A stretch of DNA of 64,000 nucleotides from an uncultured delta proteobacterium (GTDB lineage: Bacteria > Desulfobacterota > Desulfomonilia > UBA1062): NCBI GenBank assembly GCA_963785235.1, contig CAWAUM010000013.1, positions 1-64,000 on the forward strand, given 5' to 3'. The position numbers were made by a program, and so were the translations under genes. Below are positions 1 through 64,000 of the stretch, piece by piece; the first letter of the stretch is position 1; each line of letters starts with the position of its first letter. The notes beneath the pieces are model-generated. The model saw only the letters and a program-made list of their open reading frames with translations. It had not been told where the DNA came from and searched no databases.

Positions 1-325
1 CCGAAGGCCTTCAGCACAAGGCGTCTACATGCTTAGTCGGTGTATTATTGTCTCGGACTCGTTCGGCCCACAGACAGGCTTCCCGGTCCCAACCCCTCTT
101 AGTTTACCTGCAACCCAGGGGTCTGACTGCAGGTTTTGCCCATCTTAATTTGACGCCCAAACATGATCCGATGGGCGGGGTCATGCTCAGACGGGCTACT
201 CGTTAAGCAGCCATTGCGTAATTATAATCGTCGGCACTTATCGTGTCTCTGCTGGTTTTACGAGTTAGCAGAACTCGGCATGCTCCTTGGGTATCAACTA
301 CCCCCGTCGAACCCATTACGCCCCC
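1..325 (-). ncRNA. ssrA: tmRNA (3' end runs off the window start); tag peptide ADDYNYAMAA* at 235..203
   Basis: Minus strand begins GGGGGCGTAATGGGTTCGACGGGG. Internal ORF GCC GAC GAT TAT AAT TAC GCA ATG GCT GCT TAA ends in AA*. TAAGCATGTAGA motif near the 3' end. Confidence 0.95.
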
Positions 326-370
326 GTGGGTTATACTTACCTAATAGTATCTCTGATGGCATTTGTCAAA

Positions 371-933
371 TCAGCTCAAGGCATTTTCCAGGAGTTCGCA
401 CAGGATGTGGCCGATGAGGATATGCACCTCCTGGACCCTGGGTGTGTTGCCGGAAGGTACGGTTATGGCGCAGCCTGCAAGGTCCTTGATCTTCCCGCTT
501 TCACCTATGAGGCCTATGGTGGCTATGCCCATATCACGGGCAGTCTCGATGGCCCTGATGATATCCCTTGAATTGCCGCTTGTGGATATACCGATAAAGA
601 GGTCTCCTGCCCTGCCGAGGCGCCATGATCTGTTTTGCGAAATATCTCATCAAAGGAATAGTCGTTCCCGATTGCAGTAATCACCGAGGTGTCGGTGGTG
701 AGCGCAAGGCCTGCCATTGGCCTGCGCTCTTTCTTGAACCTGTTCACCAGCTCTGCGGCAAGATGCTGGGCATCCGCTGCCGACCCGCCGTTTCCTGCAA
801 ACATGATCTTACCGCCAACTTCTATACATTCAATCATCATGCGGGCAGCCTGCTCAATCTTCGGGGCCAGAGGCATAAGCCGTTCATGGAGGCCCTTGCT
901 TTCCTCAAGAATTGTAGAGATTGTGTCTTCCAT
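371..933 (-). CDS. gmhA: D-sedoheptulose-7-phosphate isomerase (frameshift near 630)
   Basis: GNGGSAADAQH, TAIGNDYSF; continues in another frame as ISTSGNS...RVQEVHILIGHILC to a stop at 371-373. Confidence 0.92.
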
Positions 934-1088
934 GCATAATCCTCATATTTCTATAATTATATATCATACTAGGTGAGAATAGCCCTTATCACAAGGATCA
1001 AAATCCCTCAAAAGCCCTGAGCACATGCAAGGGGATAAAAATGTAGAAGGAAACCCTTTGATCGAAGTCTAGTTGGAAGGCTTTGACG

Positions 1089-1361
1089 CTATACCCGGAA
1101 GTGGCCGTCTCTTTGTGAGTAGTCGAGAAGGAATTCCCTGCGGTGGGCCTTGAAGAAGACTACGAACTCCTTGTTGTAGTCCTCCAGGCATCCGAAGCTC
1201 CTGAAGATCTCATCAAACTCACTTTCCCGCATAATCCGGTCGATGTCAGGATCAAACTGCAGATCTTCGTCATTAATAGAGGAAAGTTCTACGCCTTGAA
1301 ACGGATTGACGCTCATCCGTAACCAGATTTTTCTTAGTGCACGTAGTATCTGTGTAAACAT
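1089..1361 (-). CDS. hypothetical protein
   Basis: 90-aa ORF, ATG start, divergent from the next operon; no motif recognised. Confidence 0.45.
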   Translation of the reverse strand: MFTQILRALRKIWLRMSVNPFQGVELSSINDEDLQFDPDIDRIMRESEFDEIFRSFGCLEDYNKEFVVFFKAHRREFLLDYSQRDGHFRV

Positions 1362-1476
1362 GTCATTAAACCCGCCGTATTTTGCTTGATACTTGACTTA
1401 TCGGCCCTGCATTACAAACCTTGAGCGCCCCTTGCGCGTAAAGAAACAAAGCCCCTTTGCCGATAGAGCAAATGAT

Positions 1477-1797
1477 ATGAAAGGCGCGATAAAAGACCTC
1501 TTGCAGATACCAGGCGTGCAGGGATATATCATAGCACAAGGGAAGAGCATGCAGATTAAGCTGCCTGCAAAAAATAAGTTTTCAGGGGCAAAAGACAGGC
1601 TGTGGCTCCTTTATCATGACCTTATCGGAGGCAACAGCCGCCCTGGAAATACTGTAGAAATCCTCCTGGAGGATGTGCTGCTTACGATCTTTCTCTCAGG
1701 AGAAACCATGTTGATGGTGGTATCGAGCCTGAGGGCCAACCAGGCTCTGCTTCGCATGACAGGCAAGCTTATTATTGCGAATATGACCAAGGAGTAA
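1477..1797 (+). CDS. Roadblock/LC7 (MglB-like) small protein
   Basis: ~106 aa, LLQIPGVQGYII N-terminus and ANQALLRMT C-terminal helix typical of Roadblock folds; first gene of operon. Confidence 0.6.
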   Translation: MKGAIKDLLQIPGVQGYIIAQGKSMQIKLPAKNKFSGAKDRLWLLYHDLIGGNSRPGNTVEILLEDVLLTIFLSGETMLMVVSSLRANQALLRMTGKLIIANMTKE

Positions 1798-1806
1798 CAA
1801 GAACGT

Positions 1807-2614
1807 ATGAAGCAGGATATCAGCGGCGATCTTGAAAACACACGGTGCCCGGAGATCATCAAGATACTCTCGCTCGGCAAGCGATCGGGAAGGCTCTACC
1901 TGACCAACGGGTCAGATTCCGGGAATATCTTTTTCACTGACGGAGAGGTAATCCATGCCCAGTGCGGAGCTTTAAACGGCATCAAGGCCATCCAGGAGAT
2001 TGCGGTCTGGACATCCGGCGAATACCGTTTCTTTGTGGATGAACCCGCAGACATGCAGACCGTCATCATGGGCATTGATGAGGTCCTTGCCGAAACCACT
2101 TCTCATCTGCGCCAGATGGACAAGATCACCTCACTCATCCCATCCTCTTCCGCTGTTTACGCCCTGGAGCCGGACATCAGGGACAAGGAGGTCCAGCTCA
2201 AATCCATTCAGTGGAGGGTTCTGACCACCATCGACGGCAAGAAATCCATAGCCGACATAGCGCAGGGCATCAACCTCGGTGTCTCGGACTGCATGAAGAT
2301 CCTCTACACCCTTCTCAGGATGGGCTTGCTGCGATGATGCAGCCCAGCAGGACAACCAGGAGGTACGCCGGGCAATAAAACTGCCTGAAACGGAATTCAT
2401 CAATTCCCTGAAAAGCGCCCTCACACAGGCCATGGGGCCCATTGCCCCCTATATTATCGTGGAGACGGCTGAAGATCTGAAGGCCGATCTCCTCTCCGAC
2501 AGCACGGATCAGAAGGCCTTCCTCATTGAGACGCTCTCCAGCAAGATACCCAGTGAAAAGATGTCCTTGAAATTCTTAGATGCCATGACTGACTGGCTCA
2601 AGGCGGAGGTTTAA
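1807..2614 (+). CDS. DUF4388 (PatA-N-like) domain protein with helix-turn-helix-like segment (frameshift near 2335)
   Basis: ISGDLE..CPEIIKIL...SGRLYL...GNIFFTDGEVIHA...W.SGEYRF; QWRVLTTIDGKKSIADIA; continues in another frame to MGPIAPYII... Confidence 0.75.
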
Positions 2615-2620
2615 TCTCCC

Positions 2621-3371
2621 ATGAAGATAAAGGTATTTTTCATAGTGTGCATCGGTGCCATGGTGATGTTGGGTATTTCATCTATACTCATTTTTACCCA
2701 GCTGCGCTCCGTGCAAAAGGTAAACCTGGACCCGCTGACGCGATTCTCTCTTTAAAGAGGATTCCAAGATACTGACATGGATACTATCATCAATCCCCCC
2801 TGAAAAGATACATACCTTGAAGCTGCCCGAATCATGGGCCGAGATCTTTGTGGTGAACAACAGTGATCTTCAGCTGGTCTCTTCCACGAACACGGCCCAC
2901 AAAGGGATCGCCCTGTACCAGCACAGGGCCCTTCTGGACCAGGCGGATAAAATCGTAAATGCCATAAAAACCAGGAAACCGACAACCGTGAGCTCCAAAG
3001 AATTCATGGTTGTGATTCAACCTCTGTCTGCTGAACAGTCCATCGTTGCCTTGAAGCCAAAGGCATGGGAAAATGGTTTGTTCTCGGAGCACAACAAACA
3101 GATCGAAGATGCATCTTCGAGCATTTTAATCATGATGGGTATCTTTTTGATTATCGGGTCGTGCATAACCATATTGATAGCGTATATCATCACCAGGACC
3201 GTAGCAGCCCCGACCAGCTATGCGCTCGACGCCTTGGAGGCCTTGAGCCTGGGTGATTTCAAACAAGAGATTAAAACAACAAAGAGCCACGAGATGGAAT
3301 CATTCACCGAATCATATCTCCGTTTAAAGACATCTTTGGAAATCGCCCTCGATAGGATCTCAAGGAGATAG
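2621..3371 (+). CDS. membrane protein with extracytoplasmic domain and C-terminal HAMP, no output domain (frameshift near 2750)
   Basis: N-terminal TM at 2621 (MKIKVFFIVCIG), second TM, then HAMP (ITRTVAAP...LSLGDF...EMESF...LKTSL). Confidence 0.65.
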
Positions 3372-3372
3372 C

Positions 3373-4443
3373 ATGCCCAAGCAGGTACTCATCGTAGACG
3401 ACGAAGAAACCCTGACCTGGTCACTGGCAAAATCGCTTTCACATGACCGTGAAACCTATGACGTGACAACGGTAAATGATGGAGAAACCGCGCTTAGAAT
3501 TTTTGACGAACAGGCCTTCGATGTCGTAGTGCTCGATATCAGGCTTCCGGGCATAAGCGGGCTGGATGTCCTGGTACAGATCAAGGAAAAGAAGCCTGCT
3601 ACAAAGGTCATCATGATGACTGCCTATGGGTCAATGAATGTTAAGGAAAAGGCCAAGGCGCGAGGCTCTCTTTTCTACATCGAAAAACCCTTTGAGATAG
3701 AACAGATGAGGGGGCTCATCCTCAAGGCACTGAAGGAGGATTCTGCACGGGGCTTCGCAGGCAGTATCACCGGCCTGCAGCTGCCGGACCTTATCCAGAT
3801 GAACTGTTTGAGTCAGATGACCACGGCCCTTTTCGTAAAAAAGGATGATCGCAAGGGCTGCATCTATTTTGAAGACGGCCAGATCACCCACGCCGAGGTG
3901 GGGGCCATCGAAGGGGAAGAGGCCCTTTTCACCATCCTGTCATGGTCAACGGGAAATTTCAAGTTCGTGGGCGGCACCAAGGCGCCCAGAAACTCCATCT
4001 CCACAAATTGGGAATACCTTCTCATAGAGGGCATGCGGCGCGCCGACGAGATGAGTCTGGCCCTGGAGCGGGGCGAGATCGAGGACAGCGACACAGCCCC
4101 GGTGGATGACTCCACACGTACGCTCGTGAAGAATCTCTCATCGCTGAATGAATGTTCAGGCATCGCCCTGATGAAATCCGCCCAGGAGATCCTCTATCAG
4201 AGCGGCAACATCGGCAAGGAAATTAACATTCCTTACGTTGCCAAGTTCTACATGAACCTTCCCGAGGCGCTCGGCGACCTCTGCCCCACCAGGCCCAAGA
4301 AGGTGACGTTCATCGACCAGGGCAGGCTGGTGCTGCTCTTTCCTTTCAAAATTTTCGCCCTCATTGTACTTATCAACAGGTCCGTGATCTCTCAGGAGAC
4401 GTCATCGGCCATAGAGCGCCTTATTGAACGGTATCAGGTTTAG
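3373..4443 (+). CDS. response regulator: REC + DUF4388 + C-terminal Roadblock-like domain
   Basis: VLIVDDE, LDIRLPG, MTAYG, EKPF receiver motifs; FAGSITGLQLPDLIQM...GCIYFEDGQITHA DUF4388. Confidence 0.85.
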   Translation: MPKQVLIVDDEETLTWSLAKSLSHDRETYDVTTVNDGETALRIFDEQAFDVVVLDIRLPGISGLDVLVQIKEKKPATKVIMMTAYGSMNVKEKAKARGSLFYIEKPFEIEQMRGLILKALKEDSARGFAGSITGLQLPDLIQMNCLSQMTTALFVKKDDRKGCIYFEDGQITHAEVGAIEGEEALFTILSWSTGNFKFVGGTKAPRNSISTNWEYLLIEGMRRADEMSLALERGEIEDSDTAPVDDSTRTLVKNLSSLNECSGIALMKSAQEILYQSGNIGKEINIPYVAKFYMNLPEALGDLCPTRPKKVTFIDQGRLVLLFPFKIFALIVLINRSVISQETSSAIERLIERYQV

Positions 4444-4959
4444 GTTCACAAGGCCTTCCAGGTCTTCATTGCACCCTTGAGAAAGTATCTCCTGGACGCT
4501 CAGGCATGTCTGGTGATGCAAAAGTATCCGCTCACGCCTCGCATCATCCGTTCCATATCTTTGCATGAGATCAAGAAATCTCCTTGTCAGTGATACGACC
4601 CGATCATGCATCACCCGTTTGTCGGCATAATTTACCACCATGGCCTCGTCTACATCGAATGAATCCAATCTCACATGCCGGCCCACAACCTCACCCACCA
4701 GGGGGTAACCCTCGCGGTACAGAAATTCTTTGGCCATGAGCGCATGATCTTTCACTGTGCCGATGCAGTCCATCTTGCATATGTCATGGAGCAGCGAAGA
4801 GCGCTCAACCAGGGCCAGGTCTATGGAGAACCCTGATGATTTAAGCCAGGCCCCGATCACCAGGGCTACCCGCCCCACCATGAGAGAATGACGGAGGATA
4901 TGCTCCGGCATATGGCAGGCCTCGATGATCCGGAATGCTTCCGCGCGAGAGGGAATCAC
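4402..4959 (-). CDS. HD-domain metal-dependent phosphohydrolase
   Basis: RHS...LLHDICK...H...YADKRV. Confidence 0.85.
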   Translation of the reverse strand: MIPSRAEAFRIIEACHMPEHILRHSLMVGRVALVIGAWLKSSGFSIDLALVERSSLLHDICKMDCIGTVKDHALMAKEFLYREGYPLVGEVVGRHVRLDSFDVDEAMVVNYADKRVMHDRVVSLTRRFLDLMQRYGTDDARRERILLHHQTCLSVQEILSQGCNEDLEGLVNLNLIPFNKALYGR

Positions 4960-7062
4960 TTCTGAGCTGCACCTGTATTACTATTACCCGGACGCAGAAT
5001 GTCTCCCATGCCGAGGAGTTTCACGTTCAGTGACCAGGTAGTCTTCCTGGGTGTTATATTTCCTTGGGCAACCACTCGTCTTTCGGCAACAATGGCCCAG
5101 CACTGAGAGTTATAGCCAATGGTCTGCGTCTGGTTGTCGAACTTATGGTCCATGAAGTTGAACTTCACTTCGTATCCGGCTACAAGCCCTTTCATCAGCA
5201 TTGCCTGAATACCTGCGGTGATGAGTTTTGTGTCCGGCCTGTGATATTCACCCCCCAAGGTGAGCGCATCTCCCCTCGTATCAGTCAATGAAAGCCTTGT
5301 TGACTGCGCTGATGTCGCATATGGACTTCCTGAAACCTTGCTTAAAATATTGGTGTGGGAGGCACTCAGCCAGGAGAATGGCTGAAGGGTTGCTCTTACA
5401 TTGATATCGTTCCATTGTTCTGTGAGGTAATTGTAGTAGCTGTCAACACTCAGATCAGCCAACGATGCACCTTGGCTGTTCCGAATATAATTAGATAGAC
5501 TTAAAACCATGTTGACGGTCTTATCCCAGTCATCTCCGGTTACGAGTTGCGGAAAGGCATCGTCAGGATCATTCAGATCATAGTTACCCCCGATACGGGA
5601 TAGATGTGTCCATGTTATCCCCGGTATCACCTGATGATACAACCCCCCTGCAAACCTGGAGCTGTACAGTGTTGTAGATAGTGATGCCCCCCGCTCTTCC
5701 CAATGCTCCTGATAGGTTGAATCAGGGTAAAGATCCTTTGTCTCAGAGAACAATGTGTCGCGATAGAGTTCCTTCACATATGGCCTGAATGTGAAGTATG
5801 GGAACACATTCAGCGGCCATGATACCTCGGTCTGGGCATTGTCTTTAAAGGCCTCGATGGAGTCAAGGGTGTAAATCCTTGTGGAGTTGACCTCTGCCGA
5901 TACCTGAAGGGGGGTATACGGTATATTTTTCTCCCTCACCCGTGCGGTAATCTTGGGAAGCTCCTGGAGGGTCTTCCCGTTGTCTTTGACGGTCAAGTCC
6001 TGTTTCCATTGACTCGATAAGGCCAGGGAAATCCCTTTATAAGAATTAACCCACTGGAGTCGGGAAATGAGTTCTGTAAGATTTGAATCATCGAGCTGAT
6101 TTACCTCACCACCAGTCATGGAATCTTTCAGGTATTTCGGATCATAAAACGCCCCTATGTCCCTGAAGTAGTCAACATTGCTCACCAGGTTGATATCCCA
6201 GTTCAGGTTGTTGCCGCCCTTGTCTGCCTTGACAAACCATCTGTCTTCAGGGATGGTTTGCAGCACACCTCCATTACCTTTTTCCCCTCCCCGTTTGTCA
6301 TGAAGGTTCTCGAGGTAGATCAGACCGTTCTGATCGTAATCTATGGAATACCTCAATTCGTTTTTCATGAGCAGACCCCGCTGGGTCAGCCAGGTAGGGG
6401 TTAAGGTCCAATCCATTGACCTGCCAAGTACGATATATGCCAGGCAGGCCGAGGCGATAGCCATAATCGGACCCATGGCCGAGCTCAGGGAGAAGCAGAC
6501 CGGAGTGACGGGAGAGATCGGCCGGAAAGAGCAGGTACGGAATCCTGAGCAGGGGCCATGACCTTACCTTGAACCGTGCATCTTCAGCAGTTCCATACCC
6601 CCCCACCGGTATCTCAAGCCCATCTGCAGAAATGGACCAGTCGGGCGGGTCCCCAAGGCAGTGGGTGAATTCAATGGATTGTCCGGTAATGTAATCCTCG
6701 CCATAGCGCGTGATGGATTCTCCGGATATCTTCATGGCCTGGTCATAGCTGAGAATCGTGCCGTTTTGGATATGAAGGTCTTTTCTCCTGGCATTATAGG
6801 AAAGGGCGGAGGCATTGACCTCCCCCTTGGGCTCTCTCATGGTGCAGTCACCAGTCGCCCAGATGTCTTCGGTTGAGATATCGTAGACAACATAATCGGC
6901 CTTTAAGGTGAGGTCCTCTCCCGTTACCACCACGTTCCCGTAGGCCTCGATGCGCTGGCCGATCTTGAGCACATCATCCGCTTCCACATTGAGCATCTTT
7001 GCCACGGCATTCCCTTGAAAGAAAAAACAGATGAGGGCAATCAGGAAGACCAGCCTGGACAT
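4956..7062 (-). CDS. lptD: LPS-assembly protein LptD (frameshift near 6430)
   Basis: Signal peptide, OstA-like N-domain (GNVVV..LKADYVVYD, FTHC..PPDWSI, SGLLLP), beta-barrel with YNSQCW near C-terminus; next to folC. Confidence 0.8.
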
Positions 7063-8196
7063 ATGAGCAGTTCCCTTACCTCTCCTACGGTATAGAATGA
7101 ACCCGTGACCACAACGGGCAATCCGGTCTGAATCGCTTCAGTAAAGGCCTGCGTGACGCTTTCGAATACCGTGACATTGCCTAATGCCTCCACGCGCCTC
7201 ATTTCGGGTTCTCCCCATGATCTCGGCGATCGCACCGGGGCTATGAAGAGGTGTGAGCATATTTCTTTCAAGGTCATGATAATCGTCAGGTAGTCCTTGT
7301 CGGATAGAATACCTGCAACCGCCACCCCATCAAAGCCGCTATCTTTCAGGTGCTCCACAAGGACTAGCATAGATGAGGGATTGTGCGCCACATCCATGAT
7401 TATTTGTTCGCCCACCTTTTCAATCCTTCCCGGAAGGAATGATGTCATAAGGGCATTGGTCAGCGCCGATTCTTCCGGAACGGCTCCAAGAAGCTGCGCA
7501 CAGAGTAAAGCCAGGGCTGCATTGCCTTTTTGAGGCCCACCGGCCAATGATACAGCCCTTATGCCCGGGGCCTTCATCACATGCAGCTGGGCACCCATAG
7601 AGCTTGCATGGTCCTTTATCACACCAAGGGCCTCACCGGTAGCCGAGGTGACAAGGGGCCTGCCGGGCCGTGCTATCAAAGCCTTCTCGCCGGCAATAGC
7701 GGTAATGGTATTACCGAGGTAATCGGTGTGATCTATGGATATATCGGTTATGATCGAGACGGCAGGGTCCAGGGCATTGGAAGCATCATACCTGCCGCCA
7801 AGGCCGACCTCGAAGATGCCCACATCAATCCTGTTCCTGGCAAACAGCTTGAGCGGCAAGGATCACGCACCATTCGAAATAGGTCAGACCGAACTCACCC
7901 ACAAAGGGTTCCAGTTCTTCGCGCAGTCTTTTCAACTCATGGGAGTTTGCCTGGCTCCCATTGATCCTGAACCTTTCCGTGAATCTGCTTACATGTGGGG
8001 ACATGGTCGTTCCCACGCGTCGTCCGGTGCTCATGAGGATCTTCTCTAAAAAGATACAGGTGGAGCCCTTGCCGTTGGTTCCGGCTATGAGAACATGGGG
8101 ATATGCACGCTCAGGGTGGTCAAGCGCATCAAGCGCCTTTCTTACCCTTTCAAGGCCTAAAGACCACTTGTGCTGATCGACATTTAAGAGAACCAT
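7041..8196 (-). CDS. folC: folylpolyglutamate synthase/dihydrofolate synthase (frameshift near 7850)
   Basis: IAGTNGKGS, SPH..FTERFRING, EVGLGGRYDASN, DVAHNP, TGSFYTVG. Confidence 0.92.
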
Positions 8197-8933
8197 TTCA
8201 GGAAGAAGGCGAGAACCTCGCGCAGCTGGTGACGGTGCACGATCATATCAATGAACCCGTTCGCCATCAAGCGGCTTGCATCCTGAAAGTCCGGTGGCAG
8301 CGTGCAGCTCATGGTGGCTTCTATGACACGCGGTCCGGCAAAGCCGATCCGCGCGCCGGGCTCTGCAAGCATGATATCAGCAAGCCCTGCAAAACTAGCA
8401 CTGACGCCGCCTGTCGTAGGATCGGTGAAGATGGTTATCATGGGAACATCTTCAGTCAACGCCCTGGCATGGACTGTGCGGAGCATCTGGAGCAGGCCCC
8501 AGATACCCTCCTGAACCCGCACCCCGCCCGAGGCGCAGAAAACCACAAAGGGGATCTGCTTGCGCTGTGCATTATGCATCAGATCTACAATGGTCTGGCC
8601 GACTCTCACACCCATGGACCCGCCCTTGAAGGAAAAGTCCATGACGCCGAGAACGCACGGTTGTCCCAGTATCAATGCCCGGCCGCACTTCAGTGCATCA
8701 TCGGAAGAAGGCGAGAGCTCCTCTGACCTGACTGCGGCAGGCTCAATCTCGACAAACGACCCCTCATCGCAGATAATGGCTATCCGGTCCTTTGCGTTCA
8801 TGCGCATGTGAAAATCGCAATGGGGACAGACCAGCTGATTCTCTTTTAATCTGGATGTGATGATAGTCTCTGAACAGGACGGGCATTCGGTCCATCTCCC
8901 ATCCTTTTTGGCGATATCTAAGACCTCTGTCAA
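8184..8933 (-). CDS. accD: acetyl-CoA carboxylase carboxyltransferase beta subunit
   Basis: Zn-finger CPSC...CPHC, MDFSFKGGSMG, ASGGVRVQEG, PTTGGVSASF, GFAGPRVIE. Confidence 0.92.
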   Translation of the reverse strand: MTEVLDIAKKDGRWTECPSCSETIITSRLKENQLVCPHCDFHMRMNAKDRIAIICDEGSFVEIEPAAVRSEELSPSSDDALKCGRALILGQPCVLGVMDFSFKGGSMGVRVGQTIVDLMHNAQRKQIPFVVFCASGGVRVQEGIWGLLQMLRTVHARALTEDVPMITIFTDPTTGGVSASFAGLADIMLAEPGARIGFAGPRVIEATMSCTLPPDFQDASRLMANGFIDMIVHRHQLREVLAFFLKWFS

Positions 8934-9679
8934 ATGGTGATTACCTCCCCCCCTCGGATATATTCGTACCTTTGTGGCAGCTCGGCTACGACCTCTTCCA
9001 TATGCTTGGGCTTGATATGGTAGATGATTACCCGGGTGGAGGGAGAAAGGACACCGTCAAGGCCTTTCATGATCAGTTCGGGAGTAAGGTGTTGTGTGAT
9101 TTCAGCGATATCGCCCATAGAACTCGGGAAAGATGCTTCCATAAAGCATGCCTTCAGGTCGGAACCGAGAGATTTGATGAGATCGAAGAGATCCTTATGG
9201 GATCCGGTATCCCCGGTAAACAGGGCATACTTACCTTCTTCGCAGAGCACATAGCCCAGTGAACCATCTATGTGGTTTTCCGCAAAGGCCTTAACCCGGA
9301 TACCCTCAAGGTCGAACCAGTCCTGCGGCACAGGCTCAAGGCTTAAAAATGACCTGTCGGCATCAAGCTCGGCCATGTCGGGCCATATGAGTCCATTAAA
9401 GACATGTGCCTTTAAGGCCTCGATAGTGGCTTGGCTGCCCATAATCCTGATCCCTGACGCCTTCTTGCCGAAGAGTGCATCCACCAGAAACGGGAGTTCC
9501 TTGATGTGGTCTATATGCGGATGCGTAATCAGGATGTTCCTGATCCCCTCAAGGGCACTATCGGGGAGCACAGACATAACAGACCCTGCATCAATCAGGA
9601 TCTTTGAGTTGATCAGTATGCTGGTCGTGTTGAAACCCTGCATTACCGATCCGCTGCAGCCGAGGATTTCGATCTTCAT
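8930..9679 (-). CDS. MBL-fold hydrolase, cyclic-nucleotide phosphodiesterase-like
   Basis: ILGCSGS, IDAGS, THPHIDHI, FNGLIWPD, GDTG, EASFP, HLTP, YHIKP. Confidence 0.8.
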   Translation of the reverse strand: MKIEILGCSGSVMQGFNTTSILINSKILIDAGSVMSVLPDSALEGIRNILITHPHIDHIKELPFLVDALFGKKASGIRIMGSQATIEALKAHVFNGLIWPDMAELDADRSFLSLEPVPQDWFDLEGIRVKAFAENHIDGSLGYVLCEEGKYALFTGDTGSHKDLFDLIKSLGSDLKACFMEASFPSSMGDIAEITQHLTPELIMKGLDGVLSPSTRVIIYHIKPKHMEEVVAELPQRYEYIRGGEVITI

Positions 9680-9927
9680 CTAATCTGGTACCTTTACCTT
9701 AAACAATACGCACTTTCCACACCATTTTCTTTGAACCGATCTCCCTTCTCTTCGGCTATTGGAGGATGAAACTATAATTAATGAGTCTTGAACGGCTCTA
9801 TAGCCCGTGGTGAGGTACTGGGAAGATTCAGACCTATTCAAGATGCTCATCTTGCTAGTGAGATGAGCATCTTGAATAGGCTGAATTAATCCGAAATTTT
9901 GCATTTAATAGGCGTAAAAAAAACTAA

Positions 9928-10013
9928 TCCGTTAAAAACCTCAATAACGCAGCCTTGAAGGCCCGAGAAGGCTATCGTTCCACAAAGGCTGCGTGATTGA
10001 GGTTTTTAACGGA
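9928..10013. repeat. long inverted repeat (29-bp arms, 1 mismatch, 28-nt spacer)
   Basis: TCCGTTAAAAACCTCAATAACGCAGCCTT ... AAGGCTGCGTGATTGAGGTTTTTAACGGA. Confidence 0.85.
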
Positions 10014-10038
10014 CCTAATTTTTAAAAAAAATACCACC

Positions 10039-11100
10039 CTATGGTTTATCGTCCTTAGCAAATTTCTTGGCCATGGTACCCACCTGCTGGGAGCATGCCC
10101 TCGGGCATACAAGGATTGCATCAGGGCCTTCCACCACCACAAGGTCGTTTACCCCGATGAGCACGATATGCTTGTCCGTGGACCAGATCACGTTTCGCTC
10201 GGCATCTACAAGCTCTCCGGAACCCCGTATGGTATTCCCCTTGGTATCCGTGGTGAACAGGTTTCCCATGGCATCCCAGCTGCCCACATCGCTCCAGCCG
10301 AAATCCACAGGGATCACGGCCACACGGGATGCCTTTTCCATAATACCGTAGTCAATGGAGACCTTTGGTGCGGCCAGATAGAATCGTTCTACACTCTCAG
10401 GATCAGTATCAATAGAAGCCTTAAGCTTCATGAGCTCTTCGGAAAGATCGGCCATGTAACGGGAGAACATGTCAAGGATGGTGTCCGCCCGCCAGAGGAA
10501 CATGCCTGCATTCCACAGATACCCGCTCTTTAGGTACTGCTCGGCAAGGATCCGGGCAGGTTTCTCATGAAAAGACTTAACCCTTTTAAGGGTGAGTCCA
10601 CCCTGACTCAACAGGACGACCTCAGGTGCGATATACCCATACCCTGTCTCGGGCCGCTCGGGCACAACACCCAAGGTTATGAGGAGGTCCGGGTGCGATT
10701 GCAGAGCCCTGGCCCCGAAGAGTATTGCCTCTTTCAATTTGGCAGGCTCCCGGATGATATGATCTGATGGAAAGACGGCCATCATTGCCTCGGGGTCCTT
10801 CTTCGAAATGACCACGGCTGCATACCCGATACATGGCGCAGTATTACGTCCTACAGGCTCGGCAAGGATATTGCCTGGTGGGATCTCCGGTAGCTCTTCC
10901 GCTACCTTTGCAGCCAGGTCCCTGGAGGTAACCACATAAATATTATCGGCCGGAGCAAGATCGAGAGACCGCTCGAATGTTACCCTGAGCAAGCTCTTGT
11001 CGCCTTCAAAGGGGATAAGCTGTTTCGGCATCTGGTCCGATGATACCGGCCAGAGCCTCTCCCCTTTTCCCCCTGCCATGATCACAACCTGTAGGGCCAT
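10039..11100 (-). CDS. manC: mannose-1-phosphate guanylyltransferase
   Basis: MAGGKGERLWPVS, PKQ, EPVGRNTAP, PSDH, ETGYGYI, FHEKP, WNAGMF, SIDYGIMEK, WSDVGSW. Confidence 0.92.
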   Translation of the reverse strand: MALQVVIMAGGKGERLWPVSSDQMPKQLIPFEGDKSLLRVTFERSLDLAPADNIYVVTSRDLAAKVAEELPEIPPGNILAEPVGRNTAPCIGYAAVVISKKDPEAMMAVFPSDHIIREPAKLKEAILFGARALQSHPDLLITLGVVPERPETGYGYIAPEVVLLSQGGLTLKRVKSFHEKPARILAEQYLKSGYLWNAGMFLWRADTILDMFSRYMADLSEELMKLKASIDTDPESVERFYLAAPKVSIDYGIMEKASRVAVIPVDFGWSDVGSWDAMGNLFTTDTKGNTIRGSGELVDAERNVIWSTDKHIVLIGVNDLVVVEGPDAILVCPRACSQQVGTMAKKFAKDDKP

Positions 11101-11223
11101 AATACTCCTCTAAGATTCCCTCATGGGAATTTGAATTTTCAAAAACTGAAGAACTGGCTTATTATACTCTAATTAATTTGTTGACGCCATATCGGAAGGT
11201 ATCCTAGAACCTACACCCATCAT

Positions 11224-11837
11224 ATGGAAAAGATACTTACCTTTACAAAGAAAAACCGTATCTTCTGTCACGGGTGCTCATCGGCTGCGTGGTTCTGCTT
11301 ATGATTTTCTCAAGGCCTGTCTGGCAGCCGGGGTTAGCAGCACATATGGCAATCGAGTTGCTGGCCTTTGTCCTGGTTCTGTTCGCTGCCTTCGGCAGGC
11401 TCTGGGCCTTGAGTTATATCAGCGGCCACAAGACCAGGGACCTGATCACCGAGGGGCCCTATTCCATCATGAGAAACCCCTTGTACTTCTTCAGCCTCTG
11501 CGGGGCATTGGGCATCTGCATCCTCTCCAAGAGCATCCTCGTTTCGGGCTCCATCCTGCTGGCCTTTGCCGTCTACTACCCCCTGGTCATCCGGGCCGAG
11601 GAAGAAAATCTGGCACAGGTCCACGGCGAAAGTTTCAGGCAATATTGTTCCGTGGTGCCGTCATTCATCCCGAAAATATCCCTGTTTCATGAGCCTAAGG
11701 ATTATCCGGTCAATGCACGGCTCTTCAGGCGGACGTTTTTCAGCGTCATGTGGTTCCCGCTGGCATTCATCCTCATCCATTTCCTCGGGCACCTGCAGGA
11801 AATGGGACTCGTGCCCGTACTGCTCTCCATTCCCTAG
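11224..11837 (+). CDS. isoprenylcysteine carboxyl methyltransferase/PEMT family membrane protein (probable 5' frameshift)
   Basis: LITEGPYSIMRNPLY, EEE.L...G..F..Y...VPSFIP; upstream ATG at 11224 is out of frame. Confidence 0.85.
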
Positions 11838-11901
11838 CTTGCATCCTTTCAAGCATAACGATATATAATTTAAACATTCTTATCATACCCGGAGGATTGG
11901 C

Positions 11902-12873
11902 ATGTTCCCAGAAAACAGACCCCGCAGGCTTCGCCGAACGGATACGCTCAGAAGGATGGTCAGGGAGACGCGTGTCCATGTGGATAACCTCGTCTATCCC
12001 CTCTTTATAAAGGAGGCCTCCTCGCTGAAAGAGCCCATTGATGCCATGCCCGGCCAGTTCCGGTATTCACCTGATCTGCTGCCCAAGCTTGCAAAACAGC
12101 TTTCCGCCCAGAAGATCCCGGCAATCCTGCTCTTCGGCATACCGAAAAAGAAAGACCCCGAGGGCACCTCGGCCCACCATAAAGACGGTGTGGTCCAGCA
12201 GGCCATAAGGCGCATCAAGGATGCAGCACCCGAGATCATGGTCATCACGGATGTGTGCCTGTGCGAGTACACGGACCACGGCCATTGCGGCATCCTGGAT
12301 GAGTCCGGCCAGGTGAGCAACGACGACACCCTGGAACTGCTTTCTACCGTGGCGCTATCGCATGCCAAGGCAGGCGCGGACATCATCGCGCCGTCCGACA
12401 TGATGGACGGCCGCGTGGGCATCATCCGCGAATCGCTCGATGAAAACGGATATGAACACCTCCCCATCCTGAGCTATGCCGTGAAATACGCCTCGTGCTT
12501 CTATGGCCCCTTCCGTGAGGCGGCGGGCTCAACACCATCTTTCGGTGACAGGAAAGGCTATCAGATGGACCCGGCAAATGTGCGCGAGGCCATGCGCGAA
12601 GCCGCATACGATATCGAGGAGGGCGCGGACATGCTCATGGTGAAGCCGGCGCTGCCCTATCTGGATGTCATCCGCCTTGTTGCCGACGAATTCGACTGCC
12701 CTTTGGCGGCATACCAGGTCTCGGGCGAATACTCCATGATCAAGGCTGCCTGCGAGAGGGGATGGATGAACGAAGACGCGTGCATACTGGAGTCAGCCAC
12801 CTCTATCAAGCGTGCAGGTGCGGACATCATCATCACCTACTTTGCGCCGAGGCTGGCCGAACTGCTCGCATGA
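11902..12873 (+). CDS. hemB: porphobilinogen synthase
   Basis: RPRRLR, DVCLCEYTDHGHCG, APSDMMDGRV, YQMDPAN, MVKPA, AYQVSGEY. Confidence 0.97.
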   Translation: MFPENRPRRLRRTDTLRRMVRETRVHVDNLVYPLFIKEASSLKEPIDAMPGQFRYSPDLLPKLAKQLSAQKIPAILLFGIPKKKDPEGTSAHHKDGVVQQAIRRIKDAAPEIMVITDVCLCEYTDHGHCGILDESGQVSNDDTLELLSTVALSHAKAGADIIAPSDMMDGRVGIIRESLDENGYEHLPILSYAVKYASCFYGPFREAAGSTPSFGDRKGYQMDPANVREAMREAAYDIEEGADMLMVKPALPYLDVIRLVADEFDCPLAAYQVSGEYSMIKAACERGWMNEDACILESATSIKRAGADIIITYFAPRLAELLA

Positions 12874-13859
12874 AACTGCCGAACATCCTCGCCTGGGAGC
12901 TCACCAAGGCATGCAACCTGAACTGCATGCACTGCAGGGCCTCGGCCACAAACATCCCCGGCCCTGACGAGCTTACAACCCATGAAGGGTTTGCCCTGCT
13001 TCGCGATCTTTTCAAAGGAGGCACAAGGCTTGTCATCCTCTCGGGCGGCGAGGCCCTTGCCCGCAGTGATGTGTTCGAGATCGCCTCATACGGCACCTCC
13101 CTGGGCCTTCGCATGACGCTGGCCACCAACGGCTCCCTGGTGACACCGCTGGTCGCCCTGAAAATGAAGGAATCCGGCATTGCCCGGGTCTCCGTGAGCC
13201 TCGACGGCGTGACAAGCGACTGTCCATGACACCTTCCGGGGGCTGCCCGGTGCCTTTGACATGGCCTTGCGGGGTATCCGGATACTCATCGATGCAGGTG
13301 TTCCCGTACAGGTCAACACCACGGTAGCGGCCATGAATATCTCCCAGATGAAGCGGTTCCCGGATTCTTGAAGGATCTGGGCGTTATGGCATGGCATGTG
13401 TTCTTCCTTGTTCCCACCGGCAGGGGAGAGCACGTCGAACCTGCCAAGATCAGGCAGTACCGCGACATGCTCGAAGACTTCCACGCCACGTCAAAGAGTG
13501 CCGCCATCGAATGCAAGGCCACCTGCGCCCCGCAATACTACCGCATGCTCGTGGAAAAGGAAGGATCAAGCCCCACCAAGGGCTGCCTGGCAGGCACCGG
13601 ATTCGGTTTTGTCTCAGCCTCCGGCACGGTGCAGCCCTGCGGCTTTCTCCAGATCGACTGCGGCAACATACGCAATCAACCTATTGCCGACATCTGGGCC
13701 GGTTCGCAATTGCTCATGGGGTTAAGGGATGAGGGCAACCTGAAGGGAAAGTGCGGCTCATGCAGGTTTGTCACGGTCTGCGGCGGCTGCCGGGCCAGGG
13801 CCTATGAGGTCCATGGCGACGCCATGGAGGTGGATTCCATATGCTGGTACCCGGGGTGA
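12870..13859 (+). CDS. ahbD: radical SAM/SPASM heme b synthase-like (NirJ/AhbD family; frameshifts near 13225 and 13360)
   Basis: AWELTKACNLNCMHCRASA, SGGE, KATCAPQYYR, GCLAGTGF, KCGSC..VCGGCRARAY; between hemB and ahbA. Confidence 0.75.
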
Positions 13860-13868
13860 AAGATCCAT

Positions 13869-14315
13869 ATGGACACCATTGACCGCAAGATCCTCACTAT
13901 CATCAACAATACGCTCCCTATTGCTGAACGGCCGTTTAAGGTCGTTGCTGAAGAAGTTGGTATCTCTGAGAAAGAGACGATTGACCGCATAGAAAAACTG
14001 AAAGCCGTCCATATCATCAGAAGGATCGGGGCTGTCATTAATCCCGGGGGCATCGGCTGGCAGTCAACACTATGCGCTGTTCATGTCCCGACAGAACGCC
14101 TTGAAGAATTTGCGGCACTCGCAGGCAGGTATGATGAGGTTACACACAACTACGTGAGGGACGGGCAACCCAACTGCTGGTTCACGATCATTGCACCGAG
14201 CAAAGAGCGCCTCATCGAGATCATTCGTGAAATTGAGCAGACCCTGGATACTAAAATCCTCAACCTCCCGGCCAGCAAGGTCTTCAAGATCAGGGTAGCC
14301 CTGGATATTTCTTAA
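13869..14315 (+). CDS. ahbA: siroheme decarboxylase subunit (AsnC/Lrp-like, NirDL/AhbA family)
   Basis: DRKIL...PIAERPF, IIRRIGA, STLCA, VTHNYVR, WFT, FKI. Confidence 0.8.
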   Translation: MDTIDRKILTIINNTLPIAERPFKVVAEEVGISEKETIDRIEKLKAVHIIRRIGAVINPGGIGWQSTLCAVHVPTERLEEFAALAGRYDEVTHNYVRDGQPNCWFTIIAPSKERLIEIIREIEQTLDTKILNLPASKVFKIRVALDIS

Positions 14316-14326
14316 TTTCTAAGAAT

Positions 14327-15718
14327 ATGACACATACCCACGACATCTTCCTCGATCATGCAGCCACCACGCCTGTGCACCCCGAGGCCCTGGGGTTGAT
14401 GCTGCCTTATTTCGGGAATCACTTCGGAACGCCATCCATGCCTTTTGGTTTCGGCGACAAGCCCAGGGCAGCCATCGACCAGGCCCGTTCACGGGTTGCC
14501 CAGCTCATAGGGGCCTCTAAGCATGAGATAATCTTCACATCCTCCGGCACAGAGGCCAACAACCTGGCCATACTGGGGGTTGCTTCCATGCAGAAAGACA
14601 AAAGGCATATCATTACCAGCACCATTGAGCATGTTTCAGTGCTGAATACTGTGCGCCATCTACAAGAAACAGGATTCGTGGTGACCGAGCTCGGGGTGGA
14701 TGAAACCGGGTTTATTGACCCTGCCAACGTTGAATCGGCCATTAGGGACGATACCTTTCTCATCAGTGTCATGCACGCATGTAATGAGACCGGGGCCATT
14801 CAGAACATCGAAGCCATCGGACGTATTGCACACGACAGGGGTATATCCTTCCATTGCGACTCCGTCCAGTCTGCAGGCAAGATTCCCGTCAACGTACATA
14901 CCATGAACGTTACCATGCTGAGTATCTCCTCGCACAAGCTCTACGGACCAAAAGGCGCCGGTGCATTGTACGTGAAACAAGGCACAGCCATCTCCCCGGT
15001 CTTTTTCGGATCGGACCAGGAAAAGGGGCTGAGGCCCGGCACCATCAATATGCCATGCATTATCGGGTTCGGCCTGGCTTGCGAGAAGGCTTTGCTTGAT
15101 ATGGAAAAGAATGCCCGGCACATTGCATATCTGAGAGACACCCTCGAACAAAAACTGATGGGTCAAATCCCGGACATGAAAATAAACGGTGCGGAAACAC
15201 CACGCCTGCCCCACATATCGAGCATATCCTTTGCCGGAATCCAGGCGGATGCCCTGGCTGCCTGGCTCGACCTCTATGGTGTAACGGTCTCTGCCAGAAC
15301 GTCATTTTTCTCGAAGATGTCTTCCCAAACCATGACAGAGCTTACTATCAATCCCAATCTCACATTCGGGACCATCCGGTTCAGTCCTGGATGGGAAAAC
15401 TCCCAGGAGGAGATCCACCGGGTCATAGAGACCACAGCACATGCTGTTTCGGGCATGAGGGCGCTCACTCTTCATTTGGAAGGCGATGAGGCCTGCTTAG
15501 TAACGTTTGCTGCCAAGAAGCAACTTCTCCCTGCCCTTACCTTCATGGAAAAGCAATGCATCCCATGTGCCGTTTCGGTGCGGCCTGCGGAATTCGCTCA
15601 CATTGCAGGACCTGAGGCTGTCATCGCCATACCCTGCAGCCGCAGGGATGAGACGGGCAGGTTCCTGGGCTCAAAAGGCATCGACATCACCGGCATGCAC
15701 CACATCAAGTGCCTGTGA
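14327..15718 (+). CDS. cysteine-desulfurase-like PLP enzyme lacking the catalytic Cys, fused to a DUF3343-like C-terminal domain
   Basis: LDHAATTP, FTSSGTEANN, IEH, DSVQ, SSHKLYGPKG present; SxGSAC loop reads SARTSF; C-terminal CLVTF...RP...GIDITG. Confidence 0.8.
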   Translation: MTHTHDIFLDHAATTPVHPEALGLMLPYFGNHFGTPSMPFGFGDKPRAAIDQARSRVAQLIGASKHEIIFTSSGTEANNLAILGVASMQKDKRHIITSTIEHVSVLNTVRHLQETGFVVTELGVDETGFIDPANVESAIRDDTFLISVMHACNETGAIQNIEAIGRIAHDRGISFHCDSVQSAGKIPVNVHTMNVTMLSISSHKLYGPKGAGALYVKQGTAISPVFFGSDQEKGLRPGTINMPCIIGFGLACEKALLDMEKNARHIAYLRDTLEQKLMGQIPDMKINGAETPRLPHISSISFAGIQADALAAWLDLYGVTVSARTSFFSKMSSQTMTELTINPNLTFGTIRFSPGWENSQEEIHRVIETTAHAVSGMRALTLHLEGDEACLVTFAAKKQLLPALTFMEKQCIPCAVSVRPAEFAHIAGPEAVIAIPCSRRDETGRFLGSKGIDITGMHHIKCL

Positions 15719-15864
15719 AGCTCAGAAAGCGAGAAAGAAACCCGGTTCCCGGAGGCGGTCTCGCAGATTAAGTAAGACCAAAGAATCCTTGAACAGGGAC
15801 CTGAAATACGCTTGTTATTTAATCAGATCCTTCCTATGATGTAAGGGATTGTGATCATGTCGCT

Positions 15865-17490
15865 ATGCAGAAAAAAGAAGTTCTACTATTGATACTTGCC
15901 CTTGCCCTGCTCTTGGTGGGCATCTTCGATCACTCTCTGTGGACGCCCGATGAGCCGCGCGTGGCAGACATATCCCGCACCATGGCCATAACCGGGGATT
16001 ACCTCATCCCCCACATCGGGGCAGATCCGTTCCTGGAGCAGCCGCCTTTGTACTATGCGGTTACCGGCCTCTTCTGGAAGGCCCTGGGCACAGGCAATGA
16101 GGGCTTCGGCAGACTTTCTTCGGTCCTGTTCAGCCTGGGCACTCTCATGGTGATGTTCTTCGGGGTACGATCCCTCTATGGGCGAAATACCGCCGTGTTG
16201 TCATCACTGATCCTTGCCACCACAATCGGGTTCTTCACCATATCGCACAAGATGATCGTGGACACCGCCCTTGCCTTCTTTATCACCGGGGCATTGTTCG
16301 CGTTCCTGTCTGCCTACCGGGCTTCCTTCAAGCAGGGATATCCCCTTTTCTGGCTGTGCCTGGCAGGGGCCTTTCTCACCAAGGGCATCATCGGGTTCGC
16401 TATCCCTGGGATTGCGGTAGTCCTGTTCGTGCTCTGGCAGAAGGATTTCGCCGTCATTAAGCGGGCCTGGGTGCTGCCCGGGATAACCCTGCTGGTTGCC
16501 ATTCTCTCTTTCTGGGCTTACATCCTGTATCAACGTGGCGGAACGGACTTCCTCTACACCTTCTTCCTGTACAACAACCTCGGGAGATTCATTGATGTGG
16601 GCATCTATCAGGGGGGGCACGAACGGCCCTTTTACTACTATATCCCTGTCCTCTTCACCGAGGGTATGCCGTGGTCCATCCTTCTTATCCCTGCGCTGGT
16701 CTTCCTGAAAAAACCCGATATGAGGTTGCGGTTCTTTTACTGCTGGTTTATCGGCGGGATCTTGCTCCTCTCCCTTGCCTCAACAAAACGCGGCCTCTAC
16801 CTGCTCCCCATGTACCCTGCCATGGCGGTTATGGTCTCTGTCTGGTTTGAAAAGACACTGAAAGTAACGGCTTCACAGTGGGAGCACCGCTGGCTCGGAA
16901 TAACCGCAACCTTTGTGGGGCTTGCCGGCCTTGCCCTGCCCCTGGTATATGTAATTCTCGGCGGATCTATACCAGCGGCCATAATCGTATTTCTCCTTTC
17001 CATGACAATACTGGCCGCCGTGTTCAAAAGATTGCCGCTGACCCTGCCGGAGCGGCTTGTGGCAGGATGGTCGGTGCTGCTTGTTGCCTGGTCGACATTG
17101 TTCTTCTATCAGGTAGACACCTTCAAGAGCTACAAGCCCTTCTTCCAGGAGGCGGGCAGGCTGGTGGGCAGCGAAACAGTCATGGGCCTTGACCTCACCG
17201 AGACCGCGCTGGCCATGAGCTCCTTCTACGGCGGGTTTGCACCGGAGAACGTGACTGACCGCGAGAAGTTCATAGAGAAACTTGTCGCAGGCAAGACCCG
17301 CTATGTCCTTTTCCTGCGGAGAAAAAAAGATGATGAACTGGGGCGTCTTCTGGAAACGAAAGGCCGGATGCTTTTACACATTGACAACAGGATTATGGAC
17401 AGTATACGCATCCCGAAATCAATGGGCCTGAATCCTGTCTCGGCCAATAAGGAAACCGTGAGGCCCACTGAGCTGTGGCGCCTTTTATGA
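15865..17490 (+). CDS. arnT: ArnT-like GT-C glycosyltransferase (L-Ara4N transferase)
   Basis: LWTPDEPRVA, FLEQPPLYY, LTKG, H..PFYYY, TKRGLYLLPMYPA; heads the arn operon. Confidence 0.85.
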   Translation: MQKKEVLLLILALALLLVGIFDHSLWTPDEPRVADISRTMAITGDYLIPHIGADPFLEQPPLYYAVTGLFWKALGTGNEGFGRLSSVLFSLGTLMVMFFGVRSLYGRNTAVLSSLILATTIGFFTISHKMIVDTALAFFITGALFAFLSAYRASFKQGYPLFWLCLAGAFLTKGIIGFAIPGIAVVLFVLWQKDFAVIKRAWVLPGITLLVAILSFWAYILYQRGGTDFLYTFFLYNNLGRFIDVGIYQGGHERPFYYYIPVLFTEGMPWSILLIPALVFLKKPDMRLRFFYCWFIGGILLLSLASTKRGLYLLPMYPAMAVMVSVWFEKTLKVTASQWEHRWLGITATFVGLAGLALPLVYVILGGSIPAAIIVFLLSMTILAAVFKRLPLTLPERLVAGWSVLLVAWSTLFFYQVDTFKSYKPFFQEAGRLVGSETVMGLDLTETALAMSSFYGGFAPENVTDREKFIEKLVAGKTRYVLFLRRKKDDELGRLLETKGRMLLHIDNRIMDSIRIPKSMGLNPVSANKETVRPTELWRLL

Positions 17491-17520
17491 ACCTTTACAA
17501 CCTTTGGGAGTTACATAAAA

Positions 17521-18643
17521 ATGGATGACTTCATCCCCATGAGCAAGCCTTTTTTCGGCAATGAAGAGATCGAGGCCGTGACCGAGGTCATAAAATCAGG
17601 ATGGGTGACGACCGGCCCCAAATGCGTCCGGTTTGAAGAAGATTTCGCCCGGTACACGGGTTGCGCCCATGCCCTTGCCCTCAGCTCGGGCACGGCAGGG
17701 ATGCACCTTTTGCTCAAGGCAATGGGTATTGGCAAGGGCGACGAGGTCATCACGCCTTCCATGACCTTTGCATCCACCGTGAACCAGGTTGTGCTCTCAG
17801 GAGCCAAGCCCGTATTTGTTGATATTGACTACGGCACGCTGCTGGTGAAACCCGACGCATATCGCCAAGGCCATCACCAAGAGGACCAAGGCCGTTATCC
17901 CCGTTCACTTCGCCGGTGCGCCTGCGGACATGGATGCCATTGAGCAGGTCTGCGGAGCGATACCCATCATCGAGGATGCCGCCCACGCCATCGGCACCTT
18001 TTACAAAGGATCCCATATCGGGGCAAGCAACCTGGCCGTGTTTTCGTTCCACCCCATCAAAAACATCACAACAGCAGAAGGCGGCATGGTTACAGGCGGA
18101 TCACAGGTGCTCATGGATAAGCTGAAGCTGCTGAAATTCCACGGCATAGAGCGCGATGCCTGGAAGCGCTACGGCAAGGCATCAGACCCCACTTATGACA
18201 TCGAGGAGCCGGGATTCAAGTATAACCTGACTGACCTGCAGGCAGCGCTCGGTATTGTGCAGTTGAACAAGATCAATGAGATCAATGCCAGACGGACCCA
18301 TATAGCACTGCGCTATATGGAAGGCCTATCCCAGGTCAAGGGTCTCGATCTGCCGGGTGTGCCTGCCTACAACCATGTCCATTCCTGGCATCTCTTTGTG
18401 GTCAAGACACGATCCGTTGACAGGAAAATGCTCATGGCCGAGCTTGCAGAGCGTAATATCGGCTACGGTCTTCACTTCCCGGCATGCCACACCCTGAAAT
18501 ATATCAGGAAGCTCTCTGGAAAGATTACCCTGCCTGAGACCGAGGCAGCAGCGGAACGCATCTTAAGCCTTCCCTTATATCCTTCTCTGGAAGAACCACA
18601 GGTGAACAGGGTAATAACCGCACTTAAGGAGATATTCGGGTGA
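17521..18643 (+). CDS. arnB: UDP-4-amino-4-deoxy-L-arabinose aminotransferase (frameshift near 17858)
   Basis: SGWVTTGPK, SSGTAGMHL, EDAAHA, FSFHPIKNITTAEGG, PGFKYNLTDLQAALG. Confidence 0.9.
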
Positions 18644-18675
18644 AACGAATCAACTTCCGCAACGTCATGAAAAGA

Positions 18676-18702
18676 CTGGATTCCCGCTTCCGCGGGAATG
18701 AC
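18676..18702. repeat. REP-like short palindrome
   Basis: CTGGATTCCCGCTTCCGCGGGAATGAC, a common GTCATTCCCGC..GCGGGAATCCAG-type intergenic element. Confidence 0.65.
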
Positions 18703-18779
18703 AACTGGAGAGTTCTGCAATGGCCTCCCATGTACATACCAAACTTTCCCTATACCCTAGGGCAGGAGGCGACACGCGC

Positions 18780-19709
18780 ATGAACCAGCCCAGGATCTCG
18801 GTAATCATACCGGTTTACAATGAAGAGCAGGTGCTCCCGAAACTCTTTGAACGGCTCATGCCGGCCATGGAAGCAATGAACAGGGATTATGAGGTGATCC
18901 TCGTTGATGACGGCAGCAGGGACAACTCCCTGGGGATCCTCCGCAGCCATGCATCCGAGCGCGTCATCATTGTAGAGCTTTCCCGCAACTACGGCCAGCA
19001 TGCGGCCGTGTTCGCCGGATTCGAGACCAGCACCGGCGAGATCGTGGTCACCTTAGACGCGGACCTCCAGAACCCGCCCGAAGAGATACCGCGCCTGGTG
19101 GATACGATGGAGAAGGGCAACTACGAGGTGGTGGGAACGGTACGCATGATGAGGCAGGACACGTCTTTCAGGAAGACGGCCAGCAGGATCGTCAATGCCT
19201 TTACCCGCCGCATCACCGGCGTGCACCTTTCCGACTGGGGGTGCATGCTCCGGGCATACAGAAGGCACGTGGTGGACTACATGCTTGCGAGCCAGGAGCA
19301 TTCCACCTTCATCCCTGCTCTGGCCACCAGCTTCGCCAAGGACATCACCGAGATCGAGGTGAGGCATGAGGAACGCTTTGCAGGCGAGTCCAAGTATTCG
19401 CTCTCAAAGCTCATCGCGCTGCAATTCGACCTGGTGACCTCTTTTTCAGACTTCCCCTTAAAGGCAATGCTCTATACCGGGATTATCCTGGCCTTCCTCG
19501 GCATGGGCTTCGGCACATTTCTTGCGGTGGCCAGGCTCGCATTCGGGGCCGAATGGGCGGCGCAAGGCATCTTCACCCTGTTTGCCGTGCTGTTCTTCTT
19601 TGTGGGGGCACAGTTCCTGGCGTTCGGCATCATGGGCGAATACGTGGGCAGGATCTACCGGGAGGTGAAGAAACGCCCGCCTTATACCATAAGGAAGGTG
19701 TACCGTTGA
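18780..19709 (+). CDS. arnC: undecaprenyl-phosphate Ara4FN transferase (GT2)
   Basis: SVIIPVYNEE, VDDGSRD, RNYGQHAA, TLDADLQNPPEEIP, D.GCMLRAYRR; GGAGG RBS before ATG 18780. Confidence 0.92.
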   Translation: MNQPRISVIIPVYNEEQVLPKLFERLMPAMEAMNRDYEVILVDDGSRDNSLGILRSHASERVIIVELSRNYGQHAAVFAGFETSTGEIVVTLDADLQNPPEEIPRLVDTMEKGNYEVVGTVRMMRQDTSFRKTASRIVNAFTRRITGVHLSDWGCMLRAYRRHVVDYMLASQEHSTFIPALATSFAKDITEIEVRHEERFAGESKYSLSKLIALQFDLVTSFSDFPLKAMLYTGIILAFLGMGFGTFLAVARLAFGAEWAAQGIFTLFAVLFFFVGAQFLAFGIMGEYVGRIYREVKKRPPYTIRKVYR

Positions 19710-20621
19710 GGGCCGTGGTGTTCGCCTACCATAACATGGGGCTCGTAGGCATCAGGAGTCTTAGGAATGCCGGCTTTGAGATCCCCCTGGTCTTTTCCCA
19801 CGAGGATGACCCGGGCGAGAATATTTGGTTCGGCTCGGTGAGTGAGTTGTGCCATGAACTGGCTATCAATTGCGTCCTTCCGAGAAACCCCAACCAGTAC
19901 GGGTGGATCGAACGGATCAGGTCGGTCAAACCGGACATCATCTTCAGCTTCTATTACCGGCACATGCTCACACCCGCGATCCTTACCATCCCGAGGCTCG
20001 GGGCCTATAACCTCCACGGCTCATATCTGCCTGCATACCGTGGCCGGTGCCCGGTGAACTGGGTTATCATCAAAGGGGAACAGACCACGGGCGTTACCCT
20101 GCACGAAATGGTTGAAAAGCCCGATGCCGGCCCTATCGTGGCCCAGAAAAAAGTTGATATCACCCATGAGGATACAGCGCTTTCCCTCTTTAATAAACTG
20201 GAACGCTCTGCCGATGCACTCCTTGCCGAGATCCTGCCGCACATGATCATCGGAGACATCCCCAAGACTCCCATGGACCTTTCCCAAGGCTCTTACTATG
20301 GCGGCAGGAAACCCGAAGACGGCCGCATCTGCTGGGACAGGCCCTGTCGAGGAGATCTATAACCTCATCCGCGCCGTTACCCGCCCCTACCCCGGGGCCT
20401 TCGGTTTTGTCGGCGATGATATGGTCATTTTCTGGTGGGCTGTGCCTGTCAATGAGATCACCATGGAGCCTGGCAAAATCGATATTCACAAAGATACTGT
20501 TTTGATCGGGACAGGCGATGGATGTATAAGGCCCCTTGAGATAGAGGTGAGCGGCAGGACGTTGAAGGATGCACCCCTGCAGAAGTATTTCAAAGATCAC
20601 GAAGGAGAAATCGTACAATGA
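19706..20621 (+). CDS. UDP-L-Ara4N formyltransferase (ArnA N-terminal half as a separate gene; frameshift near 20345)
   Basis: AVVFAYHNMG, FSFYYR, NLHGSYLPAYRGRCPVNW, YNLIRAVTRPYPGAF. Confidence 0.88.
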
Positions 20622-21645
20622 AGGTACTTATTCTGGGTGTGAACGGATTCATCGGCTCGCATTTAAGCGAGCGGATCATGCTGGAAACGGACTGGGAACG
20701 TCTATGGCATGGACCTGGGAGACAACAAGCTCAAAGGTGTAATCAACAACGACCGGTTCCACTTCATCGAGGGCGACATCGCCATCAACAAGGAATGGAT
20801 CGAATACCACATCAAAAAATGCGACGTGGTGCTGCCGCTGGTGGCCATTGCCACCCCCAAGACCTATGTGGAGCGTCCATTGAGCGTGTTCGAGCTGGAC
20901 TTCGAGGAAAACCTGCGCATCATCCGAGCAGTGCGTGAAATACAACAAGCGGGTGATCTTTCCCTCAACCTCAGAGGTATACGGCATGAGCACTGATGAG
21001 GCCTTTGACGAATACAGCTCCCCGCTCATACTGGGGCCCATCCCCATGCAGCGCTGGATCTACTCATGTTCCAAGCAGCTTCTGGACCGGGTCATCTGGG
21101 CCTATGGCACCAGGGACGAGCTCGACTTTACCCTGATAAGGCCCTTCAACTGGATCGGCCCGAGGCTGGATTCCCTGGAGACGGCAAAGGAAGGTTCGTC
21201 ACGGGTGGTCACCCAGTTCATCGCATCGCTGGTCTTCAGGACCCCCATCGCCCTGGTGGACGGCGGCATGCAGAGCAGGTCCTTCACCTATATAGACGAC
21301 GGCATCGGCGCGCTCATGAAGATCCTTCACAATGAGGGCAAAAAGGCGAGCAAGCAGATCTTCAACATCGGCAACCCGGCCAATAATCTATCCATCAAGG
21401 ACCTTGCCCACAGGCTGCTTGAGATGTTCAAGCAGCACCCGGACCATATGAAAGACACGACCTTTTCCGAGATCATCATCACGCCCTCGGGTGAATTCTA
21501 CGGCGCCGGCTACCAGGACATCCAGACCAGGGTCCCTTCCATTAAAAACGCCATGGAACGCCTTGGATGGGAGCCCAAGGTGGGCCTTGATGAGGCGCTG
21601 AAGCGGACACTTGACAGCTTCCTTGAAGAGACAGCAGCTTCATAA
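20618..21645 (+). CDS. UDP-glucuronate 4-dehydrogenase/decarboxylase (ArnA C-terminal half; frameshifts near 20700 and 20930)
   Basis: [65 protein letters not shown]. Confidence 0.9.
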
Positions 21646-22499
21646 TGCCTGATCTGGCCCTCAAGGTGGACGTGGACACCTTCCGCGGCATGAAGGAGGG
21701 TGTCCCGGCCATTGCTGAAATCCTGGCCGGGTACGGCCTGAAAGCGAGCTTTTTCATCAGCTTCGGCCCGGACCGATCTGGCCTGGCCGTGCTGCAGCTC
21801 CTGCGGCCCTCATTTCTGAAAAAGATGATCCGCACCAACGCCCCGGGCCTCTACGGGTGGAAGACAGCGCTGTACGGCACCCTGCTGAGAGCGCCCATGA
21901 TCGGTATGGATTTCCCGGAAACGATCCAGGGGCTCATGATGTCCGGCCATGAGATCGCCTGCCACGCCTGGGACCACCGCATATGGCAGGACTGGCTCTT
22001 TCTCATGAGCAGGAATTCCATAGAGGCATGGTTTGCCAAGATGGTCGGGGCCTATTTCCAGATTACGGGCTCACAGCCCAAGGCCTTCGGCGCGCCCAGC
22101 TGGATGATGGATAAACGCTCGCTTGCGGTCGTTGCAACCTATAACCTGTCATACCTGAGCTGCACCAGGGCCACGGCCCCGTTCGTCTTTGCAGAAAACT
22201 CCATGATCGAAGTCCCCTCTAACATGCCGTGTATTGAAGAAGTGGGCACAGACGGTGTCATGGCAGCCATCAAAGACCGCTCTGATAGCCCTGTCCCTCA
22301 GGTACTGCCGGTACACGCCGAGGTGGAGGGCATGACGTACCAGGGGCAATTCAAGGAGATGCTGAACCTGGCAGTCTCGCTTGGTTACCGGATCTGTCCG
22401 CTGCACGAAATTGCATCAGGCCTTGAGAAGGACCGGCTCCCCGTACGTCCGCTCACCATGGGCCTGATCCCCGGCAGGGCCTTCAAGTGTGCGGTTTAA
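21645..22499 (+). CDS. arnD: Ara4FN-undecaprenyl phosphate deformylase
   Basis: LKVDVDTFRG..EGVP, FFISFGPD.SG, HAWDH..WQD, HAEVEG. Confidence 0.88.
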   Translation: MPDLALKVDVDTFRGMKEGVPAIAEILAGYGLKASFFISFGPDRSGLAVLQLLRPSFLKKMIRTNAPGLYGWKTALYGTLLRAPMIGMDFPETIQGLMMSGHEIACHAWDHRIWQDWLFLMSRNSIEAWFAKMVGAYFQITGSQPKAFGAPSWMMDKRSLAVVATYNLSYLSCTRATAPFVFAENSMIEVPSNMPCIEEVGTDGVMAAIKDRSDSPVPQVLPVHAEVEGMTYQGQFKEMLNLAVSLGYRICPLHEIASGLEKDRLPVRPLTMGLIPGRAFKCAV

Positions 22500-22757
22500 T
22501 ATACGACCCGGTTGGTTTATAATCACACTCAGGCCGTATCTCTGGAGCTCTAGGGCCAATTCGTAATCCCAGGATTTCAAGGCATGGTTGAGCAGTAAGT
22601 TATAATTACAAGTTTCTCTGTCAATTCAACTTTTTTGTTGAACGTTTCGGACAGAGTCGAATGATGGAAGTATAAAGAAGTGGCAGAGGTTCAAATCCCA
22701 GCCACTTAGTTTTAGGATCCCGAATTTAAAGGTAAAAAACTCCCTGAGAAAATTAAC

Positions 22758-23060
22758 TTATTTCTTCATCGATTTCTGGAAAAGGGCATCAGCCTTCTTC
22801 TCCTTTTCCTCTGCTATCCGCTCCCTTTCCTCTGCCTTCTTTATGGCATTATCGGCGCGGGTTGCTGCGTCATCCGCCTTCATCTTGGCCTCATTGGCTT
22901 GCGCTTTTGCAGCCTGCGCCTCCTGAATTGCCTGATCAATTTTAGCATCGGTCGCCTTCTGCTGGGCCTGAACCTTATCCAGGTCACTGGTTGTTGCACA
23001 ACCCCACATACTGAGAGCGAGTACAAGCACCATTGAAATCCCCGATAGAATCTTCCTCAT
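22758..23060 (-). CDS. Lpp/OprI-like alanine-zipper lipoprotein
   Basis: Lipobox WGC, Ala-rich coiled coil, C-terminal FQKSMKK. Confidence 0.85.
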   Translation of the reverse strand: MRKILSGISMVLVLALSMWGCATTSDLDKVQAQQKATDAKIDQAIQEAQAAKAQANEAKMKADDAATRADNAIKKAEERERIAEEKEKKADALFQKSMKK

Positions 23061-23493
23061 AATACCCCCTTTCTTTTCATCAAAATTATTTTTACACTAA
23101 CTGAGTTTGTGTGTCAGTCGGACCTTTGATCGTTTCAAGGTATTCGGATTTTTATCAACCACGCTCGTCTTCCCTCTCCGTCATGGGTCTCCATGATGTT
23201 GTCGGCCCTTTGGGGAACAAGTGGTTTTGCGGTGAAGAACGATGAGATTCTCCTGCATGAGTTTCAGCACCAACCCTCATCATGAAAAATGTCTTCGATT
23301 GACTGAGACCGGTAATGGCATAAAGTTTCATTATCATGGCTTCCAAAATAATAATCGCAATGAAATATTTAAAGCAATATACAAGCCAACATTGACAGTC
23401 TTTAAAAATCATAAGGTTGGATGATAATGTCTATCGAGATCCTGTGACAGATGTACATATTTGTACACTGTGATATCATATTTTGTAACCAGA

Positions 23494-24810
23494 TTAGTGA
23501 TGCTTCTTGGCAGGTTCAATCAATAAACCATCCATTTCCAAATCAATTTTCAGGCGTTTGACTGCATCTTTGGCCTCGCTGATATCACTGTAAGGGCCAG
23601 TGATAACACGGTAGCCATCGCTCTTTGATAACATCCTTGCAGGGATTTGTGGACCCTGATGATTGATGATGGCGGTAATTCGCAAAGCTTCAGTCTTGTC
23701 ATCCAGGTCAGCAGCCCAAACATACCATGCCTCCGTTTTTAGATCTGGAATTTCTGGTCTGCCAAATAATATGCCTGGGTGCTTCACCTCTATGATTTGC
23801 TCAATCCGTCTTTCTTGATCGATCTCTAGTATGGGCACAGGAATCCCCTGGGCCTCTGCCAGGACTTTCTCGACTTTTTTCCAGTCAAGCGTACGTCCGG
23901 AGTTATTTTCAATATTTCTCAAATTTTTATACATCTTCTCTAACTCAGTTGCACCTGTGCCTTCCAAGGACGCATGAACTTCCAGGTAGACTGTTCCATC
24001 ACGTTGACCAATTAAATATGGCTGGTTGACGATGCATACAGGTGTATTAACCGGCGTGTTCTCGTAGAGCTTCTTCACGTCTTCCGGATAGAGTCTCAGA
24101 CAGCCATTGGTTGCATTAAGTCCAATGCTAGCCGGCTTGTTTGTCCCATGGATCAGATAAGTCGACTTACTCAAATAGAGCGCGTATTCTCCCAAAGGAT
24201 TTTGGGGCCCAGGCAGAACTGCAGCAGGCAGGGGATCCCCTTTCTTTCGATGATCCTCAGCGATTGAGGCAGGCACATACCAGGTCGGCCGGGTAACCTT
24301 GCGCACTACATGCATTTGACCCATAGGCGTAGGTCGCTCTGCGGTACCGACACCGACCGGGTAGGTCATAACAACGAAAGAGTTACCATCTCTTTTATAT
24401 TGAAAGAGCCTCATGGTGGCCAGGTTGATCACGATGCCTTTTCTGGGAGCATCCGGCAGAACAAACTGCAGAGGCAACATGATACGCTCTCCGGCCTCAG
24501 GCACCCATACATCCACCCCTGGATTGGCTGCACTGACTTCATTGATACCTAGGCTGAAGTGTCGCGCTATGTCCGGCAGAGTATCTTCCTGTTCAAGCCT
24601 GATGACTGCCAACCGGCCAACCACGTCACTGCCTTTGACAACCGAAAACTTATTTCGTTCCAAGTGGTTTTCCGGATGGATCGGAAAAGATGAGGATATA
24701 TTCTGAATACTATTCATTACAGCACATCCAGGGAGAAACGAGACGACTAGGCACAAGACCATGAGTCGGAGCTCTTTGGATATAATTATGAGGTCAATTA
24801 TTCGGCACAT
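23494..24810 (-). CDS. L,D-transpeptidase (ErfK/YcfS-type) lipoprotein with C-terminal SPOR-like domain
   Basis: DTLPDIAR..LG..EV.AANPGVDVWVP, YPVGVG, NPLG, LIHGTN...ATNGCLRL; YRVITGPY. Confidence 0.9.
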   Translation of the reverse strand: MCRIIDLIIISKELRLMVLCLVVSFLPGCAVMNSIQNISSSFPIHPENHLERNKFSVVKGSDVVGRLAVIRLEQEDTLPDIARHFSLGINEVSAANPGVDVWVPEAGERIMLPLQFVLPDAPRKGIVINLATMRLFQYKRDGNSFVVMTYPVGVGTAERPTPMGQMHVVRKVTRPTWYVPASIAEDHRKKGDPLPAAVLPGPQNPLGEYALYLSKSTYLIHGTNKPASIGLNATNGCLRLYPEDVKKLYENTPVNTPVCIVNQPYLIGQRDGTVYLEVHASLEGTGATELEKMYKNLRNIENNSGRTLDWKKVEKVLAEAQGIPVPILEIDQERRIEQIIEVKHPGILFGRPEIPDLKTEAWYVWAADLDDKTEALRITAIINHQGPQIPARMLSKSDGYRVITGPYSDISEAKDAVKRLKIDLEMDGLLIEPAKKHH

Positions 24811-24830
24811 GGTTCAATGTATAGGGTCTT

Positions 24831-25763
24831 CTATGGCCTGATCTCAACGATCGTACCATTCGGCACCAGCTTTTCAATTTCCTCAATCTCTTCGTCTGTT
24901 ACGGCAATACACCCTTTTGTCCAGTCATACTCTGTATGCAGATCACCAATCGACGAAAACCCATTCTTGATACCGTGGATCATGATATATCCGCCCGGAG
25001 AAACACCGAGTTCTTTTGCCCGCTTTTTGTCTCTCTCGTTTGGATAGGAAATGTGAAGAGACAGGTGATAACGGCTGTCCTTGTTTCTTGAATCGATGAC
25101 GTATGTTCCTTCCGGGGTTTTGTTATCGCCTTGCCTTTCTTTCGGACCATTTGGGTTTCCCCCCAATGCTATCATGTAGGTCTTGAGGACCTCACCCTTT
25201 GAGATCAACATTAATCGTCGTTCTTTCTTTTCTATCAGGATTTTATCTGCCGGTCCCTTCTCCATTGAAAAGACTTTTTGTTCGAGCGCTTCAATCTTTT
25301 TTTGAAGGGCACTAATCTCATTCCTCTTGCTTTTAACCTCTTGCTGGAGAGTCTCAATCAGTGTTTGTTGTGCATCAATCCTCTCATCCTTCATAGTGAC
25401 ATTATTGATATGATATATCATCCTCTCACTGTCATGTCTGTATATGCTCTCCGGATAATTCTTTATGAGTTTCTGAAAACATTCCAGTGATTTCTGGTAA
25501 TCTTTCTGCTCATTCTTGGGATACGCGTAAATGATCCCCATCTCGAAAAGAACTCTGTCTCCCGCCGAGGGATATCTTTCAATGATTCCTTCATATTTAC
25601 TCAGAGAGGCCTCGTAGTTTCCCTGGCTGAAGAAATCATTGGCTTCTTCGAAGTTCGACCTGACCTGAAACTGACTGCACCCGCACATAAAAATCGGTGT
25701 TATCATGATACAGGCAAAGATAAAGGTATAAAGCTCTCCAGTCCTATCTTGCTTTTTACCCAT
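24831..25763 (-). CDS. L,D-transpeptidase YafK/DpaA-like lipoprotein with TPR and coiled coil
   Basis: Lipobox-like CGC, TPR (YQKSLECFQKLIKNYP), KERQGDNKTPEG, YHLSLHISYPN, IMIHG, WTKGCIAV. Confidence 0.88.
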   Translation of the reverse strand: MGKKQDRTGELYTFIFACIMITPIFMCGCSQFQVRSNFEEANDFFSQGNYEASLSKYEGIIERYPSAGDRVLFEMGIIYAYPKNEQKDYQKSLECFQKLIKNYPESIYRHDSERMIYHINNVTMKDERIDAQQTLIETLQQEVKSKRNEISALQKKIEALEQKVFSMEKGPADKILIEKKERRLMLISKGEVLKTYMIALGGNPNGPKERQGDNKTPEGTYVIDSRNKDSRYHLSLHISYPNERDKKRAKELGVSPGGYIMIHGIKNGFSSIGDLHTEYDWTKGCIAVTDEEIEEIEKLVPNGTIVEIRP

Positions 25764-25835
25764 ATTCTCCTTCGTATTCTTTAATACTATGTCTGATGAT
25801 CGAATAACCTAGTCCGTCTTTTCTTGGCAATATAC

Positions 25836-25851
25836 AGCAAAACATGTGCCA
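25836..25851 (-). promoter_or_regulatory. sigma54 (-24/-12) promoter for the L,D-transpeptidase/lipoprotein genes
   Basis: Minus strand TGGCACATGTTTTGCT, ~70 bp upstream of 25763. Confidence 0.7.
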
Positions 25852-26017
25852 CATTCTCAGATAGAATTATGCAATATTTGGGTTCTGGAATATTTTAAAG
25901 CTTAATACATAATTCAGCAGATTTTCTACTAGTTATTTTCTAGCATCTTGTCTTTATCGTTTTTATACATATTATTAGATTAATATTTTATCTTATTTTT
26001 GGTGGGAGGTGCATCGA

Positions 26018-26758
26018 ATGGCTGAGCCAACCTTAAAGGACAGAACCTTTCATATCATAATGAAACGAATGGTGGAAACGGGTCAGGCACCACACCACAC
26101 CGAGATCGCATCTGAGTTGGGCGTGTCGCCCAAGGAAGGCAAGAAGGCGCTCAGAAAACTCATTTCACGTTTCGGCTTTCCTGGATGGCTCAAGGGGGAC
26201 ACCGTCGTATCTTTCGCACCCTTCAATAATCTGCCAACCCATCACCGCCTGACGATCAATGGGGAACAAAAGTGGTTCGGCCAATGAGCGTTTGAATCGC
26301 TGGCGGTCTGCTGGCTCTTTCCTGGAAAAACGGTACAAATCGATTCAGTATGCCTCGATTGTGGCGAGCCCATACGGGTAGAGGTAAAGGACGGCATCAT
26401 AGAAAGGAGAGACCCGGAAAGCATAATCGGCTATGTCTGTGTCCCGGTTGGAAAGTGGATGTTACGCATGCCTTATTCCTGAAGCACCATGAACTTCTTC
26501 CGGTCGGAAGAACATCTCCGCAAGTGGGAAGGTTTTAAAGGGGAAGGCGGTATAATCTCCCTGGAATCTCTGATGCAGGTTTTTTCGGGCTCATACATGA
26601 AGAACAGGATGGGGGGCGATTGGGTCTCCCGTTCGAGCGAATACTTGGCAGAGATGATGGAGACACTCGATAAGCTCCAAGGCGCAGGGAAATACTGGCG
26701 GTTGGCACCGTACGAGAAGCTTGGGTTCCCCCTTGCACTTAAGTTGGGACTGTTGTAG
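26018..26758 (+). CDS. MerB-like organometallic lyase with two selenocysteines (UGA at 26285 and 26480)
   Basis: ORFs 26009..26287 and 26489..26758 share a frame. Read-through gives ...PF..LPT.HR...KWFGQ-U-AFESLAVCW...DSVCLDCGEPIRV...PYS-U-STMNFFRSEEHLRKW, colinear with MerB. GGAGGT RBS before ATG 26018. Confidence 0.85.
26299..26315 (+). promoter_or_regulatory. SECIS-like hairpin 1
   Basis: GCTGGC-GGTCT-GCTGGC (two G-U pairs); loop G 18 nt after UGA; resembles the fdhF GCAGGUCUGC apex. Confidence 0.7.
26495..26512 (+). promoter_or_regulatory. SECIS-like hairpin 2
   Basis: TTCTTCC-GGTC-GGAAGAA perfect 7-bp stem; loop G 20 nt after UGA. Confidence 0.78.
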
Positions 26759-26881
26759 GCACCATGCTCGTACTCACTGTATATAGACTAAGGAAGGGAT
26801 CGAAGAACCCCTAGGGTTCATAGAAGGTCCTTTTCCTCTGATCTGCTGGATCTGTACAGCCATGTCACAGTATCAACTGTA

Positions 26882-26985
26882 GATCTCTGCTATACTTGGA
26901 ACTTTCGAAAAGCCCTAAAACCGATGATCTGGAGTTGAAACATATGCATTAAGTCACTTCATATCAGACTGTGTCTAATGGCACT
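26882..26985 (+). repeat. degenerate dispersed repeat family A, copy 1
   Basis: GATCTCTGCTATA...GATGATCTG...TAATGGCAC, colinear with 33036-33140. Confidence 0.55.
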
Positions 26986-27020
26986 CATCAGTTTCTCAGG
27001 ACTCGTGGAACTGATGAGTG
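26982..27020 (-). terminator. inverted repeat, probable terminator for the second arnT
   Basis: CACTCATCAGTT...AACTGATGAGTG just past the stop at 27048. Confidence 0.55.
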
Positions 27021-27047
27021 GCCTGTTTTCCTTAGGGCTCACTACAG

Positions 27048-28631
27048 TCATGGCTGCTTCCCGTTAGTACGAGGTGTGATGAGGGCAAGCCGGGCCACTT
27101 CGCGGCCTTTGTGATCCATCTCTTTCTCCAGCAGCACATCCACCTTTACCTGCTGCTGTGTCAAGGAATTCATGACCCTGCTTTCCTTGTCAGCCCAAAA
27201 ATAGACACCCCGGTCTCTAATGTCCAATGGAGAAACCACTACATTGAAGGTTTTACCGGTGATCATGGGGAAAACCCCCTTCAAGATCTCCTCCGGGGCA
27301 AGCAGGGTTATCTCCCTCTCTCCCGCAACGGCAAGGGCCTGGCGTGAAAAGCCGAGGTAATCCTTGGTGGGCTTCATGTACTGATAATAAACCGTGGAGC
27401 AGGCACTCACGGCAATGCATACCACTAAGACCAGGGATACGGCCTCACACTGTTTCACCCCGCCCCGGGCGATAAGCACCAGGGATCCGACCGAGATTAC
27501 CCCCATGGCTACACCCAGGACCGGCACGCCCAGGAAGATTCCGGCAAGCGGTGCGAAGCAGCCCACAATGGCTACCGCCCAGGTGACCTTTACGAGCATA
27601 TCCTCCCACTTCACGCGGCTCGACTTGACGAGCCAGCTTGCCATCATGCATGCCACGGCAGGATACAGGGGCGCCAGATAGATTCCCCTCTTGGTTGATG
27701 CAAATGAGAGGAGAATGAAAGGACCGATGAACCAGCTAATGTACGGGTCATCCCTGAATCGCCTGATGGAGGCGATGAATGCCGGGATAAAGATCAGGGT
27801 CCAGGGCAAGATACCACGGGGAAATTGCTCCAGGTAGAAGAAGATACCATTCTGGTGTCCCAGAGCAGCTCCCTCGGGGGCGCCTGTGAAGCGCATGAGA
27901 TTGTTCACCACGATGGCCGTACGGATGAAGGGCCATCCCCCTTGGTGCCACAGCGCGATGATCCAGGGCAGGACTGCAATGAGCATGCACGCAATGACCA
28001 AAAACGGCCTTATTCTCCATACTATCCTGAGATCCCTCTGCCGTATGATGTCCGTCAGGATCGCTGCTGTAATGATTGCAGGCCCCACCAGACCTTTGGC
28101 CATGAAAGCGATGCCCGCGGCAAACCCCAGGATGATGGAATCTCTCACCTGCGAGGAATCCGACCACCTGAGGTATGCAAACATGGACAGGGTCACGCCG
28201 AAGACCAGGGCGATGTCAACCTGTATCCACCGGGAAAGCATGAAGATCTCCCACGAACTTCCCAGAATGCCTCCTGCTATGATGCCCATAAGGGGGCCAT
28301 TCTTCTTTGCAACTAATGAGAAGGTGATGAGGATCGTGAGCACGCCGAAGAGGAGCGACATGAGGCGGTAGGGGACGTCCGTATCAACCCCGAAGAGGGA
28401 TCCTGCAACCGAAGCAGAGGCATAGTAGAGGGGCGGCTTTTCGAGGAAAGGCTTGCCGTTCAGATGTGGCACCACATAATTACCGGTGCGGGCCATCTCG
28501 GCGCAGGTCCCTGCGACACGCGGCTCATCAGGCCTCCACAGCCCATGGTTGATACCGGGAATGAGAAAAAGGAATAGAACAGCAAGAGAGAGAATGACCC
28601 ATACTTTCGTTTGTTGGGTAATTATGCCCAC
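27048..28631 (-). CDS. second ArnT-like GT-C glycosyltransferase
   Basis: LWRPDEPRVAG, PFLEKPPLYY, MAKG, STKRGIYLAPLYPA. Confidence 0.88.
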   Translation of the reverse strand: MGIITQQTKVWVILSLAVLFLFLIPGINHGLWRPDEPRVAGTCAEMARTGNYVVPHLNGKPFLEKPPLYYASASVAGSLFGVDTDVPYRLMSLLFGVLTILITFSLVAKKNGPLMGIIAGGILGSSWEIFMLSRWIQVDIALVFGVTLSMFAYLRWSDSSQVRDSIILGFAAGIAFMAKGLVGPAIITAAILTDIIRQRDLRIVWRIRPFLVIACMLIAVLPWIIALWHQGGWPFIRTAIVVNNLMRFTGAPEGAALGHQNGIFFYLEQFPRGILPWTLIFIPAFIASIRRFRDDPYISWFIGPFILLSFASTKRGIYLAPLYPAVACMMASWLVKSSRVKWEDMLVKVTWAVAIVGCFAPLAGIFLGVPVLGVAMGVISVGSLVLIARGGVKQCEAVSLVLVVCIAVSACSTVYYQYMKPTKDYLGFSRQALAVAGEREITLLAPEEILKGVFPMITGKTFNVVVSPLDIRDRGVYFWADKESRVMNSLTQQQVKVDVLLEKEMDHKGREVARLALITPRTNGKQP

Positions 28632-28693
28632 AACACTCTCCTCTTCTTGAGGGTGCTTAAACCATACTCATCATTACCGGAAGCTTATCCGAA

Positions 28694-28711
28694 CATTACT
28701 ATCTCGTAATG
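28694..28711. promoter_or_regulatory. CusR/CzcR-type operator CATTAC-N6-GTAATG
   Basis: Perfect palindrome CATTACTATCTCGTAATG between the divergent arnT-like and response regulator genes. Confidence 0.65.
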
Positions 28712-28934
28712 AACTTACCTTGATAACGCTGGTGCTTTGGAAGTTCAGCGGGTGAACCGGTGGATTCCCCGCCTTGAGAGAAAAATAGAAACAGATCCAC
28801 TTAGGCAGTGGGTATTCCTCCTGCCTAGCATCAGGGCAGAGGAACATATCTTCCTGTTCCCCATTTTTCCCTTTCTCAAGGAACAAGGGTGGCATATATG
28901 ATCAGAGGAAGAAGACATTCACGAGGTTGTTTTC

Positions 28935-29612
28935 ATGAGAATATTGTTGATAGAAGACGATGAGACCATTGCATCTTACATTGCCGGCGGTCTGCGTGAG
29001 GCAGGATTTGCCATTGATCATGCGCTCGATGGTGAAACAGGCCTGAACCTGGCTTTGACCGAGCCCTACGATGCGGCCATCATCGATATCATGCTGCCAA
29101 AGCTCGACGGGTTGACCCTCATCGAGAAATTGCGCAAGAAAAAAATCAAGGTCCCTCTGCTCATCCTGAGTGCCAAGCGCTCCGTGGAGGATCGGGTGAA
29201 GGGGCTTCACACCGGCGGAGACGATTATTTGACTAAGCCCTTTGCCTTCTCCGAGCTCCTGGCCCGTGTCCAGGCACTGATCCGCAGGTCCACGGATATC
29301 TCGGAGCCTCATGTGCTCCAGGTTGGAGACCTCATGATAAACCTCCTCACCAGGAATGTAACAAGGGAGGAAGAGCATATAGATCTTCAGCCCCTAGAAT
29401 TCTCCCTGCTTGAATATCTCATGCGCAATGCCGGAAATGTCGTCACCAAGACCATGATCATGGAGCATGTCTGGGATTACAACTTTGACCCGCATACCAA
29501 TGTCGTCGAGGTAAGAATATGCAGGTTGAGGGACAAGATCGATAAGCGGTCCACCTCAAAGCTCATTCATACCCTACGCGGAGTAGGTTATGTCCTTAAA
29601 GAAGATTCTTGA
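28935..29612 (+). CDS. OmpR-family response regulator (CusR/CzcR-like)
   Basis: MRILLIEDD, DIMLP.LDG, GGDDYLTKPFAFSELLAR, HVWDYNFDP.TNVVEV. Confidence 0.93.
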   Translation: MRILLIEDDETIASYIAGGLREAGFAIDHALDGETGLNLALTEPYDAAIIDIMLPKLDGLTLIEKLRKKKIKVPLLILSAKRSVEDRVKGLHTGGDDYLTKPFAFSELLARVQALIRRSTDISEPHVLQVGDLMINLLTRNVTREEEHIDLQPLEFSLLEYLMRNAGNVVTKTMIMEHVWDYNFDPHTNVVEVRICRLRDKIDKRSTSKLIHTLRGVGYVLKEDS

Positions 29613-31026
29613 CCTAAGGCTTACCGTTGCATTCCGTCTAGCCATTTCCTATGCAGGCATATTCACGGCATCATTCTTTGCAGCCATTTTTGTCTTCTAC
29701 TTCATCATGGCCTCTTCTCTCCAAAGAATCCATGATCACGACCTACGGAAAGATCTCAAAAAGATGTCTTCCCTCTTGATATCCAATGGGATTGATGAGT
29801 TTAAGAGAACCCTCGATGTCGAGTCAGCATCGGGCGGGATTAATAACATCTTCTTTCGCATTATCACCCCTGACGGAAGGGTAATCTACACAACCGATAT
29901 GGCCCATTGGGGAAACATTAAGGTATCACCTGATGCCTTGACCCTCCTCAAGAGCGGTTCGAAACATTTTTATGAGACACAGGGGGCACTCAAACACGAG
30001 CACAAGGCACGGATCATCTATGGGATTATCGGTAACGATCTCATTTTGCAGATAGGGGAGTCGAAGAAAAAAGATGAAGAGTTCCTGGAAAGATTCCTTC
30101 AGGGATTGAGCGTCATCATGACCCTTATCATTCCCTTTTCCACCTATATCGGCTGGCTCATGGGCAAAAGAGCCCTGCAGGGTGTGGAGAAGGTTACGCA
30201 GACTGCGTTGCTTATATCAAGTGGTGACCTCAAACAGCGTGTTTACGTCAAAGCAGGAAACGATGAAATCTCAAGACTTGCCAGCACCTTCAACACCATG
30301 CTGGATCGGATCAATACCCTGGTTTCTGGTATCAGGAACATGACGGACGATATAGCCCACGATCTGAAGAAACCCATCTCGAGGATACGTGTTATGGCAG
30401 AGAAGGGATTAAACAGTGATAACATGATCGATCACCCTGCTGTAGAAACAGCAAGGATCCTGGAGGAATGTGATTACCTGATGCAGATGATCAACACCAT
30501 GCTCGACGTTTCCGAGGCCAAGACAGGGGCGACAAGGCTTCAACTGAAACATCTAGACATCGCAGCCATTGTTCGCAATGCCTATGAACTTTTCTATCCC
30601 TTGGCAGAAGACAAAAGCCTTGGCTTCACTGCTGATCTCCTAGAGTCATGTATCATCCAGGGCGATATCCACAAAATCCAGCGCATGATCGCTAACTTGA
30701 TAGACAATGCATTGAGCTACACCCCGACGGGTGGAGAAGTGCAAATTCAGATGAAAGAAAACAAGGACCGGGTAGAGATAGCAGTACAGGATACCGGTGT
30801 AGGCATTTCCGTAGAAGAACTGCCCCACATCTTCGAGAGATTTTACCGGTGCGACAAGAGCCGGACACACTCAGGTACGGGCCTGGGCCTAACTCTGGCT
30901 AAGGCAATTGCCGTATCCCATGGTGGCGATATCACGGCTCACAGCAGTCTCGGCAAGGGAAGCACCTTTACCATAAGTCTACCGATTTATCAAAAGCATC
31001 CCCCCTTTTTGAACCCTACATTCTGA
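29590..31026 (+). CDS. sensor histidine kinase (HAMP, HisKA, HATPase)
   Basis: Two TMs, DEISRLA.TFN.ML, DIAHDLK.P, NLIDNA, DTGVGI, FERFYR, GTGLGL. Confidence 0.93.
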   Translation: MSLKKILDLRLTVAFRLAISYAGIFTASFFAAIFVFYFIMASSLQRIHDHDLRKDLKKMSSLLISNGIDEFKRTLDVESASGGINNIFFRIITPDGRVIYTTDMAHWGNIKVSPDALTLLKSGSKHFYETQGALKHEHKARIIYGIIGNDLILQIGESKKKDEEFLERFLQGLSVIMTLIIPFSTYIGWLMGKRALQGVEKVTQTALLISSGDLKQRVYVKAGNDEISRLASTFNTMLDRINTLVSGIRNMTDDIAHDLKKPISRIRVMAEKGLNSDNMIDHPAVETARILEECDYLMQMINTMLDVSEAKTGATRLQLKHLDIAAIVRNAYELFYPLAEDKSLGFTADLLESCIIQGDIHKIQRMIANLIDNALSYTPTGGEVQIQMKENKDRVEIAVQDTGVGISVEELPHIFERFYRCDKSRTHSGTGLGLTLAKAIAVSHGGDITAHSSLGKGSTFTISLPIYQKHPPFLNPTF

Positions 31027-31160
31027 CATCGGCCGATTCATTTGCCCAGAGTCACATTGATGCTGTTGGAGGAGCACCGGTTCCCGAGCCTACAACCCTC
31101 ATGCTACTCGGATCAGGTCTTCTCGGACTGGCAGGTTTCAGGAAGAAGATGAAAAAGTAA
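31011..31160 (+). pseudogene. orphan PEP-CTERM sorting-signal fragment
   Basis: ...DAVGGAP-VPEPTTLMLLGSGLLGLAGFRKKMKK* (VPEP at 31080); no start of its own, overlaps the kinase 3' end. Confidence 0.8.
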
Positions 31161-31182
31161 CACATTATTTTAATTAGATATC

Positions 31183-31213
31183 ATAGGCAGGGTCACTAAA
31201 AAGACCTGCCTAT
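31183..31213 (+). terminator. intrinsic terminator
   Basis: ATAGGCAGG-GTC...GAC-CTGCCTAT followed by a T-rich tract. Confidence 0.65.
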
Positions 31214-31320
31214 TCTTATGTTTTGGATACCTTCTTCAAAGATTTAAATCCTGATCACTGTCGAGATTCTTTACAACAAGACATAAGAGAATCAATTCGA
31301 TTCATGTTTTTATATAAATC

Positions 31321-31420
31321 GTTGATCTCTGCGATAGATGGATGCTTATGAAATGACTGGAAACCGTTAATCTTGAAATTTAATCTATGAAAAGTACAGA
31401 CCAGTTCTGATTGTAACACG
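31321..31420 (+). repeat. dispersed repeat family A, copy 2
   Basis: GTTGATCTCTGCGATAGATGGATGCTTATGAAATGACTGGAAACCGTTAATCTTGAAA, closely matching 33998-34100. Confidence 0.8.
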
Positions 31421-31477
31421 TAATCTATTAGTTTTGATAATACCATCTCAGTTCGTTGGCTATGGCACCGGAAGCAA

Positions 31478-32626
31478 TCAGGCCTTCCTCCCTGTAAAAT
31501 ATTTTGACACCGCCTTCAGGGTGCCGACGATGCCGAAACGTTCAAACATAATTTTCTGATACATGGCATCTTGATTTTTAGGCGGTACATATGTTTTCTC
31601 TTTCTTATGTAACTGGTGTGCATCGTTCTTACAGACTACAAAACAGGACCCACAACCAATACATCGATCAAGATCAACGACTGCAATCTTGTCTTTCAAA
31701 GAAATGGCATCCATCGGACAACGGTCGATACATTTCTTACACCCCTTACATTTCGAAGGATCTATCGTTGCGTAATAAACCGCGCTACTCATATCTGCGG
31801 GCTTCGATTGCATTTTTACCATTTTGAGTGCGTGACAACAGTCAAAACAGCAACAACAGATGAATTGTGGTTCTCGAGCGTTTTGAGGCTGAAGGATAAA
31901 ACCCGCCTCTTCAGCATTATTCAAAATGTTTATGGCCTCTTCATTTGTAATCGGACGGCCAACGCCTCTTCCAATGCTAAAGCGTGCCGCGTCACTAAAT
32001 ACAAGACAAGTCTCACGGATGTCTGAATGACGACAGGAACCACCAACCTTCTCTGTCGACTCCCGGCAGACACAATTCATCACAGCAATATCGTCTCTTA
32101 GTCCTCCTACATATTTTTTCATATCGTTATAAGGTTCTATACGTATTTCTGGAGTAATAGCCTGACCAATAGGTATGGCACGCAGCTGAAGAGTGTTCGC
32201 GCTAAACATGTCTTTCTGGAACTTCTCTTTTGTGTACTGTTCGAAATCATGCACATAATCTTTAGTCAGTCGATTGACCTGAAACTCGAACATCCCTACA
32301 GCAAGCTGTGCCAAGCTGTATTGCTTTCCTTTCCCCTTGGATTCAAACGCACGCCCACCCATAATGGCACCTTTCTGAACAAGGTTGTCCAGCACCGTCT
32401 CCAATTCTGTTGGAGTGATTGTAATGCCACTTTTCTGTACCCGCCTGTGTATCCGGCTGATAGTTTCTGGAAGGATGTTCAGATTTAGTGCGATTTCCGC
32501 CTCGACAGGCGTAAAAAGATGTTTTAGAAGTCTTAGTTCTACTCCAGACGCGGTTTCTGAGAATGGTATCGGCATCTTGTTAATCTCTTCACGTAATTTA
32601 CAATATACGTCATCTTGATTAACCAT
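31478..32626 (-). CDS. 4Fe-4S dicluster-domain protein (N-terminal HTH-like region)
   Basis: LFTPVEA, C.CR, ICCCCFDCC, two CxxCxxCxxxC motifs. Confidence 0.85.
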   Translation of the reverse strand: MVNQDDVYCKLREEINKMPIPFSETASGVELRLLKHLFTPVEAEIALNLNILPETISRIHRRVQKSGITITPTELETVLDNLVQKGAIMGGRAFESKGKGKQYSLAQLAVGMFEFQVNRLTKDYVHDFEQYTKEKFQKDMFSANTLQLRAIPIGQAITPEIRIEPYNDMKKYVGGLRDDIAVMNCVCRESTEKVGGSCRHSDIRETCLVFSDAARFSIGRGVGRPITNEEAINILNNAEEAGFILQPQNAREPQFICCCCFDCCHALKMVKMQSKPADMSSAVYYATIDPSKCKGCKKCIDRCPMDAISLKDKIAVVDLDRCIGCGSCFVVCKNDAHQLHKKEKTYVPPKNQDAMYQKIMFERFGIVGTLKAVSKYFTGRKA

Positions 32627-32829
32627 ACGATCCTCCTTTTTTCTCTCTTAATGTTCACGCTACCATTGAAGCTTACTGACAACACCTTCATTACTTAACT
32701 TATCTGAGTCAGAAAAAGTGCAGATTACCATTCGAGCTGAGTTCGGGGATACTGCCGGAGGGTTATTTCTATCCCAGGGAAGAACACCCGGTACGGGATC
32801 TCTTGCGGAAACACTCCTATCTCGAAAGA

Positions 32830-32890
32830 CTGCGAACATCACCGTGACAAGGCGGCGGTCAGATTCGATGTGATCGTTATCGCTCAAAGA
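32830..32890 (-). pseudogene. short remnant resembling a class III adenylate/guanylate cyclase N-terminus
   Basis: ESDRRLVTVMFA, after which similarity is lost. Confidence 0.35.
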
Positions 32891-33032
32891 CTCCCCCTCG
32901 TACAAAAAGAAAGGGCTCTCTAGGTTGCTAGGAAAATCTCGTTGGATGAATCAGCTATAGCGTTAATTATAAAGCCTTGTGGTTAAATTACAAGACCAAA
33001 GCATTCTACATAGGGATGCTTACTTGTGGAGC

Positions 33033-33140
33033 GTTGATCTCTGCGATAAATGAGTGTTTTGAAGATGCCATAAATCTGATGATCTGCTGATGTAACCTAT
33101 TCTAAGAGCCGCCTCATCACTGACCACGCATAATGGCACG
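33033..33140 (+). repeat. dispersed repeat family A, copy 3
   Basis: GTTGATCTCTGCGATAAATG...GATGATCTG...TAATGGCAC. Confidence 0.65.
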
Positions 33141-33298
33141 AAAGCTATTGTTTAAGTATATTAACAGCATAATGTCTTGCACTCAATATCTGGATATACT
33201 GCAATTGTGCTACGGATAACAATGGTGTTATATTGCAAAAGTTCAGTATAGTAATACGTTAGCTGGATGCTTCGCGCAAAATAAGGAGATTTCTGAAT

Positions 33299-33931
33299 AT
33301 GAATATTCGCTTAGAAACTATAGATGATTACTCTCAAGTAGAAGAACTTACACGAGAAACTTTCTGGAACTTATATACTCCAGGATGTGACGAACACTAT
33401 TTATGCCATATACTGCGAGAGCATAAAGACTTTATAGAAGAGCTAGATTATGTAGTAGAACTCAACGGAAATATTATTGCTTCTATTATGTATACAGATT
33501 CATTTTTAATAAGTGATGACCAAGAGAAAGTACAAATTGTATCTTTTGGACCTCTATGTGTTCATCCGGATCATCAGAGAAAAGGGATTGGTACTGCATT
33601 AATTGAAAAAACGACGTCCCTAGTTAAAAATATGGGTATTCCAGCGATTATTATTTACGGAGATCCACATAATTACTGCAAACATGGATTTAAGAATGGA
33701 ATAGACTACCAAGTAAGCAATATGAATGGTGAGTACCCACTGGGATTACTCGTTCTCGAGCTTCAGACGGGATTCTTTGGTAATAAAAAATGGAAGATTA
33801 AACAAAGTGATGTATTCGATTTTGATCATGAGGAAGTTATTGAATTCGATAAAAGATTTCCAGAAAAAGAAAAAAAATACAAATACAGTCAGGAATTATT
33901 CAAAATGAACATTAGAGCTTTCTTACAGTAG
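33299..33931 (+). CDS. GNAT-family N-acetyltransferase
   Basis: IRLET..D, FWN...PGCDEHY, GPLCVHPDHQRKGIG, YGDP..Y...GF; AAGGAG RBS. Confidence 0.92.
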   Translation: MNIRLETIDDYSQVEELTRETFWNLYTPGCDEHYLCHILREHKDFIEELDYVVELNGNIIASIMYTDSFLISDDQEKVQIVSFGPLCVHPDHQRKGIGTALIEKTTSLVKNMGIPAIIIYGDPHNYCKHGFKNGIDYQVSNMNGEYPLGLLVLELQTGFFGNKKWKIKQSDVFDFDHEEVIEFDKRFPEKEKKYKYSQELFKMNIRAFLQ

Positions 33932-33935
33932 CTTC

Positions 33936-33992
33936 AGCTAACCAATGCATCCACCGGACGGCTGACGCCGCCGGTGATGCCCGTTGTTACCC
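33936..33992 (+). mobile_element. attC site (57 bp)
   Basis: R'' AGCTAAC, 5-nt spacer, L'' CATCCACC (extra base), L' GGTGATG, R' GTTACCC. Confidence 0.82.
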
Positions 33993-33997
33993 AATGT

Positions 33998-34100
33998 GAT
34001 GATCTCTGCGATAGATGCGTGCTTATGAAATGCCTGGAAACCATTAATCTTGAAAAATAATCTACGATGAAATTAAGGCCAGGCCTGAGTGTAACACTTG
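33998..34100 (+). repeat. dispersed repeat family A, copy 4
   Basis: GATCTCTGCGATAGATGCGTGCTTATGAAATGCCTGGAAACCATTAATCTTGAAA. Confidence 0.8.
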
Positions 34101-34290
34101 GCACCGTTATCTTCATTTTATCATCCTGAGCTAAGGTATCGAGCTGTCGATATATTTTACAATGAAGATAATAATATTAATATAATATAATTAAATAGAT
34201 AGAAGTTGAATGATTAATCAGACTGTCGGGCAACTTTACACTTCACATAAACCTGGTAAATAAATTAATTAATATAAGATAGTTGGACGC

Positions 34291-34306
34291 TGGCACATAA
34301 TCTGCA
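34291..34306 (+). promoter_or_regulatory. sigma54 promoter upstream of the PilZ gene
   Basis: TGGCACATAATCTGCA (GG-N10-GC). Confidence 0.6.
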
Positions 34307-34366
34307 AAATATTATTCTAAGGATATCCGGATATCCTCGATATATCACCACTGTCCTAGAATAAAA

Positions 34367-34705
34367 GTGGGGTCACGTGTGATAGAAAAAAGAAAATATA
34401 AAAGGGCAAAAGTAAAGATAAAGGCCTGTTATAGCGAGGGTGCCTATACCAATGTAATAGCCAATGTCATTGATATAAGTAAGGGCGGCATGTATGTGCA
34501 GGATGGATATGCCCCAGAAGTCAAAGAAAACCTGGTAGCAAGCCTTGATGCTGAGGATTTAGGCAAGGTCATATGGGTGGAGGGCCGTGTTGTCAGGAAG
34601 ACTAGCGATGGCATTGGGGTATTGTTCACAAACACTGATGAGAAGGATTTAGACAACCTGCTGATTCTCTATGAGCGCCATGTTCTGATATCTCGGAGAC
34701 AATGA
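34367..34705 (+). CDS. PilZ-domain protein
   Basis: EKRKYKR (RxxxR), DISKGG (DxSxxG), GRVVR...GIGVLF. Confidence 0.88.
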   Translation: MGSRVIEKRKYKRAKVKIKACYSEGAYTNVIANVIDISKGGMYVQDGYAPEVKENLVASLDAEDLGKVIWVEGRVVRKTSDGIGVLFTNTDEKDLDNLLILYERHVLISRRQ

Positions 34706-34798
34706 TAAAATCGTGTCATCCAGAGACAATTTTCCATTACCTGTGATTTCTGTAATATCTTCTCGGTTTAATGAATTCCAAATACTGAAGATCATGGG

Positions 34799-36286
34799 TT
34801 AAAACATACGAAGACTATTACTGCATGCGTGAGTGTTGCTCCTGATCTTGCCTCTCAAGGTGAATCGGTCAAGCCGTTTGTGGGTTCGGATATTTGCGAA
34901 TACCGGCTCCACGATGGCCATCCTCTGCGGATAGATCCTGCGACCCTTCTCGCTCTCGATCTTCTCTATCATGACCTTGGTGAGGTTGTTGCCATCCGGC
35001 CCGATGGGCACTGCTCAAGGTTCTTCGGACCACGGCCTTTCCCATGGATGCATTTACTCTCTTACCGTGCAACCTCTGGCAGTCCTGCTCCTGTGCACCA
35101 TACACTCGATAGAGTTACCCGGTACACCGATGGCTCTTTCACTTTCAGACTCAACATCTTTCCATTGGGACACTCATACTGATTTCTCTCTTCATCATAG
35201 AGGAAGTCATTCAGCCCATAATGTGTCCTGACCGAACGCCCCTTCCTCCCCTTGAACCGGGGATCCCTTGTGCGGAACCTCTTGTCCGGTATGTACGCAT
35301 CAATCTCCTCATCCATGCATTTCTGGATATTCATCTTGCTGTGGTAACCGCTGTCTGCTGTGAACGTTGTCCCTTTAAAATAATCCCGGGAGAGACCGAT
35401 CTTATCCAGGTTCTCCATGGCCCCATCCAGCATCGGAGGAACAAGATCATGATCATGACCAGCACCAAATGCCTCTGCATGAACGATCACCTGTCTCTTC
35501 GAGTCCACAAGCGCCTGGCCGTTATACCCCTGGATAGTCCCATTGGAGGAGACCATCTTCGATGACTCGTTGTCCGTCATGTTGCTCTTGATCTCCTTGC
35601 CCTTTACCCCGAGTCGCTCCCCGTTCTCCTTCAGCCACGCCTCGATCCGGTCTGCCTGCTTCTTCAGCTTCTCGATCTGCCTGCCACGATAGGAGCGATC
35701 ATCAGGGGGAGTTGTATCATCATCGTCCTTCCGGTCTTCCTCCTCCTGCTCCTTCAGCAATACCTTCACCTTCTCCTCAAGCTTTTCCCGCTTCGCCTTC
35801 AACTCAGATACCGTCCTGCTCCACTGCGGGGAGGCATTGCATTTTAAGCTTGCACCCGTCCAGTGCGAAGAACGTCCCCCCAAGCAGGTTCATCTCCTCG
35901 CAGACCAGCAGCACATCCCTGAAACAGCGGAAGAATCTCATCCTTCATGGATCTCACGAAGGTCGATATCGTGCTGTGGTCAGGATACTGCCCACAGCTA
36001 AAGCGCCATGAACACCACGTTCTCCTTGCATGCCTGCTCTATCTTCCTCGATGATATCAGTCCTCTGGAATACCCGAGCAGACACCACCTTCAGCAGTAT
36101 CCGGGGATCGTATGCCCGCCGTCCTGTCTCATCATTCCGGTACTTCTCATCGAACAGGCTCACGTCCATCCGCTCATCCACGAGCGTATGAATCGCATAC
36201 TCCAGGCTGCCCGGCATCAGCTGTTCCTTGAGCGAAACAGGTATCAGCATGTCCTGTGCATAGGTGTAAGGTTTATACTTGGCCAT
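34799..36286 (-). mobile_element. IS1182-family transposase, fragmented and 3'-truncated
   Basis: GRRAYDPRILLK (DUF772-like), TDNES..M..GYNGQ, ADSGY, VEPVFANIR...RFTLRG; several frameshifts; terminal repeats not identified. Confidence 0.85.
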
Positions 36287-36818
36287 GGTGTCCTTTCGTT
36301 TCAGGAATCGGGAGAATAAGATAGAAATCTTTCCCTTGAAGACAATCTCATTATATCACATAACATATTGATAATAAAGAGCTAATTAACTTTTTTATGA
36401 TAATAATTGATCTGTTTAGATCTTCTAAACTCTTGGATTTTTTTAAATAAATAATCTTCATAAAACATTTGCGTAAGGAAGATTTTTCAACATTTCGCAC
36501 GGAAGTTACACTTTTTTATCAATCAATATCTGCATAGTTTTCGAGACATAATCAACGGTTTCTAAGGATAGGGGAGCCGATAATTTTATTGCATTATCAT
36601 AAGTCTGAGAAAAGTGAAGATTATTGGACATAATCTCTTATTCTTCCGCTGATAGATATCATTCAAGTATCTAATCTTTGCAGGCCAGCATTGGAGCTCA
36701 CATATATTACAGAAACCAAAGCTTTTGCAAAAGTGTCAGTGGCTTATAGAAATATGCACTTTGGTTGTCTATTCTGTAAGTTGAGATAGGCAAAGGTATC
36801 ATCGGTTCTGGATTTCCA

Positions 36819-37062
36819 CGCCACGCTGCAGTTGCGGCCGGACTGGGAAACTCCGTGTGAAACAACCTCATCATTCATCAGCGACTGGGTCCCTAAGTGA
36901 TCTTCCTCACCATACTGACCGACCTCGGGCTGCCACCGGACCCTCCTATTACCAAGGATCTCTGCATCCATTGCAACATCTGTGTGGAGAACTGCCCCGG
37001 AAGGGCGCTCGATTGAGAGAAAAAGATAGACAAATTCAAGTGCATGAAATTTTCACAGCCCT
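36819..37062 (+). pseudogene. epoxyqueuosine-reductase-like / 4Fe-4S protein remnant
   Basis: RHAAVAAGLG..*NNLIIH..LGP*...ILTD...LCIHCNICVENCPGRALD*...KC; three in-frame stops. Confidence 0.75.
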
Positions 37063-37144
37063 CTGCGCTGGGACGGAATATATAAACTGTCGTTAATAGA
37101 TGACCCTAAACCGACATGTCTTCCTTGCTTCTGACGTTTTCTTG

Positions 37145-37726
37145 CTAAAAGAATTTTTCAAATATCTTTTCAAGGTCATTAAAGTATTCCATGTCATTGG
37201 TCAAACGCCACATGGTCGTAGCACCTTCTGTAAGGTATATCATCCTTCTGGATAATTCTCTGATGTCGACATCCTCATTTATTTTTTTGTTTTTCTGAAG
37301 ACCGGATAAAAACTCGCATAAAAGGTCTTCCCATCCCTTTATTATATTTCTAAATTTTTCATCGAATTTTTCATCCAGTTCTCCAGACATGCTAAACCTT
37401 GCATTGGCTATCGGACAGCCATTATAATTTTTCAATATTTGAATGCCGGCTTTAACCGTGGATACGCTTTTATTTATAAATTCCTGGATAGTCGAACTTG
37501 AATCCATTATGGATTTCAGCCTTGCCATGGATTCATTATTGTATGAAATAAGACATTCATAAATAAGATCATCTTTTGACGGGAAATACTGGTAAAAGCT
37601 AGCTTTTGCAACCTTGGATTCTTTTATGATCTGGTTTATGCCTGTACTGTTGATTCCCTGGATGTAAAAAAGCTCTAAAGCTTTTATGATGATCCTATTT
37701 CTTACATTTGTTTCCATAATTACCAT
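37145..37726 (-). CDS. TetR/AcrR family regulator
   Basis: ALELFY.QG...TGINQII..S.VAKASFYQYFPSKDDL, GCP. Confidence 0.92.
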   Translation of the reverse strand: MVIMETNVRNRIIIKALELFYIQGINSTGINQIIKESKVAKASFYQYFPSKDDLIYECLISYNNESMARLKSIMDSSSTIQEFINKSVSTVKAGIQILKNYNGCPIANARFSMSGELDEKFDEKFRNIIKGWEDLLCEFLSGLQKNKKINEDVDIRELSRRMIYLTEGATTMWRLTNDMEYFNDLEKIFEKFF

Positions 37727-37782
37727 TTATAATGAATCAATTATTATCTCACGCAATAATTTTTAGGAACCATAATTTATTC

Positions 37783-37813
37783 TTGACAACGGACAGACAA
37801 GTCTGTCTAGTGT
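37783..37813 (+). promoter_or_regulatory. sigma70-type promoter with overlapping palindromic operator (likely TetR site)
   Basis: TTGACA at 37783; palindrome GACAGACAAGTCTGTC at 37792-37807 between divergent tetR and nitroreductase. Confidence 0.7.
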
Positions 37814-37864
37814 AAATAACAATACAATAAATAAGTTACTTCGGAAAGCAACTTTTTAATAAAA

Positions 37865-38746
37865 ATGGAGGTGCAGACCATGTTATTATCAAAACCCGTT
37901 ACTGATATTATCCGTAAGAGGTTCTCCGTAAGATCGTACATAAACGATCCCATTGAGGAAAATAAAAAAAAGAAATTAAGGGGATTTTTCCTCGAAAATA
38001 TCTCGGGACCACTGGGGTCCCAGGCGAGGTTTATACTGGTTTCGGCTTCATTGGAAGACAGGGAGGAGCTCAAAGGTCTGATATCATACGGAATGATACG
38101 GAACGTCCCCGGGTTTATCATAGGAGCTACAGGGTATGGCGAAAAAAATCTCGAGGATTTCGGGTATATGATGGAGAAGAACATCCTTATGGCGACTGAT
38201 ATGGAACTCGGCACCTGCTGGCTAGGCGCTACTTTCAATAGCAGCGGTTTTGCCAGGAAGATAAACCGCAGGGAAGACGAGATCGTTCCTGCGGTATGCG
38301 CTATAGGAAATCACAGGGAAAAAAGGACTGCATGGGAAAAAATAGTCCGAACAACCCTTGGTTCTGACAGACGCAAACCATGGGATGATCTTTTCTTCAC
38401 GGAAGGCGGTGCTTTAACCAGGGAGGAGGCAGGCAGCTACTCGTTATGCCTGGATATGGTACGCATTGCGCCTTCAGCAACCAACAATCAACCGTGGAGG
38501 ATTTTGAAGATGAAAGAGAAGAATATATTTCACTTTTATCTTCAAAGAACACTTGGTTATCAGACAATATCAAAAGCCACAGATAAAGAGGACGCGCAGC
38601 GCATGGATATTGGGGTTGCGATGTGTCACTTTGAGCTCACAGCGCTCGAGGCCGGACTTTCTGGAAAATGGCAGGTTGAATATCCGGGTATCGGACTGCC
38701 ATCAGGAAATGCGGAATACGTGGTTACATGGATCAGTGGCAAGTGA
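37865..38746 (+). CDS. nitroreductase-family protein
   Basis: RKRFSVRSY, GYMME..IL.AT..LGTCWLG, RIAPSATNNQPW, DIGVAMCHF. Confidence 0.9.
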   Translation: MEVQTMLLSKPVTDIIRKRFSVRSYINDPIEENKKKKLRGFFLENISGPLGSQARFILVSASLEDREELKGLISYGMIRNVPGFIIGATGYGEKNLEDFGYMMEKNILMATDMELGTCWLGATFNSSGFARKINRREDEIVPAVCAIGNHREKRTAWEKIVRTTLGSDRRKPWDDLFFTEGGALTREEAGSYSLCLDMVRIAPSATNNQPWRILKMKEKNIFHFYLQRTLGYQTISKATDKEDAQRMDIGVAMCHFELTALEAGLSGKWQVEYPGIGLPSGNAEYVVTWISGK

Positions 38747-38941
38747 GAGAGGATGATGCCTTTTCCCGTTATGATTTAGGTCTGTCAGAGGAATATATAA
38801 TCATTATATGAACCTCATCCCCAAGAAGCACGGAGAGGAATATTGAAGTCAGGAAAATGAATGATTTCATTAAAATTGAATTTGAATCATTTCTTTTTCA
38901 TGATTCAGAACTTTTGAATACAATCTATTGAAGGAGGTTAT

Positions 38942-39334
38942 ATGCCCAAAGAGGGATATTATAAGAAAATGTTTTTTATTGGTGCTATCTGGAACTGGGT
39001 TGCAACGTTAACATTTGCAATAGGTTGGAAATTTTTATTTCCCTTGTTCGGGATGGCATTTCCAAACTATCTGGTGTTCTACATGTTGTTCCTTGGATTG
39101 TGTTTTGTCTTCGGAATTGGCTACTTCTGGGTTTCCCGTGATATATCCAGCAACCATGGCATTGTACGCATGGGGATTATCGGCAAATTGCTGGTCTTTG
39201 CCGGGTTTCTTATTGCCTGGGTAATGGGGGAAGTGCCCCTAATCATAGTGGGCTCTGGGGTTGTAGACCTAATTTTTGCCATACTGTTCATCGAGTTTCT
39301 CAAGTCATATGGAAAGATGGAGGTGCATGGATAA
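38942..39334 (+). CDS. small 4-TM membrane protein (paralog of 40883..41293)
   Basis: GAIWN, FGIGYFWVSRD...NHGIVRMG..GK, D.IFAILF; GGAGG RBS. Confidence 0.8.
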   Translation: MPKEGYYKKMFFIGAIWNWVATLTFAIGWKFLFPLFGMAFPNYLVFYMLFLGLCFVFGIGYFWVSRDISSNHGIVRMGIIGKLLVFAGFLIAWVMGEVPLIIVGSGVVDLIFAILFIEFLKSYGKMEVHG

Positions 39335-39536
39335 AGTAATCCAGAGTATAAATTACCTTTCATAATCAACGAAAAAGAGGGGCTAAGAAAAGTGAAGATT
39401 ACATGCCAGTTATGACGTTCTGGTATGAAGTCATAGTTTTCGTATGTTTCAACACAAGATCAACGGTCTCAGTAGATTGCAAAATCTAAGGAGACTGCGA
39501 ACTAGCAGTCATCTGAAAACTTCATTAGATGTAGCG

Positions 39537-40436
39537 TCAGGAAACCATATTTCCAATAATGTCTTTGACAGGTTTGATCTCCTTTATCAGGGCACTAACT
39601 TGTCCAGCACCAGCGGGATAAAGGTCAAAATCACCTGTAGACCATGCCTTACCGGCGTTCATCATGTTGTATTCCTGTGTGAGGTCCGCACCTGCGGCCA
39701 TGAGTTTAGCCAACTTAGGATTGATAATGGTTCGCATAGCCATGCCGCCCATGGGTAACAAGGTAGTGCTTGCATCGACACAGGCTACGATAGCCTCTTT
39801 CCATGACCTGGATGCCGGACTCTCTTCGGAAGCTAATAAGGCAGTTCCTATCTGCACACCTTGAGCGCCTAGCGCCAGGGCAGCCCGGTACCCCCGACGG
39901 TCTGCGATTCCACCGGCGGCTACAACAGGCACATCGACCATGTCACAAACCAAGGGAATCAGGATCATATTGGTGGACTCAGGTCCTGTTGTGCGGAGAC
40001 CGCCTGATTCTGCTCCAGAAACAACGATCCCGTTCGCACCTGCCTCAGTGGCCTTGGCGGCTAGAGGAGCCGCAAGGATCACATGGAGGACCTTCATGCC
40101 CAGCTCTTTGATTTTTGGATATATTTTTTTAGGGGACCCTGCCGAGGTAGTCACAGTCTTAATACCAGCTTCAGCTAATACCTCGAGTATGGCATCATTG
40201 TTGGGATTCATTGCAATCATGAGATTGGCCCCAAAAGGTTTGTCGGTAAGTTCCCTGATTTCGGCAATCATCTTTCTGACCTTGCTTACATCTGAGACAA
40301 AGCCCAGAGCCAGCATACCGAATGCGCCAGCCTCGGAGACGGCTGCCACCATCTTCGGGTTGTTCAATTCACCGATGGGGCCTTGAATAATAGGATATTT
40401 ACAACCCAGGATATCTAATAGTGTGGTTTTTTCCAT
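39537..40436 (-). CDS. nitronate monooxygenase / FabK-like flavoenzyme
   Basis: YPIIQG, AAVSEAGAFG, TDKPFGANL, GAESGG, AAGGIAD, ALGAQGVQIGT, AGQV. Confidence 0.9.
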   Translation of the reverse strand: MEKTTLLDILGCKYPIIQGPIGELNNPKMVAAVSEAGAFGMLALGFVSDVSKVRKMIAEIRELTDKPFGANLMIAMNPNNDAILEVLAEAGIKTVTTSAGSPKKIYPKIKELGMKVLHVILAAPLAAKATEAGANGIVVSGAESGGLRTTGPESTNMILIPLVCDMVDVPVVAAGGIADRRGYRAALALGAQGVQIGTALLASEESPASRSWKEAIVACVDASTTLLPMGGMAMRTIINPKLAKLMAAGADLTQEYNMMNAGKAWSTGDFDLYPAGAGQVSALIKEIKPVKDIIGNMVS

Positions 40437-40597
40437 AAAGCCTCCATGAGAAACTATCGTTATCTTTCTTCAATCTGAGATTAAATCAAAAACGAATGAA
40501 TCTAACACCATGAATTAATATATAATTGAGAGAAGTTCGTTTGCAACAAAGAGATCACCTCGCATCCAAGGGCTCCTAGCTGTATATGGGGCTCCTA

Positions 40598-40861
40598 TTA
40601 TTCCAACGCTGCAGTAAAGGCTGATCCTGAATAATCTACGGTTATGGATACATTGTCGGAACTAAGACTTTTCTGTAGAGAAACATTCAATCCATTGCAA
40701 TTGAAGAGGATGTCATCGGTGTGCGGCTCATCCAGAGCTGCTTTAATAAATATCCCGGTTCAAACCGCTCCGGCAGGATATAATCTTAAAGAAGGGCGGA
40801 TAGTGTCCCTGCAAAGATTTTCGAGTTCTTTTTTCGCCTCTGGAGTAAGGTTGATCTTCAT
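40598..40861 (-). CDS. HesB/IscA-like selenoprotein (UGA at codon 34, 40762-40760)
   Basis: GAGG RBS; MKINLTPEAKKEL...LRLYPAGAV-U-TGIFIKAALDEPHTDD...GLNV...TVDY; SECIS-like hairpin GCAGCTC-TGGAT-GAGCCGC at 40741-40723. Confidence 0.75.
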
Positions 40862-40882
40862 ATATAACCTCTCATTTTGCAA

Positions 40883-41293
40883 TTATACAATGCGTCTGTT
40901 CTCTTCCTGTTTCTCTCCACGCAGCGCAGAAAGGAAAAGAATTGTCCATATGAAATCTCCCAATCCTCCTAGAAAAGCAAAGGTTGTTATCTGTCTACGG
41001 AAATAAAGGCGGGCAAAAGTGAGAAAGATGATCACTTTGGCCAGGCATCCCATCCAGATGATGCCCTGGTTCTTGTCCGGATCTCGTGACACGAGGTAGT
41101 AACCCAAGCCAAAGACACCCACTGCCCCCCAGAAGAATGCAAAGAATGTCCGTGGCAGAATCCCCGTAATTATATTCTTGGATCCGGATATCAGCCACAT
41201 GGTGAGGCTGGGCATCACCAGGCCATTGAATGCGAAACCAAAATTCCATAGGGAACCCCAATAATAGATTTGCTTCCGAGTTCCAATCTTCAT
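40883..41293 (-). CDS. small 4-TM membrane protein (paralog of 38942..39334)
   Basis: GSLWN, FGLGYYLVSRD...NQGIIWMG..AK, GDFIWTILF. Confidence 0.8.
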   Translation of the reverse strand: MKIGTRKQIYYWGSLWNFGFAFNGLVMPSLTMWLISGSKNIITGILPRTFFAFFWGAVGVFGLGYYLVSRDPDKNQGIIWMGCLAKVIIFLTFARLYFRRQITTFAFLGGLGDFIWTILFLSALRGEKQEENRRIV

Positions 41294-41449
41294 GAGATCT
41301 ATCCCCCCTTATAATCTCCCTCAAAGGTGTTTTGAATAATAATTCCATATTATAGGATAATAAAACCAAGTATAAAGTTGTCAATTCATATTGTCTAATG
41401 AAATGATCAGGACAAAGAACATCAGTACGTCAAGTATAGATTTCGTGCT

Positions 41450-41533
41450 AAGGCCAATGGTTATTCAAAGAGCATAGATTTCTTTTATAATCATCGCAAA
41501 AGACGGGCATTGAAAATCATAGATTTCATGCCA
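41450..41533 (-). repeat. dispersed repeat family B, copy 1
   Basis: AAGGCCAATGGTTATTCAAAGAGCATAGATT...ATAATCATC...GGGCAT...ATAGATTTCATGCCA, similar to 48831-48916. Confidence 0.75.
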
Positions 41534-41652
41534 TACTTGGTGCTCAGAGCATGTAGCGTGAACACCATAGATTAGAAAATATTATCTCCGGCCCCTGCTA
41601 TGATCAAGATTCAATGGAGGTATACCCTCTTGAATGAATACCTGAGATCACT

Positions 41653-42471
41653 TCATCCCTCCGGCCCTTTATAGACACGGTTTATCTGAAAATCTATGAT
41701 TGCACGGTTGATCGATGGAAACCACCTACCTGTCATTTCAATGAACCTGGCTATGAATCCGGGTATTATAAGGAAACGATCTTTTTGTATGCCCTTAATT
41801 ACTTCATCTGCCACTACGTCAAGAGAGAGAACAGGGACAGTTTGCGTAACGACACGATTCTCTGTTGTACGATAGGTATTCAAATCATCCACCATGGGTG
41901 ATTCAAACTCACCAGGACATACAAGGTGGAACTTGATATTCAGGGGCTTGAGCTCCGCACGAAGGACATCGGTCAATCCGACGATAGCAAACTTGGAAGA
42001 ACAGTAAGCGGCATATCCAAACGTTCCGATCTTGCCTCCTAGGGAAGAGATATTTACTATTCTGCCCTGACCTTTCTTCCTGAAGATGGGTATTATAGCC
42101 TTGGTACAGTTCAGCACGCCGAAATAATTGATATCCATGACTTCCCGGAAGATCGATATAGGGAGCCTTTCAAAGTAACCTTCTCTGAGGATACCTGCGC
42201 TATTGATAAGGATATCCGGCAAGCCAAAAGTATCTGTAATGGTGTTTAGAGTCTTCTCTGTCGCGGTATAATCGGAAACATCACATGGGAATATCTCAAT
42301 TCTCTGACCGGCTATGCATATTGCGGATAACTCATCCTTGACCCTTGCCAGCTTATTCTTGTCCCTTGCGATGAGTGCAAGGTTAGCCCCACTCTTTACG
42401 AGTCGTTGAGCAAGGGCTCTTCCCAGTCCACTTGAGCCACCTGTAATGACAATAATCGAGTCCTTGAACAT
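41653..42471 (-). CDS. short-chain dehydrogenase/reductase, 3-ketodihydrosphingosine-reductase-like
   Basis: ITGGSSGLG, LINSAG, MDINYFG, FGYAAYCSSKFA. Confidence 0.85.
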   Translation of the reverse strand: MFKDSIIVITGGSSGLGRALAQRLVKSGANLALIARDKNKLARVKDELSAICIAGQRIEIFPCDVSDYTATEKTLNTITDTFGLPDILINSAGILREGYFERLPISIFREVMDINYFGVLNCTKAIIPIFRKKGQGRIVNISSLGGKIGTFGYAAYCSSKFAIVGLTDVLRAELKPLNIKFHLVCPGEFESPMVDDLNTYRTTENRVVTQTVPVLSLDVVADEVIKGIQKDRFLIIPGFIARFIEMTGRWFPSINRAIIDFQINRVYKGPEG

Positions 42472-42549
42472 AAAGGTCTCCCCTCTTGTGCTAAAGTTGT
42501 CATGAACCTATTTAAGATATGTTTTGCAACCCTTCCCATTTATTAAGAG

Positions 42550-43524
42550 TTATATCTTGCTACTGCTTCCGGCAACGGCAGGTACACCATAGGACTTCAT
42601 TACCTCAACGAGAGATAAGATATTTTCCTCCCATACCTTCCGTTCAGTAGTCTGGACCCCAACCATCCCATAACCCAACCCAAGAGATTCATATTTTTCA
42701 ACACCCAATTGACGGTATGGAAGAAGCTGAACTTGAGTTACCCGGTTGTCCAGTTTGTCCCTGATGAATCCAGCTGTTGCTTCGATATTCTCCCTACTGT
42801 CATTGTGACCCGGAACTATGGGTATACGGATAATAAGCGGCTTGCCCTTCTTGGCGATGCTCAGGATATTTTTCAGAATACATACATTGTCCACACCGGT
42901 GTACTCCTTGTGTTTCCCGGGATCCATATGCTTGATATCGGTAATTATGAGATCTGCATAGGGAGCCACCTTAGCCAAAATGCCTGGATGAATAGCAAGT
43001 TCTGTTTCCATACACGTATGAATACCGTGTCTTTTACATTCTTTGAGTATCGCCCGGGTAAATTTCCATTGTATCAGCGGATCGCCTCCCGACAGGGTAA
43101 CCCCTCCACCGGAGTTTTCATAGAACTCGATGTCCGACATCACTACGTCAATGATATCATCAACGGAATATGTTTTTCCCCAGACCATGAGGGCATTCGC
43201 CGGGCAGACATCTGTGCATTTCAGGCAATCTGTACAGATATCCCGGTTGATCCCGGAAATTTTTCCTTCCTGTATCGAAAAGATCTGTTCATTTCCAAGA
43301 GGACAAGAGGAAAGACATTGGCCACATACTTCGATGCCGATGCAACGTGAAGCATACACACCTACTTGTGGATAGGCCTTCAAACTCTCCGGATTGCTGC
43401 ACCATTTGCAATGGAGTGGACATCCTTTGAGAAATATCTCTGTTCTGATACCAGGACCATCGTGGATGGTAAATCTTTGGATGTTAAAAACATAACCCTT
43501 GATGCGATTCTTGCTGGTCCCCAT
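42550..43524 (-). CDS. glycyl-radical enzyme activating protein (radical SAM + ferredoxin insert)
   Basis: IQRFTIHDGPGIRT..FLKGCPLHCKWCSNPES, extra CxxC-rich motifs, GGGVTLSGGDP. Confidence 0.95.
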   Translation of the reverse strand: MGTSKNRIKGYVFNIQRFTIHDGPGIRTEIFLKGCPLHCKWCSNPESLKAYPQVGVYASRCIGIEVCGQCLSSCPLGNEQIFSIQEGKISGINRDICTDCLKCTDVCPANALMVWGKTYSVDDIIDVVMSDIEFYENSGGGVTLSGGDPLIQWKFTRAILKECKRHGIHTCMETELAIHPGILAKVAPYADLIITDIKHMDPGKHKEYTGVDNVCILKNILSIAKKGKPLIIRIPIVPGHNDSRENIEATAGFIRDKLDNRVTQVQLLPYRQLGVEKYESLGLGYGMVGVQTTERKVWEENILSLVEVMKSYGVPAVAGSSSKI

Positions 43525-43627
43525 CCTGTTAACCTCTCTTGCAAACTGGTCCTATAAGTGATCCTGACATTCACTTGAGGCTGCTGCAGTTTGTTCAACC
43601 ACAGCCTCAAGTGATATGTCTGCGGAT

Positions 43628-46179
43628 TTATTCAAAGGAGAGTTCAGTCCTCCCCATAATGTCATACTGCAGCGGTTTGCTCAGTTCTACAAAGTAAGCA
43701 CTGTAGCCTGCTACTCTTACCAGCAAGTGTTTATATTGATCAGGATTTGCTAGTGCGCATTCCATGGTTTCCCTGCTTATTATATTGAACTGGCTGTGCA
43801 TCCCTTTTCTGTTGAAATAGACATCGAGAAGTGAAATCAGGTTGTCACGGCCTGATTCCCCAGCCACGCAGGTGGGGGTGAACTTCCAGTTGAGCAAGGT
43901 CCCATTTCCTGCTCGTATATGATCAAGCTTAGTGACTGATTTCGCCATAGCGCTTGGCCCTTTGATGTCATGTGATCCGGCCCATGTATGGACAGGCCCA
44001 AGACAATCGGAAACTGGCTCAAGCGCCTTTCTACCGTCGGGAGAAGCCCACTGTACAAGACCCATTGCGACATTGCATGAGACCGAATACACCCCGGGAA
44101 CATACTTACCGCCACGGGCATTGGGCCTGTCTTCGACGTGTTTGCAATAGGTATCGTATCCGAATTTTGCAAGTTCATCTGCATAGTCGTCATCGTTACC
44201 GTAGTGGTGCACTTTATCGCTGTTCACAAGAGCATACAGAGCCTCATGCCCGACCCAGTTGTCCTCGATGGCTTTGAGCAGCTTATCAGCTGTGATTTTC
44301 TTCTCCTCAAATACAAGTTGCTTGATGGTAGCAAAACCATCTGCTACGGTTCCAACCCCTACAGCCTGGGGACCGGTAAAATTGTAATGGGCTCCACCGG
44401 CTGACACATCTATGCCCTTCTCCGTACAATCATCAATGAGTGTAGACAAGTATGGGAGGGGCTTGAGGCGCTGGTGAACACGATCCATGATCTCTATGCC
44501 TTCAACCATCAGATCGACCCAGTATTTCATCTGCTTGTCATACGCATCAAGCACCTGGTCGAAGGATGTAAAATCAGTCAGGCTTCCTGTTGAAGGACCA
44601 ATCTTCTTCCCGATGCCGCCACAGACATCCCATCTGGGGCAATGCTGTCCGCACCCGATGCAACGGCCGTCGTTGATGGCCAGCTCCAAAATCTTTGATG
44701 TGCTGAAATAGGCTGCGTCATGCCAGCCGTACTCCTTCCCCCCAGCATCAATTTCCACGCACCCGACCACATGGTAATTCCGGGAGTCTTCCAGTGTTCT
44801 CCCAGAACGAAGAGATGCAGGTATAGCAGCCTGATCGTTAAACACCTTGGGCTGGCCGGTACCGATGCGAATAACGTTTGCTGTCTTGATTTTCAGCTCC
44901 CGGGGTGTTTTTTCATGCCACCTGACAGCAAACCATGGGACTCCAAGCCGGGTATGAGCATGTGCATCGAGTAACATGAATGTCAGATCATTTGTGGCAT
45001 CGTTTCCCTCTGAGTCAACACCACCGACCGTCAATGTATCTCCGCCCATACCTCTACCCGAGTTCGGTATCACTGTCAGACGGTCTCTAAGCTTGGTCCA
45101 CCAGATATGCTTGATGAAGTAGATCTCAAGGAGTTCCTGGATCGTCTCTTTTGTGGCATATCCACTTTCTATGTCTTTTTGATAAAAGGGGTATAAGTAT
45201 TGATCAATTCTTCCTATGGAGACTGAGTGGCCATTAGACTCGATCAGTACAATCGTGGTAGCAATGAACATGAGTTGGAGCGCCTCCCAGATAGAACGTG
45301 GAGGACTTTCCGACACCCAGTCACAGTTCGAGGCTACCTGCTCCAGGTCTTTTCTGCGTAGAATGTTTTTCTCTTTCCGTGCCATCTCCCTGGCAAGAGA
45401 CGCATATCGTCTCAGATAATTGGATGCTGCTTCAAGGGAGATCAACTCGGCCTGGTAGAATTCCTTCTTCCTGAGATCCTCGTTATGTGACCCTGCCAAC
45501 GCACCCATCTTCTCAATCACTTGCTTCTTGATGCCGCCGAAGCCAAGGGCGAAAAGTTTTTCGAAATTCGGCTGTAGATGGCCTATACCACCATACATGT
45601 AGAGGTTCAGAAGATAAATCCCCCGCCCCACGTGTGTTCCTTTTTCTGGTCCTCAGACATTTCGGCGAGGATAGCCTCCTCAATTGTTTTCCCCTTCCAG
45701 AACTCTTCTATCTCTTTGAGCTTCTTTGTCGACTTCTTCTGCGTATAATATTTATCATGCAAACGCTTGTTCAGAGGATGATTCTTTATCTCGTCCATGA
45801 CCCACGCATAGGAATGTTCAGGGAAAATCGGGGCGGATTTAATGGGTGCTGCCATCTCACCCACAATGAGCTCATCCTCTGTGATGCTAATGTTTACATT
45901 TTTGAGCACATGAGCTAGAGCCAAAGCGCACTTCATTATTTGGGGCTCGTCCACATACTTCCTGTATGCCTCGGTCACAAGGCACGCTCTCTGGTCGTCC
46001 ACTGTAAATTCCTGCGCATGGACATATGATAGGAAACGGTTGACCCTGGGAAAGGGAGAGGGGTTCTCGTCCATTCCAGACAGGGCGATGGGCCACTCCT
46101 TGTCATAAGGGATCAAGCCTATTGGTTTTGATTTTACAGTACCGGCTTTCTCCGGGGTCTGTACTTTTTCTGTGATCAT
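43628..46179 (-). CDS. glycyl radical enzyme (non-PFL, GCVE type; frameshift near 45620)
   Basis: DELIVG, ESNGHSVSIGRIDQY, VGCVE Cys loop, NGTLLN.KF, QFN, LLVRVAGYSAYF; ~850 codons in total. Confidence 0.93.
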
Positions 46180-46283
46180 GGTATGCCTCCTGTATTCTGA
46201 TTGTCTGATTTATCTGTGAGATTGTCCTGATACGTACAATTCAGCTGGATTAAGTCTCTGCCTACTCGATTTCAGCATAATGT

Positions 46284-46646
46284 TCACTGTGCCATCATTT
46301 TCGACAGGGCTGCGGAAAACCACATAAATTCCTTGAAATTGCCCTCGATGATTAGCTTCTTCTCAGTGAGCGCAGCCAGTGAAGCCTCATCATTTTTACA
46401 GGTCATCACCTTGAAACCTGTGTCAGCATCACACCAGACCATGGCTACATCGCTTTTCTCACGATTTCCAGGACTTGAAGAGATGCTTCCTTTGTTGAAC
46501 ACATAGACACGCCCTTGGTCGCTCTTCGTGGTTTTAATTGCGACCTTGAGTTTCTTGTTCTGGATGTACTCCCTGAAAGCCTTGTTCTTCTTCGCAGCCC
46601 ATTTCAACTTACCGTACAGTATAAGGAGTAAAAGCTTGAATTTCAT
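46284..46646 (-). CDS. SCP2 sterol/lipid-carrier-like small protein
   Basis: ~120 aa, ..F.KG.ISS.PG...DVAM...DADT...ALTEKKLIIEGN...MWF pattern typical of the SCP2 fold. Confidence 0.65.
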   Translation of the reverse strand: MKFKLLLLILYGKLKWAAKKNKAFREYIQNKKLKVAIKTTKSDQGRVYVFNKGSISSSPGNREKSDVAMVWCDADTGFKVMTCKNDEASLAALTEKKLIIEGNFKEFMWFSAALSKMMAQ

Positions 46647-46685
46647 AAGACACCCCCTTTTTTTCTTGAAACGTATAAGAATCAT

Positions 46686-46701
46686 TACAATATGCATACC
46701 A
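46686..46701 (-). promoter_or_regulatory. possible sigma54 promoter of the GRE operon
   Basis: Minus strand TGGTATGCATATTGTA (GG-N10-GT, imperfect), next to a bEBP gene. Confidence 0.4.
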
Positions 46702-46841
46702 GGTGTTCTGGACGTAGGTGGTAACTGTTTATTATCTTGATATACCTAACATTATTACGTTTAGATGGGTTGAATCTTATTTTTTGAAAAAAGAATAAAC
46801 AACCATATTTGGTGGTTCTACTAAATATAGTTAAAAATGAT

Positions 46842-48452
46842 CTATGTATCCGATGATGACCTTCGCTGAATAGATATTCCAAGCTTCCGCATACGGCCTC
46901 TCAGTGTGTTCGGGTGTAATCCGAGAAGGGTTGCAGCTCCCTTTGCGCCATCGATTCTCCAATCTGTTTTTTCGAGAATCTTGAGGATATGGCGTCTTTC
47001 AATTTCAGAGAGATTCGTGATGGACGGTTCTTCATTAGAGCATGACCCTGGATCTTCGAGCTTTTCACTAAGATGGAGGGTATTACCACTGGTGATGATA
47101 ATGGCACGCTCGATTACATGCTCCAGTTCCCTCACATTACCTGGCCACGTGTAAGATCTCAGTCCCGTCATCGTCTGCTTAGGAATGCTATTGATCTCTT
47201 TGCGCATCTTCCTGGCGAATTTCATTACAAAATGCTCGACCAGGAGAGGAATATCCTCTTTCCGCTCTCTCAAGGAAGGAATGGTGATGGGAAAAACATT
47301 CAGGCGATAGTAAAGGTCTTGGCGGAAGCGCCCTTTCGATGCCTCTTCTTTGAGATTCCTGCTCGTAAGGGCAATGATACGTACATCAACCTTAATGGTT
47401 TTAGGACTGCCAAGTCGTTCGAACTCTCCATCCTGTATAGCTCTTAGGAGCTTAGCCTGCAACTCCAGGGGAAGCTCTGCAATCTCATCAAGAATTATCG
47501 TACCTTTATCAGCAAGCTCGAAACGTCCAATTTGTCTGCTGGAAGAGCCTGTGAATGCACCTTTTTCCCTTCCAAACAACTCGCTTTCAATTAAATTGGG
47601 AGGAAGGGCTGCACAGTTCACGATCACCAATGGGTGATTCTTCCTGGGGCTAAGGTCGTGAATCGCACTAGCGATCATTCCTTTTCCTGTTCCCGTTTCA
47701 CCAAGCACGAGTACTACTGAATCAGTGGGAGCTACCTGCTCCATCCGGAAAAAAACATGTCTAATCGTAATACTCTGCCCGACGATATTATGATATGCGC
47801 GCTCATTTTCAGTCTCTTGGCGTAGGTTTATCTTCTCTATATGGCCCTGTTTGCTGAAGCTCTGCATCTCTTGTAGGGCTGATTCATACTTTTCTTCCAT
47901 TTTCTTGCGGTGCAATGCACTGGTGATTATCTCTCCGGCGAGCTTTAGCCTGGGAATGAGCTCAGCCGGGAAATGTCTTTCCTGTCTCATACATGCAAAG
48001 GACAGCCCGCAGATGGGCTTGCCAGCAACCCTATATGGAATGACAATAACTGATTTCTCACCTATTGCCCGGGAAGACTCTTTGTCCACCGATGCTTCTT
48101 CTGGTAATTCTTCATGTCGGCTGAAGCATACAGTCTCATCATTTAATGCCTTCTTAAAAAGCCATGGGAAGTGTTCGGTGGTGATACTGGGAGGAAAGTT
48201 CTTGAACCCAGGGACAGTGTATTGGTGTGTCCACCGTGCCTCAGTCTGGTTTTCCGACAACTCCCAAAAGGTGCAGCGGTCTAAATCGAGACATTTAGCA
48301 ATTCGCTTCAATCCCCATTCAATCTCCTCATCGACCTCACTGGCAGGGGTGTTGGCGAACTGGGTTGAAATCTCTGATAGTAATTTATCGAGTTCGAGAG
48401 ACTGCTTCGGGCTTATGCCCATTAATGAAGATGTCGAAGCTTTATTCTTCAT
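46842..48452 (-). CDS. sigma54-dependent activator (GAF + AAA+ + Fis HTH; FhlA/NifA-like)
   Basis: GETGTGK, ESELFG.EKGAFTG, LDEI, QAKLLR, DLYYRLNVFPI, WPGNVRELE. Confidence 0.95.
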   Translation of the reverse strand: MKNKASTSSLMGISPKQSLELDKLLSEISTQFANTPASEVDEEIEWGLKRIAKCLDLDRCTFWELSENQTEARWTHQYTVPGFKNFPPSITTEHFPWLFKKALNDETVCFSRHEELPEEASVDKESSRAIGEKSVIVIPYRVAGKPICGLSFACMRQERHFPAELIPRLKLAGEIITSALHRKKMEEKYESALQEMQSFSKQGHIEKINLRQETENERAYHNIVGQSITIRHVFFRMEQVAPTDSVVLVLGETGTGKGMIASAIHDLSPRKNHPLVIVNCAALPPNLIESELFGREKGAFTGSSSRQIGRFELADKGTIILDEIAELPLELQAKLLRAIQDGEFERLGSPKTIKVDVRIIALTSRNLKEEASKGRFRQDLYYRLNVFPITIPSLRERKEDIPLLVEHFVMKFARKMRKEINSIPKQTMTGLRSYTWPGNVRELEHVIERAIIITSGNTLHLSEKLEDPGSCSNEEPSITNLSEIERRHILKILEKTDWRIDGAKGAATLLGLHPNTLRGRMRKLGISIQRRSSSDT

Positions 48453-48830
48453 ATTGGGGCCTTGAGAACATGCTCCATGATATGTAGAGTACTTTCTTCA
48501 CTTCTTTGTTATATCACTCTTATGCCTGATATAGAACATTTGTAAGATAAAACCACTAGAACATTTCAATGCAGGCTTCAAGAAAACAAGTTCACATGTC
48601 TTAATAATACATCTAACAGACTAATATTAAACATGTTATATTTCCCCTATATCTGTATAGATAAAGCTATTGTGATTAGATTGTGCAAAGATAAAAAGAT
48701 TACATCAGGAGATCTCACTTCAACAGGCTAACTCATGTATGAAATTATTCAGGGGCATCTGATTCAATCCAAAGTATAGATTTCTGCAAAAATGATCGGT
48801 TTCACAAGACCTGAAAAACTAAGGATTGAA

Positions 48831-48916
48831 CCAAGGCCAAAGGTTATTCCAGAGCATAGATTACTATTCATAATCATCAGAAATGAGGGGCATGGAAGAG
48901 TATAGATAACATGCCA
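48831..48916 (-). repeat. dispersed repeat family B, copy 2
   Basis: CCAAGGCCAAAGGTTATTCCAGAGCATAGATT...ATAATCATC...GGGGCATG...ATAGATAACATGCCA. Confidence 0.75.
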
Positions 48917-49147
48917 GTTCACACGGTTTCTGATTATTGAGTGTTTCTATCCATAATCAACGCTTTACCCAAAGTGAACATAACTGCGATAACTCATCGT
49001 TCTTCATTTTTACAGACTAACCATAGATCTCTGTTCAAAACTTACTACTCTCCTCTGATCAAGGGAGAGGGTTTTCCACCCGTACTTTTTGAAGCTTGCT
49101 TGGATTTATAAAGCCTATGGTTCGGAACGGACAACCACCCGGCTTCC

Positions 49148-49750
49148 CTATTCTTCCCGCCTGCGCATCCGGGTAACAAAACGCTCCCACCTGGGCGGAC
49201 CGGGAAGGCGGTGGGGGGTTACGGCCTCGCTGACAAAACGCACGTCCTCCACAGAATAGAAGGCCTGGGGGTTGTGCTGCTTGATTATGTCAACGATGTG
49301 TTCGATATTGCTGCGCTCCACAATGGAGAAAATGACCTTCACCGGTCCGGTGACACCTTCGGCATCGATGATGGTCAGCCCGTATCCTGCAGACCTGAGA
49401 TAGGTGATGAGGTCATCCGAATCCCTACGGGTGATGATGCGGATGATCACCTTTCCGATGGAAAGTTTGTTTTCTATGATGACTCCTACAAAATTCCCAG
49501 TGGCAAATCCTGCCGCATAGGTCACGAAACATACGGGATTTCCCATGTGCTGAAAGATCTGGCGTATGACCATGAGCCAGATGAGCACCTCGAAGAATCC
49601 GATAATAGACGCATAGTACCTGAGATTTCTGTTGATGAAGATAATGCGGACCGTATCCAGGCTTACGTCCATAACGCGGGCAAAGAAGATGAGTAAAGGC
49701 AGTATAAACCATGTGTACATCATAGAGTCGAAGAATGCCGGCATAGCCAT
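49148..49750 (-). CDS. UPF0316/DUF2179 family membrane protein
   Basis: IFFARVMDVSL.TVR, GFFEVLIW, YAAGFATGNFVG, GYGLT.IDAEG, AFYSVEDVR. Confidence 0.88.
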   Translation of the reverse strand: MAMPAFFDSMMYTWFILPLLIFFARVMDVSLDTVRIIFINRNLRYYASIIGFFEVLIWLMVIRQIFQHMGNPVCFVTYAAGFATGNFVGVIIENKLSIGKVIIRIITRRDSDDLITYLRSAGYGLTIIDAEGVTGPVKVIFSIVERSNIEHIVDIIKQHNPQAFYSVEDVRFVSEAVTPHRLPGPPRWERFVTRMRRREE

Positions 49751-49980
49751 TTCCCTCTCAGCTCGATACCTGTCAGCTCTAAGAAAACTTTTGCCTCATG
49801 CGGCCTGTGATAAGAATGTATCACTTATTGTGGAGAATGGGAACACCCCCTAAGATTTACAAAATATTGCAAAACAACTCGCAGGGTGATAAGATTATTG
49901 AGATGCTTCTCCTGGAAGCGAGAGACTTTCTTGCGGGTGGCATAGGGAAATGTACCCATGACAGTTCATTGGAGGTTTAC

Positions 49981-50949
49981 ATGGCAAAACGTTCATTCCG
50001 GATTGCCGGATGGCTCCTGATTCTTTCAAGCTTTGTGTTCCTGTCCGGTTGTGCACACAAGGCGCCGATCGAGCAACCCACGGGTTCCTATTTGGAGGAT
50101 ATTTATGCAACTGCCAATACGAACCCCGATGTGGAAATGTTCAACTCGGCCATGCCCCCATACCTCCAGTACATGGACAATCTCATCCTGCCTGTTTCTC
50201 CTGATTTACTATACTACAGGTTATCCGGGGCATATTACGGGTATGCCTTCTGCTTCGTTGAGGACACCGACAAGAAGGAGGCAAGTTCCCTTTACCTCAA
50301 GGGACGAGATTATGCCCTGACCGAGCTAAAACGTTACAGGATCTTCTTTACCGCCATGACCTATGAAAGCACTATCCTGGAATTCAAAGCGTCCCTGCCT
50401 GCCAGTTTCGACAAGAAGCACATTCAAGGCCTCTACTGGGCTGCCATGAACTGGGCCGGATGGGTGAACCTCAACCTTGCTACGCCGGAAGCCCTGGCAG
50501 ACATACCCAAGGTGGAGGCCATGCTTGAGTTTGTCATTCTGCTCGATGGGTCGTATAACAGCGGCAGCGCATATGCGGCACTTGGCGCCCTGCATGCAAG
50601 CCGGACCAAAGAACAAGGCGGAAACCCCGAGAGGGCCAAGGATGAGTTCGACGCTGCCTTCACCTACTCCGGCAACAGCATCCTTCTTTTCCATGTCATG
50701 TATGCCCAGTACTATGCCATCCAGATCCAGGACAAGGAGCTGTTCAGGAAGACGCTGACGACAGTCCTTGAAACACCTGCAAACACCTACCCGGACAAGA
50801 CCTTTATGAACGAAGTGGCCAGGAAAAAGGCAAAGGTGCTCCTGGATAACATTGATAAGTATTTCAAACCGGTTGAAATAAAAAAGCCGGCTGAAATACA
50901 GAAGACTGAAGAATCCGTGACTACTCCCCAGCCGAGCGAAACAAAGTGA
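49981..50949 (+). CDS. TatT-family (TPAT/TRAP T-component) lipoprotein
   Basis: Lipobox LSGC, YYGYAF.FVE, LYLKGRDYA, LYWAAM.W, GGNPERAK..F, YAQYYA, N.VA..KA..LL. Confidence 0.78.
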   Translation: MAKRSFRIAGWLLILSSFVFLSGCAHKAPIEQPTGSYLEDIYATANTNPDVEMFNSAMPPYLQYMDNLILPVSPDLLYYRLSGAYYGYAFCFVEDTDKKEASSLYLKGRDYALTELKRYRIFFTAMTYESTILEFKASLPASFDKKHIQGLYWAAMNWAGWVNLNLATPEALADIPKVEAMLEFVILLDGSYNSGSAYAALGALHASRTKEQGGNPERAKDEFDAAFTYSGNSILLFHVMYAQYYAIQIQDKELFRKTLTTVLETPANTYPDKTFMNEVARKKAKVLLDNIDKYFKPVEIKKPAEIQKTEESVTTPQPSETK

Positions 50950-51068
50950 ACCCCAATACAAGGCCGGCTGAACCGGGCTTAATAACTATCTGTCATCCCC
51001 GCCTTAGCGGGGGTGACAGATCTTTATTCAGCTTTACAATTCCCTCGGCCTATAATGACCTGATCAGC

Positions 51069-52619
51069 TCACACCATCTTCGGCCAGGAGGCCAGCAGAC
51101 GTCTGCTCATGCCCCGCTCGCCGTTGCTGCCGCGGGCAAGGGCAAGGGCCTTTATCAGCTCGGTCCTGGTGTCACGCGGGTCAATGACCTTGTCGATGAG
51201 GTTCAGACCGGCTGCCTCCCAGGGCTCGGCCTTGCGGATCATCTCCTTCATGAATGCGGTTTTCATCTCGTCGGCCCCGGGTGCGTCAGAGAAGTTCTGG
51301 CCAAAGGCGGCATTGATGGCCACATCTGCGGCCATGAATGAGATATCTGCAGTGGGCCAGGCGATAATGGAATCCGAGAGCTTCCCGCCCGCCATGTTGT
51401 GATGGGCCATGCCGTAGGACTTGCGGGTTATGAGGCTCACCACAGGCACAGTGGTGAGCTGGAGCGCCTTGATCATGGACATGATCTTCAAGGGCATCTT
51501 CCGCTCTTCTGCTTCCCTGCCCACGAGGAAACCCGGCGTGTCGTGGATGAAGATCATGGGGATGTTGAACGAATCGCACAGGCAGATGAAGGCGATGGCC
51601 TTGTCGCAGGCCCCCGGGCCCATGGCGCCCGCAGTCACCAGAGGGTTGTTGGCGAGCACGCCTACACTGTATCCGTCAAGGCGCGCCAGGCACGTGACCA
51701 GGCTGCCGTCGTAATAGGGCTTGAGCTCCAGGATGCTGTCACAATCGAAGATGAGGTTCAGTGCGTTGTGGATGTCATAGAGGGTCTTGGGGTCTTCCGG
51801 GACCGCCTCGAAGATGGATTCGATCCTTGCCCCTGAAGGATCGTCGCATGGCTTTATGGGCGGAAGCTCGTGGGCATTGCACGGCAGATAACCCAGCAGG
51901 CGGCGTATCAGCCAGAGGCACTCCTCTTCGTTCTCGGCGAACAGGTCCACCTGGCCGGTCACACGGGCATGGACCTCCCAGCCGCCGAGCTCCTCGGCTG
52001 TCGAGTTCTCGCCCGTGGCCACCTCGATGATGCGGGGCGATGTGACCGCCATGATGGCGCCCTTCACCTGTATGACCACATCCGAGATGGAGGCCTCCCA
52101 GGTGGGGCCGCCATAGCATTCGCCCATGATGGACACGATGAACGGCACCTCGCGGTTGTGGGCATCCACGATCTCCATGGCCTTCATGATGCCTGTGGCC
52201 CCCATGGTGTCGGGGATGCGCGCCCCGCCGCCGTCGCCGAGATGGACGCAGGGGAAGCCTTTGGTTGCGGCGTAGTGCAGGTTTTTAATCGCCTTGATGA
52301 CCCCTATGCGCCCGCCTGCCCCGGACATGACCGTTACATCGTCGCCTGAAACGTATACGGTGCGGTTGTCTATCAGGCCGAATCCGCACACCTTCCCGTC
52401 AGCCGGAGTCTTTGCGGCGGCCTCGGGAAGATCACTGTGGCAGAGCACGCCATACTCGTCAAAGGACCCCTTATCCAGGAGCAGGTCGATCCGCTCGCGG
52501 ACTGTAAGCCTTCCCTTGTCGTGCTGCTTCCTTACCTTCTTTTCGCCTCCCATGGCCTTGTTCTTTTCCATGCGGGAGGCAAGCTCGGCTATTTTATATG
52601 GATCGACTGGTTGGCTCAT
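51069..52619 (-). CDS. acyl-CoA carboxylase carboxyltransferase subunit
   Basis: GG.KK...QHDKGRLTVRERI, PADG.V.G, GGGARIP, ELGG..VH, DTPGFLVG, RKSYG. Confidence 0.9.
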   Translation of the reverse strand: MSQPVDPYKIAELASRMEKNKAMGGEKKVRKQHDKGRLTVRERIDLLLDKGSFDEYGVLCHSDLPEAAAKTPADGKVCGFGLIDNRTVYVSGDDVTVMSGAGGRIGVIKAIKNLHYAATKGFPCVHLGDGGGARIPDTMGATGIMKAMEIVDAHNREVPFIVSIMGECYGGPTWEASISDVVIQVKGAIMAVTSPRIIEVATGENSTAEELGGWEVHARVTGQVDLFAENEEECLWLIRRLLGYLPCNAHELPPIKPCDDPSGARIESIFEAVPEDPKTLYDIHNALNLIFDCDSILELKPYYDGSLVTCLARLDGYSVGVLANNPLVTAGAMGPGACDKAIAFICLCDSFNIPMIFIHDTPGFLVGREAEERKMPLKIMSMIKALQLTTVPVVSLITRKSYGMAHHNMAGGKLSDSIIAWPTADISFMAADVAINAAFGQNFSDAPGADEMKTAFMKEMIRKAEPWEAAGLNLIDKVIDPRDTRTELIKALALARGSNGERGMSRRLLASWPKMV

Positions 52620-54584
52620 GGGTTGTTCTCCGTATCAATTGCTATGAGTATGGACCCCATCTTCACAAAATCACCCTGCTTCACGAAGATCTCCTTCACC
52701 ACGCCTTGCTCTACAGCAGTAATGATGTTTTCCATCTTCATGGACTCGATGATGATAAGGTCCTGGCCTTTGTTCACTCTCTGGCCCTGTTGCACCGATA
52801 CCAGTGCCACCTTGCCGTCCATGGGCGCCTCGCAGGCCCCCTTTTTATGGTGCTGGAACTCCATTGAATGGAACCGCGACAGATAGGTGAGCTGATGGTG
52901 CCCGAGGCTCAAGGAATGGAGGAACACCGTCTCCTTGTCAAGGGCATAGGAGAACTTGAGCTGCCTGCCATTGATGATGAGGGACATGGAATCAGAGTCC
53001 TTCCCGGCGACAAAGACGTCGTAGGTGTCTTTGTGGATGATAATTGTAAAGCTGTCTCCATCCTTTTTTCTGAAGTTGGCGCAATACTGAATTCCATGCA
53101 TCAGAAAACCTGCAAATTTCAAGGTGTGGTAGCCTGCCTGCCACCCCAGTTCCCGATGGCCTTCCTCGTGGTCGTTGAACCGGGCCACAATGGCGGCCAC
53201 GACGAGCACCCTCGCCTCTTCCTCCCTCAAGGCAGGTCTTTCCATGACAGGGGAGTCCTTGTCGAAAATAGTCGGTCTTGATCTGGCCCTTATGAAATGC
53301 CTCGCCCGTCACAAGGCGCGACAGGAAATCGATGTTGGTCGCCACGCCCAGTGCAGCGGTCTCATGAAGGGCCCGGTTCATCTTCCTGATGGCGTTTGCC
53401 CGGGAATCGGCGTGTGCGATCACCTTTGCCAGGAGGGGGTCGAAATCAATGGTTATCCGCGATGAGGTGGCCACACCACTGTCGGTCCGGGCACTTTTGG
53501 CAGCCTTCCACAGAATCAGATTCCCTGCAGAAGGGACAAAGTTATTATCCGGGTCTTCGGCATAGACCCTGCATTCCATGGCATGGCCGTTTATGGAGAG
53601 ATCCGCCTGGCTCACAGGCAGCGGCTCGCCTTCGGCAATGGCTATCTGCATCTCCACCAGGTCGAGGCCGGTTACGGCCTCGGTCACCGGGTGCTCCACC
53701 TGAAGCCTGGTGTTCATCTCCAGGAAGAAAAACTTTCCGTCATCGTCCAGCACGAACTCCACGGTGCCTGCGTTCGTATAGTTCACGGCTTTTGCTATGG
53801 CGATTGCCGCCTTTCCCATCTTCTTTCTCAAGGGCTCCGTCATGGCAGGAGACGGGGATTCCTCTATGAGCTTCTGATGCCTGCGCTGGACCGAGCACTC
53901 CCGCTCAGGGCAGTGGATGATCTTGCCGTGCAGGTCACCCAGGACCTGGAATTCGATATGCCGTACAGGGCTCAGGTATTTCTCAATGAGCAGGCTGTCA
54001 ATGCCGTACACGGCCAGGGACTTCTTTCGTGCAGCACGCAGCGAACCTTCCAGGAGCGAAGGGGCATCCACCCTGAAGATGCCGATGCCGCCACCGCCTG
54101 CCGAGGCCTTGATGAGGAGCGGATATCCTATGCTTAAAGCCCTTGCGGTGAGTTCCTCCATGGATTCCCCGCCCACCCTGAATCCCGGGATAACGGGAAC
54201 GCCTATCTTCTCGCAGAGTTCACGGGCTGCGATCTTGGAGCCCATAATCCTGATGGATTCCGGCGTTGGTCCGATAAACGTTATGCCCTCTGCGCAGCAG
54301 CGTGAAGCGAATTCAGGATTCTCCGAGAGGAGCCCGTAACCCGGATGGATTGCATCCGCACCGGCATCATGTGCCGCCTGGATGATCCTGTCCTGGTCAA
54401 GGTAGGCCCCGATCCCTGCCTCGCCCAGACAGATCGCCTCGTCCGCCATGTTCATGAACACGCTGCCCCGGTCAATCTGTGAATACACGGCAACGGTTGC
54501 AATCCCCAGTTTCCGGCAAGTCTTTATCACCCTGCAGGCTATTTCTCCGCGATTTGCGATCAACAGGCACTTTATCTTTTTCAT
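52616..54584 (-). CDS. acyl-CoA carboxylase biotin carboxylase + biotin carrier subunit (frameshift near 53260)
   Basis: LIANRGEIA, IHPGYGLLSEN, RECSVQRRHQK, EMNTRLQVEHPVTE; downstream frame APMDGKV...ESMKME. Confidence 0.9.
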
Positions 54585-55088
54585 AGTTGCGACCGGGCCT
54601 CATGAATGTTCATATGTTATGATTTATTTCACTAAAAAATTATCACGAAACCACTATGGCTAAAAGACAAAAATCGTTTGACTGCTGCATTTATTTCATT
54701 ATGTGCAGAAAGAATTGATCCTTTTCATCGAGAACCATTGTTAAAGCGAGTCGTAAAGGCAGCTACTATATAGATCCCTCCAAGTTGCCGGTTATATTTT
54801 ACATTTTCTCCCTTGAATTTCGGCACCCAATCCTTACATTGAATTTGCTTATTGTACAGACCATGAACCATGAACGTCAGGAGGTTTGCTTTGATCAGCT
54901 GTAAATAATCGTTGTCAAGGGGACATTTCTAACGAGTCTTGACATGTGTAGGGCTTTGGTCTTAAAATATGACTACGTCGCTTTATATTTAATGTCATGG
55001 CTCATCCATCCCTTGAGATTTTCATGGCAACCAGAGAGCTCTTCCTATTTGTAAAATGTAGATATGTTGGCAGGGAAATATTGAGAAT

Positions 55089-55145
55089 CCCGAACAATAG
55101 CATCCACCGGACGGCTTACAGTCGCCGGTAATCTACACGTTATGT
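55089..55145 (+). mobile_element. second attC-like site (57 bp, degenerate L')
   Basis: CCCGAAC, 5-nt spacer, CATCCACCGGACGGCT shared with the attC at 33936, CCGGTAATC, GTTATGT. Confidence 0.65.
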
Positions 55146-55232
55146 TTACGGAAACAGGAGTTGCCATGGAATTTTTCGTGAGGTACCGGTACCCGATAGG
55201 TGACTGAACCGTAAGCTGCGACGGAGATCATC

Positions 55233-55715
55233 ATGTCAATTAGAAGCGTGCTGTTCGTACTGCTTGCCTTTGGAGTGCTTCTATTTGGTGGCTGCGCCAG
55301 CCTTCGGTACCCCGAACCCATTGACGTAATCATGGCGGGAGTTGAGCCGCTTCAAAGTCAGGGATTGGAGTTGCGAATGCTGGTCAAGCTGCGAATTCAA
55401 AATCCCAATGACTTGCCGCTGGACTTCAACGGTGTGTCAGTCCAGATGGATGTGCAAGGCAAGCGCTTCGCTACTGGCGTTAGCGACGCTGTTGGCAGCG
55501 TACCGCGCTTCGGTGAGACGATCGTTAGCGTCCCGGTGAGTATTTCGGTGTTCCGCATCGTGCACCAGGCCATGGACGTCATGACCAACGAATACCGCGG
55601 GAAGCTTGAGTATGAGATGACCGGGAGACTCGCAGGACCGGCGTTCAATAGCGTGCGTTTCAAGTCGAAGGGGGAGTTTACGCTGCCTGCGGAACTCTTC
55701 GGGAGTGGCAAGTGA
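55233..55715 (+). CDS. LEA type 2 / WHy-domain lipoprotein
   Basis: Lipobox GGC, LRIQNPND.PL, ATGVS, VPRFGE..V.VPV. Confidence 0.88.
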   Translation: MSIRSVLFVLLAFGVLLFGGCASLRYPEPIDVIMAGVEPLQSQGLELRMLVKLRIQNPNDLPLDFNGVSVQMDVQGKRFATGVSDAVGSVPRFGETIVSVPVSISVFRIVHQAMDVMTNEYRGKLEYEMTGRLAGPAFNSVRFKSKGEFTLPAELFGSGK

Positions 55716-56034
55716 GCCGGCGTTTCTGCAATGAGCTACGAAAAGCTGTATGGGTGTCACACTCTCTAGTCTTAGCAGGTCACCATGTCCAGCATAGGTT
55801 TCAGTTCAAATCCTTCAGTTTTCAAGAATCCTGAAACAGTGAAGATATGGCAGGATATCATGGGTTAATATACAATTATTGGGAATAGCAATTGAGCGGA
55901 AATATCTATGATTCTGCATCAATTCTTTAGTTATTTTAAAAATATAGCCACAAGGTCTGTCTGAATGATATGTTGAGATCTCCTACAATCTTAGCTTGCA
56001 TTTTTTCCCTTAATCAAATTATTCTATTGATATC

Positions 56035-57905
56035 ATGCACATAACAAAATCCCTATCAAATCTAATTTCCAGACTTCAAAACTCAAAGTCAATATCCGGG
56101 ATTAACACATCCGAATCTAGAAAGATGTCTTTCCATGTCCTCATACAGGAGAATTCGTTTATCTTTTCTTTTATTTTCACAGGTATGTTGCTTTCTATAA
56201 TTTTATCGATTCTTCCTGTACATTATGAAACTAACGACGAATTCAGAATGATAACCATTCTGAGTGGAAATGGCGGATTCCCTGCTAGCCCCTATGTCCC
56301 ATATCTCAACCCAATACTAAGTTATGTTTTACATATTCTTTACAGAGTAAAACCATACTTTCCATGGTTTGGTGTATTCTTCTATGTCGTTTACTACTTA
56401 GGTTGGACTTTGATCTTGAGTGTCATATTCAGAACGAATGACAGATACAGTTTTATTTTAACAATTCCTATCCTTTTTTATTTTTTCTTTTTTCATTCTT
56501 CATATGTAAGTTTTACCTCGGCTTCTCTCTTTATGTCTTTCGGGGTTTTTCTCTGCACAATCGAATATTTCATCAGGAATGAAGCCCCGATAAAGAATAT
56601 CAGGATTTATTTTATATTCCTGGCTGTTTGTTTCTATCTTTCGTTCCTTCTTCGATGGGAATTGGTCCTCTATTCGCTTCTCCTTTTCTTACCCGCCGTC
56701 GTTTTCATAAAGAAAGGACGGTAATAAAAGTTCTCCCTATTCTTCTCCTGCTAGGCTTAGTGATATGTTTGAATATAGCATTTAACCACTTTATTAATTT
56801 ATCTCATCAGACATATCATGAATTCGACAAGCTGAGAATTGAGTTTCATGATACTCACAGAGGAGATTTTCATGATCGAATCACACCATATGCTCTCCAG
56901 AAAGCAGGATGGACATATAAAGATTACATAGCTTTCAGAGGCCTTTGGTTTATGCATGATAATTATACCTTCAACACAACGAATTTGAAAACATTTCTCA
57001 TAGAGAATAATCCTCGAAAAAACAGCTAAAGCTTATTTAGACAATATCATCCGCCAAGTAATAAAAAGTTATAATCGAAATAAGAATAAATCTATCTTAT
57101 TAGTAGTCTCTTTATTATCAATTCTTATTTATAGATCAACATACCTATTGCGACTCGATAAAGTTGATTTGTTAAAAATTGCAGTCTCTATAGGGACAAT
57201 TATATTAAGCGTACTGTTCTTTATGTATTATCGATTTATGCCGAGGGTTTATGGCCCACTTTATGTCTATTTGATCAGCATGTCGTATTTATTATTCAGC
57301 ATTGGAAAAGGCTCCGAACATAAAGTTATCCAGAATAACTGGATGAAATATCTTACTATTATTGTTGCAGGATCTTTAATGGCATATGCTATACTTATTG
57401 TACGTCAAGAAGTTGTTACTAATGTTCATGATCTTGACCAGTCCGCGAAATTCAGGACCGCAATCAATCAAGCTTTAACCGCATTGAAACTATTAATACT
57501 GCGTCACATCCTTTTATCATACTAATATGTGGTATTCCCTATGGCCTTCGCACTGACTTCATCCATCCTTTAATGGAATATAGAGATTTCCCCCGTATGA
57601 GAATTTTCCCAAATGGATGGTCAATATATTCGCCATATCATAAGATGGCACTAAAAAATCTTCACCTCCGCGATGGTCATGATTTTCTTAAGTGGCTTGT
57701 TGACCGAAAAGATGTGCTCTTAATGATCAATGCTTTTAATATAACCCAGGCAAATCAAGTTAACAAAATTGTATTTTTATTGAAATCTTACTACCTCAGC
57801 CATATATATCCCGGTATGAAACTGGATTTCATTCCTGTCTATGATTTTAGAAACAAGGAAGGATTGGGTCTAGTCTTTTTCCGATTAAAATCCGACCACG
57901 ATTGA
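56035..57905 (+). CDS. AT-rich polytopic membrane protein, possibly GT-C-like (split by several frameshifts)
   Basis: Consecutive hydrophobic ORFs 56035..56724, 56628..57029, 57148..57525, 57573..57905; YETNDE acidic motif after the first TM. Confidence 0.5.
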
Positions 57906-57951
57906 TAAAACATCATGTAGATCATATTTTGTGTTTCATTAAGAACTGAGA

Positions 57952-58020
57952 CTAATCACTATCCAGCACCCGCCGGACCGTCTCGGCCAGGATCTTCAAA
58001 CTTGCCGGCTTCATGATGCA
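57952..58020 (-). pseudogene. remnant of a hybrid-kinase receiver C-terminus
   Basis: IMKPASLKILAETVRRVLDSD*, similar to the end of the 63041 gene (MKPIEMKVLAKTIRRVLD). Confidence 0.6.
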
Positions 58021-58517
58021 TTCCATTAGGGGTCACTATAGAAGATTGATCCACAGCAGCTGGTTTCCAATCTATAATGAATTGGGTAAGGTTACCAGAA
58101 TTGCTATTCACACGCTTGACATCACTGAATTAAAACAGACCTTTTTCAAAAGCAAGTTGTGACAAAATAATAAATCTCCATGATATATAATAAATAAGTT
58201 GCTGATCTTAAGATCGCAAACTGTAGAGTTCCTGCCGAACTCAATATTTTGCCGCTACTGAATATTTGTAATAATAACCATCACTATTTGACTTCCCCCT
58301 CACGCTTTTCATTCATTCAAACTAAAAGCCTGTGCTTGTTCTAAAAATTAAGTTTGCTTTACCCGGATGAGTCTTTATATAGAGCCAGGTCTCATCATGA
58401 AGCCTTGCCCGTAACAATTTGATGATTATAATACTTTTGACTACTGGTTGCAAACCGACGGTCTGCACTTGGTAGGGCGAATATTGGGGTTACCCCCCCC
58501 ATGGGAGATCTTGTCAG

Positions 58518-59726
58518 ATGAAGTATATCCATGCTTTTAATAACTTGGTGGAGAAGAAAAAGATCTATCCTGATTTCCCCGTTATTGACGGCGGGGCAAG
58601 CCCTGAAGTTGTTGTGAATGGAAAAAGGTTATTGATGTTCTCTTCCAATAATTACCTGGGTCTTACATCCCATCCCAGAATAAGGAGCGGCCCATGAGGC
58701 TATTGAAAAATACGGGACAGGTTCGGGGGGTTCCCGCCTCCTATCCGGAAACCTCAAAATCCATGAAGAGGCAGAACGAAAAATTGCCGCCTTTAAGGGC
58801 GGAGAGGCTGCCATTATCTTCCCCACGGGTTATTCAGCGAATGTCGGTGCCATCTCAGGGTTCCTCGACCTGCTGAAGATTTCTCCCCGTTATTTCTTCA
58901 TGAGAAGATGCATGGTTTTTTCCGACGACTTGAATCATGCAAGCATTATTGACGGGTGCAGATTGAGCGGGGCAAAGACCGTGGTGTATCCTCACAAGGA
59001 TATGGATGTTCTGGAAGCAAAGCTGAAACGCCATCGCGCCGGCGCAAGCTTATCATAACCGACGGTGTCTTCAGCATGGATGGTGATATCGCCCCCCTTG
59101 ATCAGATAGCATACCTGGCGAAAAAATATGATGCGGTCACCATGGTGGATGAAGCCCATGCCACAGGCATTCTCGGGACTCATGGACACGGTACTATTGA
59201 GCATTTCCACCCGAAGCCCTTGAAGGACATTGCCATCATAATGGGGACTTTCAGCAAATCCGTCGGAGCCGTGGGCGGGTATGTCGTAGGATCACATGAC
59301 CTGATACATTATCTCAGGGTAGCTTCCCGGTCGTATATGTTCTCGGCAGCCATGCCCCCGGCCACTGCTGCAACCATTATTGCCGCAATCGATCTCATGG
59401 AAAGCGACCCGACCTTAAGGACGAAGTTATGGGAGAATACCAACCATTTGAAGGAAGGGTTTAACGATCTGGGATTCAATACCTTTTCCAGCGAGACCCA
59501 GATCATCCCCATACTGATCGGCAAAGACGATAAAGGGGTGGAATTCTCCCGGCGCCTGGTTGACTACGGGATATACGGGCCATGCGTCAGATGGCCTGCG
59601 GTAACAAGAAACCAGTCCAGGATCAGATTTACCGTAATGGCCTCCCACACCAGGGAGCAGATCGATTATCTTCTTGATTGCTGCAGGTCTTTAGGGAGTA
59701 AGATGAACGTGTCTATGGGGAAATGA
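58518..59726 (+). CDS. alpha-oxoamine synthase, serine palmitoyltransferase-like (frameshifts near 58685 and 59035)
   Basis: IYPDFP.I...EVVVNGK..LMFSSNNYLGL, GSGGSR.L.G, NHASIIDG, DGVFSMDGD, DEAH, GTFSKSVG. Confidence 0.8.
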
Positions 59727-60550
59727 AAATGAAGGATTTTCTTGATAAAAACGTCTATATTACCGGCGGATCTACCGGTATCGGTCTTTCCACTGCCAAG
59801 CTCCTGGCGGCAGCGGGGGCCAACGTCATCATCTCCGCCCGGACAAAAGAAAAACTTGAAACAGCCATGGAAGAGATCGAGAGCCGCCGCATCTTACAGG
59901 CGCAGCGTTTCGCCTTCCGTCAACTCGACGTGGCGGACAATACAGAAGTGAACATTGTCATGACTGAGGCTGTTCAAAACTTCGGCATCCCGGACCTCCT
60001 CATTAATAATGCCGGGCGGGCCCTGCCACGCTGTTTCGAGGAAGTCACCTTCGCGCAGTTCGACGAGACCATGAAGACCAACCTCTACGGCAGCTGGAAT
60101 ACCACCACGGTCCTCATCCCGTACATGAAGCCCGGGGGCGGAGCAATCGTCAATGTGTCCTCCCTGTGCGGCTTCATGGGGGTCTTCGGCTATACGGACT
60201 ATTGTGCCTCGAAATTCGGCATCATCGGCCTCTCGGAGGCGCTCAGGCAGGAACTGCGGCGCTACGATATCACGGTTTCCGTACTCTGCCCTCCCGATAC
60301 CGACACACCGGGATACGCCACAGAAAACATCTGTAAACCTGAGGTGACCAGGGCGCTTTCGGCCGCAGCCAAGATCATGCAGCCGGATGAAGTTGCCAGG
60401 GAGCTTGATCGAGGGATCAAACGCAAGACCTTCATCATTATCCCCGGTGTGGACGGAAAATTCATCTATTTCATGAAGCGGCACTTCCCCTTCATCGTGG
60501 AGCTGATTATGCGTCGGGGTATCTGCAAGGTACAGAAGGGGAGCGTATAG
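59723..60550 (+). CDS. 3-ketodihydrosphingosine reductase-like SDR
   Basis: ITGGSTGIG, GVFGYTDYCASKF, PPDTDTPGY..EN..KP..T..LS (KDSR/TSC10-like signature); overlaps the SPT-like stop. Confidence 0.8.
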   Translation: MKMKDFLDKNVYITGGSTGIGLSTAKLLAAAGANVIISARTKEKLETAMEEIESRRILQAQRFAFRQLDVADNTEVNIVMTEAVQNFGIPDLLINNAGRALPRCFEEVTFAQFDETMKTNLYGSWNTTTVLIPYMKPGGGAIVNVSSLCGFMGVFGYTDYCASKFGIIGLSEALRQELRRYDITVSVLCPPDTDTPGYATENICKPEVTRALSAAAKIMQPDEVARELDRGIKRKTFIIIPGVDGKFIYFMKRHFPFIVELIMRRGICKVQKGSV

Positions 60551-60561
60551 CCAGTTCAACA

Positions 60562-61488
60562 ATGAAGGCATGTAATCCTGAAAAGTTACTGAGTCTTGAA
60601 GAAGGTCTCACCATCGGCATGGCCGTGCTGTGCAATCTCATCATCCTTCTTTTCATGCACCTGGGGCAGGCACAAGACATCTTTGTGCTGAACATGCTCA
60701 TCACGGCGGTCATCCTCCTGGTAGCTTGTGTCCACCGGCGTTTTCCCCACACATGGCTGCAGTTTTTCCGGGACTGGTATGTGGTTTCTTTTCTGATCAT
60801 CATCTATCTGGAGAATCGCACACTCATCCCTCTCATCAACCCCCATGAACTGGACAGCCTCGTCATGGCCGTGGACCGGTTTCTTTTTGGCGGGCACGAC
60901 CCCACAGTCCTCATGGAAAGAATAATGTACCCTGCCCTTTCGGAAATACTGCAGATATCCTATGCGAGCTTCTATTTTCTTCCGCTCTCACTGTGTGTGA
61001 TCCTCTATTCCCTCAGGGAGGCCAGGGATGACTTTCATGTTGTGGCATCCACCATATTCATGGGATTCTATCTCTCCTACATCGGGTATTACTTCACCCC
61101 GGTCCTCGGGCCGAGATTCACCATGGAACACCTGCAAAGCGTTCCCCTGAGAGGATTGTGGACCTTTGACTTTCTCAGAAACCTACTGGCACAGACTGAA
61201 GGAAGGATGTACGACTGCATGCCGAGCGGACACGCCCTCGTCTCTGTTCTCACCGTGCTTCTGTCCTGGCGATACGCCAAGAGATTTTTTCCTGTTGCCC
61301 TTGCCTGGACAGTTCTCCTGAGCTTCTCAACGGTGTACCTGCGCTATCACTATGTGAGCGACCTCATTGCAGGCATGGCGCTGGGTGTGCTGGTGTTCCA
61401 GTTCGGCCCCGGCCTCGCGGAGGCAACCATGCGCGGCACAGAGAAAGAACAGGGGATACCTGAATCGATGCAGCTCAGGAAGGAGTAA
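60562..61488 (+). CDS. PAP2-superfamily membrane protein (AUR1/IPC-synthase-like)
   Basis: Multiple TMs, P.LGPRF, DCMPSGH, STVYLRYHYVSD. Confidence 0.82.
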   Translation: MKACNPEKLLSLEEGLTIGMAVLCNLIILLFMHLGQAQDIFVLNMLITAVILLVACVHRRFPHTWLQFFRDWYVVSFLIIIYLENRTLIPLINPHELDSLVMAVDRFLFGGHDPTVLMERIMYPALSEILQISYASFYFLPLSLCVILYSLREARDDFHVVASTIFMGFYLSYIGYYFTPVLGPRFTMEHLQSVPLRGLWTFDFLRNLLAQTEGRMYDCMPSGHALVSVLTVLLSWRYAKRFFPVALAWTVLLSFSTVYLRYHYVSDLIAGMALGVLVFQFGPGLAEATMRGTEKEQGIPESMQLRKE

Positions 61489-61539
61489 CCGGGGTGTTCC
61501 GGTTAGACGAAAGGCCCCTGGTAGCTCCGGCACGTCTTA

Positions 61540-62667
61540 TCAGGGAATAGGTCTTTCATAGATTCGATAGGTTTTGTAGAGCTCAGGGGTGAACGGTTTC
61601 AGTTCATGTATCATCTTTGTATTGGTCTCAACAATCAGCGAGCAATCCGACTCCCAGACATCCGAGAGGAGACTCTGTTCAATAATCTTCAGGTAGAAAA
61701 TCTCATCGATGTGCTGCCCCTGATATTCCGGGAGCACCCCCATGATGACGGTTCTCACCCTCTTGGTTTTTTTTGCTTCTCTCATGAACCTTAAGAGCCG
61801 CCACGGGTAGAGCCTTCCGTTTAAGATCCGTAGTGCCGGATTGACGTCCGGTATGGTGATAACGAAGCCTATGGTCTTTCCATCCTTCTCCGCAAATATG
61901 GTAAATTCAGGGGTGAGTAACATCTTCACTTCGGCAAAGAACATCTCCGTCTGTTTTTCTGTCAGCGGAAGATGGCCCCAGTTACCCTCCCAGGCGGCAT
62001 TGAAGATGTGCTGCACATCTTTCACCCTTTTTGCCAGGTCCCTCTTGTCGAGGTTTTTGAATACCGTGTCCGTTGTGGAGAGAAGGCCCTTTCTCACTTC
62101 ATCCAGATAGGGTACATGTTGGGCGTAATTGACGCGCTTCACCAGGAAACAGTGCCAGTCGATGCATTTTACAAACCCGCATGCCTCGGCAAGATCCTTA
62201 TAATAAGGGGCAAAGTGGAAAAGACCCACTGATGGGATGTTCCCCTCCCCTTCCACCTCGAAACCAACCGAGTCGTAGATGGCGAAGCTCTGCGGGCCGT
62301 TCATAATCTTCTTGCCCTTGTGCTTGAGCCAGGAAGATGCGGTATCGAACAGTGCACGGGCAACCTCCGGGTCATTGACGGCCTCGAAGAACCCGAAGAA
62401 CCCCGTGCCGTTGTCATATTTGTTTTCATAAAGATGATTCACGTGGGCTGTGATACGGCCGACAAGCCTGCTGTTTTTATATGCCAGAAAAAACTCTGCC
62501 TCACCTATCTCAAAAAAGTATCCTTTTTCCCTGTCGAAAAAATTTTTCTGGTCACTGATGATAGGTGGGATCCATGCCGGATCATTCTCGTAGATCCGGG
62601 CTGTCCATGGGAACATCATGAAGTCTTTCATCATGCCCTTAGTATCAGCGCGCCTCACCTCAACCAT
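61540..62667 (-). CDS. tandem-GNAT N-acyltransferase, bacterial ceramide synthase (bCerS)-like
   Basis: F..FPW..IY..DP.WIPP, FLAY....VGRI.A, GFFGFFE...D.EVA.AL, GP, N.AW..NWG..P, PD.N, GVLPEY, YRIY. Confidence 0.72.
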   Translation of the reverse strand: MVEVRRADTKGMMKDFMMFPWTARIYENDPAWIPPIISDQKNFFDREKGYFFEIGEAEFFLAYKNSRLVGRITAHVNHLYENKYDNGTGFFGFFEAVNDPEVARALFDTASSWLKHKGKKIMNGPQSFAIYDSVGFEVEGEGNIPSVGLFHFAPYYKDLAEACGFVKCIDWHCFLVKRVNYAQHVPYLDEVRKGLLSTTDTVFKNLDKRDLAKRVKDVQHIFNAAWEGNWGHLPLTEKQTEMFFAEVKMLLTPEFTIFAEKDGKTIGFVITIPDVNPALRILNGRLYPWRLLRFMREAKKTKRVRTVIMGVLPEYQGQHIDEIFYLKIIEQSLLSDVWESDCSLIVETNTKMIHELKPFTPELYKTYRIYERPIP

Positions 62668-62809
62668 GTCAATTCACCTCCATCGCACGATAAGATACTA
62701 TATAAGGAGGATGCGCTCAGATGCCAGCCCTATAACGGGAATATGGTGTAAGGATTTGGTGTTAAAAACGTGTATAAAATGATTATATGATATTATATAT
62801 GGGGGAACC

Positions 62810-62974
62810 ATGAGACAGACCATAAATGCCACCCAGGCTGTAAGAACCTTTTCGGAGCTTCTCAATGAGATTAAATACAAGGGAACGACATATACCATAG
62901 AGCGATCAGGTAAACCTATTGCATGTTATCTACACATTTGCATGCCCCTCTTTTTCGATGATTATGAAAAATAA
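62810..62974 (+). pseudogene. Phd/YefM-type antitoxin fragment, no toxin
   Basis: INATQAVRTFSELLNEI...YTIERSGKPIA, then runs into repeat family B. Confidence 0.7.
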
Positions 62975-63000
62975 TGGCCTGGAATAACTATTGGCTCTGG
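62921..63000 (+). repeat. dispersed repeat family B, copy 3 (inverted)
   Basis: GCATGTTATCTA...CATGCCCCTC...GATGATTATGAA...TGGAATAAC..TTGGC matches the reverse complement of 48831-48916. Confidence 0.7.
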
Positions 63001-63040
63001 CCTCTAGGCTCTGCCCAAGATGATAATACATGAGAGATTA

Positions 63041-64000
63041 TTACCATCCATCAAGTACCCTCCGGATAGTCTTAGCCAATACTTTCATTTCTATGGGTTT
63101 CATGACAAATTCTCGAATGCCGATCTTTTCTGTCTTCTCCTTCGAGATATGTTCACTATACCCAGAGCATAGGATGATTGGGATGTCATGCCGGATCTCC
63201 ATAAATTTCTGAGCCAGTCTGTCCCCTGTCATACCCGGCATTGTCATGTCTGTAATAATCAGGTCATATTTGTCAGGACTATCCTGAAAGAGTTTCAGTG
63301 CCTCAACACTGCTTGTTCTCGTTTCTATAGTATATCCTAATTTGCTGAGCATTTTCTCTGCTAGATTTACCAAGACGGGTTCATCGTCTACAAAGAGAAT
63401 ATGCTCCTTTCCTGTCGGGATTGTCTCTTCCTCTTCATGCGTCACTACCTCTTTCATGGATTCAATTTCAGGCAAAAATATTTCAAAAGACGTACCCTTA
63501 CCAGGGGTGCTCTTGCATATTATATTGCCACCATGACTTATCACTATCCCATGAACAACCGACAACCCCAGACCGGTTCCTCGACCCATTTCCTTTGTAG
63601 TGAAATAAGGCTCGAAGATCCGATCAAGAATTTCAGAGGGTATCCCATGGCCGGTATCACTGACCGAAAGTATGAGATAGTTTCCAAGATGAAGGTTCAA
63701 TTCGTGTGCCTCAGTCTCTTTATTGATATTCACTCTCTTCAGACTTATCTTAAGTACACCTCCGGTCTTATCCATGGCATGAGATGCATTTGTACAGAGA
63801 TTCAGAAGAATCTGATTTATCTGCGTAGGATTCGACATGATCAGGCCGGAATCGGTTAGGTCCTGTTGAATATCAATGGTTGTGGGTATAACAGAACGCA
63901 GCATCTTGATGGAATCCTTAACAACAGTACGCAGCGCAATAGGTGAATATTCGACATCTGTTTTTCTGCTAAATGTAAGGATGTGTTTTGCAAGCTCTTT
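63041..64000 (-). CDS. hybrid histidine kinase C-terminal part (HATPase + REC), 5' end outside window
   Basis: QILLNLCTNA, DTGHGI, IFEPYFTTK, GTGLGL, ILFVDDE, TDMTMPG. Confidence 0.93.
   Translation of the reverse strand, partial: KELAKHILTFSRKTDVEYSPIALRTVVKDSIKMLRSVIPTTIDIQQDLTDSGLIMSNPTQINQILLNLCTNASHAMDKTGGVLKISLKRVNINKETEAHELNLHLGNYLILSVSDTGHGIPSEILDRIFEPYFTTKEMGRGTGLGLSVVHGIVISHGGNIICKSTPGKGTSFEIFLPEIESMKEVVTHEEEETIPTGKEHILFVDDEPVLVNLAEKMLSKLGYTIETRTSSVEALKLFQDSPDKYDLIITDMTMPGMTGDRLAQKFMEIRHDIPIILCSGYSEHISKEKTEKIGIREFVMKPIEMKVLAKTIRRVLDGW

What the first reader, a model, noticed from the sequence alone, without database searches (positions are those of the whole stretch)
26018..26758. 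Hidden MerB-like lyase with BOTH catalytic cysteines encoded as UGA, each with its own SECIS-like hairpin
Seen: the ORF track gives unrelated fragments, but one frame runs from ATG 26018 to TAG 26758. Only TGA at 26285 (codon 90) and TGA at 26480 (codon 155) interrupt it, and the 64 codons between them are stop-free and protein-like. Each UGA is followed 18-20 nt later by a hairpin with a GGUC loop. Established: organomercurial lyase MerB uses Cys96 (W-C-A-L-D), Asp99 and Cys159 (F-C..F.S.E...W), and MerB-like selenoproteins (SaoL type) are known from anaerobes. Here the UGAs fall exactly at those two Cys positions, and Glu replaces Asp99. Inference: a di-selenocysteine organometallic lyase, standing alone without merA/merR/merT. 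It may cleave methylmercury or another metal(loid)-carbon bond, or trap Hg with Se. Indel errors cannot explain two in-frame UGAs with hairpins.
Basis: partly seen in the sequence, partly recalled or inferred. Interest (0 to 1): 0.92.

Follow-up and report, generated by a model that had tools for sequence, protein, structure and literature searches.

The report
MerB-like enzyme with two selenocysteines
This is a real gene for a relative of the mercury-carbon bond-cutting enzyme MerB in which both catalytic cysteines are replaced by UGA-encoded selenocysteine; the same form occurs in hundreds of anaerobic bacteria but is missing from the catalogues I could search, so it may bear on how oxygen-free sediments deal with methylmercury.

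Summary
Frame 26018-26758 (+) is open apart from TGA 26285 and TGA 26480. It encodes a MerB-family protein (Pfam E 2e-21; AlphaFold pLDDT 94.7; the top 11 PDB fold hits are all MerB).

The two UGAs align with MerB Cys96 and Cys159, and Glu93 replaces Asp99. The genome has selA, selB, selD and tRNA-Sec, and it uses TGA as its commonest stop.

The TGA/TGA/Glu arrangement recurs in 80 of 80 best loci from species-representative genomes and in 80 of 80 metagenome loci. Homologues with Cys at one or both sites exist. "Trp" at these sites in database proteins is a gene-calling artefact, shown directly for one protein.

Each UGA is followed by a hairpin whose synonymous codons are frozen (Arg162 CGG 104/104, Ser163 TCG 103/103). 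Synonymous sites elsewhere vary freely. Hairpin 2 shows compensatory changes.

It is not SaoL, the known one-Sec MerB-like selenoprotein: 50 bits against a cut-off of 140, no CU dipeptide, no SAO locus. It is not a canonical mer-operon MerB either.

The selenoprotein status is about 95% sure. The substrate is inferred: most likely organomercurials, possibly other organometal(loid)s. The genome also carries hgcAB.

Verdict: a new variant of a known kind, widespread and unannotated.

The parts
26005..26009 (+). Shine-Dalgarno-like GGAGG, 8 nt upstream of the start codon
   Evidence: Read directly from the sequence. Homologue alignments begin at this Met.
26018..26758 (+). Coding sequence of the di-selenocysteine MerB-like protein: 246 residues plus a TAG stop at 26756-26758
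   Evidence: The coding signature (codon position 3 far more variable than positions 1 and 2) is present in all three segments 1-89, 91-154 and 156-228.
26285..26287 (+). UGA encoding Sec90, equivalent to MerB Cys96
   Evidence: TGA sits here in 80/80 genome loci and 80/80 metagenome loci. It is Cys in L013, L133, P0032 and the 155-aa proteins.
26294..26296 (+). GAA encoding Glu93, at the position of the MerB proton donor Asp99
   Evidence: Alignment to 1s6l and 3f2g. Glu occurs in 119 of 144 loci together with TGA/TGA and in 80/80 metagenome loci.
26299..26315 (+). SECIS-like hairpin 1: stem 26299-26304 with 26310-26315, loop GGUCU 26305-26309
   Evidence: In 106 sequences, 99.5% of cells are paired, against 12-63% when the partner is slid. 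Synonymous codons are frozen: Ser94 TCG 95/97, Cys98 TGC 89/89. L014 has a G-C to C-G swap, and L012 converts both G-U pairs to G-C while changing the amino acids.
26351..26362 (+). Conserved C-L-D-C motif (Cys112, Cys115). Cys112 aligns with MerB Cys117; Cys115 has no counterpart in MerB.
   Evidence: Invariant in alignment A2. Both Cys are present in all 119 TGA/TGA/Glu loci. Its role is unknown.
26480..26482 (+). UGA encoding Sec155, equivalent to MerB Cys159
   Evidence: TGA sits here in 80/80 genome loci and 80/80 metagenome loci. It is Cys in the Cys/Cys homologues L015-L017, L142, L145 and P0032.
26495..26512 (+). SECIS-like hairpin 2: stem 26495-26501 with 26506-26512, loop GGUC 26502-26505
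   Evidence: In 111 sequences, 97.3% of cells are paired, and pair 16-33 is C-G in 55, U-A in 33 and U-G in 8; 0 of 500 shuffles reach the covariation score. Codons are frozen: TTC 105/105, CGG 104/104, TCG 103/103, GAA 102/103. The hairpin is absent in 5 of 5 Cys/Cys homologues.

Best explanation
Window 26018-26758 is a functional, monocistronic gene for a 246-residue MerB-fold protein. Both metal-binding catalytic cysteines of organomercurial lyase (Cys96, Cys159) are replaced by selenocysteine. The proton-donor Asp99 is replaced by Glu.

Translation (supported by comparative evidence, not observed directly): SelB with Sec-tRNA(Sec) is recruited twice, by two separate in-frame SECIS hairpins that start 14-15 nt after each UGA. 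The constraint is strong enough that the hairpin fixes the amino-acid motif F-R-S-E after Sec155.

Chemistry (inferred by homology to MerB): the two selenolates bind the metal of an organometallic substrate, and Glu93 protonates the leaving carbon, giving a hydrocarbon plus a metal ion held as a bis-selenolate. The most likely substrates are methylmercury or other organomercurials at trace levels in sulfidic, anoxic habitats, where selenolates would out-compete thiols and sulfide for Hg. No MerA is present, so release of Hg(II) must go to low-molecular-weight thiols or sulfide, or perhaps through the conserved Cys112-x-x-Cys115 pair. That last step is speculation.

My odds: true di-Sec selenoprotein about 0.95; metal(loid)-carbon lyase about 0.6; Hg-C specifically about 0.4.
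For: Family and fold:
- Pfam MerB scores 76.7 bits against a cut-off of 27.
- The best PDB sequence hits are MerB2 and MerB, with U90 on Cys96, E93 on Asp99 and U155 on Cys159.
- The AlphaFold model has pLDDT 94.7 and pTM 0.90. Foldseek ranks 1-11 are all MerB entries, the best at E 9.5e-11 with TM 0.62/0.72.

Sec machinery and genetic code:
- selA, selB, tRNA-Sec and selD are all present.
- TGA is the commonest stop after long open frames in this genome, 467 of 995.

Conservation of the two UGAs:
- TGA/TGA in 80 of 80 best genome loci (78, the other 2) and in 80 of 80 metagenome loci.
- 458 relatives among species-representative genomes.

Cys counterparts:
- P0032 is Cys/Cys, many 155-aa proteins are Cys at site 1 and truncated at site 2, and L013 from the same genus is TGC/TGA.

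Translation through both UGAs:
- Codon-position entropy (positions 1/2/3) is 0.63/0.39/1.43, 0.69/0.45/1.42 and 0.80/0.64/1.39 in the three segments.

SECIS elements:
- Synonymous entropy collapses only after the UGAs.
- Hairpin 2 shows covariation that 0 of 500 shuffles reach. Hairpin 1 is 99.5% paired.
- Hairpin 2 is present in every site-2 UGA form, even at 27% protein identity, and absent in 5 of 5 Cys/Cys forms.
- The genome's own selD has a G-U-containing loop at the same distance from its UGA.

Independent assemblies:
- Contigs from other runs show no change at either TGA. A 263-nt contig from an RNA library bridges UGA2.

Context:
- hgcA and hgcB lie elsewhere in the genome.
Against: - No selenium incorporation or enzyme activity has been measured for any member.
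- The hairpins are not unusually stable (z = +0.83 and -0.26).
- No Rfam SECIS family matches.
- Hairpin 1 has only one double-compensatory change in 106 sequences.
- There is no mer operon and no MerA over its cut-off (best 243.6 bits against 454). No neighbour is conserved (at most 10 of 79 loci). Nothing in the genomic context therefore points to mercury.
- Hg-Se bonds are very strong (general chemistry, recalled), so product release and turnover are a problem for a true catalyst.
- Glu for Asp, the extra CxxC and scores far below the MerB equivalog cut-offs (about 44 bits against 193-200) allow a different substrate.
- The link with hgcA is only modest: 20 of 41 genomes with the gene against 99 of 360 without it. 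This is a hand count, and related genomes are not independent.
Confidence: 0.6

Rival explanations
1. It is the same genuine di-Sec MerB-fold enzyme, but mercury is not its physiological substrate. It cleaves, or in reverse forms, another metal(loid)-carbon bond such as organoarsenic, organotin, organolead or organoselenium/tellurium.
For: - There is no mer context and no conserved neighbourhood.
- The active site is non-canonical: Sec/Sec/Glu plus an extra CxxC.
- Scores fall far below the MerB equivalog cut-offs.
- Haft and Gwadz make the same caution for SaoL: a Sec at the metal site means organomercurials cannot be assumed (passages read).
Against: - The only chemistry demonstrated for this fold is Hg-C protonolysis, and all 11 significant fold hits are organomercurial lyases.
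- The carrier genome and half of the sampled carriers encode HgcA, so methylmercury is made in these cells or their habitat.
- No arsenic or tin genes were seen next to the gene.
Confidence: 0.2
2. It is a genuine di-Sec protein that does not turn over. It acts as a very high-affinity Hg(II)/MeHg (or Cu/Cd) trap, chaperone or sensor, using the bis-selenolate site stoichiometrically.
For: - No MerA is available to take the product.
- Hg-selenolate bonds are extremely strong (recalled chemistry).
- The N-terminal domain is a winged-helix-like module with weak fold resemblance to LexA and MntR repressors (ranks 12-50, E > 0.1).
- MerB variants are reported to bind other metals at this site (Haft and Gwadz, passage read).
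Against: - The acid residue at the Asp99 position, needed only for protonolysis, is strictly kept as Glu.
- Canonical MerB has the same N-terminal domain and is an enzyme.
- Spending two costly Sec insertions on a sacrificial binder seems wasteful, though this is an argument, not data.
Confidence: 0.12
3. The TGAs are real stops: the locus is a decayed MerB pseudogene or three small unrelated ORFs.
For: Table 11 gives only fragments. The hairpins are not thermodynamically exceptional.
Against: - Both TGAs sit at identical positions in 160 of 160 fetched best loci.
- Purifying selection on the protein acts in all three segments.
- No other stops or frameshifts occur, and Cys is found at the same columns in homologues.
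- Synonymous sites are frozen right after each TGA.
Confidence: 0.02
4. TGA is read as Trp, or as another standard residue, because the organism uses a reassigned genetic code, as the Trp in database homologues suggests.
For: Ten of the 11 full-length database proteins that I aligned have W at both sites.
Against: - TGA ends 467 of 995 long open frames in this genome.
- selA and selB read through without internal stops under table 11.
- The genome has tRNA-Sec with anticodon TCA.
- P0004 (W/W) is the literal translation of L247, whose DNA has TGA at both places.
- No locus has TGG at either site, 0 of 160.
- The homologous genes in L011 and L013 themselves end in TGA.
Confidence: 0.01

Closest known systems
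SaoL, the MerB-like organometallic lyase selenoprotein of the SAO locus (NCBIfam NF040728; Haft and Gwadz, bioRxiv 10.1101/2022.07.06.499078; passages read)
   Same: - PF03243 MerB-family protein of strict anaerobes.
- A UGA-encoded Sec at the position of MerB Cys159.
- Truncated in databases.
- Substrate unknown.
   Different: - SaoL has one Sec, inside a C-U dipeptide, with Cys at the Cys96 position and Asp at the Asp99 position. It lies in a conserved nine-gene SAO operon.
- Here there are two Sec, the residue before Sec155 is Ser or Ala, Glu replaces Asp, and a CxxC is added.
- The gene stands alone.
- It scores 50.2 bits against SaoL's cut-off of 140.
- No SaoP was found over its cut-off in the genome.
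Organomercurial lyase MerB (plasmid R831b; PDB 1s6l, 3f0o, 3f0p) and MerB2 of Bacillus megaterium (PDB 5c17)
   Same: - Same fold: Foldseek E 9.5e-11 to 4e-7, TM up to 0.72.
- Same three active-site positions in alignment.
- Same N-terminal winged-helix-like domain.
   Different: - Sec/Sec/Glu instead of Cys/Cys/Asp (Ser in MerB2).
- 16-24% identity.
- About 44 bits against the equivalog cut-offs of 193-200.
- No merA, merR, merT or merP nearby, and no MerA in the genome.
- An extra Cys115.
- A C-terminal helical extension in the window's subclade.
One-Sec MerB-like group seen here in a Chloroflexota-type phylum (L134-L151)
   Same: Same Sec at site 2, with the same UUCC-GGUC-GGAA hairpin and the U-[SGA]-T-M-x-[LF]-F-R-S motif.
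   Different: - Cys-x-x-Asp at site 1 and no hairpin 1.
- Only 26-31% identity to the window protein.
- I do not know whether this group has been described.
Other bacterial selenoproteins with two Sec listed in the 2026 review PMC13188914 (table passages read): putative mercuric reductase-like metal-binding protein (UxxU), UXX-star family 1, ferredoxin-thioredoxin reductase
   Same: More than one UGA-Sec in one bacterial polypeptide. Several are metal-related.
   Different: - In the UxxU example the two Sec lie within one short motif.
- Here they are 64 codons apart, each with its own SECIS.
- Here they meet only in the folded active site; this is inferred from the MerB structures, not measured.

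Membership tests
MerB family (Pfam PF03243) / MerB fold | Match to the family HMM above the gathering threshold | tested here: met
   76.7 bits against a cut-off of 27, E 2e-21, residues 71-187. The genome search gives 60.3 bits with 2 TGA inside the match.
MerB family (Pfam PF03243) / MerB fold | Three-dimensional fold of organomercurial lyase | tested here: met
   The AlphaFold model has pLDDT 94.7. Foldseek PDB ranks 1-11 are all MerB or MerB2, E 9.5e-11 to 4.2e-7; the next hit has E 0.27.
Canonical organomercurial lyase MerB (EC 4.99.1.2; NCBIfam NF033555, NF009710) | Score above the curated equivalog/exception cut-off | tested here: not met
   43.9 bits against 200, and 44.5 bits against 193.
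Canonical organomercurial lyase MerB (EC 4.99.1.2; NCBIfam NF033555, NF009710) | Catalytic triad Cys96, Asp99, Cys159 | tested here: not met
   The positions are occupied by Sec90, Glu93 and Sec155. These are chemically analogous residues, not the defining ones.
Canonical organomercurial lyase MerB (EC 4.99.1.2; NCBIfam NF033555, NF009710) | Encoded in a mer operon with merA, merR and transport genes | tested here: not met
   The neighbours are L,D-transpeptidases, a PMT_2 glycosyltransferase and a two-component system. MerA TIGR02053 scores at best 243.6 bits against a cut-off of 454 anywhere in the genome.
Canonical organomercurial lyase MerB (EC 4.99.1.2; NCBIfam NF033555, NF009710) | Protonolysis of Hg-C bonds | not testable with these tools
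   This needs an enzyme assay.
SaoL (NCBIfam NF040728) | Score above the curated cut-off | tested here: not met
   50.2 bits against 140, with only residues 13-136 matched. The genome search gives 44.5 bits.
SaoL (NCBIfam NF040728) | Single Sec in a Cys-Sec (CU) dipeptide, with Cys and Asp kept at the first site | tested here: not met
   The window has Y-S-U-S at site 2 and Q-U-A-F-E at site 1. The SaoL features are taken from Haft and Gwadz (passages).
SaoL (NCBIfam NF040728) | Lies in the nine-gene SAO neighbourhood | tested here: not met
   No Sao genes lie beside the gene. SaoP NF040733 scores at best 32 bits against 295 in the genome. No neighbour is conserved in 79 related loci.
Bacterial selenoprotein (SelB/SECIS-dependent UGA decoding) | In-frame UGA aligned with Cys in homologues | tested here: met
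   Both sites are Cys in P0032, L015-L017, L142 and L145. Site 1 is Cys in L013, L133 and the 155-aa proteins.
Bacterial selenoprotein (SelB/SECIS-dependent UGA decoding) | Stem-loop immediately downstream of the UGA, under selection as RNA | tested here: met
   Caveats: no Rfam SECIS family matches, and the fold energies are not exceptional. bSECISearch was not available.
Bacterial selenoprotein (SelB/SECIS-dependent UGA decoding) | selA, selB, selC and selD in the genome | tested here: met
   - selA: 453 bits.
- SelB wing domain: 65 bits, in a 653-aa open frame.
- tRNA-SeC with anticodon tca on C4.
- selD: 383 bits, itself containing 1 TGA.
Bacterial selenoprotein (SelB/SECIS-dependent UGA decoding) | Selenium shown in the protein | not testable with these tools
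   This needs 75Se labelling or mass spectrometry.

The most novel reading that the evidence does not exclude
This family is the missing mer-independent methylmercury demethylase of anaerobes. It would be a stand-alone di-selenolate C-Hg lyase, carried by about a tenth of the sampled genomes of this sulfate-reducer/syntroph phylum and by hundreds of species overall, often alongside hgcAB. It would capture picomolar MeHg in sulfidic sediments and set net methylmercury levels. It has stayed invisible to every merB-based gene survey because gene callers cut it at the first UGA.
Probability: 0.25. Interest if true: 0.92.

Novelty: new variant of a known kind. Interest (0 to 1): 0.74.

Why it matters
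Three reasons.

- **Annotation.** A widespread gene is systematically mis-annotated. There are 458 relatives among species-representative genomes and more than 500 metagenome stretches. Databases hold it as fragments or as a Trp-containing artefact, so merB surveys of anoxic environments probably miss it.

- **Selenium biology.** Bacterial proteins with two distant Sec residues, each with its own in-ORF SECIS, are rare. Here the SECIS visibly dictates the protein sequence (F-R-S-E). The family also contains Sec/Sec, Cys/Sec and Cys/Cys forms, which makes it a natural series for asking what Sec buys at a metal site.

- **Mercury.** The review I consulted (PMC10114901, passages read) says the pathways of anaerobic MeHg degradation remain to be established. 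The same passages say a synthetic selone-thiol mimic of the MerB site cleaves MeHg. A natural di-selenolate MerB in putative Hg methylators gives that question a concrete, testable candidate gene.

Tried and rejected
**Approaches that gave nothing or little**
- Rfam scan of 25900-26900 at E up to 10: no SECIS family matched; the only hit was a chance ARRPOF match at E 9.2.
- Thermodynamic test of the hairpins: not significant. I relied on conservation instead.
- Conserved gene neighbourhood: I clustered 1657 flanking ORFs from 79 loci. The commonest neighbour families occur in only 10, 9 and 7 loci. They are a CCG-domain protein, an acyl-CoA dehydrogenase and a CoA ligase-like protein. No operon partner could be inferred.
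- Co-occurrence with HgcA: only a modest enrichment, 20/41 against 99/360. This is a hand count and is not corrected for phylogeny, so I do not use it as support for a functional link.
- Active-site distances (Se-Se, Se to the Glu carboxylate, the CxxC): the model's coordinates are not exposed to scripts, so they were not measured.
- Sequencing runs: only assembled contigs were available, so they give neither expression level nor transcript ends.
  - X1 may be the window's own source and is not independent.
  - The RNA-library contig bridging UGA2 could be DNA carry-over.
  - Stretches without cover in X2, X4 and X20 say nothing.
- Promoter and terminator scan: counts are at shuffle level. The only 'terminator' hit is SECIS hairpin 1 itself.

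- Supplementary files of papers are closed. The supplementary tables of Haft and Gwadz and of the selenoproteome surveys cited in PMC13188914 and PMC9312934 might list this family, and I could not check.

**Basis of the claim that the family is not in print**
- Searches.
- Term finds inside five papers.
- In all of these I saw passages only, never whole texts.

**Considered and rejected**
- Pseudogene, recoded TGA=Trp and sequencing error; see the rival explanations.
Full report
**1. The observation**

The frame from ATG 26018 to TAG 26758 on the + strand is interrupted only by TGA at 26285 (codon 90) and TGA at 26480 (codon 155). Standard ORF calling splits it into unrelated-looking fragments. 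A GGAGG lies 8 nt upstream of the ATG. Homologues start at the same Met.

Both UGAs are followed by a hairpin:
- After UGA1: a 6-bp stem, 26299-26304 with 26310-26315, and loop GGUCU.
- After UGA2: a 7-bp stem, 26495-26501 with 26506-26512, and loop GGUC.

The description is therefore accurate. Taken alone, the hairpins are no more stable than shuffled sequence (z = +0.83 and -0.26).

**2. What the protein is**

With U read as C, the protein matches Pfam MerB at 76.7 bits (cut-off 27, E 2e-21). Its best solved relatives are MerB2 (5c17, E 1.5e-9) and MerB.

In those alignments:
- Sec90 falls on Cys96.
- Glu93 falls on Asp99.
- Sec155 falls on Cys159. In the wild-type chain it falls on the adjacent Cys160 of the CC pair; in the C160S chain it falls on Cys159.

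An AlphaFold2 model built on a 46-sequence alignment is confident (pLDDT 94.7, pTM 0.90). Foldseek against the PDB returns only MerB entries in ranks 1-11 (E 9.5e-11 to 4.2e-7), and the next hit has E 0.27.

The curated NCBIfam models are all missed by a wide margin:
- SaoL: 50.2 bits against 140.
- MerB: 43.9 bits against 200, and 44.5 bits against 193.

**3. Are the UGAs selenocysteine?**

The genome holding the window has 13 contigs, 3.9 Mb and 93% completeness. It encodes selA, a SelB with its wing domain, tRNA-Sec with anticodon TCA and selD, which itself has an in-frame TGA. TGA is nevertheless the commonest stop after long open frames, 467 of 995. The code is therefore standard.

*Relatives.*
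- A pattern scan of one genome per prokaryotic species found 458 relatives. All 80 of the best 80 have TGA at both positions (78 parsed, the remaining two).
- All 80 of the best 80 metagenome loci have TGA, TGA and Glu.
- Among 144 loci gathered in all, with duplicates included, 119 have TGA/TGA with Glu93, Cys112 and Cys115.
- No locus has TGG at either site.

*Cys counterparts.*
- P0032 is Cys/Cys.
- Many 155-aa database proteins have Cys at site 1 and end exactly before site 2.
- L013, from the same genus, is TGC/TGA.
- More distant homologues are Cys/Cys.

*The Trp artefact.* Ten of the 11 full-length database proteins that I aligned (20 of 88 hits were aligned) show Trp at both sites. It is an artefact of gene calling with a TGA=Trp code on short contigs. 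P0004 is exactly the translation of L247 with its two TGA read as W.

*Translation.* All three segments of the gene carry the signature of a translated sequence. Entropy at codon position 3 is about 1.4, against 0.4-0.8 at positions 1 and 2.

*Independent assemblies.* Contigs from four public runs show no difference at either TGA where they cover it. A 263-nt contig from an RNA library bridges UGA2. One of the DNA runs may be the window's own source.

**4. The SECIS elements**

In 105 distinct Sec/Sec genes, synonymous codon choice is free almost everywhere. The mean ratio of observed to background entropy is 0.90 over 142 columns, and no column falls below 0.15. It collapses right after each UGA: 0.30 for codons 94-100 and 0.22 for codons 160-165.

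| Codon | Frozen choice |
|---|---|
| Ser94 | TCG 95/97 |
| Cys98 | TGC 89/89 |
| Phe161 | TTC 105/105 |
| Arg162 | CGG 104/104 |
| Ser163 | TCG 103/103 |
| Glu164 | GAA 102/103 |

*Hairpin 2.*
- It is paired in 97.3% of cells in 111 sequences.
- Its outer pair switches between C-G (55), U-A (33) and U-G (8). This couples a Leu/Phe choice at codon 160 to the synonymous third base of Glu165.
- 0 of 500 shuffles reach the observed covariation, and slid controls drop to 43-63% pairing.

*Hairpin 1.*
- It is paired in 99.5% of cells in 106 sequences.
- It varies little: one double change, and several one-sided changes that keep pairing.
- In L012 both G-U pairs become G-C at the cost of amino-acid changes. 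In L014 a G-C pair is flipped.

*Presence and absence.*
- Hairpin 2, with its UUCC-GGUC-GGAA core, is present in every form that has UGA at site 2, down to 27% protein identity. It is absent in 5 of 5 Cys/Cys forms, where the F-R-S-E peptide is also gone. The peptide motif thus looks imposed by the RNA.
- Hairpin 1 is missing from the distant forms with Cys at site 1. It persists in two forms, L013 and L133, that look like recent Sec-to-Cys conversions.
- The loop of hairpin 1 is not always GGUC. It reads AGUUU in many sequences and CGUGU in Chloroflexota-type sequences. U23 is invariant and G22 nearly so.

*Comparison and caveats.*
- The genome's own selD has a hairpin with a G-U loop at the same distance from its UGA.
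- From memory, not from a call: E. coli SelB contacts a G-U in a GGUC-type apical loop at about +23 and +24.
- No Rfam SECIS model matches.
- In the metagenome contigs, depth piles up exactly on 26244-26354 and 26466-26539. These are the two SECIS stretches, the most nucleotide-conserved parts of the gene.

**5. Context and distribution**

The gene stands alone. Upstream and divergent are two YkuD L,D-transpeptidase genes. Downstream and convergent is a PMT_2 glycosyltransferase gene, followed by a two-component system.

Across 79 related loci, no neighbour family occurs in more than 10. The genome has no MerA over its cut-off and no SAO locus.

The genome does carry adjacent hgcA (411 bits against a cut-off of 275) and hgcB (119 bits against 99) on another contig. 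It is therefore a putative mercury methylator.

In an even sample of its phylum:
- 41 of 401 genomes have the gene.
- HgcA passes its cut-off in 20 of those 41, against 99 of the other 360. This is a hand count.
- The enrichment is modest, and shared ancestry could explain it.

By record titles, carriers are mostly Thermodesulfobacteriota or 'delta proteobacterium' MAGs (Syntrophobacteria, Desulfobacterales, Syntrophales). A few are labelled Gemmatimonadota, Dehalococcoidia, Thermoanaerobaculaceae or Spirochaetales, and one is an Olavius symbiont. In a Chloroflexota-type phylum, 21 of 401 genomes have MerB-like matches: Sec/Sec forms, a separate Cys-x-x-Asp / Sec group, and Cys/Cys forms.

**6. 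How it probably works**

*Supported by comparative evidence:* two independent SECIS-directed Sec insertions yield a MerB-fold protein. Its three active-site positions are Sec, Glu and Sec.

*Inferred from MerB:* the two selenolates bind the metal of an organometallic compound, and Glu93 protonates the carbon. This releases a hydrocarbon and leaves the metal as a bis-selenolate.

Selenolates are ionised at neutral pH and bind Hg more tightly than thiolates (recalled chemistry). That would suit trace substrate in sulfidic habitats. It also makes product release the weak point, since no MerA is present. The conserved Cys112-x-x-Cys115 might serve as an exit pair, but that is speculation.

I put the lyase reading at about 0.6 and mercury as the metal at about 0.4. 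The rivals are another metal(loid)-carbon substrate, and a non-turnover trap or sensor.

**7. Comparison with what is known**

MerB-like selenoproteins are known as SaoL (Haft and Gwadz; passages read). SaoL has:
- one Sec in a C-U dipeptide at the Cys159 position;
- Cys and Asp retained at the first site;
- a place in a nine-gene SAO operon.

The window protein fails each of these features and the SaoL HMM cut-off. It also fails the defining features of canonical MerB: the equivalog score, the Cys/Asp/Cys triad and the mer operon. It does share the MerB fold and Pfam family.

The 2026 review of prokaryotic selenoproteomes lists SaoL as the only MerB-like entry, with one Sec (table passages). 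The 2022 review does the same. Four full-text searches and term finds in the Olavius and dual-code papers turned up no di-Sec MerB-like protein. NCBIfam release 20 has no model that claims it. Supplementary tables could not be read, so prior listing there cannot be excluded.

**8. Verdict**

This is a new variant of a known kind: a second, widespread, unannotated subfamily of MerB-like selenoproteins. It is distinguished by selenocysteine at both catalytic positions, each with its own SECIS, and by Glu in place of Asp. Its substrate is unknown. Its presence in putative mercury methylators makes it a concrete candidate for anaerobic methylmercury turnover.

Noticed in passing
G000 contig C1:601210-602489 (-), loci L153 and L155; outside the window: Adjacent hgcA (411 bits, cut-off 275) and hgcB (119 bits, cut-off 99). 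The organism is a putative mercury methylator. Neither gene has an in-frame stop inside the match.
   Followed up: partly
G000 contig C7:38014 (locus L004): selD is itself a selenoprotein (G-A-G-U-A-C-K). Its hairpin has a G-U-containing loop at about +23 to +27 after the UGA. I used it as an in-genome comparison for the two hairpins.
   Followed up: partly
L134-L136, L138-L141, L143, L144, L146-L149, L151 (a Chloroflexota-type phylum): A separate MerB-like group with Cys-x-x-Asp at site 1 and a single Sec in T-U-S-T-M at site 2. It has no C-U dipeptide, so it is not the SaoL motif, yet it has the same UUCC-GGUC-GGAA hairpin. I do not know whether it has been described.
   Followed up: partly
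L018 (genome G023, same family as the window's organism): A very distant MerB-like frame (E 1.3e-4 to the window protein) with TGA at both aligned catalytic positions but Asp at the 99 position. Its site-2 hairpin is of the same GGUC type. This may be a second, independent di-Sec lineage.
   Followed up: no
G431 contig C39:21718-22413 (Spirochaetales-labelled MAG of L025): This genome holds a second, 37%-identical paralogue that also has 2 TGA, besides its 70%-identical copy.
   Followed up: no
window 26498-26509 and the same stretch in all relatives: The peptide motif F-R-S-E after Sec155 is encoded by invariant codons TTC CGG TCG GAA, which form the top of the SECIS. Cys/Cys homologues have F-F-A-S or F-F-S-S instead. 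The RNA structure appears to dictate the protein sequence.
   Followed up: yes
window 26690-26755: The window protein and its closest relatives (L019-L041, about 250 aa) carry an extra C-terminal helix (residues about 231-242 in the model, ...EKLGFPLALKLGLL). The 232-aa majority, which end near G-K-T-G-P-F-W, lack it. Its function is unknown; it could be a membrane or partner contact.
   Followed up: no
window 31478-32626 (-): A 382-aa protein with two 4Fe-4S ferredoxin motifs lies 5 kb downstream. A protein with similar domains sits directly upstream of the MerB-like gene in 6 of 79 related loci. This is too rare to call a partner.
   Followed up: partly
L100 (genome G355): One relative has GTA (Val) at site 2 and a TAA inside the match. 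It may be a decayed copy or an assembly error.
   Followed up: no

Follow-up and report, generated by a model that had tools for sequence, protein, structure and literature searches.

Among solved structures, the closest counterparts of the glycyl radical enzyme (GRE) described here are B12-independent glycerol dehydratase (GD; 1R8W/1R9D) and the GRE 1,2-propanediol dehydratase (PD; 5I2A/5I2G, 9RCO), which rank first among its PDB matches whether sequence or fold is compared. GD dehydrates its substrate by means of a thiyl radical, a Glu and a His, and the six C-O-cleaving GRE eliminases treated in a 2026 review have small polar substrates (PMC13450708 section 5.6.1). Roles have been assigned to His164, Cys433 and Glu435 of GD (PMC13450708). 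The nearest characterised relative is the (S)-DHPS dehydratase HpfG with its activase HpfH (Klebsiella oxytoca, Hungatella hathewayi, Enterococcus gilvus), of which no structure has been solved (PMC13450708). The sole GRE small subunits in the same review are iron proteins, those of BSS, MASS and HPAD being HiPIP- or rubredoxin-like (PMC13450708 section 4.2). The terms SCP2 and sterol carrier have 0 occurrences in that review (PMC13450708), and a literature search, which covered mostly sources other than subscription journals, found no work on an SCP2-linked GRE clade. Pathways with hydrophobic substrates are known to employ SCP2-fold accessory proteins, such as UbiJ and UbiT, which work beside the enzymes of ubiquinone synthesis (10.1101/587956).

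We analysed a 64,000-nucleotide stretch of DNA from an uncultured delta proteobacterium (the window), which encodes a GRE next to a stand-alone SCP2-fold protein (Table 1). The earlier note described five co-oriented genes, and all five were found on the minus strand at the same coordinates. The single-Cys VGCVE loop and the RVAGY motif of the GRE were found as well, and a scan of 16 proteins from this neighbourhood showed no BMC shell or Fe-S small-subunit gene. A BMC-associated GRE was rejected. No Rfam match at gathering level was obtained over 36000-50000, and scans for sigma70 promoters and terminators gave results close to shuffle level. A flanking repeat was discarded as a locus-specific element, its copies being dispersed over the genome.

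Table 1 Features of the GRE locus in the window.
Feature	Coordinates	Strand	Remarks
Sigma54-dependent activator (bEBP)	46842-48452	-	Pfam Sigma54_activat and HTH_8; AAA+ with GAFTGS variant, Fis HTH
Candidate sigma54 promoter TGG-N8-TTGT	46687-46701	-	~40 bp before SCP2 start
Stand-alone SCP2-fold protein, 120 aa, pI 9.8	46284-46646	-	Fold and linkage
GRE, ~850 aa, diol-dehydratase type, HpfG sister clade	43628-46179	-	Two ORFs in assembly
GRE ORF pieces, two frames	46179-45607 and 45646-43628	-	
GRE frame break, one base missing in homopolymer	45641-45645	-	Run of five A, coding strand
GRE specificity loop IPNSGRGMGG	45041-45070	-	Alignments to 1R8W and 5I2A
GRE Cys loop GCVE (GD Cys433/Glu435)	44753-44764	-	
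GRE four-cysteine insert CxxCxxxCxxxxxC	44621-44662	-	Possible metal site
Glycyl radical loop RVAGY	43703-43717	-	
GRE activating enzyme, radical SAM with ferredoxin insert	42550-43524	-	TIGR02494
Classical SDR, local addition	41653-42471	-	SCP2-fused GREs adjoin SDRs of same paralogue type

The frameshift reported earlier in the GRE was seen again in the assembly, and its position had to be moved from 45620 to the homopolymer at about 45641-45645. Related contigs carried the extra base in three of four runs (three studies), the fourth run barely covering the site, and the GRE was in frame in the loci L159/L160 and L001-L003. Other GREs of the same assembly were likewise split, which argues for assembly errors and against a pseudogene. 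The frame break is thus most likely an assembly error. That this copy is a pseudogene, as the break taken at face value would indicate, is barely credible with the extra base present in three studies and the relatives intact.

The 120-aa protein gave no match with Pfam or NCBIfam. Its AF2 model (pLDDT 92.8) had five strands in a sheet with helices on its flanks and could be superposed on SCP2, and the Foldseek matches listed down to E 0.02 were SCP2 proteins or SCP2-containing alkylsulfatases. VIA aligned the model with human SCP2 (Z 11.8, rmsd 2.7 Å over 110 residues), ESM Atlas agreed on the fold, and three relatives (P0049, P0050, P0076) passed Pfam PF02036. The SCP2-like partner claimed earlier was thus borne out, its linkage to the GRE being complete where it could be judged. 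According to VIA, SCP2-like folds occur also in Eis acetyltransferases. Like BSS, MASS and HPAD, the GRE is always accompanied by a small gene; unlike their iron proteins, the putative subunit here has an SCP2 fold, and no Cys was invariant in it (best column 20/34). UbiJ/UbiT was recovered with Z 9.4 (6H6N), at ~10% identity, and differs in context: the SCP2 protein of the window is paired with a glycyl radical enzyme, and its operon is presumably catabolic.

The GRE falls in a clade of its own, separate from HpfG (29 rows, SH-like 100, FastTree being the only tree method used). The SCP2 gene was directly upstream of the GRE in all 28 clade loci and in none of 49 other, sister loci, 42 of which had at least 600 bp upstream. 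In metagenomes, 35 of 38 SCP2 loci had the GRE next, and the other three end at a contig edge. The activase followed the GRE in 27/28 clade loci (L005 stops after the GRE) and is a conserved part of the module, and a TetR gene was present in 23/28. The conserved unit is (TetR)-SCP2-GRE-activase, which looks like a soluble, two-component module. Two sister enzymes (L032/L033) had nearly the same specificity loop and TetR, without SCP2. No catabolic or transport gene was conserved beside the module in the clade and metagenome loci. The hosts include Smithella, Syntrophaceae, Syntrophomonadaceae, Desulfobacteraceae and Leptospiraceae, and the clade is present in the cultured strain Desulfosarcina widdelii PP31 (L025). 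Hosts of these lineages are fatty-acid oxidisers.

The SDR and the bEBP were rejected as core genes, both being local. In the 24 clade loci whose sequence runs on for 1 kb or more past the activase, no SDR followed it, and a close SDR orthologue was found in only 1/44 genomes, on another contig; of the SCP2 plus SDR neighbourhood expected earlier, the SCP2 half was conserved and the SDR half was not, nor does the SDR qualify as a conserved pathway member. The "KDSR-like" label also proved weaker than stated: TSC10 ranked 40th of 125 PDB matches (93.9 bits), with an alignment (residues 8-247) longer than most of them. The bEBP occurs only in near-identical strains, where it stands in the place of the relatives' TetR, so that sigma54 control is not supported as a feature of the clade. 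For the window itself, too, the earlier "under sigma54 control" was too strong: beside the bEBP and an rpoN gene in the genome there is only an imperfect -24/-12 site. This candidate, GG-N10-GT with T replacing the usual -12 C, was kept in L159/L160, and its pattern occurred in 0.8% of 5000 shuffled spacers, having been widened post hoc to allow the T.

The GRE had a PFL-like barrel, a Gly loop and a single-Cys CXE motif, and the activase scored above the cut-off of TIGR02494 (343.8 bits). Identity as PFL, a fumarate-adding enzyme, a decarboxylase, CutC, HypD or HpsG was rejected on HMM cut-offs not reached and the single Cys; the full-length L001 gave bits/cut-off of 581/1100 for HypD, 491/1000 for HpsG, 460/1050 for CutC and 364/1100 for IAD. 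With residues numbered as in GD, via alignments to 1R8W and 5I2A, His164, His281, Ser282, Cys433, Glu435, Asp447 and Tyr640 were present in 101-102 of the 102 clade rows. We take His281, Ser282, Asp447 and Tyr640 to be diol-site residues of hydroxyl-leaving dehydratases; CutC presumably has Asp at the His164 position and Thr at that of Asp447. The presence of all seven GD/PD site residues makes C-O elimination the likely reaction and deamination an unlikely one. The GRE, an oxygen-sensitive radical enzyme, is likely a C-O 1,2-eliminase of the diol dehydratase type, in line with the earlier proposal of an uncharacterised GCVE-type 1,2-eliminase, here from an unstudied clade.

Apart from these residues, a TM score of 0.90 and 37-39% identity, the clade departs from GD and PD in its pocket. 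Tyr339/Ser642 in GD and Phe344/Val696 in PD are presumably pocket residues on the C3 side of the substrate. The specificity loop, invariant in 102/102 clade rows, places Asn at Phe333, Arg at Tyr336 and Gly at Tyr339/Phe344, and position 642 is Val as in PD. Further differences are Asn156→Leu, a one-residue loop insert and the Cys-rich insert, which was found in 182/198 aligned rows, is common to HpfG-context enzymes and corresponds to a gap in the GD/PD alignments. As judged from the alignments, the pocket of the clade is probably larger than in both dehydratases. A polar triad, Asn370/Arg373/Ser698 (L001 numbering), is invariant in the clade, and L190, L191, W357 and W358 are clade-specific hydrophobic residues that align with Q, T, N and P in HpfG-context enzymes. 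In contrast to GD and PD, the locus here lacks BMC and ADH genes and has the SCP2 partner.

Automatic annotation would make the GRE a divergent HpfG, converting DHPS to 3-sulfopropionaldehyde. Both belong to the same superclade and agree in the diol residues, in having Gly, Val and Arg at Tyr339, Ser642 and Tyr336, respectively, and in the four-Cys insert, and two database entries already bear that name. All six full-length clade members tested passed NCBIfam NF048009 (HpfG, cut-off 1000) with 1092-1142 bits, and the two halves of the window's GRE gave 152 + 944 bits. The scores of HpfG-context enzymes, however, were 1720 and 1702, and the cut-off is loose, since sister enzymes at a greater distance and with different pockets exceeded it as well (1020 and 1027). 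Identity to the HpfG-context loci L068 and L078, which were defined by context and stand in for the assayed K. oxytoca sequence, was ~50%, against 81-86% within HpfG. Activases of the clade, the window's (390.5) included, scored 390, 406 and 392, below the HpfH cut-off of NF048008 (500), whereas L068 reached 591. All seven HpfG-context rows had Arg at Phe333 and Asn at Ser643, replaced by Asn and Ser in 102/102 clade rows; of the trio that these form with Arg at Tyr336, and that we infer to bind the sulfonate, the clade keeps one of three, one of the two pocket Arg being gone. No HpfD orthologue was found in the 29 clade genomes, several of them incomplete, or in the window's genome (best 40%), and HpfE/TauE had no match in the latter; the SCP2 gene and TetR are there instead. 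The earlier note had missed HpfG as the closest characterised enzyme, and tight clustering with a characterised class, which it had named as evidence against its own reading, applies in part: the clade exceeds the HpfG HMM cut-off and has neither the HpfG pocket nor the HpfG operon. We regard DHPS as a quite improbable substrate. The clade exceeds the NCBIfam cut-off and is being named DHPS dehydratase, and if wrong this name will inflate organosulfur-cycling counts from sediment metagenomes.

The reading that we favour, tentatively and at a little less than an even chance, is that the GRE dehydrates an amphipathic 1,2-diol with the help of the SCP2 protein, in oxygen-free sediments. In its favour are the conserved diol-site residues, GD and PD as the best PDB matches, the close SCP2 linkage, the second SCP2-bearing GRE family and the SCP2-ThDP lyase module described below, the host lineages, and the known SCP2 accessory factors. 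The activase would put the glycyl radical on the GRE, a terminal vicinal diol would lose its C1 hydrogen to the Cys thiyl radical and the proton of its C1 hydroxyl to Glu, and His would help the C2 hydroxyl to depart as water, giving an aldehyde as in glycerol dehydratase. Because the C3 pocket appears opened (Tyr339→Gly, Phe333→Asn) and one Arg is retained, the substrate may be HOCH2-CHOH-CH2-X, with a large X attached by a polar or singly anionic link. By its fold and the precedent of UbiJ/UbiT, the SCP2 protein could be an accessory factor that holds or delivers the greasy substrate, or a membrane tether. Enzymes encoded outside the operon might then oxidise (AOR) or reduce (ADH) the aldehyde, the chain entering beta-oxidation. 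The most likely substrate class would be a glycerolipid remnant (monoalkyl glycerol ether, monoacylglycerol, lyso-lipid head) or a long-chain 1,2-diol or 1,2,3-triol. If true, a dehydratase partnered by a lipid carrier would bring membrane-derived diols within reach of GRE chemistry, and would suggest a testable route by which syntrophs and sulfate reducers break down glycerol-ether or long-chain diol lipids without oxygen.

Several points count against a lipid diol. The active site of a GRE is buried and accepts a narrow range of substrates (PMC13450708 section 4.3). Members of the same SCP2-like family also occur as fusions with, or neighbours of, enzymes that do not evidently act on lipids, namely pyrogallol-hydroxytransferase-like Mo enzymes, beta-hydroxyacid dehydrogenases, Fe-ADH/AOR and LarA, and the fold extends to the Eis acetyltransferases. 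HpfG, with a small polar substrate, also has Gly at Tyr339 and Arg at Tyr336, and L032/L033 do without SCP2. No conserved catabolic or transport neighbour points to the substrate. The GRE might instead dehydrate a small, polar, singly anionic diol other than DHPS (e.g., 3,4-dihydroxybutyrate or a glycerophosphodiester), the SCP2 protein being a structural or membrane-tethering subunit that carries no substrate. The invariant polar triad, the descent of the clade beside HpfG, and the basic SCP2 protein with its varied enzyme partners are consistent with this. We consider it unlikely, given the clade-specific hydrophobic residues, which may lie along the channel, and the missing conserved transporter or aldehyde-processing gene.

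Among the substrates that the earlier note had suggested is a sphingoid base or other amino alcohol, deaminated or dehydrated by the GRE with the SDR as partner redox step. The second-best paralogue of the SDR in the genome (37.5%) does lie in a cluster of AONS/SPT-like, SDR, PAP2_3 and GNAT genes (window 58956-62667), and SDRs of the same type lie near SCP2-fused GREs. The AONS/SPT-like neighbour, however, belongs to that paralogue and not to the operon SDR, which follows the activase in none of the 24 clade loci and has TSC10 far down its matches, and the His/His/Asp set of hydroxyl-leaving enzymes (His164, His281, Asp447) is retained; this substrate has little probability. An alkoxide as the C2 leaving group, by which for example a dialkyl glycerol ether would be split into an aldehyde and a long-chain alcohol, would use the same radical 1,2-elimination chemistry and would suit the SCP2 partner and the sediment hosts. 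Such an ether or ester lyase is very improbable, with the surroundings of the C2 hydroxyl unchanged from GD and the space opened at C3.

SCP2 and GREs also meet in a second, distant GRE family, which is uncharacterised and has a fused SCP2-like domain (hhalign probability 70-73%). Like the clade, its members combine SCP2 with a GRE, often close to a TetR of the same subfamily and a similar SDR; they differ in the GRE (27-30% identity) and in falling outside the HpfG superclade, a placement that rests on long branches (FastTree). The distance between the two clades suggests that SCP2 and GREs became paired on two occasions; no SCP2 fusion was seen in the top 120 (606-866 aa) of 6230 L001 homologues. 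The window's genome has two copies. One of them, C12, lacks His281, Ser282, Asp447 and Tyr640 in the alignment to 1R8W, and so probably catalyses a different reaction from the GRE here. SCP2-fused GREs were found in 13/29 clade genomes, 0/15 sister-GRE genomes and 32/401 genomes of the phylum, counts confounded by kinship, as 19/24 genomes of the window's own family have them. A wider proposal is that SCP2 is a new kind of GRE small subunit, feeding a membrane-derived diol (glycerol ether lipid remnant or long-chain polyol) to the buried site, as part of a so far unrecognised network for anaerobic lipid breakdown, where SCP2 was recruited separately by two GRE clades, a ThDP lyase and Fe-ADH/AOR; we hold this to be doubtful. 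In this genome the SCP2-fused GREs are followed by SDRs of the same type as that of the operon, and in four clade genomes the two are at most ~2.7 kb apart. A module of SCP2, a 2-hydroxyacyl-CoA-lyase-like ThDP lyase and a ZnADH was present in 13/29 clade genomes and 10/401 genomes of the phylum.

The five co-oriented genes of the earlier note were all found, and the glycyl radical enzyme (GRE) carries the VGCVE and RVAGY motifs that had been read in it. The suspected frame break in the GRE was present in the assembly, at about 45641–45645 and not at 45620, and consists of one base missing in a homopolymer. The extra base was present at this site in related contigs from three studies (three of four runs, the fourth with almost no coverage), near relatives had the GRE as one ORF of 841–852 aa, and other GREs of the same assembly also read as split. 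We therefore treated the break as an assembly error; that this GRE copy is a pseudogene is extremely improbable.

Table. Genes of the GRE locus in the window.
Feature	Position	Strand
sigma54 activator	46842–48452	-
120-aa ORF	46284–46646	-
GRE, two frames	46179–43628	-
activase with ferredoxin insert	42550–43524	-
SDR	41653–42471	-

The block from the activator to the SDR was bracketed by two copies of a dispersed intergenic repeat (about 85–200 bp; no match in Rfam). The window had it at 39337–39411, 41436–41580, 48770–48960 and 62917–62995, and about 20 further copies were on contigs C1, C3, C5, C7, C9, C12 and C13. Broken transposase-like ORFs, which we take to be IS1182-like, lay at 35065–36286, and two paralogous small membrane proteins without a Pfam match at 38942–39334 and 40883–41293; the genome carried three further copies of these. 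A weak fluoride riboswitch match inside a DUF5698 gene (49421–49495; 25.3 bits, gathering threshold 34) is probably due to chance.

The 120-aa protein had no match in Pfam and NCBIfam. Its structure model (pLDDT 92.8) matched SCP2 proteins, UbiJ-SCP2 and alkylsulfatase SCP2 domains, with Z scores of 11.8 to 7.7 among the ten best, which bears out the SCP2-like partner proposed before. The SCP2 gene was immediately 5′ of the GRE in all 28 full-length loci of the window's clade, the truncated L006 being excluded, and in none of the 49 loci outside that clade; among these 49, upstream DNA of at least 600 bp was available in 42. In the reverse search, the GRE was next to SCP2 in 35 of 38 metagenome loci, the other three ending at a contig edge. 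The sister enzymes L032 and L033 kept the TetR gene and a similar loop and lacked the SCP2 gene, so that the gain of SCP2 coincides with the root of the clade.

By sequence and by fold, the closest solved matches of the GRE were glycerol and 1,2-propanediol dehydratase (GD and PD); the fold match came from a model of the L001 protein, 84% identical to that of the window (pLDDT 91.1, TM 0.90). The genome scan gave 211 related stretches, the best 80 of which yielded 78 loci. In a FastTree tree, the window GRE fell inside a clade of 29 rows (support 100, 69–84% identity) from Smithella, Syntrophaceae, Desulfobacteraceae, Desulfosarcina, Syntrophomonadaceae, Spirochaetota and others.

The top NCBIfam model was HpfG, the DHPS dehydratase. 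Six clade members scored 1092–1142 (cut-off 1000) and the loci L078 and L068 1702–1720; more distant sister enzymes also passed the cut-off. Loci with the HpfG context (activase, GRE, TauE, Fe-ADH), including L068 of Hungatella hathewayi, a named HpfG user (PMC12330013), formed another clade with about 50% identity. The clade activases were below the cut-off of the HpfH model. An HpfD orthologue was found neither in the 29 clade genomes nor in the window's genome (best 40%), and the latter had no HpfE-like match. The clade passes the model of a characterised class, but the GRE is not an HpfG member by clade, pocket, activase or operon, and would work like a diol dehydratase. Further unstudied HpfG sister clades had other pocket loops (L035, L040, L049, L054, L062, L072 and others), frequently with tandem GRE pairs; L035 and L049 were scored against the HpfG model, and both exceeded its cut-off.

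Active-site residues were compared in 102 partly redundant rows (loci and database proteins with at least 68% identity to L001). GD His164, His281, Ser282, Cys433, Glu435, Asp447 and Tyr640 were conserved in 101–102 rows. Ser642 was Val, as in PD, and in all rows Tyr339 was replaced by Gly, Phe333 by Asn and Tyr336 by Arg. We assume pocket roles for Tyr339 and Ser642. The seven HpfG-context rows shared Gly and Arg at Tyr339 and Tyr336, but carried Arg in place of Phe333 and Asn in place of Ser643. These residues indicate an intact dehydration machinery and a C3 pocket enlarged as in HpfG, with one positive charge fewer. Catalytic roles of His164, Cys433 and Glu435 are described in PMC13450708. 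A four-cysteine insert (44621–44662) was found in 182 of 198 rows, HpfG-context enzymes included. GD and PD lack this insert, which may form an intrinsic metal site in the HpfG superclade.

The SDR did not hold as a conserved neighbour. No SDR gene followed the activase in any of the 24 clade loci whose downstream sequence reached at least 1 kb, and a close orthologue of the window's SDR was found in only one of 44 genomes, on another contig; two clade loci had an upstream SDR (26–35% identity). Its presence is not wholly random, since SDRs of the same paralogue type followed an SCP2-fused GRE on contig C7, neighboured such fusions in four clade genomes, and occurred once in the window's AONS/SPT-like cluster. 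This cluster (58956–62667) comprises an aminotransferase fragment, an SDR and a PAP2_3 protein, with a GNAT gene on the opposite strand, and resembles a bacterial sphingolipid synthesis cluster. The proposed sigma54 control is locally plausible, given an imperfect site some 40 bp upstream of the SCP2 start and rpoN in the genome, but it is not supported for the clade as a whole: two near-identical metagenome loci (96%) were the only ones in which the activator accompanied the module, and 23 of 28 clade loci had a TetR.

The window's genome also held two SCP2-fused GREs (contigs C12 and C7). They were 27–30% identical to the window GRE and outside the HpfG superclade, on long branches of the FastTree tree, and the C12 active site was different; the SCP2–GRE pairing thus appears to have originated twice. 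Members of the fused family were found in 13/29 clade, 0/15 sister-GRE and 32/401 phylum genomes (not corrected for kinship), and in 19/24 genomes of the window's own family. One of the two (L196:6402–9374, L197:6318–11900) stood in divergent orientation to a glycerol-3-phosphate dehydrogenase-like gene; the other, reading as split, was in a TetR, GRE, activase and SDR cluster.

The nearest SCP2 paralogue (45%) preceded a ThDP enzyme, with 2-hydroxyacyl-CoA lyases and benzaldehyde lyase as closest solved matches. This module occurred in 13/29 clade genomes (from 21 second-tier SCP2 sites) and 10/401 phylum genomes, uncorrected for kinship. It (L079:4494–9813, contig C10; TetR, extended SDR, SCP2, ThDP lyase-like enzyme, Zn-ADH) was conserved and uncharacterised in Thermodesulfobacteriota and Spirochaetota. 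On contig C1 (L202:1523–11575), a 2-hydroxyacyl-CoA dehydratase-like pair and an activator were accompanied by a double-SCP2 protein, an SDR, and a TetR of the GRE-linked subfamily. SCP2-like domains were N-terminal to pyrogallol-hydroxytransferase-like molybdopterin enzymes (about 1000 aa) and beta-hydroxyacid dehydrogenases (L103, L106, L109, L110, L116; P0058, P0075, P0076, P0096).

The locus combines a GRE, its activase, conserved diol residues and an SCP2 fold in tight linkage. The GRE would quite likely act on a terminal vicinal diol by radical dehydration, with an aldehyde as product; ether cleavage by the same enzyme is very improbable given the conserved GD residues around the C2 hydroxyl. 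For the SCP2 protein UbiJ, a role as accessory factor in a hydrophobic pathway is documented, and one is proposed for UbiT (10.1101/587956). That the diol dehydrated is also amphipathic and handled with SCP2 help has slightly less than an even chance; the substrate would then most likely be a glycerolipid remnant or a long-chain 1,2-diol or triol. The simple lipid reading is weakened by the occurrence of the SCP2-like family in fusions with molybdopterin enzymes and with beta-hydroxyacid dehydrogenases, and next to Fe-ADH/AOR and LarA genes. A small anionic diol is unlikely. DHPS itself, suggested by the top model, is quite improbable given the separate clade, pocket, activase and operon, and equally so the sphingoid base of the earlier note. 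A 2026 review (PMC13450708) lists only iron-containing GRE small subunits and does not mention SCP2. No paper on this GRE clade was found in a search that left most subscription journals outside; examined here are a clade joining a stand-alone SCP2 to an HpfG-related GRE, and its probable misannotation.

The aldehyde could be oxidised onward by AOR, which had seven homologous places in the window's genome and stood beside the GRE module in L047, L165 and L188. A conserved SCP2, Fe-ADH and AOR module was seen in L047 (11489–15074, directly 3′ of the GRE module), L097–L099, L101 and L218.

Follow-up and report, generated by a model that had tools for sequence, protein, structure and literature searches.

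A conserved PAP2–GNAT pair beside a sporadic AOS–SDR cassette: a plausible sphingolipid-type locus in an uncultured delta proteobacterium

Do four closely spaced genes in an uncultured delta proteobacterium encode a sphingolipid pathway? The ceramide pathway of the Caulobacter type runs through Spt, bCerS, and CerR, and its genes are clustered also in Bacteroidota and other phyla. Our literature search found no paper tying this bacterial class to sphingolipids, and one paper that it returned credits ceramides to Bacteroidetes. We analyzed the first 64,000 nucleotides of contig CAWAUM010000013.1 (here C13; the whole stretch is called the window), where the original prediction had placed an operon of an alpha-oxoamine synthase (AOS), a short-chain reductase (SDR), and a PAP2 enzyme facing a tandem-GNAT gene. 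It is plausible that this locus represents a sphingolipid-type pathway, although its layout owes something to chance, through rearrangement or the assembly itself. Its features are as follows.

57911-58234, no strand given: C-terminal remnants of a response regulator and of a PAS sensor (blastn, 95% to positions 26256-26371 and 20287-20474 of contig C8)
58405-58432, + strand: promoter-like site ~85 nt 5' of the AOS start (a 10/12 consensus match only)
58518-59726, + strand: AOS of a CPR-type clan (PF00155)
58681-58686, + strand: first AOS break, two single bases missing (near-identical public contig, run X2)
59041-59045, + strand: second AOS break, one base missing (alignment to the C8 copy; relative G003 is in one frame here)
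59723-60550, + strand: classical SDR, 275 aa, of the type labeled 3-dehydrosphinganine reductase (PF00106, 173 bits)
60551-60561, + strand: junction of the duplicated AOS-SDR segment with PAP2 (sequence comparison of C13, C8, G011, and G003)
60562-61488, + strand: polytopic membrane enzyme, PAP2_3 family, AUR1 / sphingomyelin-synthase type (PF14378, PF14360, orthologues in 12 relatives)
61540-62667, - strand: tandem-GNAT N-acyltransferase of the bCerS family, 375 aa, convergent with PAP2 (homology, Spt association, predicted fold)

Gene order and strands agreed with the prediction, the AOS stop and SDR start overlapped in ATGA, and the motif strings it had cited (GTFSKSVG, IYPDF, and PPDTDTPGYATENICKPEVT) were present in the translations. 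However, the AOS was not a single open frame, and AOS-SDR-PAP2-GNAT was not found as a conserved unit among the relatives' loci. The remnants at 57911-58234 belong to a segment duplicated between C13 and C8, of which they form the left part; C8 is a second contig of the same genome and carries the intact response-regulator and PAS-sensor genes matching them.

The conserved unit is the PAP2_3/tandem-GNAT pair only. This pair was kept in all 12 relatives having PAP2, and the flanks in five relatives had nothing in common besides the pair. An AOS or SDR lay beside PAP2 in 0/12 relatives, and AOS was absent at E<=1e-30 from nine of the 12 PAP2-GNAT genomes, four of which were 97-99% complete. The description of the PAP2 as AUR1-like was upheld: it passed the thresholds of PF14378 (80.4 bits vs. 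27) and of PF14360, the sphingomyelin-synthase C-terminal domain (31.9 vs. 27), with ceramide head-group transfer as its predicted role. Because PF14378 also matched 11 of the 14 genomes used as controls (E. coli among them), that family match is not specific. PSGH and HYxxD, which we take to be motifs of PAP2 enzymes of the AUR1 / IPC synthase / sphingomyelin synthase type, were invariant or nearly so in nine PAP2 orthologues and in locus L068 (alignment A3, read without its out-of-frame L069 row). In one NCBI record, a homologue of 58% identity bears the name inositol phosphorylceramide synthase.

The other half of the pair is linked to sphingolipid genes elsewhere. We compared the GNAT by tblastn with the GNATs of seven loci (L068, L074, L104, L112, L124, L171, and L192) and found 23-32% identity over ~350-375 aa. 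Such GNATs lie directly 3' of Spt genes, defined by NCBIfam model NF047600 (666 bits vs. a cut-off of 640), and in several cases a CerR-like epimerase follows. The arrangements include PAP2_3-Spt-GNAT-epimerase (L068), Spt-GNAT-epimerase-MIPS-PgpA (L171), and Spt-KdsR-like-GNAT (L124); at L069, a second PAP2_3-like gene adjoins an Spt-type AOS. Homologues of the GNAT adjoined HMM-defined Spt in 7/19 loci vs. 0/141 loci of other AOS types (BioF-, Kbl-, and CPR-type), a pattern (Fisher 1.1e-7, with related sequences that are not independent) that supports the bCerS-family reading. A tandem-GNAT fold was predicted by AlphaFold (pLDDT 88, pTM 0.87), and the best PDB matches were tandem GNATs such as 2WPW and 7Q3A (TM 0.55-0.66). 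The predicted resemblance to the bCerS family was thus supported by full-length homology to Spt-adjacent GNATs and by association with Spt. Among 201 alphaproteobacterial genomes, 15 had a GNAT homologue, and the Spt-alpha model at E<=1e-150 matched none (0/201); this sample therefore held no usable Spt cluster as a bridge to Caulobacter bCerS. A search of the genome for CerR, which the prediction had called for, returned no close homologue, as the best matches to four Spt-cluster epimerases were generic epimerases only 22-28% identical.

The AOS did not behave as predicted. It had been called SPT-like rather than BioF-like, and this claim failed on both profile scores and trees. The intact AOS orthologue of G003 scored below the cut-offs of the Spt models NF047600 (410/640), NF047599 (341/500), and NF047603 (273/670), and the C13 pieces summed to ~381 bits on NF047600. 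Its top NCBIfam score was to the BioF/Kbl subfamily TIGR01825 (444 bits, below the cut-off of 535); it passed BioF TIGR00858 marginally (429.5 vs. 426.45) and fell below the Kbl-type NF005394 (398.5 vs. 460). In two trees, built without alpha-, beta-, and gamma-proteobacterial Spt, ALAS, CqsA, and SgaB sequences, the AOS fell in a separate clan with CPR-type proteins (SH-aLRT 94-97). The Spt clan was monophyletic at 100 with the AOS outside it, the AOS-Spt link was unstable, and both trees also placed the AOS outside the BioF+Kbl clan, the grouping that the prediction had named as its refutation. By these scores and trees, the AOS belongs to a third clan, neither Spt nor BioF/Kbl, made up mostly of candidate-phyla-radiation (CPR) proteins annotated as BioF. 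Other CPR-type AOS loci had a GNAT or PAP2 neighbor in 0/6 cases, and a distance as short as the 1.8 kb between AOS and GNAT was seen on this contig only.

In the ORF reading of this assembly, the AOS is divided into three stop-to-stop pieces (58476-58697, 58684-59058, and 58953-59726). At the first break, the public contig from run X2 has an extra C after 58681 and an extra A after 58685, which restore the frame. At the second, both the copy on C8 and relative G003 have one extra base near 59043. With two bases missing at the first site and one at the second, three are missing in all, so that the first and last pieces share a frame. The C13 AOS shares 92-96% identity with the unbroken orthologue of G003, and dN/dS between the two was 0.08-0.12 across 335 codons, the out-of-frame piece included, a sign of purifying selection there too. 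The assembly is frameshifted elsewhere, including in rpoC, so the AOS breaks may be errors; an orthologue-based count gave ~18 distinct frameshift-like places, often compensating pairs, in <=145 kb of orthologous coding DNA. A genome-wide count of overlapping long ORFs, which is a crude measure, did not set this assembly apart from others. We consider the AOS breaks somewhat more likely than not to be assembly errors. Among public sequencing runs, none contained more than 0.41 of the sequence words and no RNA run was listed, and none of the assembled public contigs spanned the second AOS break or the SDR|PAP2 junction.

The claim that the SDR is of the eukaryotic KDSR type drew mixed results. 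The motif PPDTDTPG..EN..KP, which we take to be typical of KDSR, was present in its translation, and the JGI automatic name on many 58-75% identical homologues is “3-dehydrosphinganine reductase.” However, the solved TSC10 structure (8JAT) scored 81.5 bits and stood about 42nd among the 60 PDB matches listed, below many FabG-type reductases, and the Bacteroides-type KdsR model NF049977 was absent from the best 25 NCBIfam families for the SDR; by comparison, the SDR of L124 scored 258 bits on that model. Matches in the ESM Atlas were limited to generic clusters for both GNAT and SDR; one cluster, ranked 21st, had been given the automatic name 3-dehydrosphinganine reductase. The SDR family was present in 41/41 genomes searched, mostly without an AOS nearby. 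No AOS was found near the SDR homologues in 14 relatives' loci, nor was any common partner gene found around SDR homologues in relatives.

The AOS and SDR together form a sporadic cassette, whose placing side by side with the PAP2-GNAT module is known only from this contig. The SDR|PAP2 joining point, 1-3 nt 5' of the PAP2 ATG, was seen only on C13, and no Shine-Dalgarno-like motif was found close to this ATG after the junction. At its end, C8, which carries an SDR paralogue 95% identical to that of C13, has the stop codon of the radical-SAM gene followed after 38 nt of spacer by “ATGA,” the junction also present in G011 and G003. This ancestral radical-SAM|PAP2 join conflicts with the SDR|PAP2 join of C13. 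The single public contig reaching the 3' end of the SDR stops aligning at 60553, as C8-type sequence would. All three cassette copies seen are damaged, by frameshifts on C13 and by a 5' deletion of ~680 nt on C8, and in G003 most of the SDR is gone. The cassette lies within ~20 kb of the PAP2-GNAT pair in G003 and on C8.

In the ancestral layout, seen in G003, G011, G001, and on C8, the PAP2-GNAT pair closes a long operon. The genes of this island encode an iterative type-I PKS (ER-KS-AT-ACP-KR-DH), a PPTase, a 281-aa protein, a FemAB-like protein, an ABC exporter, and a B12 radical-SAM protein. The PKS and AOS are separated by an opposite-strand gene for a 1413-aa activase-like protein. In G001, the PKS island and the GNAT occur without an AOS, and in G033 a GNAT homologue is divergent from the same PKS type. 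Also in G033, an AOS lies near a PKS and is followed by ORFs that are MoxR-/VWA-like by their first residues only; we did not count this arrangement as cassette-like.

How does the locus compare with known systems? It resembles the Caulobacter type in its ~375-aa tandem GNAT, homologous to Spt-following GNATs, and in having an AOS and a ketoreductase nearby. It differs in that the AOS lies outside the Spt clade, no epimerase of the CerR kind turned up, the reductase belongs to the classical SDRs, and the genes form no conserved unit. Eukaryotic KDSR/TSC10 is likewise a classical SDR, matched here by the JGI label and the motif; unlike it, the SDR has 8JAT only below FabG-type matches and a family spread through all genomes searched, mostly apart from an AOS. 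In Bacteroides thetaiotaomicron, BT_0972 is reportedly a 3-ketosphinganine reductase, giving a reduce-first step. Its BT_1522 is a characterized AUR1 homologue, described as a PI-dihydroceramide synthase (PMC9246714). Both a reduce-first order and a bacterial AUR1-like head-group enzyme are already published for Bacteroides. The likeness lies in a ceramide-directed head-group transferase of the PAP2 superfamily and in a bacterial SDR that acts before acylation, both predicted in our case. By contrast, the window SDR is not among the best 25 for KdsR NF049977 and no inositol-lipid cluster lies beside PAP2; a MIPS-like match elsewhere in the genome is partial and 35% identical. Sphingolipids made by a PKS and an AOS have been published for Pseudomonas fluorescens MYb115, where SgaAB is proposed to yield a phospho-sphingolipid (PMC12134224). 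Here too, an iterative type-I PKS and an AOS occur in one region, a likeness in domains and gene content. Unlike in SgaAB, the activase-like gene lies between them, and the G001 island does without an AOS.

Our tentative reading, to which we give a little less than even weight, is that two modules have been joined and that the four genes would encode a ceramide-like phospho-lipid pathway, provided that the cell has an unbroken AOS. The conserved core would be the bCerS-family tandem GNAT convergent with the PAP2_3 phosphotransferase, and the second module would be the two-gene cassette, a CPR-type AOS translationally coupled to the KDSR-labeled SDR, which here sits directly 5' of PAP2. The AOS would condense its presumed substrates to a 2-amino-3-keto product, and the SDR would then presumably reduce the 3-keto group to yield a 2-amino-3-hydroxy long-chain base. 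N-acylation by the GNAT, the likely third step, would give a ceramide-like product, onto which the PAP2 may transfer a putative phospho head group.

It is somewhat unlikely that the modules are functionally unrelated, with the PAP2-GNAT pair and PKS island acting on a non-AOS amine lipid and the AOS-SDR a decaying passenger brought in by rearrangement or an assembler path. The nine PAP2-GNAT genomes without AOS, the G001 island without the cassette, damage to every cassette copy, the radical-SAM|PAP2 junction preserved at the C8 end, and a PAP2 lacking a close Shine-Dalgarno-like motif after the new junction all point that way. Yet homologues of the GNAT adjoin Spt genes elsewhere, the AOS is under purifying selection even in its out-of-frame piece, the assembly is demonstrably error-prone, and the cassette stays near the pair in G003 and on C8.

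We regard as improbable a role for AOS-SDR on a small amino-ketone, either as a Kbl / threonine-dehydrogenase-like pair (threonine <-> glycine + acetyl-CoA) or with a BioF-like enzyme. The TIGR01825 and BioF scores favor this role, the named close AOS homologues are all annotated BioF or glycine C-acetyltransferase, and the AOS is 50% identical to the genuine BioF of a bioD-bioF-bioA operon in G002. Against it, neither BioD nor a true BioA was found in this genome (G000), which speaks against a biotin role of the AOS here; the AOS falls outside the BioF+Kbl clan, TIGR01825 stays under its cut-off, and the SDR family is labeled KDSR, not threonine dehydrogenase. Slightly less probable still, in our view, is that the PAP2 is an ordinary lipid phosphatase (its substrate being, e.g., undecaprenyl-PP or lipid A), with an unrelated acetyltransferase as the GNAT, and that nothing about sphingolipids follows from the two genes being paired. 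Most PAP2 homologues are indeed named “membrane-associated phospholipid phosphatase” or “phosphatase PAP2 family protein,” PF14378 is common in the control genomes, and NCBIfam matches to SepP and LpxE occur, if weakly. But the tight convergent pairing persists in all 12 relatives with PAP2 despite changing flanks, the GNAT family is linked to Spt, PAP2_3 occurs in the genuine Spt cluster L068 with a PAP2_3-like gene beside the Spt-type AOS of L069, and the PF14360 cut-off was passed.

A broader idea, which we hold to be fairly improbable, is that this lineage of anaerobes does not need a canonical Spt to make a ceramide-like phospholipid, the backbone amine coming from other chemistry and AOS-SDR being a laterally acquired add-on for a second, sphingoid, backbone. 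It builds on the PAP2-GNAT pair being kept where a genome lacks any AOS and, in one sub-lineage, closing the PKS operon. If the pair truly makes a ceramide-like lipid without an AOS, this would point to an unknown backbone source. Sphingolipid genes are now used to predict bacterial producers across dozens of phyla (PMC11334938). For such predictions, our results mark two pitfalls: a bCerS/head-group pair can be widespread without any Spt, and an AOS beside such genes can come from a clan with no assigned substrate. If the CPR-type AOS does make long-chain bases, many “BioF” annotations in candidate-phyla-radiation genomes would need re-examination.

The four genes under study lie within 58.5-62.7 kb of the window. 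The original prediction had read them as a putative sphingolipid cluster (SPT, KDSR, AUR1-like PAP2 and bacterial ceramide synthase, bCerS), and every motif string that it quoted was found in the window translations.

Genes of the locus
58518-59726, plus strand: AOS gene (PF00155)
59723-60550, plus strand: classical SDR, 275 aa (PF00106, 173 bits)
60562-61488, plus strand: PAP2_3 membrane protein, 308 aa (PF14378, 80.4 bits, and PF14360, 31.9 bits, both above cut-off)
61540-62667, minus strand, opposite to the other three genes: GNAT, 375 aa (PF00583, weak at 24.4 bits)

The AOS stop and SDR start overlap in ATGA, and the SDR stop lies 11 nt from the PAP2 start. Among relatives, PAP2 orthologues were present in 13 of the 41 genomes searched, the source genome counted, and the GNAT was convergent with and directly adjoining PAP2 in all 12 relatives with PAP2 (in G011 a contig edge leaves only the final 40 codons of the GNAT in view). 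None of these 12 relatives had an AOS or SDR gene beside the pair, whose flanks vary from relative to relative. Any AOS (E<=1e-30) was detected in only 4 of 24 same-family relatives, and at that threshold it was absent from nine of the 12 PAP2-GNAT genomes (G001, G005, G006, G007, G009, G010, G011, G015 and G024; completeness 71-99%). SDR homologues (45-67% identity) occurred in every genome searched, and no AOS, PAP2 or GNAT was found near them in the loci of 14 relatives. Because the pair stands without AOS or SDR beside it, often in genomes lacking AOS altogether, and the SDR occurs without these partners, conservation does not extend to the four genes as a unit; they are two modules, PAP2-GNAT and AOS-SDR.

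A second AOS-SDR cassette lies on another contig of the same assembly, C8. Read in reverse, C8 carries AOS' and SDR, then a convergent 1413-aa BcrAD_BadFG/DUF2229 activase-like gene, followed by a PKS lipid island: a 2570-aa PKS (NMO/ER-KS-AT-ACP-KR-DH), a PPTase, a 281-aa protein, a FemAB-like protein and, at the end, an ABC ATPase, an ABC-2 permease and a B12 radical-SAM enzyme.

PKS gene on C8 (locus L231)
6433-14142, minus strand: iterative type-I PKS, 2570 aa, then PPTase

The island had an identical gene order in G001 and in G003, a genome of the same genus. PKS homologues at 59-65% identity were found in 16 of 16 sister-family genomes searched; of 15 genomes in the window's own genus, 4 had one. 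At a sister-family locus (L232, G033:C22, 10395-19898), a bCerS-like GNAT (27% identity) is divergent from the same type of PKS. G001 has the island with a GNAT and a 270-nt gap in the place expected for PAP2 (L234, G001:C193, 3454-6279), as well as a second, more distant GNAT-PAP2 pair (L042, G001:C47).

Window positions 54.7-60.56 kb are a diverged duplicate of C8:18.6-32 kb (95-97% identity, several indels), and the homology stops 1-3 nt before the PAP2 ATG. C8 itself ends with the stop codon of the radical-SAM gene, followed by 38 nt of spacer and 'ATGA', matching the radical-SAM|PAP2 junction base for base in G011 and nearly so in G003. In the assembly, one PAP2 gene therefore has two rival upstream neighbours. 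Two strains, a duplicated PAP2-GNAT pair and the assembler's choice of path are each possible explanations. Only one public contig extends to the SDR end, and its alignment breaks off at 60553, the behaviour expected of C8-type sequence. Within the duplicated segment, response-regulator and PAS-sensor remnants at 57911-58234 have intact copies on C8, which marks the region as a segmental duplication with internal deletions. An AT-rich stretch at 56035-57905 (plus strand; 34-35% GC vs ~52%), missing from the paralogous C8 segment, encodes what looks like a membrane protein, its gene lying in four frame pieces and lacking a Pfam match.

We accept the GNAT as a putative member of the bCerS family on genomic context, as had been proposed. 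Full-length homologues (23-32% identity) directly follow AOS genes at seven loci (L068, L074, L104, L112, L124, L171 and L192). By NCBIfam, the AOS of L068 and L104 is serine palmitoyltransferase (Spt; NF047600, 666 vs a cut-off of 640), and for the other GNAT-linked AOS, Spt is the best match by >100 bits. Across 160 AOS-centred loci, typed with HMMs built for this analysis, a GNAT was present at 7 of 19 Spt loci and at none of the BioF (0/24), Kbl (0/111) or CPR (candidate phyla radiation; 0/6) loci (Fisher 1.1e-7, with loci that are not independent and a GNAT HMM containing the seven scored GNATs, though a tblastn search with the window GNAT had recovered these beforehand). As in published Spt-bCerS-CerR clusters, several GNAT-bearing Spt loci continue with an epimerase-family gene; MIPS and PgpA lie downstream at L171 and a fatty-acid hydroxylase at L192. 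The predicted structure of the 375-aa GNAT (16-row alignment; pLDDT 88, pTM 0.87) found tandem GNATs as its best crystal matches (2WPW, 7Q3A, 5KGA and MshD; TM 0.5-0.66).

A PAP2_3 gene also opens the Spt cluster at L068 (90.7 bits), and another lies downstream of an Spt-type AOS at L069; PF14378 by itself is not specific. PSGH and HYxxD are conserved in the PAP2 alignment. Among source names of the homologues, 'phospholipid phosphatase' predominates and 'inositol phosphorylceramide synthase' occurs once; the named ones come from Desulfomonilia, Syntrophales, 'Deltaproteobacteria' and Spirochaetota MAGs. Many SDR homologues carry the JGI label 3-dehydrosphinganine reductase. The solved TSC10 structure was a middling match to the window SDR, and the Bacteroides-type KdsR model was not among its best 25 families.

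Past three near-identical metagenome proteins, the nearest relatives of the AOS are 56-63% identical; those that are named belong to Patescibacteria-type lineages, Omnitrophota and a Pacearchaeote, each with a BioF annotation. The intact G003 orthologue scored 444 against TIGR01825 (cut-off 535), 429.5 against the BioF model (cut-off 426.45) and 410 against Spt-CFB (cut-off 640). Its best PDB matches were an SPT from Sphingobacterium, at 312 bits, and an AOS/Kbl enzyme from Thermus, at 305 bits. Two quick maximum-likelihood trees recovered three clans, namely a CPR-type clan that takes in the query (94-97), an Spt clan (100) and a BioF+Kbl clan (87-93), joined at a short internal branch and rooted differently between runs. 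An AOS in G002, 50% identical, is a genuine BioF of a bioD-bioF-bioA operon and clusters with BioF; neither BioD nor BioA was found in the source genome. HMM scores, PDB matches, trees and genome context therefore establish the AOS neither as Spt nor as BioF/Kbl. The claim that it is SPT-like rather than BioF-like is not supported, given an Spt-CFB score below cut-off and a separate CPR-type clan; the phylogeny places it outside Spt, yet equally outside BioF+Kbl. At L047, L146 and L147, a CPR-type AOS is followed by a histidine kinase with a 7TM N-terminal region, a recurring context, and at L047 and L146 the next ORF is tRNA-synthetase-like, judged by its first residues. Two near-identical AOS copies in G002 (L227 and L228, on G002:C4) group with L049, from an unnamed bacterial MAG, as sister to the CPR-type clan.

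In the assembly, the window AOS falls into three stop-to-stop pieces, the first and last in a common frame. A 474-nt public sediment-run contig (6 mismatches) adds a C after 58681 and an A after 58685, restoring the frame, and the C8 paralogue and G003 orthologue have one further base near 59043; three bases are thus missing from the window AOS. We lean towards assembly error over real mutation, because of an rpoC frameshift, the genome's frameshift count and low AOS dN/dS. The rpoC frameshift (G000:C3:149300-149900, outside the window) directly follows KKKKLS, a lysine run, while rpoB is whole, and it is evidence of indel errors in the assembly. Comparing 125 long ORFs of relatives against the source genome gave 24 frameshift-like junction rows, collapsed to ~18 places, in <=145 kb of aligned coding DNA, with AOS-like compensating pairs in five genes. 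Between the window and G003 AOS, the middle piece, which would not be translated, had a dN/dS of 0.078, and the last piece one of 0.115. Pointing the other way, towards genuine mutation, all three AOS-SDR cassette copies are damaged, each differently: the window copy by frameshifts, the C8 copy by loss of ~680 nt (the AOS 5' third and promoter) and the G003 copy by reduction of its SDR to the last 58 codons. Elsewhere in the window, a biotin carboxylase/biotinyl-carrier alpha-subunit gene (52616-54584, minus strand) is broken by another frameshift, near 53200-53250, into overlapping frames of 530 aa and 209 aa.

On the most likely account, the locus is a composite of two modules. One would be a genus-wide bCerS-type N-acyltransferase plus an AUR1/SMS-type transferase, the ancestral tail of the PKS lipid island; the other would be a cassette of sporadic occurrence, pairing the AOS with a ketoreductase, that could provide a long-chain base in reduced form. 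On the window contig this cassette appears fused directly ahead of PAP2. Provided that the cell carries an unbroken AOS, all four steps of a phospho-sphingolipid-type pathway would be encoded. AOS-less PAP2-GNAT genomes, damaged cassette copies, the uncorroborated junction and the substrate of the AOS clan are the weak points of this composite reading. Sphingolipid potential in anaerobes including Desulfobacterota (PMC11334938), a bacterial AUR1 homologue (PMC9246714) and PKS+AOS sphingolipids (PMC12134224) have appeared in print, so the kind of system is known, and the order of the pathway's steps is a matter of published debate (PMC11087976, PMC11324152). Unusual features of this locus are the clan of its AOS, its connection with a PKS island and the distribution of the PAP2-GNAT pair without an AOS.
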